From: Folioceros fuciformis
Lineage: Eukaryota
Direction: 5' to 3'
DNA: 52,652 nucleotides
Assembly: GCA_049999805.1 (NCBI GenBank)
Contig: JBNGIO010005956.1
Span: 76,614 to 129,265 of the forward strand
Made by a program: the position numbers and the translations under genes. This document shows positions 1 to 52,652 of this stretch, one piece after another. The notes under the pieces were generated by a model. The model did not search any database. It was not told the origin of the DNA and saw only the letters and a list, made by a program, of their open reading frames with translations. Within the stretch, counting starts at the first letter, position 1. Every line of letters begins with the position of its first letter.

Positions 1-3000
1 AATCCAATCATCAAGAAAGGGAGTAATTCGGTTAGCCAGTACCTTAGCAATCACCTTGTACGTGGACGTGAGCAGGGTAATTGGTCGCCAATTGGAGATT
101 GAAAGGCTGGCATCTTGCTTAGGGAGCAGGGAGATAACCCCCATGTTGAACCAACTCCCCATGCTACCTTCTTCCTAGAACATATTGACCGCTTCCATGA
201 ATAACGGCTGCATAAAATCCCACCCCCACAGTAGGAACTCGGGAGGGATACCATCGTGCCCCAGGGATTTATCCCTCAGCATCCCCTTCAGGGCTTGTAG
301 CACCTTGTCAGCAGTTATCGGCTTATCCAATTCCCTGCGCTGGACAGCAGACACTTTCGCCGAAAGCGCGCCATAAGAATGAGACCAAAGCCNNNNNNNN
401 NNAGCAGACACTTTCGCCGAAAGCGCGCCATAAGAATGAGACCAAAGCCGTTCCCATCCTGCCGCCTTCCCAATGCTTGAGAATATGCCAACAAAAAAGA
501 GGGTGATAAGAGTTTTTAGACCTTCAAGCGATTCCTGCACTTCGCCACACGCGTCTGGAAGGGCTGGAATTCGGGTCCTATGTCGGTAAGAAGCCACCTT
601 GTCGAAGAAGAATTTAGAGGGACCGTCTTCCTCCCTCACCCATTTGACTTTGGCCCGCTTAAACCAACCTCTAGCCCTGTCTTCTTCCAACTTGGCCAAA
701 GTGCACTGCACCTCCGTTTTCCTGGCCTCCTCCACACATGTGAGCTCCCGGCCTTCGCAACTCCTTTGTAACTGGCATAGGTCCTCTTGCAAAAAACATT
801 CTTGCTGGCGTTGTTCACGCGCTCGTTGAACACCTAGTCTCCTCAAATACCTAGTCGCCTCATTGTTAGCACACATCAATTTGACCGCCGCATTATCTTC
901 CCCTTGTTCAACCCCCTGCCAGACGCTTTTGATATCTTCAAAGACCCCTTTTTCCTTTAGTAAGGATGTATTCATTCGAAAATTCTACATAAACTTACTG
1001 GGTCGCCCACCCTCCGACGTAAACCCCAAGTGCAAGCTAATAGGATGGTGGTCAGAAAGGATTGTACCAGTGAGAATACTACATGACTATACAAAGGCCA
1101 ACCACCCTGAGGGTAGATAAAACGTGTCCAAACAACACGCTCCCAAATTCTATTGTTGTTGATTGGACTAGCTGAACATCAGGGGCTGTGGGTGGCGATG
1201 AGCCAGGAGAGCCACCAGGGATCCTGAACAGCTAGGACCGTGTCTCTCAACTCCTGCCAGGACATAGGCACCGCCCGGATATCTCCTGGGCTATCCCCTC
1301 GAATGTCCTCGTGACGTTCAACGAAGTTGAAGTCGCCAACCAGCATCCACGGGATCTGCTCATCTAGTTGATCCCCCAACCTACACCAAAGGATGCTCTT
1401 GTCAACAGCAGCATTAGGCGCGTAAATATTGCAGATACTGACTAGGCCTTGAGGAGTTTGTAGCACCACCCACACAAACCTCCCCTCTTCATCTTGCCCC
1501 GATTCCAGGATGTTGTGGGATTGCTCTAGGTGCACTGTAATGGACACGCCTCTGCGGGTTGCCGAAACACGTTGAGACGACCTTTCTCCATCTCTAATAT
1601 CTTCTGCTATAGCTGCTGCTCATTCTGAGCGACTAGGAAGAAATATCCTCTTCACACACTAGATATGCTTCGGAGATAGCTTATGCTCTTGCAAGCACAC
1701 AACATCCCAAATGACCTCCTCTTCTAGCAGATTCTTTAGACGTCTACACTTCGACACCGTCTTCAACCATCCCCCCAAGCCCCTAACATTCTAGGAAATG
1801 ATCCTCAGATGAGACCCCCTCTCATAGTTCTTCAAAGTGTCGATACCCATTACTAGGACTTGCTTGAGAGCTTTCGGACGGCAGATGGCTTGGGTAACCT
1901 AGCACCCGACACAGCTTTGGGCCGCGCCAGCTGATCCTTTGGTTTGCATTCAAGGGACAATCTTTGCAGCCTTTCCGACTTGCGAACAATGGGAGTGTTC
2001 CTCCTGCCCAGACTACCTGTGCGCCCCTCAACTTCCCCGGCTACCAGATCTGAGGACGGGATCAAGACTTTTGCCCAAGGAACGTCCAAGGACCACTTCC
2101 ACTCTGGGATAAGAGGCATACTGGGCTTATAGCCTTGTTTTAGCCGGATGTCAGCAAAAAGTTGACCATACTTCTGGTAAATTCCACTGAAGAATTCCAC
2201 CTCCAGTCCACTCCTGCCAACAGGAACCCCTCTGGCAGCCAGGAAGTCGAAGATCCTTTTCTGCCCAGCATGCAACTGGTGCATTGTAATGGTAAGAGGA
2301 ATCTGCTCCCCCCCGCCGCCTATCATAACCAGAAGGAGTAAAAGTCTTGCACCTTTCTCATAACCATCAGGTTGATCACCCAATGTCTGCCTTTCCTCCT
2401 TGTTAAACCTACCATCTTCCTGAACTCCTGACCGCTTAGCAGGCAGGAACCCTCCGGCCCTGGGGGAGGATACTCCACTTGCACCTCCTTAACCCATATA
2501 GGATCATTTTCCATAGAAGTTAAAGGGGATGTGGTACCTTCGTCCCCGGAGAAGACAGCTTGCACTTCAGGCCAAACAATCTTAGAATCCTCATCATCCA
2601 TAGCACTTGGAGATAAGAATACCTCGTCCTCGGATGCGTAAACCGCGTTATCTCTCATAGTGTGACTACCTTGTTTCGAGGGACTTGCATAGTCCACCAA
2701 TTTTGAACCGAGACCCTCAGATCCAGTTCCCTCCCTTCCAAAATCCAGTTCCGCTCCAAATCCACGTTGACTGCTCCTTACCACAATTTCGTTCACCTCT
2801 CCAGCATTGATCCTCCCCTGAAGTCTGTGGCCTCCCTTACGCACTGCCATCACCTTAGACTTTTTCCCTTCCGCGGAAGTGATGTCCAAGGCCATGCACT
2901 GAACAGCTTTATTCAGCGCCTTCCTTGCTTTGACCACGGCAGTCTGGTCATGGCGCTTAAGTCCTGATGACGAGTCTTCAAAAACTCGAGACCTTTTCCC

Positions 3001-3760
3001 TACGATAGCCTCCAAGTTCCTCTATTTGCCTATGGTCAAGCCAGAAGTAGCCATCAAGTTCCAGACAATAGAGCTAGCAGCCAATACTACTAGACCTGAC
3101 TCAACTATTCCAGCAGGCCCGAGGCCCCTTCCAAGCCCTGAGGACTGATGGCTCGTAGCAGGCAGGGTTGGAAGCTCAAAGTTGTTGTTTGTTGTGGAGT
3201 TACACATATTTTGCCCACTCCATGGCTCTTCAAACACTCAAGAAAAGGGAGGGCAAAAACTCTTTTATCACATGACAAAGGGAATCCATCCTAGTTGTCA
3301 CCAACCTTGTAACTATCTTGCCCCACAATGTACCGGTTACTTTAGGAACAAACATTGTACAATGAGAGAGACAATTTTGAGTGGAAAGAAGGGAGACATA
3401 ACATATAAGATTTGCTGAGGCGGGCATGGCATGAGGGGGAAGGACAGTCTGTCCAGGGTACGGTGTAAGCGGTTCAAAGGTTACTGGGTATGAGGGATTC
3501 AAGTCCCATGAGAGTTGTATGTATGTGGGTGAGATTCCAGCGTGTGGACGCCTACTAAAGACGGCATAGTACTGGAGACATTTCTGTCCGCTTTTACTGG
3601 GAACGTGAGTCGCGACTTTTCACTGTTGGAAGATTGCATGACTTGAATATGTGTGGCCCCGACTGCGAGCGTACCAGTCTCTCCAGTGTCTTTCCAAGCG
3701 GCCACATGGTTCGCACACTTGGTGATACGACCCAAGGTACACTATCTTCCTCACGAGTCA
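1..3760 (-). mobile_element. Degenerate L1-clade LINE (ORF1 remnant ~1820-3740; ORF2 endonuclease and start of RT ~1-1812, continuing beyond the left edge)
   Basis: Minus-strand APE motifs IIS*NVRGL (~1810), CLQEHKL, NIYAPN, LVGDFN, SDHQP, then 'RAKVKWVREEDGPSKFFF' and 'KSLGHDGIPPEF...W' typical of L1 ORF2. Many stops and frameshifts. 5' boundary approximate. Confidence 0.85.
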
Positions 3761-4211
3761 CATGATGTCACTGTGATGCACGCTGTCCCGCAACCCTAAA
3801 CAGCTATCGCGGCTCCCACTCCGACGACGCTTGAAGGAGAAGGCGTCGTGGCTCTTTGGCATCTATCGCTTCCCGGATCAGTATCACACCCTCTCCTCGG
3901 TTCCCGGGCCTCACATCTTAGAGCACTCAATCTGCTGCCATACAGCTGTTTTGGATCGACACGACAAGCTGCAGTGTCCTGTGGCAGATAGGAGATGGGT
4001 ACAAGGAGAGCACCTCGTTCTTATGTAATGGTAACACACTATACAACATCATGCTAGACTCACATCATAAGGGGGTACTGTTGTGCTTGAGAGAGGCATC
4101 GACCCGCATTCTGCTTCTTCCTCCCTGTAGCTATGTCGGCCTAGACTACACATGCAACAAATGACATTCCTTCACCTGCAGATGGCATGTTATGTATATC
4201 ACAAGTCCTTG

Positions 4212-5795
4212 CTAAGCTTGCCTGTCGCCCACGACCGGTGCCCCCTTGCACCCGCTCTGCGACTTCTTGCAGTAGGCAATGGCCCCCTGGATGGAACTTT
4301 GTAACTCCGTCGAAGTGCTAGAAATAGGGTTGAGCAAGGGCACCGCGCCGGCTGACCCCCGCCTGGACGACAAAGATCCTTTGCTCTTAGTAGCAAGATC
4401 TCCCCCTCCGGTCTTCAACGGCACAGTGCTCCTGCTCCGCACGTGCAGCGACCTGAAGAGCTTCTCCAGATACCCCTGCCGCCCTCCCGACTCCACAGCC
4501 AAGCCCCGCCGCTTCCCCTTCTCGGCAACGTCACTCCCTCGCTTCTCCACAGGGTCCCGAGAATTGCCGCGGCTGCTGTCTCTGAAAGAAGCCCCATTAC
4601 TCCACGGCTCCCTCCCACCGTAATGTCCATCACCCAAACTGCCGCTGCTGCTGCTGCCCGCTCTCGAATCCTGCTGGCACACCTCCCTGTCCTCCCTGAA
4701 CGAGCAGTGCACGCTCTGCCACTCCCGCTTCTCCTCTGCCAGATTCTGGGTCCTTACCGACGCCCTCAGCCCTTCCCAATCACACTGACACGAGTCCTTG
4801 TACGAGAGCGGCCCGGACAGGCGCTCCTTGCAACCCAGAAACTCGTCATCATAAACACTGATGGGCCCCGAGTGCCGCAGCCGGGGAGCCGGCAGATCGT
4901 CAGACGATGACGAGTCCCTCGCCGGGCTCCCCGCCCTNNNNNNNNNNNNNNNNNNNNNNNNNNNNNNNNNNNNNNNNNNNNNNNNNNNNNNNNNNNNNNN
5001 NNNNNNNNNNNNNNNNNNNNNNNNNNNNNNNNNNNNNAACCCAACAACCCTAGCGTCCGCTGCAGCCACCTCCTCCTCCATCTCCACCTTCTTGCCGCTG
5101 CCACCGCCCTTCTTGCCGCCCCCAAAAATGCCATTCCACCTGGACGCCGACGGCTTCAACCAGGAAAACATTCTGGTATGCCCATTCCTGCCATGCAAGT
5201 GCAGCTGCTGCTGGGCTCCCGTCCTATTCCCAAATGCCACCAGGTTGTGAAAGAATTTGTGCTGCCCAGCACTGCCATTCCCCGCCGACTCACTCTTCTC
5301 CCCCGACAGATCCACAGAGTCCTTGGAGCTCCCACTGGAATCCCTCGACTCACTCGAACTGTCTGCGCACGATGAATCAGACGGCTGCGAGGACGAATCC
5401 CCCCAGAAGCTGCTCCTGCTGCACCACGCACTGTCCCGCCCACTGTTCTTCTCAGCAAGAAAAACCTGCGGCAGCACAGCCCGCATCGGAACGTCGGGGC
5501 ACCTCCTCCCCCTCTCCCGCAACCCGCAGCTCCTGTCCCCGCAGGGACAGCCCCCGTCTCTGGGCCACACTGCCGCGTCCTCCATTTCTCTCCTAGCTTC
5601 TGCCTGCGTCTGGAGGGAGAGAGTGTGCACCATCTGCATGCGGGGAGGCAGGGCCAGCGGGAGCAGCTGGCCCTTGAAGAAGAGATCATCCGCGCCCTTC
5701 ACATCCCCGGCCGCCACAGTGTTGAACTCGAAGTCGGAAGCAGCAGCTGCCGCTGCTCCTGCTGCACCTGCTGCAGAGCTCGGTTGCGGCTCCAT
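4212..5795 (-). CDS. Membrane-associated kinase regulator (MAKR/BKI1-like), single exon
   Basis: 527-aa ORF with N-terminal DFEF and ADDLFFKGQLLPL motifs, Ser-rich and basic middle, and C-terminal ELQSSIQGAIAYCKKS, the hallmarks of BKI1/MAKR. A 100-N gap (4938-5037) makes true length uncertain. Confidence 0.85.
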   Translation of the reverse strand: MEPQPSSAAGAAGAAAAAASDFEFNTVAAGDVKGADDLFFKGQLLPLALPPRMQMVHTLSLQTQAEARREMEDAAVWPRDGGCPCGDRSCGLRERGRRCPDVPMRAVLPQVFLAEKNSGRDSAWCSRSSFWGDSSSQPSDSSCADSSSESRDSSGSSKDSVDLSGEKSESAGNGSAGQHKFFHNLVAFGNRTGAQQQLHLHGRNGHTRMFSWLKPSASRWNGIFGGGKKGGGSGKKVEMEEEVAAADARVVGXXXXXXXXXXXXXXXXXXXXXXXXXXXXXXXXXXRAGSPARDSSSSDDLPAPRLRHSGPISVYDDEFLGCKERLSGPLSYKDSCQCDWEGLRASVRTQNLAEEKREWQSVHCSFREDREVCQQDSRAGSSSSGSLGDGHYGGREPWSNGASFRDSSRGNSRDPVEKRGSDVAEKGKRRGLAVESGGRQGYLEKLFRSLHVRSRSTVPLKTGGGDLATKSKGSLSSRRGSAGAVPLLNPISSTSTELQSSIQGAIAYCKKSQSGCKGAPVVGDRQA

Positions 5796-7704
5796 CTCCT
5801 CAGAAGAAGAAACACATGCTGGGCGAATGATTCGTCACAGCCCACCAGGCTCTGGATCAGCAGTCTCGGGCGGGCATGCATCTGAGCTGCTGCTGCGGCT
5901 GCTCCTCTTCCTGTGGACGCAGACGCAGCCGCTGCCGCAACCGCAACTCAGCGTCTCCATGCACCTAGGAGTGCTGCAATGCGTTCCAAATTTGGGGCCT
6001 GTCCTGCCGCTCTGACACGAGCACCAGCCACCAAGTACGTCTTTCCTCCGGGACCCGTTGCTTCTCTCTTCTCTCCACCGGCTGCTGTCGTTTGCATTGG
6101 GCCTGGCGCTGGCTGCCTGGACCCTGCTCTTCCAGCGAGGAGACGTCTCAAACGTCACGCTCGCCAACCAATTGCCCTGCACCGTTTGAAACACTTTTAT
6201 TTGCAATAATGTTCGTGGTCCCAGCAAAACCTCAAAACTGGGTCTCCTTTCATCCTATCTTAAATGCACCTTGCCTATTTCTTCTCTTTCAAACGCCCTG
6301 AGGCCCCATTGCTCTACCATGAATCCTGTACGTATCTCATGTAGATCGACCTCAAACTTTGGAGGTGTTACCGTAATCTGTGCCTTAAGGCACTGCTCTC
6401 GTTCGAGGTGTTTCTTCTAGTGCAAGAAGAACTTGTCGCTGACTAGCAGCAACGAGGGGTTTGTTGGAAGAGTCGAGGAACAAGTCAGGGTTGTTCCGGG
6501 GAATGGCAGCGGTATCCAGCTGCTTCTGCTCAGGGCTGTTGACATTGTCACTTGAGCAGGTTTGTTTGATAATTCTGTTGCTTCTGGTGCCGACATGAGA
6601 TGCTGGAGCTTGTCAGTTGCTGGAGGTGTTGTAGCAGTGTCTGTGAAGGCGGGAGCACGGACTTCTCAGGATAATTCAATGCTTGAGTCGAAGAAGTGAA
6701 ATTTGAGGCTGACAGATTTGTACACCACAGATGTGTGGTTGCAGAGACTGTGAAGGCGGAGGATGCTTACATCGATCCTGATCAGCCTCCATGTAGACGG
6801 TCGGCGCTGACGGATTTCAACCCCAAAGAAGTTTGCTCTTAAGAACCTTGAAGGTACCCCCTGTTATTGCAATTGGTATGTTGAACTAGGAGGACTGCTT
6901 CTTCTTGCTGTGGTAATGTTTTCACCTGCCTCCTTCCACTTCAATTGATGACTTCTACCCCCAGATGCAGGTTCGTTTGGACGAAGAGGAAGTGGACGAG
7001 GAACAAGAAGAGGAGGAGGAGGAGGAAAGGAGCAGAAAGAGGTGGGAGCGGTGTGACTCAGGCCAGAAATCCGTGACGCTGAAAGTTCGCCAAAATGTAC
7101 CACATGCATGCTCCACTCTCCCTCTGTTTCATTGACTCTCCTTGGTTGGATCTAGATGCCTGATCTCGTAGTCAAAGCATACCCTAACGGTTCTCAATTG
7201 TGAAAACTGCAGATGGTGGTGAGCTCGGAAGGCTTCCATCTCGTCAATTGAAACTGTATTTGAGACAGAACCGAATGAGAGGATGTGTGGATCTAAACAA
7301 GATATCCTTGACCGGATAAAACTTCACAACTAGGTGGGTGCTTGGCACTCCAATCACAATTTAGCCTTCATTATAAAACAATAAGGTACTCGAGTTTGCA
7401 AAACATAAGACTCATAATTGGTTATGGGCTTTGGTGAGTTGGATTGTTTGATGCTTCTCTTCACCATTTCTATTCCGCGATAAGTATGATAATGAATTGA
7501 AGGCAATAATAATATTTTTATAATAGTTTTAAAATATTAAAAAACCTTTTCCAATATTTTGAATACTCAACTGCGAAAAAATATAGTAAAATTAACTATA
7601 ATATCTTCATAAAATTTTTGAATAAAATTCTTTTATAATCCATTTGAAAAGCCAAAAAAACTACTAGCTTTATGTTTAACATAGTTTAAAGTTTTTTTAA
7701 AAAA

Positions 7705-8370
7705 ATTATTATTAAAAAAGAAATGGAAAGTCTCATCTACTCCAAAGATAGGAGGAACAACTCGAGCAAGGCCAAAAGGGGTACTAGCCCCCTTCGAACA
7801 TCATTCTCCAAAACTACCTATTGCTCTCAAAATGTCCTGATGTGGAATAACAAAAGGCCTACCTACCACCTATGCTGAAGAAGCCAATTGACTTGTGCTT
7901 GTTGCTGTTATAAAAACCATGTTGGCCAATGCTTTTTGCAAAGCAATGGATATGCGTTGTTGAAAGAAAGTCGCCACAGAGGAAAGAGAGAGAACACCAT
8001 TTCTACCACTTTGATAAACTTTGGCACACTCCTTGATGAACCTTGAAAAGTCCTTGCCCATAGCCCCATGAGTCTCGAGAGCAAAGGGGATGAAAGCATG
8101 CCTATTTTGTAGGGCAGGATACTTATGGACTTAAACGCTTAAGCTTGCACAACCCTCTACCGCCCATCCAAGGGGGTTGATGATGACGTGCTCATAGGAC
8201 AAATGCCTAGTGGGATCCGTAACAACCACATTAGCGACACAAACTTGTTTCCCGCTAGTGGAAAAAAACATGGAAACCTTTGCTCGAAACTAGGGTACTA
8301 AGGATGATTGGGTGGGGTAAGTGCTAGCATATCAACGCTCTCTTGGTAATGTAGCGGAGTAGGCCTCTAC
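7705..8370 (-). mobile_element. CRE-like non-LTR retrotransposon 3' fragment (restriction-like endonuclease domain + 3' UTR), copy 1
   Basis: Minus strand reads NVVVTDPT...HAFIPFALETHGAMGKDFSRFIKECA...FFQQRISIALQKALAN, matching the C-terminus of CRE-clade RLE proteins. Ends in a T-run followed by AATAATA. Homologous to three other copies in the window. Confidence 0.65.
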
Positions 8371-8504
8371 ATGCTGACGCTCTTGGGGTGATTAGACAGG
8401 GTGAGCAACAGCATGTCGGCGCCCTTTGGGATGATCTGGCGAATTGGGCTTAAGCACCGGCGCCCTTGGGGTGATGGAGCGAGGTGGGGCGCCAACATGC
8501 CAGT

Positions 8505-8632
8505 ACTCTTGGGTGATTGGGTAGTTTGAGCACCAACATGACAACGTTCCTGGAGTGAGTTGGGCAAGCTGATTGATTGGGTAGTTTAAACACCAACAAC
8601 GTTCTTGGGGTGAGTTGGGCAAGCTGATTGTT
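8505..8632. repeat. Short direct duplication (~60 bp, 2 copies)
   Basis: GATTGGGTAGTTT..CACCAAC..CAACGTTC..GG.GTGAGTTGGGCAAGCTGATTG occurs twice. Confidence 0.65.
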
Positions 8633-9244
8633 CACAGGCTTGGGTTGCCAAAGTGTAGTCATTGGGTGATTTTGGTGTACAATATGTAGATTAATCCATT
8701 GGCAAATCCTTGTTCTAGTCCACTAGCAAATAAGGTCATTCATGTAAAAACCCTAGATACAACATGCTAGATTTGTAATGGCTAACTCATACGTGAAGAT
8801 CATGGCTCTATTAGAAGTCAACCATCAAAACTCTTCCATGCCCAGCTGGTCATTTTGCCAAAGTATTCCTTGTAACAAGGATGTGAGAACAATTACCAAA
8901 TTTAAGTGGAATATTACCATGATTTTATTCCTTATTCACAAACTTTTGATCATATATCTCTATTCAGTGCCCATAAAGATGCTTCTTCATAATATATTCA
9001 CAAGGAAAGCTCCTTGTTGCATATTCCAACCCTTGCAATTTTATGCTATTGCCTCTTGACTCAAATGGACTCTCTAATAAAAATGAGTGTTGCTCCGGGG
9101 GGCTATTTCCCCTCGTAAGATGAGAAGGGTTTAGGGTTTAAGGATCCATTTTCCCTTGCTATTCAACTTCTCCTAATTTGAAGAATAAAGCTTGTCATTC
9201 ATTATATAAGCAATAGCAATCCTCTCCTTTGCTATCTTGTCCAC

Positions 9245-9350
9245 CTGCTAATTGAGGCTTGGAACTATTTGTGGAGCTAGCATAGAAGCTATGCCCCTGC
9301 TAATTGAGGCTTGGAACTATTTGTGGAGCTAGTATAGAAGCTATGCCCCT
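9245..9350. repeat. Tandem duplication (~52 bp x2)
   Basis: CCTGCTAATTGAGGCTTGGAACTATTTGTGGAGCTAG(C/T)ATAGAAGCTATGCCC occurs twice. Confidence 0.85.
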
Positions 9351-10547
9351 GGACTTCAGGTTCCTTCAATCTATTCTCCAAGTATTTCATCTTGCTTCTC
9401 CTTACCTCCTTTCAACCCCAAGAACTAACAATGGTGTAAACATTACGACCTAGCAATGCGTGAAGGCGCAAGTGGTTAGCAAAGGCGGGAGCCTACCTAC
9501 ATGCCCAATGGGTATGGAGGGGGTAGTTGATGCCGCGTAACCGTTATGGATGAGCACTATACATGGGGTTCCATGGATCATTACCTATACATGTGGAACC
9601 CTATGTATACAGATATATACAGCTCATGGTTATTATGGTTAGTTGTCTACTCTATAGATCGGGCCTTCCCCAAAGTGGTCAATGTTGTCATAGCTAACAT
9701 TGAAATTTGAGAACACTTCATAAAAAAGTGTAGACAAAGTTTCCTCGAATGGTGATAATGTAGATGTGCCATAGCTACTTGGCCACAAGTTAGGCTATTA
9801 ATCAAGGGCATTTCAATGTACACTTGGAGACCCTTCATTAAGGTCCTTGGCTCGCTTAGAGGCCCTGAATAAAGGGTCTTTAAGCCTTGTGAAGGCCTCA
9901 TGTTGAAGGCCCTTTCATTGCACTCAAGCCTAAAGAATTCTAGGCCTCATGAATTGGGCAAATTGGATCGTGATAGAAGGTTGAGGAAGCTTGCTCCTCA
10001 TGGCATTTACTCAGTGGTGGATGCATAGGTCCAATTCGGGTCATTGGATGTTAGATGCACAGATAAATGATAGTAGGAGATGCTTGCATAGGTTGGAAGG
10101 GCTCTACATGTACAACCTCTCAAATACATTCTCTATGGCATTGTTACACTCGAACAAAAATAGAGACAACCTACACTAGCATCGAGGTTCACCAAAAGTG
10201 CAACATGAATCTATATCAACTACATCTGTCCAAAACAAAATCGCCACTTTCACTTTATAGTTGCATTAATCTAGCCTAACGTAGGGCCTAATTTTGATTT
10301 TTGTTTTGAGGTATCATAGGCTCTTCTTCAATGTATCTAGGCTTGATGGCATGCTTGTATGCAAGATGAGAGATGCACTTTGTGCAGCAGTGTGAATGAT
10401 AAGGTGTGATGGAAATAGCATTTTTTGTGAGTTATGGTCAACACAATCACAACAAACTCACTTTGTAATCGATATAGGTAACCCCATCTCTCAAAAGCTC
10501 TTCACTTTTAAGCACCTTGTCTTCACCACCAAGCACCTCTACTCATT

Positions 10548-10684
10548 TATGAGCAAGTAACTTCCTTTCTTGTCCTCCCTCCTTCTCCTTGCTATGAGCA
10601 AGTAACTTACTTTCATGTCCTCCTTCCTTCTCCTTGCTATGAGCAAGTAACTTACTTTCATGTTCTCCCTCCTTCTCTTTGCTC
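10548..10684. repeat. Tandem repeat (~45 bp x3)
   Basis: TATGAGCAAGTAACTT(A/C)CTTTC(A/T)TGTCCTCC(C/T)TCCTTCTCCTTGC repeated three times. Confidence 0.8.
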
Positions 10685-11184
10685 TAGCTATTGTAAGGAA
10701 CACACTTAGGTCTAGCTTTACCACCATTTATTTGTAATGCATAAGAGAGTGCCAAGTTCTTAGTAAAGAATAGTTTCTATGTAGTAATAATAAAATATAT
10801 TTTTTATTCTTTTTAAAAATAAATCTTAGAAAAAGAATCATGACAACGGAAGTAACCCTTAATCTAAACCAATTCTATGACCTCAGCTACTATCAACCAA
10901 GTTGGCAATTAATATTTAGGGTGAATCCTCAACTATATCTATCAACAAGGACTCGAAGTTCATTCTCTTTACACTCTCAAGCATGTAAAAAGACAACCTA
11001 CGTGCGCGGTGGATGACACAGTGCACAAAGCCCAAAGTTGTTAACACTGCATATTCATTTGGCCCAAAATGAACACCGACAAGTTCTCTTGTTCTCATAA
11101 CGACATCAGACGATGTCTGCGTTGTTCAAGTCCTGTGGCGAGGTGCTCGCAATTGCTGGACCTGAAGATAATAGACTCCATAGC

Positions 11185-14100
11185 CTATGCTAAAGCAACA
11201 ACAGCAATAGGACTGCTCACATGATGAGAACCATCAGTCCACGTGAGCCTTCCAAACACGTATCCTCCCAGAGAATCCTCCCTAACCGTAAAAGTTACCT
11301 CGTACTTGCGTTTCTCACCAATAGTGTTGAACTCGAGAACAGGAGGAACTACAGAAACCACGACACCTGGAGGTGCCTGCACAACCGAGTGATAGATGCT
11401 TTTCTGGACAGGTCCGACGTTTGTCACAGTCCTTGTAACTGTGAGACTCTTATTCACGGCGGATGCAGCTATGGAGGGATAGTTGAGGTCAGTTGCAGCC
11501 ACACTACTTCTCTCGCTTGAGCACGTGAAGTTGCCCCCGGAGATGGCTTGGACAGAGGTGCTATTGTAACCTGTGCTGCATAGGAAGGTGAGGTAGTCCT
11601 CACTGCAGAGATCGTACACCAGGCCAGGATTCATTACGTTCACGGCATTTACTTGACCAGCTCCATAGTGAAAGGGTGTGGCCGGAGAGAATGATGAATT
11701 CTTTATGATCTCGTTCATGTTGTCATAAGGAGAAGCTGATGTGGCAAAGAGGATGAGGTCAGCGAACGCGTCTTCTTGCACTTTACACACAATATAAACT
11801 GCAATTGCAATGCATAAAACACTTGCCTGAGGTCATGAGAGCAGATTTAATGGCAGCAGGGCTCCAATCTGGGTGGAGTGACTTCATGAGAGCTGCAAGC
11901 CCAGATATATGAGGGCAGGACATAGAAGTCCCTGAGACCATGTTGTACGTCACGGGCACGTTCAATGCTCCCGGCGACCACGAAGCCACGATATTCACCC
12001 CAGGAGCCATGATGTCCGGCTGAAACAGGAAAAAATACCATCAATTTGACATCCATGAGTGTAAGTCGAATGTGGAACGTGCACAACAAGCTAAGTATTG
12101 ATTCAATAAATGTTGGCCTTCAGCACCTGGAAGCACCTACTTCACATATAGCTCCCATCCTACCTTGAGAATGTCAGGAGTGATGGTGTTCGGGCCTTGT
12201 GAGGAAAAGCTGGCCACCACGGGAGCAGGTCTTGTCAATGATCCATTGACTTGGGTTCTCACCTTGGAAAAGAGAACCGAGGGGGATCTGCAACTCACAC
12301 AGAAACATGGATGAAGTACAAAGCAACTCGATTGTACACAATTCGAACGCATGGTGGTTGAAGCCGCAGCACACACACATTAATATTAGTTACCTGGTGG
12401 AGTTGATGTATTTCTTCAGCTCAGCGCCAACTTCTGGAGTCACTTGTGCCACTGGAATGCCGAAGAGCTCAATTTCTTCTGTGTTTACTGGTTCAGAAGA
12501 AATCACTATAAATCCTTTAGCTCCTAGCAACTCAGAAATATATGGGAAACCCAGCTTCGGATCCACTTCGCACACGAGAACTTGAGTCCCGTTCAACTTC
12601 GACAGATCCCAGAACGTCTCATCACAATACTTGCTGTGCACAAAACCACCAAGAATGCAGTCAGCTGGAAACTGCTGGCCTCGAGGGACAATTCGGAGAA
12701 ACATGGCAAAGACCTTCCCCATGTACAGACAAACAAACCTTTGCTCGGAGGTAGAAGTGTTCGAAGGAATGTCTCCAGCATAGACAAGGGGAGAAGGCCC
12801 TGTGATCGGCCATGGCTCCAAAAAATGCCTGTCCGTGAGGGAAACCCCCTGAGACACAAGAACGCATGCATATTAGGCCTTCCACAAGCACCGAAGGAAT
12901 GAAAAAACTGATGTCAAAAACTTTCAAGAGATGTGAACAATACAGTGGCAGAGATGTTCCCAGCAGTGATGGAGTTGACGAAGGTCCGATCAATCGTGCC
13001 CGCCGCGACAGTTGCAATCCAGGGAGCCAGATTGGTGGCCGTCCCTGGAGCCCCTGCATTACCAGCTGAGGCAGACACAAAAATCCCATGCTCCACGGCA
13101 TGGAAAAGCCCAATTGCTACAGGATCTTCGAAAAACTGAGGCTGAGGATTCTCCTGCATGTCAGAGGAGGGCAACCTTGCATGTTAACCACATCCACATA
13201 GGGTTTCCATGCCATACAGGAATCTCATCAGGCCCATCTGCTCCAAACGGCTAGCAGCTAGCAGTAAGCACTTACATTGCCAATAGAGACTGAGATGACA
13301 TCAACGCCGTCAGCAATGGCCTCATCGAGTGCTGCCAACATGTCAGCCTCCTCGCAATTGCCCCCATTCCAGCACACCTTGTACGCGGCAACGTGTGCCA
13401 AAGGTGCTCCACCCTTGGCCGTCCCTCTAGCCAGACCGTCAACATCAACTCCTGCCACAAAACGCCCTGCAGCTGTGGAGGAGGTGTGGGTGCCATGCCC
13501 CTCATCATCCCGTGCCGATCTGTAACCCTGGATCTCGTCGTGGGACTCCAATGCTGCCAGGAAGTACTTTGCTCCAATCACCTTGCTGTGCACGATGGCA
13601 ACACTTAGAACCAGACTAGCAGATGTTCGCACAGTGCACAATTGAGTGAACAGAATCCGTCTCTACAATCTCTGGACTAGCAATTCGTGTCGGGACATAC
13701 TTGTTACAAGTTGTAGCATTCCAACCATCTCCTGTCACGCATTTCCCCTTCCATTTCGAGGGGGGTGGCCGCATGCCGGTATCCGAAAAACTTGCAGATT
13801 CAGGCCAGATTCCTGTTGTAAAAAAACCAGCGTTATTAACCCAGTCAAAACAAAAAAAACCTCACAATCTATTATACTGTTAAATAAACTACTTACCTGT
13901 GTCCAACAGACCGATCGTCAGACCGCTACCATATTCTGTTTTTGACCATAGACCTTCAGAATCAAATTCTGTTAACCCTATGAACTCCAATGAATGAGTT
14001 GTAGCTACTTTTCGTATTTTGCTAGGAAAAACGGATATTATTCCTGGTAAATCTGATAATAAAAATATATATTAATAAATAAAAAAAATTGAATACTCAA

Positions 14101-14605
14101 TCAACTTGATTTTTCTTTATTACCTCTTAAGGCATTTGCACTTTCAGGACGTAATAAGGCCGAGAATCCATTGAATCCATTTACATAACTATGTAGATGA
14201 GCAGATTTTGCTGCCTCCTTGCTGTTGCACCCAACACAGAAACCATAAGTATATGTAAATACCATCACTTGTTAAAACACTTTCCACAGCCGCTCAAACA
14301 AAAGATGTTATGTTTACCTCCCTAGAACATTAGCAAGATGTCCTAAATGTGTGTCTTTGAGTTCATGAGCAAACATGTTGTTTGACTTGCCTCCCATGTA
14401 AATAATATGAGGCTGCAAGTTTATGCATAAGCATTAGTTAATTCAATGTGTAATTAATTCGTGGACAAGCATTAAGCTCTTGCAAGATCAGCTAACACTT
14501 TTGCAATAGAAAGCTCACTTGTTTGGTCGAAGTATCCTTTGCCAAAACTGAAGGTGTCATTACAAGAAATAGCAATGTCAAGGATAGTAGGTAATGGAGA
14601 GCCAT
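11185..14605 (-). CDS. Subtilisin-like serine protease (plant subtilase, S8A), 12 exons
   Basis: Exons approx. 14605-14519 (signal peptide [22 protein letters not shown]), 14412-14318, 14221-14124 (I9 prodomain, [12 protein letters not shown]), 14052-13897 (TTHS; catalytic DTG), 13812-13701, 13585-13276 ([11 protein letters not shown]), 13154-12944 (SAGN), 12849-12739, 12633-12393, 12287-12164, 12019-11827 (GTSMSCPH), 11735-11185 (Fn3-like C-terminus). Splice sites keep the frame. Confidence 0.93.
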
Positions 14606-16264
14606 ATCTTCCTTCTTCCCTTATGAATCTGAAAGTGTCTTCCTTCTTCCCTTACAAATCTGAAAATGAAGCAAGTTGGTACCACTTGTTTAGACCACAT
14701 CATGCTTGACAGATGACGCCATGGTTGTTCGCAACAACATTTCTAAAAACGTTTCTATCGAAAGGGAAGAAGGATAGAGATGTACCACATTTATGAAAAC
14801 CAAAATAGCACTAAAAGAATCATGGGTGCGTGATAGGAGGCTGCAAGTTTGTGTACGTAGATATCTGATACCTTTAGATGAAGGTCAAACCTAGAGATCT
14901 GGATCATGAACATATAGCTTGATCACAATAAGTTTGAGCACACAAGTACTGTCTACTTTGTCTTATAATATAAATCAGCAGGTAGTCATGCATATATAGT
15001 CTAATCACAAGTTTTATCTCGATAACATTGATAGGTTTCATACGTATATCCACGTTGATGATACTCATATGTGTAAAATATGTTGATTAATCAAGAGTAT
15101 TTCTTGACAATGAGTAATAATTTAATCATTAATGTTCTGATTTATGGGTGTCAACACAATTCACTTGACTATCCACAAACAATGCATGTTAATGCAAATA
15201 CTAATGTTAGGTTGTATCCCAAGACATCAATGTTTCGAAGACTGCAGTAGTCTTGGGAGCATAACCAGTAGCTGGTGATGCCCAAATTTGCCATGTCCCA
15301 ATGTTATGAGAAACTTCCTATGATACCCTATAAATCTACAGCCATAGATGCTAGGTTAATCCGCCTTTTGAATGCTATAGTGTTGCTAAGATGTAACTTT
15401 GTTGTAGCATGAAATGTGTACACAATCTAAATTCTCCATGCCTTGAGCTTTAAAGTTCTTGTTGTTTTTAAGATAGAATAGACTGGAATCTCTCAATTCT
15501 AATGTTGATAGTTATTATTCACTCTATCACGATCCAAGGACAAGGTATGTGCAAACTTTGTCATGCTCATCATGTTTTGTCTATGGTACATTTGATTTTG
15601 TATGTATGGGTTGTCCATGATACTACATGTAGTAGAGACAAAAGTGCAACTTGCAGTGTTTGTGGGCATGGAGCATGGACCGTGGAAGTTGGTGAAGTAA
15701 ATGATTCCTAACAATGTGTTAGGTGAAAGTGTTCCAAACATTATATGCCAATGCCAATGGTGCATAGAGAATGACAAATATTAACATTTCTATGACTATG
15801 CTGCAAGGACATAGTATCTATCATTATCATACATTGTACCATGATCCAAGGACAAGTTGTGTGCAAACTTTAATATCATCATTGAGCTATGGCATATTGG
15901 ATTTTGTATGTAAGGGAGGTTTAAATGCCATATGCAAGCAACCATTGACGTTTGTGCGATCATGGTCCAAGGACATGGTAGTAGCTACAATGCTAATGTA
16001 TCACCAACAACGTTTTTAAGAACACAAGATTCAACAGTAGAATGAGACCTACGTGGGTGGGTCATGGAGGGAGTGTTGCTCATGTTAATAAGGTTTACTG
16101 CAACATTCTATGGTGCTAATTCAAAGGAATAGGTGGGTGGTTTTAGGGTTTAGAGTCAAATAGTCGGTGTAAAGGTTATATAAAAAATGCCTTATCTTTC
16201 AAACTTTATGTCTATTCTTACTTCCACTATTCACTTTGTGAGAGTGCTTTATGCATGATGTAAC

Positions 16265-16521
16265 AAGTTGCAATAATGGCTGTGAGGTGGTTAGGGTGGG
16301 TGGTAGATGATGTGTTGCAGCAATAGCTGTAATGTGATTAGGGCGGGTGGTAGATGTGTTGCAGCAATGGTTGCAATGTGATTAGGGTGGTCATGGATGT
16401 GTTGCAGAAATGGCTGCAATATAATTAGGGTGGGTCATAGATGTGTTGCATTAGTGGTTGCAATGTGATTAGGGTGCGTCATAGATGTGTTGCAGCAGTA
16501 GTTGCAATGTGATTAAGGTGG
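16265..16521. repeat. Degenerate 44-bp minisatellite (~5-6 copies)
   Basis: Unit GATGTGTTGCAGCAATGGTTGCAATGTGATTAGGGTGGGTCATA starting at 16309, 16353, 16396, 16440, 16484. Confidence 0.85.
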
Positions 16522-17244
16522 ATTGCTAATGTCCTCTATAGATAATTGCCAAATTTTGTTGACCTCCAAGTAATCTACTTGAATGTTGTCAATGGCTATT
16601 GATTGTTTCATTAGCATATTGAAACAATGATACTTGATGCCCCTTAATCTACAACATTCAATCCTCACCGCCAATAGTATTATATGCTTCGTATTAAAGT
16701 ATTTAAAGTACCATATGACTTTACTAGCCTGTGCTTGCATATACACTGAGGCATCTAGAGTATAAGTTGTTGTTTGAAATGTGAGTGTAACCTAAATTTC
16801 ATTTGCACGGTGTGAATATATGTGGAAGTACCTAAATACTTGTTAATTCTATGTATTAGATTGTACATTATGTATGTATTCTTATCTCAAAACTTGTTGA
16901 TTGTGTGCCCATTGGATTTCATGCTATCCTCTGCATCTCAAAACAAGCAAAGTGTAAATATTGGACTTTTAGACTAACTTTGCATATTCCAAAAGTACAT
17001 AAGCAATTGCTTATATAAACATATCATACTATGCATATCTTAAAACTTGCATGTTGTGTTCATTGGACTTAAGACTATCCCATTTTATCTCAAAACATGT
17101 GAGGTGTGAATCCTAGACTTTATAATCCCATAAGTATTCTTCCTCCCAAGATGCATATGTTTTTATCCCTTTTGCCCTCGAGGTCTATGGCCAACGACTT
17201 TTCAAGGCTCATTAACGAGTCTGTCATGCTGTTGTTGTATGAAG

Positions 17245-17426
17245 AACAGAGCACCTGCGACTCTATGACTAACAGAGCACCTGAGACTCTATGACTAACA
17301 GAGCACCTGAGACTCTATGACTAATAGAGCACATGAGAGTCTATGACTAACAAAGCACCTGAGACTCTATGACTAACAAAGCACCTGGGACTCTATGACT
17401 AACAAAGCACCTGAGACTCTATGACT
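17245..17426. repeat. 26-bp minisatellite, 7 copies
   Basis: AACA(G/A)AGCACCTGAGACTCTATGACT head-to-tail, no spacers. Confidence 0.95.
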
Positions 17427-17799
17427 GGATACTGACTAGAGCATCCTGGGCATAAGCCCTTATGCTGAAGTGCTTGACGATGTCATGTACATGGCCCATG
17501 GTTGGCTTGCACATGACATGTATGCCTGGGTGTGTGCCATGTATGCATGTGTGCATGTGAAGATGAAGGATAACATGTGGATGCATGTGACATATCTAGA
17601 GAGAGGATGTATGTATCATGGTGGATGTGAACCATGTGTGTTGGATGCATGTGAGGAGTAGCGCCATGGCACATATGAACCATTGCGGAGATATTCCAAA
17701 ACAAATATAAAAATGATAAAATAAGAAAAGAATGAAGTAGGCTGCTTAATTGGTCATTATTTGGTAATAGACCAAAGGCCAAGGAGAAGTAAGATTATA

Positions 17800-18470
17800 A
17801 AGTGCCTACCATCTGTGGGGGAGGCACTTCATTGAGAGTTCTTGGGGATTTTGCCTATATATGTGAGCTACCGTTCTTGGGGATTTTGCTTATATACGTT
17901 AGCTACCCAGCGATGGATTCTCAGATTGTTGATGTTTGTCTTATTCTAATAGACAACCATACTTCGTCCCTGCTGTGTCTTTGTCTCCCGGAGGTTCTTG
18001 TGGTCTGTTGCATTGTCAGGTTGGGAGAACTTTTCATCTTGATTTTACCACATCAACAATTTTCCATCTTGACTTTAGCTCTTGGGACTTTCAATCCATA
18101 TTTCTTGTTATTTGGACACAATGCAGTGTTTCCGAATGTGGTGAAGGATACTAACTCCAACCCTATTGACTAGAGCAAAAATGCAAATATGTGCTTGGCA
18201 AAGGTTCAAGCCAGAGCAAAGGTGTTTTAAAGGATTCTTCCTATGGCTATGGACAATTTGGCTGTGGCCCAGCATCGGGACCAACTGAGGTATGCTTACA
18301 TGCGGGGGGGCTCATGGAAGCCCAAAGCTCGCAAGTTTGCACTTGGAGATTATGTGTATTTGCAGCACAGGCCTGCAAGCATGTTGGATGTCAGCATAGG
18401 GAGGCTTATCTTGAGAGTTGTGCAAGTTGGTAAGCAGCTGTTGTGTTTTCTAGGCAAAGTGATCTAGACA
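17800..18470 (+). mobile_element. Ty3/gypsy integrase C-terminal relic
   Basis: Frameshifted peptides '...PYFLLFGH...' and 'NLAVAQHRDQLRYAYMRGGSWKPKARKFALGDYVYL...ILRV' resemble the end of gypsy integrases of non-seed plants. Confidence 0.65.
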
Positions 18471-18734
18471 ATTTTGTGGGAAACCTGGTGGCTAAGCCCC
18501 CAAGTTTCCCAAGAGGGCTGTTCGCGGCCTTGGGCCTGCCTCTTTTAGGCAGACCTAGCCCCTTCTTGTAGCCTTACTCTTGGTCATAGGCCAAGAACAA
18601 TTTGTGGCTAGGTTGTTGATCTTGGGCCATAGGCCAAGGATATCGCAGGTGGGCTAGTGCTTAGATACTTAGCATTGTGGATAAGCTGGGTAGGCTTGCA
18701 GCTATGCAGCTGCTGCGCGACAAGTGCGCAAAAA

Positions 18735-19020
18735 GACTTTTCAAGGTTCATCGAGGAAGGCTTAAAAAGGATTTTTCAAGGCTAATGAAGGAGTGCGTAA
18801 AGGTACATCACAGTTATAGGAATGGGTTCTTCCTCTTTCCTTAGTGGTGGCCTTCTTTCGACAATGCGTATTCATTACTCTACAAAGGGCATTGGCCAAT
18901 GCAATCGTTAACTTAGTGACAAGTGTGAGTCAAGTGGCTTCTTTTGTCAGCTGTTGTAAATAGGTCTTTTGTTATTTCACATCCCGACATTTCGAGAGCA
19001 ATAGATAATTTTGGGAGATA
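18735..19020 (+). mobile_element. CRE-like non-LTR retrotransposon fragment, copy 2
   Basis: Reverse-complement homolog of ~7820-8065 (GACTTTTCAAGGTTCATC...CAAAGGGCATTGGCCAA...TTTTGTTATTTCACATC). Confidence 0.65.
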
Positions 19021-19498
19021 GCTAGGTCGTGGTTCGCATGTGATGGTGGTGAAGGCGCTAATATAAGGTTGCAAGCAGTTGTGGTGGCATCTTAACCTCC
19101 AAAGGGGGGCTCGGCTGCTAACACATGGGCGGAGGTGGTCAATGAGGGTAAATACAGTAATGCTTCTGACAATATCATGATGGACAGAGTTAATAGGGTG
19201 ATTCAGTTGAACAAATAATTTTGGAAATGATATTCAAGGGGCCTAGTTCTCCTTTTCCAAACTAACTTCAATTGCACTTCGACATTCTTTTCTAGAGATG
19301 TTAGTGGAAGTGTGACAATATTGGTTGGGTGTCAACAAAAAGAGCCAAATGGTTCTAACACCTAGTCAAATGGTTCTCTTAGTTCATTGAGACGCAACAC
19401 ATGTCATCGGTATGTTACCATGTTACAACCTTCCCACCGCCAACCACCAGCAAGCTGTACGTGTCACAAGATGGCAACTGTGCTGGGTCTTTCTATTT

Positions 19499-22480
19499 TC
19501 AAGGTCGACCCTTACAAGTGCAACAACCATCTGCAAAACGATGCACACGGTACGCATCCCTGACAACAATGTCTCTCCTTTCAACCCTTGACATGATCTC
19601 GGTAGAACTGTGGCAGTCACTGCACATGCGTAGATTCTTGGTTACCAGCAAAGGTGTGCCACTGGGAGTGTTCAAGAGACCGTACGCAAGAGCTAGCTTT
19701 TCAGCATGCCCACAAAGCAATTCCTCTTTATCCTTCTCAGACAGGGGCTTCAGTACCAAGTTGGTGTGTGGTACATGACCCCCTTCCTCCTTCAGACGCA
19801 CATTTACACTCTCTACCTTAAGCGAAATATCCTCTCTCCGATCTCCCACCACGAATGTATGTACCTGCTTCCCCACCTCAATGCCTGCCACTGCAGGTTT
19901 CTTGTTAGCTCCTGCTCCCACTCTCTGCTTTTCGATCCTGTCTACATCTGCCCACCTACCTGCATCTGCATATACATTGGCCATGAGCACATATGTGGAA
20001 GCCCGCTGAGGATCAAGTCGAACCAGACTTTCGAAACACCGAATGCCCCTCTCTACATCTCCGTGCCTTTTGCAAGCATTCAGCAAAGACGTCAGACCCA
20101 CCACGTCATTTTGACTCTCATACGATGAGAGCACCTTCTCTGCCTCGTCTAAATGGCCTGCACGCCCAAGAAGATCAACCATGCAGGTGTAATGCCCTGT
20201 GGCAGGTTTGATGCCATGCTGTCCAAACATGGCATCAAAGTGCTTGCGACCCTCATTCACCAGTCCCGCATGACTGCATGCTACTAAAAGGCAAGTGAAG
20301 GTGACATCGTTAGGATGAACGCCAGCTCCTTGCATCTCCTCAAAACACGCTAGTGCCTTTTGACCTTCATCACAAGCACCGTAGCCCGCTATCAGGGCAT
20401 TCCATGTCACCGCATCCTTTGTGGCCAAACTGTCAAAAACTCTCCGTGCCTCTTCCGGTTCCCCGCATTTTGCGTACATGTCCACCAGGCAGGTGCCAAC
20501 CATCATGTCAATCTCCAGCTGTCCTCTTCCTCCAATTTGGGAGTGCAGCCGCCTCCCCAACTGCAAGGCACCAGTGCTTGCACATGCCTTCAAAAGGCAA
20601 GAGAAAGTCACACTGTCAGCAACAATCAGGCCCTCCACCTCCATTTGTTCATGAAGAAGGAGGGCCTCTCGCGCGAGGCCGTTATTTGCATACCCAGCAA
20701 TCAGAGCGTTCCATGTCACCACATTTTTTGAGGACAGGCCATTAAAAACACGGCGTGCATTCTCCAGATCACCACATTTTGCGTACATGTCCACCAGAGA
20801 GTTGCCAACAAACAAGTTGAGAGGGACGCCGCTGTGCAACAAATCAAAGTGCACTTGTCTGCCTGATTCCAAGTCGGCTGCGACTGCACAGGCTTGAAGA
20901 GCAGCTACGAAGACGTGAGCATCCGCCTTCAGACCTGAGCTCCGCATCTCGTGGTACAACTGTATGCCCTTCTGTGCCGCACCAGCGTTTGCGCAGGCCT
21001 TTAGAAGGGAAGCAAAGGTAACATGGTCAGCCAAAATCAGGCCCTCTTGCTTCATTCGTCCATACAGGAGAAGAGCCTCTTGACCCAGCCCATGATTTGC
21101 ATAACCAGCTATAAGGGCGGTCCATGTCACCACATCCTTCGAGGACAAGCCGTCGAAAACCTGGCGTGCATCTTCCATTTCGCCACATTTTGCATACATA
21201 TCCACCAAGCAGTTGCTAACAATCAAGTTGCCTAGCTGACCTCTTCCCACAATCTGCAAGTGCAGCTGCCTGCCCTTTTGTAAGGCACCTGTGCTTGCAC
21301 ACGCCTTGAGAAGGGAGGCAAACGTGACTTGGTTGGCCGCAATCAACCCCTCTTGCTCCATCTGTTCATGGAGAAGGAGGGCCTGTTGACCGTGCCCGTG
21401 ATTTGCATACCCCGCTATGAGGGAATTCCATGTCACAACATCCTTTACGCCCATGCCCTCAAAAGCCTGGCGTGCATCATCCAGTTTTCCACATTTTGCA
21501 TACATGTCGACCAGGGAGTTGCCAACAAACAAGTTAGAAGCAATACTGCTGTGCAACACATCAGAGTGCACTTTTCTACCAGATTCCAGGTCGCTGGCAA
21601 GTGCGCAAGCTTGAAGGGCAGCTACAAAGACATGGGCATCCGCCGTCACACCTGACCTACACATTTCATGATACAGCAGTATGGCCTCCTTAGGCTTCCG
21701 ATGTTGAGCGTGTGCGGAGATGATGGAAGACCAGATGAAGGCATCTGGTTGGCCAACCCTGGTGAACACGTCCATGGCCTCTTGCAACCTTCCCGCAGAT
21801 GCATACATGCGCAAGATGTGGTTCCCCAAGAAAGCATCCGACTCGTACCCGAGTTTGACAGAGAGATAATGAACTCGTCGCCCCAGAACCAGATCCTTCT
21901 TGGCTGCACAAAGTTTTAGCACGGCATAAACAAGAGACTCAGAAACACGACAGTCCGTCTGCGCCAAAAATTCCAGGGCCTCAACGGCCTCCGTGGGCTT
22001 CCCCTGCTGACACAACGAGCTTACGGTCACAGGAGTCACACCCACGTCCGACCCTGAAGGAGAAGCCCCATGACTCATCTGCATATCCAAAGCAACCAGC
22101 TGCTCATCTACCCAGGCAGGCTTGAGAAAGTTGTCAAGCCAGAGGACCTCGCCGGACCCCTTGCGTCGGAAGTCAGGCGAACGGGAGCTCTTCTTATCTC
22201 GCCTGTTATCCCACCACACCGTAGGATCCAGAAAAAACTGCCGCCACAGGAGCTCCTGCTCCTCCCCCTGGCGACGACCATCCCGGGAACGGGGAAGTCC
22301 TTCTCCAACCACACCTTTTCTCAGAACTGCAGGGTTCCTCCCACTGCTGCACCTGCAAGCGTGCTTGTCTGCCATTGCGTGACTGCCTAGAGAGAGCTGA
22401 GCGGGAGCTCCTGGAACAACCCCTGTCCTCCCACCAATTTGCTGAGTCCACAAGGCATCCGGTTGCCACACGGTGGCCAT
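19499..22480 (-). CDS. PLS-class PPR protein with E1-E2-DYW:KP (GRP-type) domain and N-terminal PDF motif; candidate U-to-C organellar RNA editing factor
   Basis: Intronless 993-aa ORF with ~19 P/L/S motifs including a P-LL-L-S unit, then P2-L2-S2-E1-E2. KPAVAGIE replaces the PG box, followed by HAEKLA, CSDC and a C-terminal CTCKGRP. N-terminal LWRQFFLDPTVWWDNRRDKKSSRSPDF...LWL...PAWV motif. Confidence 0.93.
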   Translation of the reverse strand: MATVWQPDALWTQQIGGRTGVVPGAPAQLSLGSHAMADKHACRCSSGRNPAVLRKGVVGEGLPRSRDGRRQGEEQELLWRQFFLDPTVWWDNRRDKKSSRSPDFRRKGSGEVLWLDNFLKPAWVDEQLVALDMQMSHGASPSGSDVGVTPVTVSSLCQQGKPTEAVEALEFLAQTDCRVSESLVYAVLKLCAAKKDLVLGRRVHYLSVKLGYESDAFLGNHILRMYASAGRLQEAMDVFTRVGQPDAFIWSSIISAHAQHRKPKEAILLYHEMCRSGVTADAHVFVAALQACALASDLESGRKVHSDVLHSSIASNLFVGNSLVDMYAKCGKLDDARQAFEGMGVKDVVTWNSLIAGYANHGHGQQALLLHEQMEQEGLIAANQVTFASLLKACASTGALQKGRQLHLQIVGRGQLGNLIVSNCLVDMYAKCGEMEDARQVFDGLSSKDVVTWTALIAGYANHGLGQEALLLYGRMKQEGLILADHVTFASLLKACANAGAAQKGIQLYHEMRSSGLKADAHVFVAALQACAVAADLESGRQVHFDLLHSGVPLNLFVGNSLVDMYAKCGDLENARRVFNGLSSKNVVTWNALIAGYANNGLAREALLLHEQMEVEGLIVADSVTFSCLLKACASTGALQLGRRLHSQIGGRGQLEIDMMVGTCLVDMYAKCGEPEEARRVFDSLATKDAVTWNALIAGYGACDEGQKALACFEEMQGAGVHPNDVTFTCLLVACSHAGLVNEGRKHFDAMFGQHGIKPATGHYTCMVDLLGRAGHLDEAEKVLSSYESQNDVVGLTSLLNACKRHGDVERGIRCFESLVRLDPQRASTYVLMANVYADAGRWADVDRIEKQRVGAGANKKPAVAGIEVGKQVHTFVVGDRREDISLKVESVNVRLKEEGGHVPHTNLVLKPLSEKDKEELLCGHAEKLALAYGLLNTPSGTPLLVTKNLRMCSDCHSSTEIMSRVERRDIVVRDAYRVHRFADGCCTCKGRP

Positions 22481-22599
22481 GTTACACCACCTGTCGCTGT
22501 CGGGAAAATTGAGACGGCAGGACTCCTAGGCACTCTGCATAGCCAACAACAAGACGTGAAGAGGCTACCCCATCCTCAGCAAGCGCAGTGTAGACGCTG

Positions 22600-22850
22600 T
22601 AAGTATCTGCAGATAAATGGAAGCGTGGGAAGATCAATTCCACCCCGCATTCTTCTCAGGGAAAGTCTCAGACACAGCATCCGTTCTTCCAGGCTCCTGC
22701 ATTTCGCACACACATTGAATGAGAAAGCTTCCACCTCAGAATCCGATCCAAGTCCCAGCTCAGAAGCCTTGCCCCTACGCTGCAAAGCTGCTGCAGGCTG
22801 CATCGCCCGGTTCAGCTCTGCACCTGTAAGGTCCTCAGCAATCTATGTTG
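22600..22850 (-). pseudogene. Decayed PLS-PPR fragment immediately upstream of the DYW:KP gene
   Basis: Frameshifted L/S-like peptides 'AACSSFAA', 'GSFLI/NVCAKCRSLEE', 'VFETFPEKN.GWN'. Confidence 0.5.
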
Positions 22851-23685
22851 CGGGCGTCTCAAAATCAAGCAATCACAAGATACGTTTTCGCCAAGGGCTC
22901 ACAATCTTCTTGTCATCCAGGACGCCAGTTTCCGTCTCTCTCAACCAGAGGCTGAGCCCAATTTCATCACCCTTTCAGGTAAAGTTATCTGGAAACGATC
23001 TCCTTTCGCAAGGAACCATAAAAAGATATCTAAACCATTAAAAGATATGTAAAGTAAGAGATTGTAAAGAATATGTAAAGCAAGAGATGAAAAAAAAACA
23101 TAGCTTCGATTGTCATTGTCTGTAAGGTGTCATTTTGACTGTTTCAGTCCTCTGGTTTGGAATATGGATAAGGACACCACTTGTATAATATATAGTCCAG
23201 TATTTTTAATTTTATGGATATGAACTGCATGGGCAGTGTGTGGTTATTAGGGCATCGCCAATATGGCCATCACCAAAGGATGACTCTTTTTCTTTCTTGA
23301 CACACCGCTGAACAAAATACTTTTTTTTTTGGGACAAAATGTCATCATGGTTTTTAGGGTTCGAGCGCACATAGAAACCAAATCACCATGCTTGTTGTCG
23401 CCTCCTTCTTGTGAACCTAGTCCATTCTCTCTTGAGGCAAGGGTCATAGCCAAGCAAGTCTAGTTCCTTCGAGGCAACAATCATGTTGCAACACCTTCGA
23501 CTACATAAAGGTAGGGAGAATGGAACCATACCATCTTTATTCCAAGCATCTGAGGGCAACATGATCCAACAACAGTTTATGGACAAAAAGGCAAACTCTT
23601 GCATACTATTTCTAAGACCAAAGAAGACAAATGTCGATCAACGCCCATGGAGTGGTCTCATTCTCTGTCCATAACTGCAAGTACA

Positions 23686-23850
23686 CCTCCAATGGCTTCA
23701 TCTTGTTCCTGCACTTTGTACGCAACATTGTTAAAGCCAACCTCCAATGGCTTCATCTTGTTCCTGCACTTTGTACGCAACACTGTTAAAGCCAACCTCC
23801 AATGGCTTCATCTTGTTCCTACACTTTGTACGCAACATTGTTAAAGCCAA
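23686..23850. repeat. 55-bp tandem repeat x3
   Basis: CCTCCAATGGCTTCATCTTGTTCCTGCACTTTGTACGCAACATTGTTAAAGCCAA at 23686, 23741, 23796. Confidence 0.92.
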
Positions 23851-24035
23851 GTGCAGCTCATACATGTCCGGGAGGAAGTTCATACTCTCCAAGCCCTGTG
23901 CATACGCATACGACAATGATTAAAATATGCACTTGCAAGACAAGTTGCAATTGTAAGTTATAAGGGCATATGAAAGGCAAGATTAGAGGCACTCTGCAAG
24001 GGTTTCTGCAACTACACTCCATTTGGTCATTTGCA

Positions 24036-24171
24036 ACACAATGTGGAAGGGCTCCGCAAGGCCTATAGCAAGGGACACAATGTNNNNNNNNNNCACAATG
24101 TGGAAGGGCTCCGCAAGGCCTATAGCAAGGGACACAATGTGGAAGGGCTCCGCAAGGCCTACAGCAAGGGA
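24036..24171. repeat. 39-bp tandem repeat (>=3 copies, spans an N gap), followed by a TGCAAG-rich degenerate tract to ~24850
   Basis: CACAATGTGGAAGGGCTCCGCAAGGCCTATAGCAAGGGA repeated. Confidence 0.85.
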
Positions 24172-25464
24172 ATCCGCATCCTAAACCTGCAAGGTTATGT
24201 GCATCGTGGAATTTGCAATGCAAATAGCAAGGCAACTTGCAAACAAAACCTTCAAGGCAAACCTACATTTGCAATTCTCATTTATAGGTTCCACTTGTTC
24301 TTTACGATTGCATGATTCAAGGCCATCTGTAAGACAATCTAGACTAGCCATTTGCAAGGAAATCTATAATTAGGATCAGCACCCACACACTACCCTTGCA
24401 ACCCCTAAAGCCATTTGCAAGCCCAACCGCATGGCACCCTTAGCTGAAATTAAACCCTGCAATCCCTCCTTCGAGCTGCTCACCCCAGGGTGTGTGAGAG
24501 AGTGACACCCACAACACTTTGCAATCTGCAAAGCAATATGAGGGGCAAGTTGTATGGCAACTGGTCCAAGGACATTGTGCAATGTAGTTAGCAAGGGCAA
24601 TTTGCAAGTTTCACTTAGTCTTCAAAGCTTTAGGGTCCTACAATCTCCAATGCAACACCCACAACAATTGGCAATCTACAAGGACACTATGCAATGTAGT
24701 GTGCATGGACCGTCTAAAATGTAGTGTGCTGGGACAATCTACAATCCATCGTGCAAGGACAATTTGCAAGTTCTACCCATTGTGCAAGGCAATTTGGAAG
24801 GTCAATGCAATCTAGTGGGACAATCTACAAGTGCAAACTAAGGTCTAAGGGTTTCCTACATGATGTGAGGGGAAAAATAATATCATCAAGCTTGTGCATT
24901 GAGAAGAAAGAAAGTTATGGAGTAGAAAAAAATGCTCATTGTTCCTAATCAATCCGTAGTCATCATAAAGATGGAAGAAACAAAGTCTATACCATAGGAC
25001 AATACATAATGTGTCTTGGAACCCTAAAACATATATGTATGCCAAAGATACCGTAGAATATTCGTGTACAGCATATGGTTGAGAAAAAAAGACCTAATCG
25101 GGCATCATATGTCCATATTAGTATTCCATACTTCAAACCACATAGCTTTGTTACTCTTGGGCCTATATTGAGCATAGATCTAAATTTTCACCCACCTTAG
25201 TCTTGAAATCTTTTTTCTACTTCTTGGAATTAGGATCAAGCTCCATTTGCAATCAAATTAACACCTACTATGTGGTCATACCAATTATAAACCGAGCCTT
25301 TTTGAAATTGTCAATCCTCGAAAAAAACGAAGGCTTAGAACCTAGGCTTATTTATTTTTGCTATTTCAAAGTAATCACTTCATATATTGTTTAACTTTCA
25401 AAGTGAACACCTCTCTCCATTCCTACAACATAAAGAGAAAGAAAAATCTTGTCCATTCCATTCT

Positions 25465-25752
25465 ATACTTTCATCCCTTTGTTCTTTAGACTCATGGGCT
25501 ATGGACAAGGACTTTTCAAGGTTCATCAAGGAATGCATGAAGGTCTATTAGAGTCATAGGAATGAGGTTCTCCCTCTTTCCTTTGTGTGGTAGCCTTGTT
25601 TGCAAAGAGCATTGGCCAATGTGGTGTTTAGAACAACAACAAGCGCAGATCAACATATGAGGTTTGAAGCAGCTTCTGATCTTTGGCCCTACTCGGGATT
25701 TTTCTCCAATCTTTGGAGTAGATGAGACTTTCCATTTTTTTTTAATAATAGA
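25465..25752 (+). mobile_element. CRE-like non-LTR retrotransposon 3' fragment, copy 3 (internally deleted)
   Basis: CTTTCATCCCTTTG...GGACTTTTCAAGGTTCATCAAGGA...CTTTGGAGTAGATGAGACTTTCCATTTTTTTTTAATAATAG: same 3' end as copies 1 and 4. Confidence 0.7.
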
Positions 25753-26792
25753 AAATAATTATCCTTCCGTGACAAAGAAAACAATCCTCGTGAAGACACT
25801 AAGAATATGGCACTAAACTAATTAGTGTTCCCTTTCTAAGCTAATCTGTAAGGATTGATAACGTATGATCCAGTAGTAAAGAAGTATATTTATATATGTA
25901 CATAAAAATATCGGTATTAAAATATAAATTATTAATACAAGTTAGTTTTTTTTCACCCAAATCAAAAAGCTACAACCCACCAAACGGCCCGTGCCGATAT
26001 GTGTGTGTATGTATGTATATACATAGCTAGACACATATATAGGAAAGCGCGTATGCAGTGGCGCGGGCACAACAGGGGAGAGGAAGGCAACAGGAGCTTC
26101 CGCCAGCCCGGTTCGGGCCGCACTGCCGCCCCGGGCCCGGCGCAAACAGAACAAGAAGTTGGCGACAATCCCGGCACGATGTCAGAAACCCTCGGCCGGC
26201 GCTGCCTGCAGGCACAACCTCCGGACTTGTGGGCGCAACTTGTGCCACAGGCGTATCCAGTCGTCTGAGTACGCTCAGCCGGTTGCCGGTTGGCGTTGCA
26301 GATGGAGGCTCCCTCAAGTCCCCCCGGTCCCCGCTTGTGCTTCGACTGCTCGGAAAAGCGTGTTGACCCACCGGTCTTTCTTGCGGGCTATCTGTCACCG
26401 CCCGGTTCGCCTTCTTCTGCATTGTGCTTGCTCTGCAGGCAAGACTGTGTGTGCCTCTGCAGCCTCGCCAGCCGGACCGATCTGCAAGCTCGAGTGCGCC
26501 GGCCGAGCCATTTCTAAGTCTCCGAGCCATTTCTGAGTCTTGGGGATGCTGCTGCTGCCGCTGCAGCGCCAGAGGCGGCAAGGGCGGTGAGATCGAGTGT
26601 CGGGTGCCGGGAGGCTGCAGATTCGGGTTGTGCGTTGCCGATCTGCGGTTGGAGGCGGTGATCCTGGTGGTGGGTTTTCGGAGGAGGGTCTGCAGGAGGA
26701 GGAAGAGCGGCAGCAGCATTCCGCTGCTGGGAATCGGAGCGAGGAGCTGTTGCGGACTTTATGTTCTCGGGAGCGGGAGGAGAGCATCGGGA

Positions 26793-29449
<2,657 letters not shown>

Positions 29450-30182
29450 GAAAGGGAGCGCTTGATGCTTTCCACAGGCAAGCCCTGCGCATGAGTGGTC
29501 CCCTTCCTGGGACCCTGCCAGGAGGCGCTGGCTGCCTGGGCTGCATGTTACTGGTGCTTTGCTTGTTCCTTACAATGCCGCTTCCAGAGGCAAAATCAAA
29601 GTGCAAAGTCTGCCCCAAGGGGCAGTCAGCGCACATCAACTGGCTGGTAAAGAGATACTTGAGATGCTGGAAGGCCCATACTGAGAGGGTATGGTATGAG
29701 AGTTTCGGGGTTGGGGAAGCAGAGGCTGGTGCTGGATGCTTCCATCTGTGCCTAAGCAGTTATCACTCCGTAGTGATTGGAGAGACTTGTATTTTGAGAA
29801 TAATGTCGTTGTACTAGTCCGCCCTGTAGTCAGCATGGAGGTTCTCTGCTGCTCTTGGGCAAGGACAGGATTTTGCGGCGTCCCAGAACCCTCTGTATCA
29901 GCGGTTTGGTTGGGGTTTGAGTGAAGCTTTGCCTTTGCACCCGGTGAGGAATGCTTAGTCTGTCACAGCAGGCCAACCAGATCGGGTATAAAGTTCGCCG
30001 AGCACCAGTGCCGAATTTGAAAGGAGCCAACGGCGTCCAGAGGTATACAGATACATTATTTATAACGCCACAACAGGGCGGCTTTAGGCGTTCGCTCGCA
30101 CCTTCAAGCACGGGAAAGTCCGCCTTTTCACAAAAAAGTTCACATGTATTACATTTGCGGCGCGCAAGGTCCTGAGTAAGTT

Positions 30183-32191
30183 CTAATCGATAACCCTAGT
30201 GTACGAGTGGCCAGCAAAGCGATTGTAGCAAGCGGAAAACTGGGCCATGACAACTTGCAAACCAGCCTGCACATCACAAACACACGTGGTCTTATCCGCG
30301 AGCCACACCTCACGCAGAAACCGGTAGATCTCAGACAGGTAATGCCGTACCTGGATTTTCGAAGGCAAGGATTTCCAGAAGTCTAGGTTGGGAATAGCCT
30401 GCCACGAGACGCAATCACCGTTAACTGGCGGACGTAATGGCAGGTTTTCGGAACGGAACAACTTGGTACCTGGCAGGTGATGGGCACACAGCGTACCTCC
30501 AGGCCACTTACTCCCAAAACTGTCATGCGGTAAGCAATGCCAACGGCAAGGTACACTATGAAAAGACAGAGAAATCTGCATCATATATACTTCATCAGAA
30601 CTGCAACGAGTGATTTTGGTTAGAGGAGGCCATCCGAGGGGAACGTTTTCAAGGGCGAAGCTCACATGATGAGAAGCATACCGAACCAGCCCATCCCTCC
30701 ACCTTTCAGGGAAGTCACAACTGGGCACCCGGCAGGATGTTTGATACTTGTTATCTGCACCAACATCAACCACCGTCGTCACTGAGAGAACGCTTCTGTG
30801 TCCAGTGCGATGTCTTTTGCATTTTTCGGATCTAAAATCGCAAGAAGGGAGCGAAATACACATAAACGTGACCGGTGATGCTTACAAATTGACAGTCCCC
30901 ATTTGCACCCTTGACAACCGCTTTAGGAGGCTGCAAAACAGCTGAGCAAATGATGGTGTGCATGGAGAGACAGCATGTAGGAACGACACAGGAAAAAGGG
31001 ATCCGGACAGAAGTTAACCACCATACGAAAAATTTGGGGAACAGTAGTTGACAGAGGACAATAATTGGGGAAAGGGGGGAAATTCTGAACATACCTCTGC
31101 ACCTGATTTGGAACACAGTATGGACACCGACAAAGAACAAGAAATCCCATTAGCACTTGCTGACATATTAGCAATTAGACCTTCTTCAGGATTCTGGGAA
31201 TCTGTGCAAACAAGTACAACACAGTTGGTACACCACATTTCACGCACAGCTACTTTACTACTCAACTTCACATAAGACAGGCCAGTGTACCCAAAAGTGT
31301 GAAAACTGTGCTTGATGCATATCCGAGAGTTGTGCAGATTGAGTACCCTGCAGCATGATTGCCAAGTCACAGGCAGTTTTCACAAAGGTGTACCTTGAAT
31401 CAACAATGAGCAGACACATCAAAACGACTTGAAACGAGATCAGCAGGGATCTCAGCAAACCTGGATAATGAACTGCGTGGAGTGCACTACATGTTTCACC
31501 ACAATGATCAGGCCCACCACATGACTACAAACGAGCCAAGTCTGTCGTGTGAGGACACAATACATTGACACATTTCATGAAGCGATGTTCACTACAAACA
31601 GGAAAAGAAAAAAAAGAGCAAGGCGTGAAGACGGCACTCACTTGACAATTTTCGCACACTGGTGGGTCATGGTTGAACTTCATATGCTCACATATCTGCA
31701 CAAAAATTTCCAATGTAAAAACCAAGATCAGCAAGACAGCTTCCACAACTGACATTCTCTTCCCACAGTACACAGAGTGTGAGTTAGCATTCCCAACCTG
31801 AAACCAGAAGGTGGACTCGTAGCCTGTGTCGGCATCTTTTTGGATGACCTTGTAAAACCTAAAACCTTGGCAGTAAGTATCACTTCTAGGTCGGGTTTAC
31901 TGCAATCGCCAGCTTTCCAACCCACAGCAGCAGCATCGATTGCACTTCTATCAGTCCACCCAGGCTCCAGTGACAAGCCGGCACTCCCCAAGCTCAGCAT
32001 CAGTGTCAAAGTTCTTACCCATCCTCGCTTCGGACCCCATGTGGATAATTGGTCACCGAAGTGGCAATATCGAAATCATATCTCTTGTTCTGCGTGGCCG
32101 TCTGCCAGGCGCACACCTGAGCATTCACCAAACTGGCACTTGCTACCAGCACAACAACAATCGTTACCATCACCACATCGTCCATCATCAT
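30183..32191 (-). CDS. ATG27 / mannose-6-phosphate-receptor-like type I membrane protein (At2g40316-like), 11 small exons
   Basis: Spliced peptide: signal peptide MMMDDVVMVTIVVVLVASASLVNA, YPHGVRSEDG|FYKV...FWFQ|ICEHMKFNHDPPVCENCQ|SCGGPDHCGETCSAL...|...KHPAGCP...GWFGMLLII|FLCLFIVYLAVGIAYR...|AIPNLDFW...|...YTRVID*. All introns GT-AG. No single ORF in the track covers it. Confidence 0.85.
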
Positions 32192-33405
32192 CCTGTTCAG
32201 TCAACACATGCGCTATTGGGGACCTGCAGGAAGAGGAAGAGAGTACTCAAATGACCGGGGAACTCGAAAGGCCTTAGTGCAGCGAAAGGACGACGAAATG
32301 CTTGTAATCCCTCGCACCTGATCTGGGCCCTCTGCTGCACATGCTCGGGCAAGGAAACCATAATCCACTTCCAATTGTAGATGCCGCCGTACCACACATT
32401 CTTGCAGTCCTGTCCGGACAGGCCCTCACTCGGCGCTTCTGATTTCCATCCACAGGGAAGGGTCGGATTGCCCTCAATTCCACTGAAGACGCACAAGACA
32501 ATGTCTTCTCAACACAAGCTCATCTGATCTCCCTCCAGGGCGCGCAACGCAGCAGAGGACAGCAGCCTACGAGACCAACAACATGCCTCGATATTCCGTA
32601 CGGAACACAATTAGACGATCTCTAACGTAGGGTAACCTGGAGGAACAATGCCTAGTGGCTACCTCGGCGGCTTACAGCATGCGTCGATTATTCCAAAGAC
32701 AAAAATTCAGACTTTACACAACAAACCTCACGTTTCTCACGGGACCTGGTAGAACCCTTCTTCTGTACAAAAAGCAGAGATGATTCACATCGCGTTCTCA
32801 GGCAATGTTGGATCGTATAATTATCATGACTAGGCCAGGCACCTCAGGCTTACGTTATACAACGACTGTGTGGTGATTATTTCCCTTAGCTAGCGCTCAG
32901 CTTTCTGCCTGTCTGCATTGTCGCGTTGCTGAATAATGGATTTGCAGGGCCTGGGAGATGCAAGAATGATGGGACTTATTCCCACAAAAGCATGTTGGAG
33001 CAGACGGATGATTACACGAGCACTACAACGATGCGTGCGAGTTGCCGAAACGTTAAATGTCCTTTCCTGCTCGGTCATCTGCACACACAACAGAGAGTTG
33101 CCACCATTGAACATTGGTTGCAGGGAAAGCGTTGACGAACATGGAAGCAAACTTCTCGAAGGCCCGAGGCAGGAAACCAACCACTCCTAAGGATTGGTGT
33201 AGAGGTGCACGAGGAGCTGGGCATGTAGGAGGGACACGAGCTCCTGCAGCAGCCCAGAACAATTTTGAGGGAGATGAACCAGACCAACCAGTCCTGACTA
33301 GTTCATCAGAAAATCGAGTACGATCAGTACCTTGATTTCAAGGGTCCGACACACAGAACTGTACAGAAATTGCCAGGAACACTACCAAGACCACCGAGCC
33401 ACTCT

Positions 33406-36084
33406 TCAACCCATGAAACGTCCCACACCGACATATTGGAGCCCATCCACCACCTCCTCCTCTTCTGCAGTTCGTTCTTGTTTTGTGCCTATCTCAGTAG
33501 TTCGGCGAGCTCCAAATCTTCTGGCACTGCGAACCATGTCTTTGGCTTTTCGATCGGGTGTCAGTCCAGCCAGCTGCATTTCTTCAAACACCTGGGGAAC
33601 CTGCAGAGTCCGTATCCGAGTTAGTCACTGTCTCGTGCTGACGGCGCATTCTGAAGGGTGGGCCTTTGAGTTGACCTGATCTAACTGACCAGCCTTCGTG
33701 AGACCCTTCATGAGTGTGGTGTAACTGACCACATCCGGAGACAATCCCTGTAGGGGACAATTGCGTAAACACATAAGAAATTTTGTGGACACATGAAGCA
33801 CAGGCGGACTACTGCTTCTTACAGATTCTTTCATATAATCCAGAACTTGAGATGCTTCCTCATGTCTTGCAGCAACTGCGAATGAGTTCAGAAGCACATT
33901 CAACATGAGCATGTTGGGCTCAATGCCATCTTCTTCCATTCGTTGAAACAGCACCACAGCTTGCTCGGCCATGCCCTGTCGTGCAGTAAAACGAGTTTCA
34001 TTCAGAGTCAGATCCCAGGCTGCGTACGTCATACGCGAGAGCTCAAATAGTAAGTGGCCAGCTAGACAGCAGCAGTACGTTGCAAAAGGTGGAGTGGGAG
34101 ATGGAGTAGAAACTGCCCCCTTACGACGGACACAACAATAAAGGCGGCTAACCTGTTTAGCATAGGCGTTTGCAAGCGCACAATAAACACTAGGACTGGG
34201 CTTCATGCCTTGCTCCTTCATGCGCTCCACACATTCAACAGCATCTCTATAACGGCCAGATTGGCCATAAATGTCAACTAATGTAGTGTACGTGATGACA
34301 TCACCAGTCAGATTAGACTCTCTCATTCTCTCCAGGAAAGAATCTAGTAGATCCCACCGTTTGGCAAGGCCCATTGCATTGATCATGATATTATATGTTG
34401 TGATGTCTGGGGGACATCCGTCCTTGTGCATTTGTACCATCGCACGTCGTGCATCCTTAAAATGACCTGCTTTACAATGGGCATACACCAGTGAGTTCCA
34501 GGACACCAGATCTGGTTCAATGCCTTCGGTGGACATCCGTTCAAACACCTGTTGAGCCTTCTTAGGCTGCCCCAGTTTGGCAAAAGTATCGATGACAATA
34601 TTGAAGACGTGCCTGTTGGGTGGAATATTGGCAGCATTCATCTCTTGCATCATTCTTATCACACTCGCCCATTGGCCTGTATCCCTCAAACAGGCCATCA
34701 GCCTGCTGTACATAAAAGCGTTGGGCTGCACATTGTCAGCCTCCATGCCACGGACCATGGATCGTGCTTTCTCTAACTGGCCTGCCCTCGTGTAAAAGTC
34801 AAGAAGCACACCATAGCAGTAAGCATTAGGAGTCACTCCACTTTCTTTCATGATCCTGAGAAGGTTCTCAGCTTGCTCAAGCATTCCCTTCTTGGCATAA
34901 GCAGAAAGCAAAGCCGAATATGCCCGAAGTTTCGGAACTCCACAGTCTACCTTCATCTTCTCGAACAGGAGTTCTACATCCTGCGTCCTTCCAATGGGTC
35001 CCAAGGCCTCCATGAGCCCAATATAACCTTTAGCCTCACACGGAAAACCAGCCTTTCTCATTTTCTCCCATAACCCGAGCGCCTCAGCTGCCCCTCCAGC
35101 CTGAGCACACGCGTACACTAGGTCACTATACAACTTGGCATCTATGTCCACGTTGTCACCTAGCATCTTCTCGTAGACCTCCAATATGACGGAGAGATCC
35201 ACCTTGGCAATCACGCAAGCCTGAACCAGTTTGCTGTAGTTCAAGGCATCGGTCTGAAATCCCGCCAACTTCATTTCCCTAAGCAGATCTACTGCCCTCA
35301 CATGATCACCTTCGTGACAGCAAGCTCCGATGAGCGCATTGTACACAAACGCTCCCCAGGATCCACTACTTCGCCTAACTCTTTCTGCCAATTCAAAAGC
35401 ATCCTGGAGCCTGCCCAGCTTGCTCAGACCATGAATGATAATCGAGTACAGTACATCGTACGACTGACAAACACGATAGGCCTCGAGCCAGCCCAGTAGC
35501 TTCAGAGCAGCGTCACACCTTCCAAATATGCACATCCGTCTGACCAACTTGTTCCACGCAGACTGCGGCACTCCCTTATACACAAACACGGGCAGCTCCG
35601 CCGGATCAAACCCATCTGCACCTTCGAAGTACTTCACCAGTGGCATCAGATTCCACCCTGGATTCCACACCAATGAGCTATTCTTTGTGTCCAAATGCGG
35701 TAGCAAGCCGTCCTGGTCCTCTTCAATGGGTCTCCATTTCTGCCGCTTGATCCTCTTGAGCTTCGGCCACTGTTTTACGCCTTCCTGGCGCCACACCGTC
35801 TGCTCATCCCCCGAAGTGCTCAGCTCCACCTCTTGTCCTGCTTGCACACCGTGGCTCCTCAAATCCGTGGACAGCTCCTGGAATTTGTCCTGCTCTAGTG
35901 CCCCACAGCACAAGACAGAAATCCCTGTCTGCCTCTTGCCCCTCCAGCCGGAGGTCGCTCTTAGAGGACAAAAATTTGGGATCCCCAAGGGTCCAATGGG
36001 CTTCAAGGATAGCATGCTCTCCCAAGACCCAGATACATGCAGCTTCGCAGGACACAAATGCACATTCAGCAATTGCAGTTGCAT
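33406..36084 (-). CDS. CRP1: P-class PPR protein, CRP1-like (chloroplast RNA processing 1), 4 exons
   Basis: Exons 36084-34153, 33975-33823, 33747-33676, 33600-33406. About 14 P motifs colinear with Arabidopsis CRP1/At5g42310 as recalled (YNALIGAC, VQPNAFMYSRLMA, IEPDLVSWNSL, PDRKAKDMVRSA). Start Met uncertain. Confidence 0.82.
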
Positions 36085-36872
36085 TTCAACATCAGTCCGC
36101 AAACACACCGCACCCCAACATGGATTACTACCACAGCAAAGAGGCCTGGATAAGGATAGTGCCAGGATTGTGCTCTCATCCGGCCAGAAGACGCGAGTGG
36201 CCCTCAGCAACTGATGGGGTTCAAAGCTGCTCGAGCACCCGAAATAAAAAGAAGGAAAAGTACATTTATAAAGACATCCGGATTTCTTCAAATCCAGATT
36301 AACACATCAAGGTCGAACATGGAAATTAGTCATACGAGATCACCCACCTGATTGAATACTCAAAGGAACGTGGACATTGTTCACGATTTTCGCTTGTGCA
36401 GTGCGGGTGAAATTGAAGGAGAGGGGAATGTGCAGAACCTGGTGGAAAGTTTGCACTCGTGTAATCCTCACGAAAGGTTCCCTGACTGTATTCACTCTCC
36501 TGTCGAGAGGTGACTTAAGTTAAGTTACAGAACACTGCCTGCTAGCAAGGCACGTTTCAACTCTACATCCGGCATTTAGCACCCCTGCTGGATGCAACAC
36601 TTCAATTTTGGATGATGGATGATTTTGTACACGTAGCTTCTTTCGAAGCCCATTAGGCTATGCTGTCTCCTGATGGTACCACACAACAGTACAATGCCCA
36701 GTAAACTAACATGGGCAGCCTGATTGTGCAGTGCGCTATGTGTCACCTTTTCAGTACCTGCTAGTAGCCAATCACCTGATGATAGCACTGATGACTGCTG
36801 GAAACTTTTTCTGTGCAGGGCACATGCTGGACTGAAAGCCATGTGCCGATCCTTGACAATGAAAAAACGGTG

Positions 36873-38256
36873 TCAGGCTGTGAGTTGCTCGTCCCTGCCT
36901 CGGCTAGCTGACCGCAAGAAGAGTGTTACTGACTGCAAGAGGAAGTCAATTTGTTAATCCGAGAACTTAGTACTGTAACCAAGTTGAAAGATGTATTTGC
37001 TCGGGGGATGCTCACGGTACCTTGGTCACGATATGACAGAAGATCCCGATTGGACACATCATGAGGCAGAGAATCAAAGAGTGCCTTGTCTCGACACCGC
37101 TGCTGACTCCGTCGAGGTAAATTTGTCTGCCCCACGAACCTCGAAGCGTGTTAGGACACATGCTTGTGTGTGTGAACTCACTCCCAACGACGGAAGCTAT
37201 TTACCTGCCGGCAAAGAGGTCAGCAGCAAGCAGGTGGACCCATGCTGAGGCCACGGTCATGGTGCTGGAGAACATGCGAGTGATGCCAGGCAGCTGCACA
37301 ACACGCAGTCATAGTGGTTGGAACATGAAGCAATGACATTAGCGCATGAGCAGTGAGACAGCGATTCCGTACCTCCTCCTACCTCTGGCAACCAATACTT
37401 GCTAGAGAACATCAACGGCAGGGTTTCAGATGTGAAGGATAGAGCAAACAGATAGGCGTAGAGAGCCCCCAGAACAACGAAGGGAAAGTTGCTTTCCACA
37501 GCCCTTTTGGTCTGCAACATGAGGCCAGGGGGACGAACTATGCAGGTGAGAGTTCAGAAGCCCTGTCATGACGAGCAGCTCAGGGTGAAGACGACGCTGC
37601 AAGCAGAGGAGAAGAGACAAAAAGGGATGGAAGGTGAGGCTGTCACCCATTCCCACTTGGGCGCTACTATCATGATGGTATACAGGGGTACGACAAACGC
37701 GGTGGCAGATGTGAACAGGGCTCCTGCCAACTCCACACTCCCCGGACCTGCTTGGCCACAGCGGACAGAGACACTCATCTCGGATGCACCATCTACTCTC
37801 CATGAACGTGAACAACAAGGAACAACCACTGCTCTGCTCTGCCATGCACACCTGGAGTGATGGCCATAGACCTGATTAAGCTCCTGCACGAACTGAGACT
37901 GGGACTGGGACCGGGAGTGCCAGTCACCCGCTTCCATTTCAGCACATCTGTCCCCGTAGCTGTTGCTGGCTCGAGCCTGAAGTGACTCCCTCCACTTGCC
38001 CACCGAGGGGCACCGAACGCAGAGCAGTTCACAAAAGCTGAGACCGGGTTCTGGGAGTTCCCGATCTGCAACAGATAAAATAGGTCTCCATCAACAGAGA
38101 GAGCGTTTCAAGGCTGACCCTCTCGCTAACGCAGCAACAAGTGGCTACCAAGCCCACCTTGGGATAGCACAATATGTCAGCGCATCCCACCTTGTGCAAC
38201 GAGGCCTGCAGTTCTCCAAGCGAGATGCCATCGCAACGCAGAGTCGACATTGCCAT
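36873..38256 (-). CDS. ABA4: ABA DEFICIENT 4 (DUF4281, neoxanthin synthesis), chloroplast-targeted, multi-exon
   Basis: Spliced peptides [45 protein letters not shown]...[44 protein letters not shown]...[16 protein letters not shown]...[10 protein letters not shown]...*. The N-terminal transit-peptide exons are approximate. Confidence 0.88.
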
Positions 38257-38962
38257 CGCTGACGGAATCCAGCAAGGCGGAAGAGAAAAAAATCACTTCG
38301 CAAAACGAGATTCCTTCTGCCGATCCGTTTCCCCGGCCTCGTACAATTTGATCTGCTCCGTGCTCCGTTCCTCAGGCTAGCGACACGCGCAATCGAGAGG
38401 AGCGAGCGGAAACAAGCCTGAGAAGACGGGAGAAACACGGAACGCAATGCCCGAGCCGGAGGACGTGTCCGAGACAGTTTCGCTAGTCTCGCCACAACAA
38501 TTGACAGCAAGAGCCGTGCTTTGTACGTCCGGACGCACTGCACTTTGTCGGAATGTTGTGTACAATACGTAAGGGGGCGAATGGTGCATATGAAGGCGTT
38601 TGCCGACTTTCGACAAAGGGAAATAGATGGCAAATCAATTCCGCCCAGAAGTCGGATAAGCGGATAAGGCAAAACAAAAGGCCGTTGGCCAGACCGGCAA
38701 AAGCATTCCGTGTCAACTGAACATTAAGTCACGGACGCGCGACAGTTGATCCCATGACAGTCAGAGAAGCAGCTTCTGTCCTACAAGGCTGCACTTGCAA
38801 AGAGCTTGGTGCACAAGGTTCATGAATCGACCCCTTGCTCAGCCATCCCCTCTCCGATGGTCGTCTTCATCCCTCCTGGCCTCGTGGAATGGAAAGCAAT
38901 TAAGCGAGGAAGATCAAAGAAAAGAGGATGGGAGATGTTTCTGGAGATGAGGTACACGACGT

Positions 38963-39603
38963 TCAGTCCACCAAGGACTGGCACGGCTCCACCCTGATCA
39001 CCAGATCGCCCCGCCCTTCACTCGATTGCCAGGTGACAGCAGGGTAGACCTCATCGGGGATGTTGTCCCAGGGAGCAATGCACGTCCTGTTATCGCAGGT
39101 GAAGGAGCAACTGCGTTGGATCATGTCAAGACCCACCGTAATCCTTAACTGGGAGGCCTCGTTGAAGATGTTTGACGTGGGAATAAGGACGCCCCTCTTG
39201 TTGTTCCAGAACGTACCCTTCCCGTCCAGCACCCACCCGTTGCTCAGGTCTCCCAGCCACACTGGGTCGGACCCATCCTCCTCCCCATCAGTGCAAAACC
39301 CAACCCCGAACTGCGCATCTGATTCATCGTCTTCACGGTCGATGACGATGTCCCACCTGTATATCAACTCCAGCTTTGGCTGCTGAGACTTGCTCAGCGT
39401 ACCGCTGTTCGCCGACCTCCTCTTCGTCTTCTTCTGCTTAGTCCCCATAACCGGGGACACAGTCCTGGCAAACCCGGGAAACGTTTCGCACCGGGGTGTC
39501 TTCGAAGCCATAGGAGGGCTTGACCCATACATGACGATCCTCAGCATAACTCTCCCACAGCAACACAAAGGGACCCTTGTACATTACCAGCTCCCAGAAG
39601 GAG
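38963..39603 (-). pseudogene. 3' part (end of BACK-like region + SPRY/B30.2 domain) of a BTB-SPRY gene split by the copia insertion
   Basis: YRWDIVID...FGVGFC...WLGDLSNGWVLDGKG...ITVGLDMIQRSCSF...IPDEVYPAVT resembles SPRY. Abuts the LTR/TSD at 39599-39604. Confidence 0.65.
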
Positions 39604-39809
39604 TGTGAAAATCCTAGCAATAGGATTGCATCTAGTTTAGCATGATCGAGACATCATAATCACAAAGATATCTCGTGTTCATCTAGGTGTCTCTTCCAAA
39701 GAGGCACACCCGTTCGTCATATTAGACACTATTAATTATGGTTATTAATTATGGTTTATAGTAATTAGTTGGTCAGCAGGGTTACGGGCAGATTATCTAT
39801 TCCGTAATA
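39604..39809 (-). repeat. 3' LTR of the copia element
   Basis: Aligns with both ends of 47523-48058; adjacent to the PPT. Confidence 0.88.
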
Positions 39810-39959
39810 CTCCCTCTTAAGCTGGATGTAACCTGGCTAGCATATGGGCATTGTCAAGAACTATCTTCAGTGTTCCCTGTGAAAGTCAGGTCTTCTTCTC
39901 TGCCTCAGGTTGTGGTCAGCTGGGGTGAGAAGTCGATTAGGCCTAGCTTAAGCAAGTCA

Positions 39960-40853
39960 ATCAAACCCTTGAAGATGCTATGGGTATAAGCTTGTTCTTG
40001 TTAATGTGTCCCAACCTGGCGTGCCACAAGGATGCCAAGCTATCAAAGGATGATGGCAACGGTCGGGCCGCAAAGGCAGACGGCTTGCCCCCACTGGCGA
40101 ATGAGACCCTATACAGGCCATCTTGAGGCACTGCACTAAAGAGGCACAAGTCAGAATTTGTGGTCCTAAAAAACAGCATGACACCCTTGAAGCAAGCATC
40201 TCAAGATCGCCCTGCTTCAGCAACTGAGTCGTGGAGACCATGTTCTTGCCTATTCGCCGGATGAGGAGCACAGGCTCCAAGGTAAGCACCAAACCATCAT
40301 TGAGGGGAAATTCGCAAGCGCCTTGTCCCATGATTGGCAGGCTGGATCTATTCTGTTCGTCACCAAGTAACACCCTTTCCCTGAGAGGACGAGTATCCAA
40401 CTTGGTGAACAGAGTGCCATCATTGCATATGTGGGCGGTGGCTCCACCATCCAGATACCACCCCGAATCCTGGTGCATCTTGGTGTAAGTATCTTTACGA
40501 TCTTTGTCTCCGCCACGCTGGCTTTCCCTTTCACTGCAACATTGGGTGCCTGTCTCATGCAAGTCTTCTGTGGCTCTTTGGCCTCTTTCTTGCGGCACTC
40601 TCAAGCCTAGTGGCCAGCAGCTCCGCACCAATTGCAGTTTCCAGCCCGGCAAGGAGGGGCAGAGGTTGATTCACCTTTGGGGGTGAAGTTTGCCTTGCCC
40701 TTCTCATTCTTCCCCGGACTTGAAGCGGGCGGATAGCGCCCTATCTGCCTCGGGCTTGGACCCTCCTGCAGAGCTAAGGCAGCTTTGCTCTTGCTGATAC
40801 AGCACGCTGATAATGTCCTCCATTGTAAGGGTGGAGGCTGTAAACAAGTTGTG
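39960..40853 (-). pseudogene. Copia gag (zinc knuckle) - protease - GAG-pre-integrase remnant
   Basis: TLTMEDIISVLYQQE, CNWCGAAGH...EC, WYLDGGATAHIC, LWHARLGHIN. Integrase core, RT and RNase H are missing before the PPT. Confidence 0.88.
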
Positions 40854-41569
40854 CCCCTAACGGTTGTATTCCGCCAAATCGGGCTTCGGGTGATTTTCTG
40901 CGTTATTTTTCGTGGCACATATCCATGATTCATGCTATTTGGTGTGGAAGACTCCCAAATATATGGAACACCGGTCACGGTGAACTTTGTATTCATCATG
41001 TTTACCTAGAAACTAGGCAAAATTGTGGGTTGCCAGCAGTAAAATTCCTTGATACTATCCAGTTCCACGGTTGGTCTGACGCTACCGAATGCATCTAGAC
41101 GGGACGATAATTTACGAAATCAGAATTACTAGAAATTGGAAAATGTTAAGGGGTTTAGCCATTTACGCATAGATGGAAGGAGTGCGACGGTCTATCGGCA
41201 CACTCCTTCAGGAAGTGCGCTGAGTAGCTGGTGAACACCCAGATCGGGTCTGGGGAAAGTGCAACACAACTATTCAAAATGGTTCACCGATAGGCCTGCG
41301 CACACATAGGCCGAGTTCGCCGCTCTATATGCGCACCCCCACAAGGGTACTTATGAATAGCCAACCACACCTCTCTGCAAACAGTGTTCATATATATGAA
41401 GTGTGGTATACATGAAAGTACTTAAACAATATAGTCTAAGTGTCTGCAAGTTAGTCGTCCATGTCATTTGGACGATTTTCCTGATCCCGCTTAAGCACAT
41501 GCAAGTTCTTTCTAATAAGGTTTCAAGTGCGAGTGTGCAGCTATTTTTCACAAGTCAACTCAAATCCAT

Positions 41570-44500
41570 ACGCTAAAATAAAAGTGTTCGCAATGGATAT
41601 TGTGTCAATATGCTTCCGAAGTCTTCTGCTTGGCCGTTACTTAAGTCCTCGTCTATAACCCATGGGAGATTCTTCATTCGGCAATATCATCTCCTCTTGA
41701 TATCGTCCTTCAAATGCATCTGAACATTTCGTGACCCACTAATGGACTGTGATACTATGAGTGTCATTTTCCTTCTATGTGTCCAACACTTTGGCGATCC
41801 AAAAAGGCCTGTTGTCTTCGTCTGTCTCGCATGGGACAGCAATCATGTGCCTTGCTTCTATGTCTGATACATCTCCATTGAAGCTGTCAACATCGTTGCA
41901 AACGTGTGCGTCTCTTCTATACGGACCCACATACATATCTCTTCTAGGAACTTCTCGTATCCGTGGCTTGTCCAAAACCACAGCATTTGGCACGAGTAAC
42001 GTGGTATTCAACAACTCTGCCTCGTCGCGATTATACCATCGCCATGGCCACAAAAGGTCTTGCTCCACACCCGAATTTATTATTTGAACGATGGTCTCTT
42101 GCTTTGCCCAAAATGAATCCCACCAGATGTCCTCGCCCAGACCTAAGTGCTCTCGTAATTTGCACTCCAATCTTGATCGAATCTCCGACAGATTATATCT
42201 TGGCACATTGTCAGTAATAGTCTCTTTTTTCCTACTCCTCACCTGCAGATGCATCAGTGGAGCGGCTTTCATAACCCCATCCGAAACTACTTTGAGAAAT
42301 TCTATACTGTCATCAGGCGACCAGTATTGATCGGTGGAATATTGTTTCCCTCTCATAACTGTAACAGATCCACAATCTCCACGGCTCTCTTTCGTAATCT
42401 TGAACTAGTGTTGATAAGATATATTATGCAGCTGATGAACTGCTGCAATACTCTGATATCCTGCTTTCCCATACGGTATAGGCCACACAAACTTTCTGAA
42501 GTCCGGCACCTCTTTCACCTCATGAACGTCTAGCATGGGGGTATACGCGTTCTGCATAACTGCAATAAGTTTTGGTAAAGTCAAAGCTTCCTTCCGACCA
42601 AGTGCCGTTGAAAACCTGGAAAACATCTAATCAACCTGGTCGTGCATATGGCCCACTAACAAGAACCCTACTTTTATCTTCGCGAAAACCCGCATTTCCA
42701 CTAACATATTCAAATAAGAAAAAAACAACACGTTTTTGTTCTCACGTGCAGTGTTGTCTAGCTGCAAGTATAGAACACCAGGTAGCAGGCCTTCGTACTC
42801 GTGAATCACGCGCTGAATAATTGATATTGTTAGGTTCGCATCGTTCTGAATGTTGCCGAACTCGATGAAGAGCTTCGGTCTCATAGTCTTGTTGTATACC
42901 ATACACCCTACCACATGCACATCAAGGAGGCCAACATCCGCCAAATCTTTTGGTACTCGAACGAAATGGGGCAGCTGAGTCTTTTGTTGATCCATTCCAT
43001 CCACTGATATCCCAATGTACTTCCCGGGGTCGCCATAACATTTGACCTGATGTTTGATACTCTTCTTGCGCTCTGCTTTCAATCTATATTGATGTAGCTT
43101 CAAGTCATTTTCGAAGCCCTCTACAAAAAAAAGCATGGAACTTCAAATCAAAATAAGAAAAAGACGGCAAACTGGTGGGTGTGCGCCTAAACCCATCTAC
43201 CGGCACACGCCCACCAGTTGACCGGCGCACTTTATCATCTAGGTAGATGGTGGGTGTGCGCCGGTCTACCCTCTAAACCCTCTACTGGCACACACCCACC
43301 AATGCACAATCAGACCCTAAACTTTGTGAGAGGAAGCAGAGGGAGTGCACTGGTCTACCGACGCACTCCCACCAATGCGCGGTCAGCCAGCAAACTTCGT
43401 GATGCGAAGCAGAGCGAGTGTGCCGGTCTACCGGGGCACACCCACCATCTACCCAGATGATAAAGTGCGCCGGTCAACTAGCGCACTTATAACGCAAGGA
43501 GGGTTGAAAGTGCGCCGGTCGACCGGCGCACTTCCAATGCCTATATGAAACCTACTTAAAAAAACACGCTTACATACCTTGTTTCTTCTTATCAGACTTG
43601 GCCTCTTATGTTCCTTTTCAGGTAGTCACAGGTTGTACATAGCGAAAACCTATTGGTCTTCGGAATTTGCACTTTGTGGAAATGTGAACCCCACAATTGA
43701 CAGAAATAAGAGTAACACACATTGTATTGTTCTGCTTGTTGCATTTGCTGCTTGTACTCCAAAAAAATTTCCTCCTTTGTGTACGAGTCTGGAAGATGGT
43801 ACACTTCAATGTTCGGCATGCGTTCTGCTAATAGCAAAAATAATTCATCCATTCAAACACATGCGGCCATAGTGTGGTCTTGGGTGCGCTTCTCTGCACG
43901 GACAGAGCCCACCCACACAATGTTATCCAAAGCTCTTTCTTTCACGGCCTCGTACCTGTTTGCACCGATACAGAAAACTCGTCTAAAGGCGTCCCGACAA
44001 CAGCGTATCTTGGCAGATCCAATAAAAAAAGTCTTCGCTGTATAGCGTCCATCAATAGCACGATTGACATCGAACAAGGTCTGCAAAAACATTTCTTGCT
44101 TCTGTTCTACACATGTTTAAAAATCGATACCTCAAATCCTGAAAGCCTGGTTTACCCAAGGATCTAAGACATTGCTTTGCACAACATATCCTGCGGTAAT
44201 CTGCAGAAATACAGATCTCAGAGCACTTTGCCTTAGATACAGTCAAGATTTTTTTCTTCCAACTGCGTCGATGATCTCCAAAAGCTTCAATCAGAGATTG
44301 GGATGATGGTTTCAAATTGTATGATCTTTGCACCGTTGTGCAAATCATCCTGCCTACTTCTTTGGACAACACATCCGCTCTGTCACCTTCAGCATGGAAG
44401 CACTCCCCGCTTGACGTTCCTGGTTCCCACCTTCCACTCGCATTTCCTTTCACATCCAGATTATCAAGGTTACCGTGCAAGATTGTGCCCTCCACATTCC

Positions 44501-44690
44501 ACTTCATAGGTGTTGTTTTCCAGATCGCTGGCCTGAAAGGAGATTGGGTTCACAATGGGCTTGTTGAAGTGTGGATGTCGTCGAGAAGACTAAGGCGTAT
44601 AGGCGACGCTCGAAAGTCGATGTCGGTACCTTCTGAATCATCGACTACAAAGCATCATGATGTGAATAGAGAACTCTAACATAGACTTCC
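41570..44690 (-). pseudogene. Sola-like/DUF7869 transposase pseudogene, intron 43121-43577
   Basis: Cys-rich N-terminus (CCAKQC, CCRDAF, FSLCTTCD), catalytic-type motifs SVDGMDQQKTQLPH, LYLQLDNTARENKN, FLLVGHMHDQVD*MFS, C-terminal RPFWIAKV. Several stops and frameshifts. GTATGT donor at 43577, TTTGTAG acceptor at 43121. Confidence 0.75.
43170..43535. repeat. Nested inverted-repeat (fold-back) cluster inside the transposase intron
   Basis: ~50-bp inverted repeat 43217-43266 vs 43430-43479, plus several local hairpins built from GTGCGCCGGT / ACCGGCGCAC. Confidence 0.85.
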
Positions 44691-45160
44691 AACTAGAACA
44701 CACGAATGCCCTTCACAAACCGAATTCCTCGCCTACCTTGAGAGTTGAACTCCGCTGTTGTCACCGCCACCATCTCGCGTGAGGAAGAAGCTTGCCAATC
44801 CATGCCAATGTCTCAAGGATTGCTCGCAAATGACCTTCCTTACAGGATGCAAGCTAACGTCACTCGAAGTTTGATTGAAGACAGGGTAACACTGGCATAA
44901 TTAAGCCACCACTTGAATATGAACGTTTGATCACGATAACAAATAGCGGTTGTTGGTATGAAACGGCGCCTACAATCGTTGTTGTGGCATAAATGCTGGA
45001 GACGTAGTTCAAACACCCTTGCTATTTCAGGAAACAGAAGTTCAACTTCACATTTGACTTCAAATCTCATCGTTCAATGCTTAAGACATTCTTCTGTCCT
45101 TTTGGATCATACCAGGTGTTTTGAAGTTCCATCGTTCACAGGCTCTCCAACGCAATCGAA

Positions 45161-46445
45161 GATGGCAGCTGGCCGACGGAGCAACAAGCAACGGAATGCG
45201 GCCATTGACATGCAAGCATTGGAGGCACCACCAAGGTTGAAGAAACCACGACAGGGTGCGAAAGCTTCAGCTCGCGCTACCTCTGGCCCATTCGTGGAAA
45301 GAGATAGCCATTGGCGACCAGCGATCACAATAGAGGATGTTACACCACAGCCACCAACTGTTACACTGAGGAAAGACAATTCAGCCGGGAGCGTCCGTGC
45401 CTCGAACAGCAAAGCTAGCGAAGTTCATATTAACCATGTTCCTGTGAATGTGACTTAGGGTGGCAGCACGGGTGGTAGCCAGAACCACAACATTCCAAAT
45501 GTGTACAACTTTGTTGAGCGTTTGAAGCTTAAAAAGCTTGAAGACACGCTTGCCAAAAGTTCAACACAGACCAAGAGTGGTTTTTAGTCATAGAAGAGGA
45601 GCCAGAAGACTACAATTTGCCTTGGGTGCCGCAGGTGGCTCTATGGGTTAACGGTTTCCAAGGCTTGCAGGACGATGAGGCTGGGAGGCTTGAATGGATT
45701 CTATGTGCATTTGTTGATGGCGTAGAAGAGGAAACCCATGTCAATTTCATATGCACGCGGCACCCACCAAGCCATATCACCAATGACTACGATAGCCACA
45801 GATTTATTGTAGTCAATAACGCAAGAGCTATGCCATAGCGCTGTGAACCGATGTGGCTAAAGACCGCTTTGAAAGATTGCATGAATGTGGAAGATGTTAG
45901 TATTTATTTAGTGTAATGTATGTTTATGTTTATAAACCCAGCATTACGTAACCCTAAAAATTTGCATTACGTGTTTCCTGTAGGGAGGCGAACAGTTCTG
46001 TCGGATTGTCTTGCGTTGTGTTGCTGATTGCGTTCTGAAGAATTAAGCTCTAGCTTCAAGAATCGCAGGATAGCACCAGAGGGTATCCATCCAAGCAGAG
46101 TTCAGCCCCATCTCATCAAGGCCAATGGAGAGGGTTGATAGACCGGTGGAAATGCCGCACATGCAGCCAGAGCTTCGGAAGACGACCTCCCTGACCCTAA
46201 ATAGCTAAGCGGTGAGGAGGAGAAAGAGATGGGAGATTATTCCTCTACGGAAGACAACTTGAATGAAGCCCTGGATGCGGCTCGAGGCTCAGGAGCGGAG
46301 GAAGATGGTGAAGAAGATTCACCAATAGAGATAACCCCACCTCGGAAGAAACAGAAGACGGTGCGATGGGCTACCGGCGCCCCTGTGCAACAGAAGAGGA
46401 AGATTGCAGCCACCTCTCCGTCCAAGATGCGGAAGAGAAACACAG
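45161..46445 (+). pseudogene. Degenerate accessory gene of unknown function, divergent from the transposase
   Basis: ATG at 45161 (MAAGRRSNKQR...PPRLKKPR). Reading continues through isolated stops, with a probable intron ~45896-45983, an acidic tract and NLS-like PRKKQK. Confidence 0.45.
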
Positions 46446-46602
46446 GTTGCTATAAAAAACTCACTCGCTGTTCTTTCTGTTCTTGTGTGTGAAAAAACTA
46501 GTATCTTGGGAAGCCACGAACGCTGACATCTTGCCTAACATCTAGAAATGTTTCAGTGGCATCTTCTTCACCACAAAAGAAGAAGAACAGGATGACAGGT
46601 CA

Positions 46603-46765
46603 GGTGGCGCCTAGGTGGCGCCTAGGTGGCACCCGCGTGGTGCCCAAGCGGCACTGATGTGGCGCCCGCTGGAGCTCACATGGCGCCTAGGTGGCGCCCA
46701 AGTGGCTCTCACATGGCGCCTATGTGGCGCCTGCATGGCATCAAGGTGGCGCCTGTGTGGCGCCC
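46603..46765. repeat. 11-bp periodic GGTGGCGCCTA-type repeat (~14-15 degenerate units)
   Basis: TGGCGCC and variants recur every ~11 bp in the leader downstream of the second element's PBS. Confidence 0.8.
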
Positions 46766-46822
46766 CTCCCCCTCTTAGATGGCCATCTTCATGGTCTTGC
46801 TCCACAACCTGCTCCACAACCT

Positions 46823-47160
46823 GCTCTGATACCACTTGTAGGACCAATAGAGGAGCATGGTGGAGGAGAGAAGAGGAGGCAGAGAGGAGAGGAGAAAAAG
46901 AGGTCACATTGAGAGTAGTTGGCAAGGGAGCTCAAGGGGGTATTTATACCCTCTAGAAGAGCTCCCTAGGAAGCTTCACAAGAAGCTCACAGGAAGCTGC
47001 GCAAGAAGCTTCCTACATATTAGCTTAAGCTAATCTAAACTAATGATACTTAACTAGACACTAATCTTAGACTAAACACATTAGTCTAAGCACATTAACT
47101 AAACACTAATCATAGACTAAACACATTAGCCTAAGCACATTGGGCTTTAATAACCCTACA
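46823..47160 (-). mobile_element. 5' LTR (46837-47160) and tRNA-iMet PBS (46823-46834) of a second LTR retrotransposon
   Basis: TGTAGG...CCTACA inverted termini; TATAAATA on minus at ~46941-46948; adjacent GCTCTGATACCA (= TGGTATCAGAGC on minus). Internal region truncated at ~46500. Confidence 0.85.
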
Positions 47161-47522
47161 CCTTGTAATAGAGACTCTGTGTGAGAGTGTGACCTCTCTT
47201 TCTCCCCTCCTTCTTGCTTCCTCCTCTCCTCCTTCACCATGTGGCTCCTTTACCGATCCTGGAGGATGCGTGTTTGGGTGCAAAACCATGACTAGCATTA
47301 TATACTTAGATCATATTTTCTTAGGGGTAGTTTAGTGGATTCTGTCCCTAGTATCTAGATTCTAAAGTTGCTGCGCATGGGGCGAGGATACATTGGCCAC
47401 AGGGCCCGAGTGCCATCAATAGTGATGGCCACCGGGCGTGTGAGCAATTGTAGAATATCATGAATGCAATCTAGGATGCATGTGTACGCTATATTATGAA
47501 GCATGACGAGGATTTTATACCA

Positions 47523-48058
47523 TGTGAAAATCCTAGTTGTAGGATTGCATCTAGTTTAGTATGATTGAGACGCCATGCTCACAAAGATGTCTTGTGTTAA
47601 TCTACAGAAGGTGTATACAAAGTGTGTCTTAAATAGGGTCACTTGGTAATCTATAGAAGGTGTATACAAAGTGTGTCTTAAATAGGGTCACTAGGTAATC
47701 TACAGAAGGTGTATACAAAGTGTGTCTTACATAGGGTCACTAGGTAATCTACAGAAGGTGTATACAAAGTGTGTCTTACATAGGGTCACTAGGTAANNNN
47801 NNNNNNTACAGAAGGTGTATACAAAGTGTGTCTTACATAGGGTCACTAGGTAATCTACAGAAGGTGTATACAAAGTGTGTCTTAAATAGGGTCACTAGGT
47901 AATCTACAAAAGATGTATACAAAGTGTGTCTTAAATAGGGTCACTAGGTGTCTCTTCCGAAGAGGCACACCTGTTTGTAATTACTAGACACTATTAATTA
48001 CGGTCTACGATAACTAGTTGGTCAGCAAGGTTATGGGCAAATTATCCGCTTTGTAACA
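47523..48058 (-). repeat. 5' LTR of the copia element, containing a 49-bp tandem array (47599-47949, ~7 copies)
   Basis: Unit AATCTACAGAAGGTGTATACAAAGTGTGTCTTA(A/C)ATAGGGTCACTAGGT. The array contains a 10-N gap. Confidence 0.9.
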
Positions 48059-48410
48059 AGGAGAATTGAGTCAACATTTGACAAAATGTCTCCAACAGCA
48101 CATTCTCCAACACCATCTCCAGTGGCTTCAAAATCATAGCCAGCTCCTTGGAATGCATAGTCGAAAAGCTTCCTATCAAGACCTAGGGACAAGTAGTCCA
48201 AGGCCTTGCATAGAGTCATTGCCACCATGTTGCTCACATCCCCCTTCCCACTGAGATGAGCTTGCAAACTGGTGAGAATGATGGCTATTAGCTCGTCTGT
48301 TTGCTCCTAGAGGTCGAAGTACCTCGACACATGGAACGCCTCCACTAGCATCTCCGTGAGAAGACCTCACTAGTCACCTTAGAGGTAGGGTCACTACCGC
48401 CTCCAGGAAA
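48059..48410 (-). pseudogene. 5' part (BTB/BACK-like) of the gene split by the copia element
   Basis: MLVEAFHVSRYFDL*EQTDELIAII...LCKALDYL...; 'VLLETFCQMLTQFS' joins in frame across the TSD to 'FWELVMYKGPFVLLWESYAEDR' left of 39599. Confidence 0.55.
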
Positions 48411-48979
48411 GCTTTGTAAAATCCTTTTCATTTATTTTTCTTAAAAGGATTTATTATTAATTTATAATTTATAATACTTTTATGGATAATTATCAAAAAA
48501 TACAGATTTATTAATTTTTAAAGTTTTTTTAAATCATTCAAAATATTTCCAAAAAAATTAGCTTCCTCAAAGAATGAGACTAGAAATGGTTGCTTTGTTT
48601 CAGAAAAACCTAAGGTGCATCATGACCTAGCCACTCAGGTTCATTCTGTAAGCTCTTTCAACCTAAATTGTATGCCTCTTATCCCATTCTAGAAAGTCTT
48701 CTAACCTAGATTACATGCCCCTTCTCCCACCTCCTCCTCCTCGTTTAGCTAGGTGTTGGATTAAGCGTATTTGTCTGTACATACCCCAAGAAGACTTTGA
48801 AAACAAGCTAATTCATTAATTGCTAAAATTTTACTTCTATAAAACTCAATTATCTAAGAAAAAGTACCTTGACTTCTATCTACATGAGGGGTTGATCTAC
48901 GATTAAATAAGCAAAGGTTCCTCACTCCGAATTTCTACTCAAACTAAAGATATCAACTTAGTTTTAATTAATAAGAATT

Positions 48980-49400
48980 TTCTATTATTAAAAAAAAAGA
49001 TGGAATGTCCCATATACTCTAAAGATTGGAAGAACAATCGAGCAAGGCCAAGGCCAAAAGCCTAAAAAAGGGTACTAGCCTCTTCGAACATCATTCTAAA
49101 AAAGCTCCCTACTGCTCCCAAAATGTCATGATGTGGAATAACAAAAGACCTACCTACCCTCATTGCCGAAGAAGCCACTTGACCTATGCTTGTTGCTATT
49201 CTAGAACCAGGTTGGCCAATGCTCTTTGCAAAGCAATGGATACGCATTGTCGAAAGAAGGCCACCATAGAGAAAAGAGGGAGAACCTCATTCCTATGACT
49301 TTGATAAACCTTGGCACACTCCTTAATGAACCTTAAAAAGTCCTTGCCCATAGCCCCATGAGACTCAAGAGCAAAGGGGATGAAAGTATGCCCGTTTTCA
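48980..49400 (-). mobile_element. CRE-like non-LTR retrotransposon 3' fragment, copy 4
   Basis: HTFIPFALESHGAMGKDFLRFIKECA...FFRQCVSIALQRALAN; colinear with 7705-8105; same T-run + AATAATAG terminus. Confidence 0.7.
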
Positions 49401-49839
49401 TTAGCAGTAGGTTTTGGAACCCACATTTACCTAAACCCAAGCCATAAACATTTGTGCCTACACAATCTAAAATCCATATGCTTCCCTACAAAGTACCATA
49501 AGGAGTTAGATAGAATTGCTAACGCGGAAGCTAATGCATTGAATAATGATCTATTAGCAAATTGATTTGGTGGATACAAAGGTAGGCCTTAAGCAGCAGT
49601 TTACGAAGGGGTGTGCCCTTTGACTAACCTAAGTACAAACGGAGATCACTGCTGTTAATGCCAAGCTTTAAACATCTCCAAAACGGCTATCACCTAGAGT
49701 CGGTAGTCCTCACTCTTGTAGAGCTTGTAGTCTACAGGATCTCACAAAGTAGAACACTACTCCAGTGACCAGAAGAGAAGCATGCCAACTGCTTCGTATC
49801 ATCAACCTAAGTGACGGAATATTTGTGTAGTGAAAGATC

Positions 49840-52560
49840 CTACCAAATAAGTGATTTGTCTAGTGTCATGTATCTACTACAATCCACCAAACCAAGCCCT
49901 TCTCTGTGAAAATAGTGTTTGAACTTAGGCAAGGACTTGGTCAGGACATCTGCTGTGTTGTCGTCGGTAGGTATATATTGAACCTTGACGATACCTCTCT
50001 CAGCAGCATCCCTAATATCATGATGTTGGATTTCTATATGCTTGGTGCGTGCATGGAAGACGGGGTTAGCTACCAAAGCAATTGCTGACATGTTGTCATA
50101 ATGCAAGACTGTTGGCCCTTCTTGCTTCATACCCAAATCTTCACAAAGCTTCCTTTCCCACTCAGCCTCCTTAGTGGCTTCGGTGAGTGCCTTGTACTCA
50201 GACTTTGTGGAAGACAGGGAGATGGCTGCTTGTTTTCTACATGACCAATTAACTACAGAGAAGTTGGCCAGAAAACAATAAGCTGATATACTTTTTCGAG
50301 TGTCTGCATCGGAAGCCCAATCTGCATCTACATAACAAGTTAGTTGCATATGCTTCTTCCCGCTTGGCATATAGCAAAGGCGATAATTAGGTGTACCCTT
50401 AAGGTACCTCATAATGCACTTGATAGCAACCCAATGATCCTTTCCTGGGTTTTCAAAGAACTGGGCAACAACGTTGACTGTGTTGGATATATCGGGTCTT
50501 GTCTGATTACTCAAGAACATGAGGGTGCCAACTGCCATGCGATAAGGAATATTTTCCATATCCTTCTTGTCTTGCTTCAGATTGGGGACATGAGGCAGAT
50601 GAGAGCTTAACTGCAAACGCTCTTGGGGTGGTTGACGCCCTAGCATTCTCCATGTTGAAGCGTTTGAGCATACCGGCTACATATCTACCTTGGTGAAGAT
50701 AGATAGTACCTGTGGTATCCCTATGTACATGCATGCCAAGGATATACTTAACCTTTCCCAGGTCCTTCATCTCGAATTCCCTGCTGAGGTCAGCTTTTAT
50801 CTTGTTGACCAGTTCAATGTTATTGCCTGGAATGACTAAGTCATCCACGTAGAGTGCAACTAGAACAAGTGAGCTATCCTTGCGTAGCACATAAATATTA
50901 GTATCTGCTTCACTTTGAACAAAACCTATTTTCTTAAGATATGAATCCATTCTCTCATACCACAATCGTGGGCTTTGCTTAAGGCCATAAATTGAGCGAT
51001 TAAGTTTACAAACCTTTTGTGGACAAGCCTTATCTTCGTAATCCTCATGTTGATCCATGTAGATCTCTTCCTTAAGATGACCATAGAGAAAGGCTGTACA
51101 CACATCAAGCTGATAGATTTCCAAGTTTAGTTCAACACATAAAGCAAGGAGCATTCTAACTGATGCAGCCTTGATGACAGGTGAGTAGACCTTATCGCCT
51201 CAATAATCCACTCCCTCTTTTTTACTATATCCCTTAGCTACTAATCTCGCCTTGTAGCGAATTCGTGGCTCTACTTCCTGGAACTTAGTTTTAAGAACCC
51301 ATTTGCACTTGACAGTGGTCCTACCCTTAGGCAGACTAACCAAAGTCCAAGTGTTGTTTTTAATGAGTTGTACTCATCATCAATAGCTAGCTTCCATTTG
51401 GCTGCCTCAGGTCTCGAGTAAGCCTCTTGTAAGGTTAAAGGATCTCCCTCTGCAGCAGTATCACTTAAGGCATAGAGAGCATCCAAAGAATTAACATAGG
51501 TTAAGCTAGCTTGATTAAACTCAATATCAAATGGTTGTTCCTTCCAGAGATGCCTAGGCTGGCGCACATGAGTAGGATATCTACGCTCAGGAACAGCCGA
51601 GGGCCTAGGTGGGGATGGACGAGTGACAAGTGCTTGAGGAATATCATGGGGCACCACGAGCTCAAAAACAACAGGTTCAACATCAATTAGTTCCGTACGT
51701 GGGTCCTCAGATACTACCTCGTGGTCTATTTCCAGGTCCCCCTCTCGAGCAGGAACAGGTGACGCAGGAGCGGGCTGTACTTGGGGAGCAGAACCAGCAA
51801 CTGGCGGCACCAGAACTGCTTGAGGGATAGGAGCCACAGGAGAAGGAGGAACACCAACAATCGGAAAAGTAAAGGGCTGAACAAAGTGATCAATAGAAGT
51901 ATCACCAGAAGAGCGAGGGAGTGCTCAAGCCAAAGGAAGCATCATCTTGCACGTCAAGAGGAGGCTCAAATGACGTCGCAAGAGCAGGCACTATCTTAGC
52001 TTCATCAAAGGTGACAATGCGGGCATAGATAGGAATCCGAGAATCCAAGTCCACGAGCTTGTAGGCTTTGCGGTCATCGCCATAACCGACAAACACCAAC
52101 TTGCGAGCACAAGCATCAAGCTTGTCGCGAAGCTGTGATGGGACAAGAACATAGGCAGGGCAACCAAAAACAGGAAGATGTGAAATTAAAGGCTTGCTCT
52201 CATGCCAACACTCATAAGGAGTATGGCTAGAAACCGACTTGGTGAGGACTCTGTTCTTAATATACATTGCAGTAGACACAGCCTCAGGCCAAAAGGACTT
52301 GGGCAGCTGGGACTGTGCTAGCATGGCATGAGCCATGGACATCAAATCGCCATTGGCCTTCTCAGCAACGCTGTTCCGCTCAGAAGTGTAGGGCACTGTA
52401 AATTGACGCAAGACACCACGCTACTCGCAGAAGTCGCAAAACTAATGGTTGTTTAGTTCTCCTGCATTGTCGAAGCGAATACACCGAAGTTTACGGCCAG
52501 TCTATAACTCAGCCATAGTAACAAAGGGTGAGAACACATTAAATGAGTCACTCTTAAGAC
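49840..52560 (-). mobile_element. Degenerate Ty1/copia pol (integrase - RT - RNase H)
   Basis: Integrase: IRFDNAGE, PYTSERNSVAE, FWPEAV. RT: YKARLVAKG, QLDVCTAFLYG, LYVDDL. RNase H: YVDADWA, RTKHIEIQHH. Copia domain order, with frameshifts. Confidence 0.93.
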
Positions 52561-52652
52561 TGTTAAGACTGAAAAGTCTGTAACCACGCCACTAGGGTTA
52601 CTCTTATTAGGGTTAGTTTATTATATATATTAAATATAATTAACCCTAGATA

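Follow-up and report, generated by a model that had tools for sequence, protein, structure and literature searches.

The protein described here is a predicted organellar RNA editing factor that carries, ahead of its PPR array, a PDF motif of the kind found in the OSB proteins, which bind single-stranded DNA in plant organelles. It is encoded in a window of 52,652 nucleotides from Folioceros fuciformis, the window being the whole stretch of DNA that was analysed (contig JBNGIO010005956.1). Sequence comparisons place the protein in a large subfamily, apparently undescribed, of PLS-class PPR proteins with one to three N-terminal PDF modules, here called PDF-PLS proteins. By the same comparisons the subfamily extends over lycophytes, ferns and the hornwort-type lineage of the window, with C-termini of the E, DYW:PG or DYW:KP type.

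Domain organisation of the gene

The features of the gene are collected in Table 1. The ATG of the reading frame is preceded by an in-frame stop 16 codons upstream, and the frame runs from the PDF motif through the DYW domain without a stop or a change of frame. The order of the parts from the N-terminus is presequence, PDF motif, linker, PLS PPR array, E motif and DYW:KP domain. This confirms an earlier note on this DNA, made from the letters alone, which had placed the motif between a putative transit peptide and the first PPR motif of a single uninterrupted reading frame; the motif follows an N-terminal stretch of 73 residues and precedes the first PPR helices. The peptide quoted in that note (22097-22252) lies on the minus strand and corresponds to residues 77-128 of the 993-residue reading frame. 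The note gave no strand for it, and the plus-strand translation of the same interval is unrelated.

Table 1. Features of the PDF-PPR gene and of its contig cover, in window positions.
Feature	Position	Strand	Details
Whole CDS	19499..22480	-	993 aa + stop; intron not needed
Putative organelle presequence (N-terminal 73 aa)	22262..22480	-	assigned from composition
PDF motif	22088..22261	-	aa 74-131, HMM envelope; homology to OSB PDF motifs
Linker, PDF module to first PPR-type helix	22034..22075	-	aa 136-149, AlphaFold2
PLS-class PPR array	20066..22033	-	aa 150-805; Pfam PPR, PPR_1, PPR_2, PPR_3
E motif	19877..20065	-	aa 806-868, PF20431
DYW:KP domain	19502..19900	-	133 aa, K861-P993
Mismatch-free cover by 8 contigs	19198..22810	.	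public run X1; run kind guessed to be RNA

Pfam identifies about 13 PPR repeats (PF01535, 13 stretches, E 5e-92), and a self-comparison using BLASTN reveals that some 590 nt are duplicated within the array (CDS nt 791-1373 against 1508-2093, 77% identical). The P, L and S repeats are followed by an E motif (PF20431 E_motif, scoring 54.6 bits where the cut-off is 27.3), which is the arrangement that marks PLS-class editing factors. The deaminase domain (PF14432, DYW_deaminase) is matched over residues 901-991 with 113.7 bits.

The defining features of the DYW:KP type were taken from the accessible text of PMC9478123 and PMC11845758, where the type is defined by Lys-Pro instead of the PG box. 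At its start the domain of the window protein has the KP box KKPAVAGIEV (K861-P862) in place of a PG box. The zinc motif HxE...CxxC is present as HAE (in HAEKL) at 925 and CSDCH at 953, K948 corresponds to Lys88 of the 133-residue domain, and the protein ends in GRP, the triplet of the hornwort subgroup. With the KP box, HAE, Lys88, CSDCH and the GRP end all in place, the DYW:KP assignment of the earlier note stands, and the gene is predicted to encode a canonical PLS-E-DYW:KP organellar editing factor of the GRP subtype, with U-to-C editing as its predicted activity.

Among the closest known systems are the PPR-DYW:KP proteins of the hornwort GRP subgroup, natural proteins on which the designer U-to-C editors KP2 and KP3 are based. 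They have the same PLS array and E motif and the same 133-residue domain with KP box, HAE, Lys88, CxDCH and C-terminal GRP. For these proteins no N-terminal PDF module is described in the accessible text of the sources, and in the designer KP proteins the PPR array comes first after a tag (PMC9478123).

Identity of the PDF motif

By homology the motif is a genuine OSB-type PDF motif, matched far above chance. A 62-residue stretch was compared with 1.84 billion representatives using phmmer and matched 598 proteins with E ≤ 1e-3, 141 of them with E ≤ 1e-10 and 16 with E ≤ 1e-30. Proteins named OSB1, OSB2, OSB3 and OSB4 are among the top matches, and the match to the Populus nigra OSB1 mitochondrial-like protein (P0034) has an E-value of 2.9e-22. 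In BLASTP the window motif aligns with each of the four PDF repeats in the OSB1 of Eutrema salsugineum, with identities of 45-55% and E-values between 2e-16 and 1e-13. The phmmer matches and the Eutrema identities uphold the identification made in the earlier note. That note had named the lack of a significant match to a PDF HMM as a refutation; in fact the motif scores a strong 73 bits against the PDF profile.

Across 495 PDF instances outside PPR proteins, the columns conserved in at least 90% are W, W, D, R, K, P-D-F, L-W and P. The window motif retains each of them, its P-D-F signature being P102-D103-F104. Over 52 residues it contains five W, four F and ten K/R. It is present in one copy, tblastn finding no further PDF motif within the window. 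The N-terminal 147 residues match no Pfam family, and Pfam holds no model for the PDF motif. A word-based protein search around the motif gave one match at near lengths and none at shorter lengths, and a search of the ESM Atlas gave no usable match.

The motif of about 50 residues with its P-D-F signature is common to OSBs and the window protein. OSBs have a central SSB/OB-like domain and C-terminal PDF motifs, whereas in the window protein the motif is N-terminal and is followed by PPR-E-DYW. A Pfam scan at E ≤ 1 finds no SSB domain (PF00436) in the window protein; in the named OSBs the SSB matches in Pfam are weak. Membership of the OSB family was considered and rejected, the protein having no SSB/OB match and sharing only the PDF domain.

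Predicted structure of the N-terminal region

Residues 1-70 contain eight R, two K, ten G and eight A, and only four acidic residues. The second Met is at residue 36. When the N-terminus is compared with that of the closest relative, P0134, the presequences show no similarity, while the motif and the PPRs align.

AlphaFold2 predicts a folded PDF module from about residue 68 to 137, with the order helix (68-84), three strands (89-91, 104-106 and 112-113) and helix (122/123-136/137). The pLDDT within the module is 87-95, with values of 88.5 for the module alone and 89.6 when it is modelled with the first PPRs; in the latter model, values below 50 are confined to residues 136-145. The PDF motif is thus predicted to form a small, independently folding module on a flexible linker of about 10 residues.

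Searches with this model found no counterpart among solved structures: Foldseek against the PDB reached a best E of 8.4, with nothing at E ≤ 1e-3, and among 48,161 chains compared by VIA-align the best Z was 4.9, with nothing at Z ≥ 5. A sequence-profile search of the PDB gave only a spurious 13-bit row for CP29. The predicted fold having no solved match, the structure yields no functional hint. These null results show neither that the fold is new nor what the module does.

PDF motifs in other PPR proteins

PDF motifs are found together with PPRs in 55 of the 120 best profile matches, each with one to three N-terminal PDF motifs, and in 12 of the 150 phmmer matches listed; at least 72 proteins from several plant lineages have the arrangement. 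The named sources are Diphasiastrum complanatum, Selaginella, Adiantum capillus-veneris, Ceratopteris richardii and Pteridium aquilinum. These lycophyte and fern proteins are annotated as "hypothetical protein" or as generic PPR proteins. PDF-PPR-like fragments occur in Sphagnum. The earlier note had stated that PLS-DYW factors normally carry no extra N-terminal domain, a generalisation that fails in seedless plants, where these proteins are found; and its concern that the fusion might be a one-off without conservation is removed by the 55 of the 120 best matches.

The lycophyte and fern proteins have the same order of parts as the window protein, with one or more PDF motifs, a short linker and a PLS array. 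In many of them the PDF motif occurs two or three times, as against once in the window protein, and their C-termini are E-type or DYW:PG (GDYW), in contrast to the KP/GRP type of the window protein. DYW domains were found in 14 of the 55 proteins. All 14 are from Diphasiastrum and all are PG-type, with an xGxSWIE box (PGCSWIEV) and a GDYW end; many of the other proteins end after the E motif. Among the PDF+PPR matches listed, only the window protein and P0134 are of the KP/GRP type. P0134 has its PDF motif at the same place, with R substituting the P of P-D-F.

The earlier note had suggested a special tie between the PDF motif and U-to-C editing by KP proteins. This is not borne out, as all 14 DYW domains among the 55 PDF+PPR proteins of the best 120 matches are PG-type. 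The presence of the motif on E-ending and DYW:PG proteins marks it out as an accessory of seedless-plant PLS proteins in general.

In the PPR-linked PDF motifs every nearly invariant PDF residue is retained. In the motif tree they form a largely separate group, with conserved positions of their own (FF-DPSQWW and KHK), and the window motif falls inside no starred clade, so that the tree speaks neither for nor against a single origin of the fusion. In the 72 proteins the distance from the end of the last PDF motif to the first PPR alignment is mostly a few to about 45 residues. Two proteins, P0104 and P0040, start directly with the PDF motif and have no visible presequence, which makes their gene models or localisation uncertain. 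In the literature searched, no paper pairs PDF or OSB with PPR or DYW, and the statement in the earlier note that the architecture is not known to have a functional description agrees with this.

Proposed function of the PDF module

We tentatively hypothesise, with somewhat less than even confidence, that the PDF module acts in cis as a generic clamp for single-stranded nucleic acid. PPR arrays bind RNA in parallel orientation, with the N-terminus at the 5' end, and the module would therefore lie immediately 5' of the sequence-specific PPR footprint. There it would bind irrespective of sequence and may raise the capture of, or the affinity for, the target transcript, with specificity set by the PPR array and the U-to-C change made by the DYW:KP domain. 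Its role would be generic to PLS editing factors and lie outside the U-to-C chemistry. The RRM-PPR fusions and ORRM factors (PMC13386178) may follow the same logic, in which a generic single-strand-binding module is combined with a sequence-specific PPR editing factor, but their fold and family are unrelated and the likeness is one of analogy.

The PDF motif of AtOSB1 is reported to be sufficient for ssDNA binding (PMC6963530, PMC6451138), and recombinant AtOSB1 and AtOSB2 to prefer ssDNA over dsDNA or RNA (PMC4166229). This preference speaks for a different function over RNA binding, namely the one proposed in the earlier note, that the module binds single-stranded organellar DNA. It would then tether the editing factor to transcription bubbles, R-loops or replication intermediates, concentrating it at nucleoids and allowing co-transcriptional editing. 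We consider this unlikely, even though ssDNA binding is the sole biochemistry reported for PDF motifs in the accessible text of the three OSB papers (PMC6963530, PMC4166229, PMC6451138) and all the conserved OSB PDF residues are retained in the window motif. The separate grouping of the PPR-linked motifs, with their own conserved positions, suggests that specificity may have shifted; moreover, a lone motif may bind weakly, OSBs being reported as multimeric or multi-copy (AtOSB2 is a tetramer; PMC6963530).

Less probable again is a role in protein-protein contacts, in which the module would oligomerise or bring in a partner, be it an OSB, a further PPR or E-type factor or the machinery of import or assembly, without binding nucleic acid. 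Being small, independent and flexibly tethered, the domain would suit such a role, as would its one to three copies on E-type proteins that have no deaminase of their own and must recruit one in trans; in angiosperms, E-type factors require a DYW partner. However, no partner is known, and nucleic acid is favoured both by the aromatic and basic make-up of the motif and by the ssDNA binding already published.

A third alternative is that the module is no part of the working protein. One X1 contig of 622 nt (22189-22810) starts 330 nt upstream of the ATG, spans it and runs unbroken into the PDF motif. Two X1 contigs abut at 22188 and no listed contig bridges that position, so that the cover falls short of a single transcript. 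Contig cover is absent at 18180-19123 and 22900-24050, an absence that carries no evidence. It is very improbable that the module is missing from the protein, whether by a start at M133/M135 (the two Met codons of MQMSHG, after the motif), by removal with the putative presequence, or as the decaying relic of a fusion: the public run records list no RNA run for the locus, but a 57-residue in-frame motif with every nearly invariant PDF residue, a profile score of 73 bits and the same arrangement in at least 72 proteins of several lineages would be unexpected in a 5' UTR or a relic, and the contig cover also argues against it. Conservation of the motif in frame in the relatives indicates that it is translated, which answers the doubt in the earlier note about a downstream start.

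Implications for editing in seedless plants

The prevailing picture of PPR-DYW proteins is one of self-contained "reader plus enzyme" units, and designer editors, whether for C-to-U or for U-to-C changes, comprise the PPR array and what follows it. To our knowledge, discussion of the PDF motif has been confined to it as the part of the OSB genome-stability proteins that binds DNA, and its known range is now widened beyond them. On a broader and decidedly speculative reading, which we think improbable, PDF-PLS proteins would make up a class of land-plant editing factors that is old and has gone unrecognised, ranging over the hornwort-type lineage of the window, lycophytes and ferns, together with the fragments in Sphagnum, in which an ssDNA-binding module derived from OSBs ties editing physically to the nucleoid or transcription bubble and was lost where helpers acting in trans took over. 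If this were true, the PDF module would be the built-in counterpart in seedless plants of the seed-plant trans helpers MORF and ORRM. An N-terminal accessory that occurs naturally and widely on factors of the E, DYW:PG and DYW:KP types would add a new component to the editosome of seedless plants. It could help to explain efficient target capture in heavily editing lineages without MORF helpers, and the module is a candidate add-on for improving synthetic editors.

Architecture of P0002

The protein P0002 is encoded by a single ORF on the minus strand, preceded by an in-frame stop 16 codons upstream of the ATG. A Pfam scan identifies the PPR array, E motif and DYW deaminase domain, and leaves the first 147 aa without any match. 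The putative PDF peptide lies within these residues, at exactly the coordinates reported in the earlier note.

Features of P0002 and of the surrounding window
Feature	Window position	Strand	Residues of P0002	Details
P0002 ORF	19499-22480	-		single ORF, 993 aa
PDF peptide of the earlier note	22097-22252	-	77-128	
PDF motif envelope			74-131	profile built from the matches, 73 bits
PPR array				13 PPR stretches; Pfam, E 5e-92
E motif			806-868	Pfam
DYW deaminase domain			901-991	Pfam
PLS block	21108-21690	-		CDS nt 791-1373
PLS block	20388-20973	-		CDS nt 1508-2093
5' leader	22526-22705	-		three in-frame upstream ATGs (22705, 22576, 22540), each with a stop close behind
Second PPR ORF	33625-36084	-		intronless, 819 aa; PPR_2 E 1e-83, weak E motif
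Kinase ORF	26793-27551	+		252 aa; first ~150 positions of Pkinase domain, E 3.8e-43

The two PLS blocks inside the PPR array form an internal duplication of ~590 nt, 77% identical in DNA; no such block occurs in the closest relative, P0134, a protein shorter by 240 aa. By tblastn there is no second copy of the PDF motif in the window, and none in the second PPR ORF. The kinase ORF probably represents a single exon of a longer gene.

DYW:KP domains are defined by KP replacing PG, by HAE and by variable final triplets; they carry Lys88 in domains of 132-133 aa, and in hornworts form two subgroups, DRH and GRP (accessible text of PMC9478123, PMC11845758). The domain of P0002 is exactly 133 aa long counted from the KP box (K861), with HAE at 925, K948 at domain position 88, CSDCH at 953 and GRP at the end. 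Every sequence-level feature of the class is therefore present, and the original DYW:KP assignment stands. The GRP subtype suggests that the window is of hornwort origin.

Identity and translation of the N-terminal motif

The PDF motif is described as a C-terminal element of OSB proteins, ~50 aa long with a Pro-Asp-Phe signature, to which ssDNA binding is attributed (accessible text of PMC6963530, PMC4166229, PMC6451138, PMC13393729). A phmmer search with a 62-aa stretch of P0002 against 1.84 billion representatives gives 598 matches at E<=1e-3, of which 141 reach <=1e-10 and 16 reach <=1e-30; they include the Populus nigra 'protein OSB1, mitochondrial-like' (P0034, E 2.9e-22). The profile A1, built from 13 PPR-linked PDF motifs, retrieves 707 proteins at E<=1e-3, the best 120 of which include named OSB1, OSB2, OSB3 and OSB4 from many angiosperms. 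Each of the four PDF repeats of Eutrema OSB1 (P0189) is 45-55% identical to the P0002 motif (BLASTP), which keeps all columns at least 90% conserved among 495 non-PPR PDF instances. These matches and the conserved columns bear out the earlier identification, and on this sequence evidence the N-terminal motif is a PDF motif. P0002 is nevertheless not an OSB, because Pfam detects no SSB/OB-like domain in it.

Contigs of the public run X1, which we guess to be RNA, match 19198-22810 with zero mismatches in eight pieces. One (22189-22810) spans the ATG and reaches into the motif, and its neighbour (21872-22187) holds the rest together with the first PPR helices; none of the eight crosses 22188. 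Among runs recorded as RNA, none contains the locus. A stronger argument for translation comes from the relatives: the 57-residue motif is in frame, retains all of the nearly invariant residues and occupies the same place in many of them, whereas the presequences ahead of it have nothing in common. That the motif is missing from the mature protein is thus very improbable. The upstream ATGs of the leader, which lie within the contig cover, are possible uORFs.

Recurrence of the fusion

The fusion is not the one-off that the earlier note had allowed for: 55 of the best 120 of the 707 profile matches are PPR proteins, 14 of these 55 with a DYW domain. Among the best 150 of the 598 phmmer matches, 12 also match the PPR region of P0002 and one (P0134) also its DYW domain. 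The collected set of 281 proteins, which takes in P0002 and some isoforms from cluster look-ups, contains 273 with a PDF match, 72 with PDF and PPR, and 16 with PDF, PPR and DYW. Sources of PDF-PPR proteins among the matches listed are Diphasiastrum complanatum (dozens of loci), Selaginella, Adiantum capillus-veneris, Ceratopteris richardii and Pteridium aquilinum. PPR-type PDF motifs also occur in short Sphagnum proteins (fragments) and in a 147-aa fragment annotated 'pentatricopeptide repeat protein'. All 72 PDF-PPR proteins have one to three PDF motifs N-terminal of the array, the last usually ending a few to ~45 residues ahead of the first PPR alignment; P0194 is exceptional in having an additional second motif within the array.

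The models of P0104 (Selaginella) and P0040 (Adiantum) start at the PDF motif with no visible presequence, and are either 5'-truncated or represent proteins not imported in the usual way. In the PDF-PLS protein P0290 (692 aa) the E region is followed by a 'KKPGKAYIEV' box, after which the sequence stops without an HxE/CxxC deaminase core; either its KP-like end is truncated or the contig was cut there. Multi-copy PDF motifs occur in the dinoflagellate Effrenium voratum (P0006, eight stretches, and cluster members) and in the marine-protist MMETSP transcript P0195. Among the unusual proteins from Kingdonia uniflora (P0004, 1160 aa), Coptis chinensis (P0044, 1526 aa) and Striga hermonthica (P0043, 1063 aa) are one with 13 PDF stretches, an arrangement in which PDF motifs precede a kinesin motor domain, and a combination of SSB and PDF under a name taken from an ICR/ROP interactor; merged gene models may account for some of these.

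A FastTree phylogeny of 597 distinct PDF instances (102 PPR-linked), from an alignment of only 54 columns, has 8 changes of PPR label against a shuffled mean of 95, with 0 of 500 shuffles as low; it contains no well-supported clade with the P0002 motif. The tree is compatible with one or a few fusion events, followed by expansion alongside the PPR family. PPR-linked motifs share additional conserved positions (FF-DPSQWW, KHK).

The suggested specific tie to U-to-C editing, with PDF accompanying DYW:KP rather than DYW:PG, is not supported by the matches listed. All 14 Diphasiastrum PDF-PPR-DYW proteins (best 120 of 707) have a GDYW end and an xGxSWIE box, with literal PG in 12, RG in one and AG in one, and belong to DYW:PG. 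Many other PDF-PPR proteins terminate after an E-type motif. KP/GRP ends are confined, among the matches listed, to P0002 and P0134 (753 aa); the two share 58% identity across the C-terminal 605 residues and 47% in the N-terminal part including the PDF motif.

Predicted structure and possible function

AlphaFold2 models residues 66-140 (19 short homologues) with a mean pLDDT of 88.5 and pTM of 0.73, as a helix (68-84), three strands (89-91, 104-106, 112-113) and a helix (123-137). The same module appears in the model of residues 61-330 (19 PDF-PPR homologues, mean pLDDT 89.6). There, residues 136-145 fall below 50 before PPR helices above 90, so that the PDF motif is predicted to form a domain of its own, joined to the array by a short flexible linker. 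Neither Foldseek, an exhaustive VIA-align comparison (best Z 4.9) nor a PDB sequence-profile search gives a meaningful match, and the predicted fold points neither towards nor against any function.

In PPR arrays bound to RNA the N-terminus faces the 5' end, and a tethered PDF module would therefore sit immediately 5' of the PPR-specific footprint. The composition of the stretch (5 W, 4 F and 10 K/R in 52 residues) and the published ssDNA binding of PDF motifs suggest that it would bind single-stranded nucleic acid. We tentatively favour a cis-acting module that would supply unspecific affinity and capture the target transcript, analogous to the RRM-PPR fusions and ORRM helpers (accessible text of PMC13386178). 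A tether to nucleoids or ssDNA is rather unlikely; that OSB1/2 are reported to prefer ssDNA to RNA (accessible text of PMC4166229) speaks in its favour. A protein-interaction module is improbable.

Among the papers listed from a largely open-access body of main texts, we found none describing a PDF/OSB fusion to PPR/DYW, including work on Diphasiastrum complanatum PPR proteins and RNA editing. 'PDF motif' and 'pentatricopeptide' occur together there in a single paper, in which the latter refers to RNA polymerases. In the accessible text of two 2026 papers, one on OSB evolution has no occurrence of 'PPR' (PMC13393729), and a kingdom-wide editing-factor survey that catalogues domain fusions has none of 'PDF' or 'single-stranded' (PMC13386178). 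P0002 and its relatives thus apparently present a known domain, PDF, in a new, recurrent and undescribed architecture.

What the first reader, a model, noticed from the sequence alone, without database searches (positions are those of the whole stretch)
19499..19910. Catalytically intact GRP-type DYW:KP domain: candidate native reverse (U-to-C) RNA editing enzyme
Seen: KKPAVAGIE replaces the PG box, the gating region is shortened, the active site is HAEKLA...CSDC, and the terminus is GRP instead of DYW. Established: DYW:KP proteins are restricted to lineages with U-to-C editing (hornworts, ferns, some lycophytes), consensus-designed versions perform U-to-C editing, and many natural copies are degenerate. 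This copy keeps all zinc ligands and the catalytic Glu.
Basis: partly seen in the sequence, partly recalled or inferred. Interest (0 to 1): 0.7.

Follow-up and report, generated by a model that had tools for sequence, protein, structure and literature searches.

The report
Hornwort-type reverse RNA-editing protein gene
This is an intact, transcribed plant nuclear gene for a protein that most likely changes one U to C in a chloroplast or mitochondrial RNA; it is an ordinary member of a described family with over a hundred near-identical copies in this genome, though it also carries a small DNA-binding-type domain at its front end that may have been overlooked.

Summary
Observation confirmed. 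19499-22480 (-) is an intronless 993-aa PLS-E1-E2-DYW:KP gene. Its 133-aa domain has the KP box, a 4-residue gating deletion against OTP86, HAE, CSDC, GRP and also Lys88, which U-to-C activity needs. It groups with the GRP clade (support 98), is under purifying selection (dN/dS 0.15) and is transcribed in one RNA run. It is not special: the other 149 of 150 scored genome hits are 75-86% identical, none with a stop, and 46 of 46 aligned GRP domains keep the same catalytic set. Consensus GRP domains do U-to-C only (PMC9478123); no natural one was found tested. No target could be predicted, since no organelle genome turned up in G000. New here: the N-terminus carries an OSB-type 'PDF' mini-domain (51% identical to poplar OSB1-like), in 27 of 27 GRP, 11 of 23 DRH and 0 of 4 DYW:PG ORFs. 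It also occurs on Selaginella, fern and Sphagnum PPR proteins, so it is not U-to-C specific. Verdict: new member of a known kind.

The parts
19499..22480 (-). Whole coding sequence, 993 aa plus stop, no intron needed: leader - PDF motif - PLS array - P2 L2 S2 - E1 - E2 - DYW:KP (GRP)
   Evidence: One open frame; start Met at 22480 matches the conserved M-x-x-x-W start of most paralogues; Pfam PPR, E motif, DYW
22253..22480 (-). 76-aa leader, presumed organelle targeting peptide (compartment not determined)
   Evidence: Position; few acidic residues in the first 50 aa (2 D/E, 4 R/K, 7 S/T) as in paralogues. Inference; no targeting predictor was run
22094..22252 (-). OSB-type 'PDF' mini-domain (about 53 aa)
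   Evidence: 51% identity, E 3e-18 to poplar OSB1-like and 49%, E 6e-21 to Drosera OSB1-like; profile hits 703 representatives; confident model, pLDDT 90.6
20414..21940 (-). 15 P1/L1/S1-type PPR motifs (RNA-recognition array)
   Evidence: Motifs delimited by hand-set anchors; Pfam PPR; internal repeats at 306 and 411 nt spacing
20921..21025 (-). Hybrid motif, L-type start and P-type end: junction of an internal duplication of about 717 nt
   Evidence: this pattern is in 1 of 55 ORFs screened, the window's own
20105..20413 (-). P2, L2, S2 motifs (5th/last residues NN, TA, TD)
19901..20104 (-). E1 and E2 motifs
   Evidence: Pfam E_motif E 1.4e-14
19502..19900 (-). DYW:KP domain, GRP subtype, 133 aa
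   Evidence: fold matches OTP86 and DYW1 DYW domains, Foldseek E 4.6e-8 and 1e-6
19700..19708 (-). H65-A66-E67: zinc ligand and catalytic glutamate
   Evidence: invariant in 46 of 46 aligned GRP domains
19637..19639 (-). Lys88, the active-site lysine needed for U-to-C activity in designer KP proteins
   Evidence: 46 of 46; PMC11845758, PMC11713852
19613..19624 (-). C93-S-D-C96 zinc ligands
   Evidence: both Cys in 46 of 46
19502..19510 (-). Terminal G-R-P in place of D-Y-W
22189..22810 (-). Transcribed 5' end: start codon plus about 330 nt upstream
   Evidence: Contig of RNA run X1 with 0 differing letters; strand inferred from the gene, contigs do not show it
19198..19619 (-). Transcribed 3' end: last 39 codons plus about 300 nt downstream
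   Evidence: Contig of RNA run X1 with 0 differing letters; strand inferred from the gene

Best explanation
A nucleus-encoded, site-specific U-to-C editing factor of a hornwort-type plant, of the GRP subgroup of PLS-DYW:KP proteins. Shown here: the gene is whole, transcribed and constrained, and has every residue that designer GRP enzymes need. Inferred: the leader takes it into plastid or mitochondrion; 18 PPR motifs read the RNA 5' of one uridine (S2 at -4), with a predicted core of U at -14, G -13, U -9, G -7, C/U -6, G -4; the DYW:KP domain holds that uridine at the zinc/Glu67 site. By the published model for designer proteins, Lys88 attacks C4 and gives its nitrogen through a covalent RNA-protein intermediate, which the plant then resolves in an unknown way. 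The PDF mini-domain most likely adds sequence-independent affinity for single-stranded nucleic acid; that step is the weakest inference.
For: Architecture and residues. GRP clade, support 98, inside KP, support 99, apart from DYW:PG (quick tree). dN/dS 0.15 over the domain and 0.09 over residues 64-133 against 45 paralogues. Exact 5' and 3' contigs in run X1, which is spliced at the neighbour genes and empty over intergenic bins. Consensus GRP proteins KP2 and KP3 gave 22-26% U-to-C in E. coli and no C-to-U there or in HEK293T; HAA and AxxA mutants were dead; K88A switches them to C-to-U. In Anthoceros full-length DYW:KP numbers track U-to-C sites while DYW:PG genes are few; likewise only 4 of the 30 best PF14432 loci here are PG-type. 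Paralogues differ at the 5th/last residues of S1, P2 and S2, as expected for factors with different targets.
Against: No target: G000 gave no rbcL hit and one decayed cox1 piece, so the PPR array was not matched to any editing site. A 2025 paper says the activity of natural KP proteins is unknown. The fern-type KP6 does both reactions and a few substitutions shift direction; this copy has two of the states that favoured U-to-C in KP6 (A116, V119) and two that favoured C-to-U (G64, V113), the latter two shared by all 46 GRP domains. Purified KP2 showed no U-to-C in vitro. Expression rests on one RNA run of one study, as contigs. The hybrid motif makes the register upstream of -12 unsure.
Confidence: 0.7

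Rival explanations
1. An intact but currently target-less or redundant paralogue: a recent product of family expansion and internal duplication whose site is lost, not yet gained, or served by another copy.
For: At least 150 close paralogues; 6 of 36 loci in fetched clusters are already broken; this copy has an internal duplication with a hybrid motif seen in 1 of 55 ORFs.
Against: Whole frame, intact PDF motif, transcription, dN/dS 0.15 (an average over history, not proof of present use), end branch of ordinary length, 0.12, equal to the median.
Confidence: 0.15
2. A C-to-U or two-way editing factor: natural GRP domains may deaminate cytidine in the organelle, which would help explain the scarcity of DYW:PG genes.
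For: DYW:PG genes are few in this genome (4 of 30 best PF14432 loci); KP6 does both reactions and small changes shift the balance; catalytic residues are shared with DYW:PG.
Against: Both GRP consensus proteins were U-to-C only and became C-to-U only after K88A; published counts link full-length KP proteins to U-to-C sites.
Confidence: 0.12
3. A donor of the catalytic domain in trans to truncated PLS/E+ proteins, as proposed for ferns.
For: Trans donors are proposed for ferns, where DYW:KP genes are few.
Against: This protein has 18 PPR motifs with canonical recognition residues and belongs to a family of hundreds, unlike the few short fern donors.
Confidence: 0.03

Closest known systems
Hornwort GRP subgroup of PLS-DYW:KP proteins (Gerke et al. 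2020, known here only through PMC9478123); designer KP2 and KP3
   Same: KP box, HAE, 133 aa with xHP missing, M92, Glu in place of the PG-type Lys near position 101, terminal GRP, Lys88.
   Different: Natural full-length protein with its own leader, 18-motif array and a PDF domain; the designer proteins use a consensus PLS scaffold with no such N-terminal domain described. The KP2/KP3 letters were not available as text for direct comparison.
Hornwort DRH subgroup of DYW:KP
   Same: KP box, HAE, Lys88, short gating region; present in this genome (35 domains in the tree); 11 of 23 ORFs carry the PDF motif.
   Different: Ends in D-R-H or variants and keeps Lys where GRP has E101; the one DRH domain is 64% identical; the DRH-based designer KP1 was not among the three active ones.
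DYW:PG C-to-U editors (OTP86, DYW1, PpPPR56)
   Same: Same fold and zinc/Glu site; conserved active-site lysine.
   Different: PG box, HSE, xHP present, DYW end; separate clade; 0 of 4 PG ORFs in this genome have the PDF motif.
[quoted passage not shown]
   Same: The N-terminal 53-aa motif is about 50% identical to OSB1-like PDF motifs; the AtOSB1 PDF motif is reported sufficient for ssDNA binding (PMC6963530).
   Different: No OB-fold here (Pfam finds none); one motif sits before a PPR array, not after an SSB-like domain; binding by this copy is untested.

Membership tests
DYW:KP, GRP subgroup | KP in place of the PG box | tested here: met
   K1-P2 at 19900-19895
DYW:KP, GRP subgroup | HAE...CxxC active site (Ala, not Ser) | tested here: met
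   H65 A66 E67, C93, C96
DYW:KP, GRP subgroup | 132-133 aa, xHP of the gating region missing | tested here: met
   133 aa; 4-residue gap against 7o4e and 9kfx
DYW:KP, GRP subgroup | Terminal GRP and Glu replacing the PG-type Lys103 | tested here: met
   G131 R132 P133; E101; feature described in PMC9478123, whose numbering is one off from mine
DYW:KP, GRP subgroup | Groups with GRP domains, apart from DRH and PG | tested here: met
   GRP side of one branch, SH-aLRT 98; KP against PG 99; quick tree of 90 rows, 133 columns
DYW:KP, GRP subgroup | Score against the published DYW:KP and DYW:PG HMMs (Gutmann 2020) | not testable with these tools
   Those profiles are not in the libraries; Pfam PF14432 does not separate the two
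Active U-to-C editing factor | Lys88 present | tested here: met
   K88 at 19639; necessary, not sufficient, as DYW:PG has it too
Active U-to-C editing factor | Full PLS-P2L2S2-E1E2 array in frame, and expressed | tested here: met
   both ends in RNA run X1
Active U-to-C editing factor | PPR code matches a U-to-C site in an organelle | not testable with these tools
   No organelle genome found in G000
Active U-to-C editing factor | Measured U-to-C activity; organelle import | not testable with these tools
   Needs experiments
DYW:PG (C-to-U) | PG box, HSE, terminal DYW | tested here: not met
   KP, HAE, GRP instead
OSB PDF motif | About 50-aa motif with the Pro-Asp-Phe signature, homologous to OSB1 motifs | tested here: met
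   PDF present; 49-51% identity, E 6e-21 and 3e-18; 26 of 60 hand-picked profile hits carry Pfam SSB
OSB PDF motif | Binds single-stranded nucleic acid | not testable with these tools
   Reported for AtOSB1 only
OSB protein family | N-terminal OB-fold | tested here: not met
   No SSB family hit in the protein

The most novel reading that the evidence does not exclude
Many editing factors of seed-free plants, and nearly all hornwort GRP proteins, carry an OSB-derived PDF mini-domain that is a working part of the editor and is not described in the papers I could search. It would be a built-in single-strand-binding helper in lineages that lack MORF cofactors. At the boldest, it is part of what the designer KP proteins lack, so that a full-length native protein like this one would complete U-to-C editing and release its RNA where KP2, KP3 and KP6 stay crosslinked. 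Against this: the motif is on Selaginella PPR proteins (no U-to-C editing) and a Sphagnum DYW:PG protein, is missing from 12 of 23 DRH ORFs, is eroded in about 8 of 27 GRP ORFs, and is no more constrained than the leader (dN/dS 0.30 against 0.31). Two primary papers that may already mention it could not be read.
Probability: 0.2. Interest if true: 0.65.

Novelty: new member of a known kind. Interest (0 to 1): 0.3.

Why it matters
How plants turn U into C is still open: all activity data I found come from consensus-designed proteins, which stall as RNA-protein crosslinks. A natural, full-length, expressed GRP protein is the right kind of reagent to settle this, and U-to-C editors have biotechnology value. 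But this gene is interchangeable with a hundred or more paralogues, and the family was proposed for this role in 2020, so the locus itself adds little. The more useful point is the N-terminal PDF domain: any test of a native GRP protein should keep it, and deleting it is a cheap experiment.

Tried and rejected
Target prediction: searches of G000 for COX1 and RuBisCO_large found one decayed cox1 piece and nothing, so no organelle sequence was on hand; I did not scan the metagenome collection, since 20 kb from another species would not decide it. 'Rare intact copy': rejected. 'PDF domain is specific to U-to-C editors': rejected, as it occurs on Selaginella PPRs and a Sphagnum DYW:PG protein and is absent from 12 of 23 DRH ORFs. 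Pfam has no family for the motif. The ESM Atlas gave only phage gp49 clusters at 0.78-0.82, below the useful level. Word-indexed searches with the motif found one protein each. No solved structure matches it by sequence (best E 0.067) or fold (Foldseek none under E 0.001; best Z 3.9, rmsd 3.4, 60 aligned), which does not show the fold is new. The DYW model from a 6-row alignment was poor in the gating region (mean pLDDT 62) and was used only to confirm the fold. Joints inside the gene have non-splice ends and two of three also stand in DNA runs: read as paralogue artefacts, not introns. Read depth over the gene sums many paralogues and was not used. No holder was on record as RNA; X1 was shown to be RNA by its spliced joints. 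The careful tree did not finish; the quick tree is cited. One dN/dS script returned nothing and was redone. KP2/KP3 letters were not found in 7 supplement files; one file was unreadable pictures. Gerke 2020 and Zaegel 2006 are not held; Gutmann 2020 was not looked up. Earlier scan notes: none.

Full report
Observation. The finding lies at the 3' end of a minus-strand open frame, 19499-22525. The first Met is at 22480 and matches the start of most paralogues, giving 993 aa with no intron needed. Pfam finds PPR repeats, the E motif and DYW_deaminase. From the K of 'KP' at 19900 the domain has 133 residues, with H65-A66-E67, K88, M92, C93-x-x-C96, E101 and G-R-P. H97, H120, C127 and C129 are also present; that these form a second zinc site is recalled, not from a call. 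Alignment to OTP86 and a synthetic PPR-DYW shows a 4-residue gap at the xHP position.

Family. PMC9478123 (parts 1-3 of 6 read) names DRH and GRP as the two hornwort variants of DYW:KP, notes the missing xHP, and reports that the GRP consensus proteins KP2 and KP3 edit U-to-C (26% and 22% in E. coli) with no C-to-U, and that HAA and AxxA mutants are dead. PMC11845758 (parts 1-2 of 4) shows Lys88 is essential, that K88A turns KP2 and KP3 into C-to-U editors, and states that the activity of natural KP proteins is unknown. PMC11713852 (part 1 of 3) and PMC11332814 (passages) give the lysine-crosslink model and note that release is unexplained. A quick tree of 90 domains puts this one on the GRP side of a branch with support 98, inside KP (99), apart from five PG domains. 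That the genome is a hornwort's is inferred from the GRP/DRH family and the 87-Mb size; I did not identify it further. Three searches listed no test of a natural DYW:KP protein; most subscription papers are outside the library.

This copy is ordinary. A search of G000 with the domain gave 590 candidates. Of the 150 scored, the other 149 are 75-86% identical and none has a stop. The 590 may include DRH types, so it is not a GRP count. Among 48 GRP domains extracted, 46 are 133 aa and all 46 keep H65, A66, E67, K88, C93, C96, H97, H120, C127 and C129 (two of other lengths left out; extraction favoured intact motifs). In 20 fetched stretches around top hits, 30 of 36 DYW-like loci are whole and 6 broken. 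Only 4 of the 30 best PF14432 loci are PG-type, matching the reported pattern in Anthoceros of many full-length KP and few DYW genes (passages of PMC12548569 and PMC13263110). Hornwort genomes have 1,500-2,300 PPR genes, many of them intron-less duplicates (passages of PMC13386178).

Signs of function. Against 45 paralogues dN is 0.107 and dS 0.712 (ratio 0.15; 0.09 for residues 64-133). Run X1 is RNA: it is spliced at GT..AG joints of the neighbouring kinase gene and empty over 18000-18633 and 23072-26241, where DNA runs have depth. It holds two contigs with no differing letter at 22189-22810 and 19198-19619, the gene's unique ends. This is one run of one study, as contigs, so level and strand are not shown.

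Recognition array. Eighteen PPR motifs precede E1-E2. With S2 at -4 (PMC9478123) and the code TD:G, ND:U (passage of PMC12733224; NN as C/U and SD as G are recalled), the prediction is U-20, G-19, U-17, Y-16, U-14, G-13, U-9, G-7, Y-6, G-4. The motif at -12 starts as L and ends as P, the junction of an internal duplication of about 717 nt, seen in 1 of 55 ORFs, so the register beyond -12 is unsure. The prediction could not be tested: G000 gave no rbcL hit and only a decayed cox1 piece.

An extra domain. Residues 77-129 (22252-22094) form a Trp-rich motif with no Pfam family and 491 candidates in G000, many in the same open frames as the GRP hits. A profile of 13 copies hits 703 representatives. 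Of 60 that I picked from the best 150, 26 carry Pfam SSB and 9 carry PPR repeats; named members include OSB1-like proteins of poplar and Drosera. Direct comparison gives 51% (E 3e-18) and 49% (E 6e-21). This is the roughly 50-aa PDF motif of OSB proteins, reported sufficient for ssDNA binding in AtOSB1 (passages of PMC6963530). It folds as a confident mini-domain (pLDDT 90.6). It is detectable in 27 of 27 GRP ORFs, 11 of 23 DRH ORFs and 0 of 4 PG ORFs (one more DRH ORF in the first set lacks it). Three searches and a look in PMC13386178 showed no description of a PDF-PPR fusion, but I read those searches as listings only, and Gerke 2020 and Gutmann 2020 were not read. Against a U-to-C-specific role: the fusion occurs in Adiantum, Ceratopteris, Pteridium, Diphasiastrum, Selaginella and a Sphagnum DYW:PG protein; Selaginella lacks U-to-C editing; about 8 of 27 GRP copies are eroded; and dN/dS is 0.30 (22 ORFs with at least 50% ungapped identity), no lower than 0.31 for the first 15 codons.

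Mechanism. Shown: whole gene, transcript, constraint, all required residues, GRP membership. Inferred: organelle import, binding of one RNA site by the array, and U-to-C conversion by Lys88 attack at the zinc/Glu67 centre as modelled for designer proteins. Probability 0.7. Rivals: target-less or redundant paralogue 0.15, C-to-U or two-way activity 0.12, trans donor 0.03.

Verdict. Real and correctly classified, but a typical member of a described, much expanded subfamily already proposed for this role. New member of a known kind; interest 0.3, lifted a little by the PDF-domain fusion, which is cheap to test.

Noticed in passing
P0036, P0089, P0095, P0098, P0115, P0129, P0135: [quoted passage not shown] Not seen described in three paper searches.
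   Followed up: partly
L031:1500-1680 (G000:C1915): Decayed nuclear copy of mitochondrial cox1. Against the recalled cox1 consensus, several codons differ as C-to-U editing would mend and one (Tyr for His) as U-to-C would; mutation after transfer is not excluded.
   Followed up: partly
G000 C5803, C6370, C5624, C6088, C6141 (L032-L051): GRP genes sit in tandem clusters a few kb apart with broken copies between them; the window's copy has no such neighbour within 52 kb.
   Followed up: partly
L082-L085: Canonical DYW:PG genes are rare here: 4 of the 30 best PF14432 loci.
   Followed up: partly
window 26367-30886: A spliced protein-kinase gene on + and a spliced gene on - converge; one RNA contig spans both, suggesting overlapping 3' ends.
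   Followed up: no
window 33625-36306 (-): A P-class PPR gene, apparently with introns read through in one open frame, covered in the RNA run.
   Followed up: no
window 11185-13662 (-); 37566-39583 (-); 42627-43142 (-): Subtilase exons (Peptidase_S8, fn3_6), a SPRY-domain and an ABA4-like exon, and a DUF7869 frame.
   Followed up: no
window 39978-40670 and 50507-52420 (-): Broken copia-type retroelement remnants (Pol beta-barrel, RVT_2, SH3-like).
   Followed up: no
window 17238-17426, 23685-23850, 24094-24171, 47598-47949: Short tandem arrays with periods 26, 55, 39 and 49 nt, two of them flanking the gene.
   Followed up: no
window 4212-5834 (-): A 540-aa GC-rich open frame with no Pfam match.
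   Followed up: no
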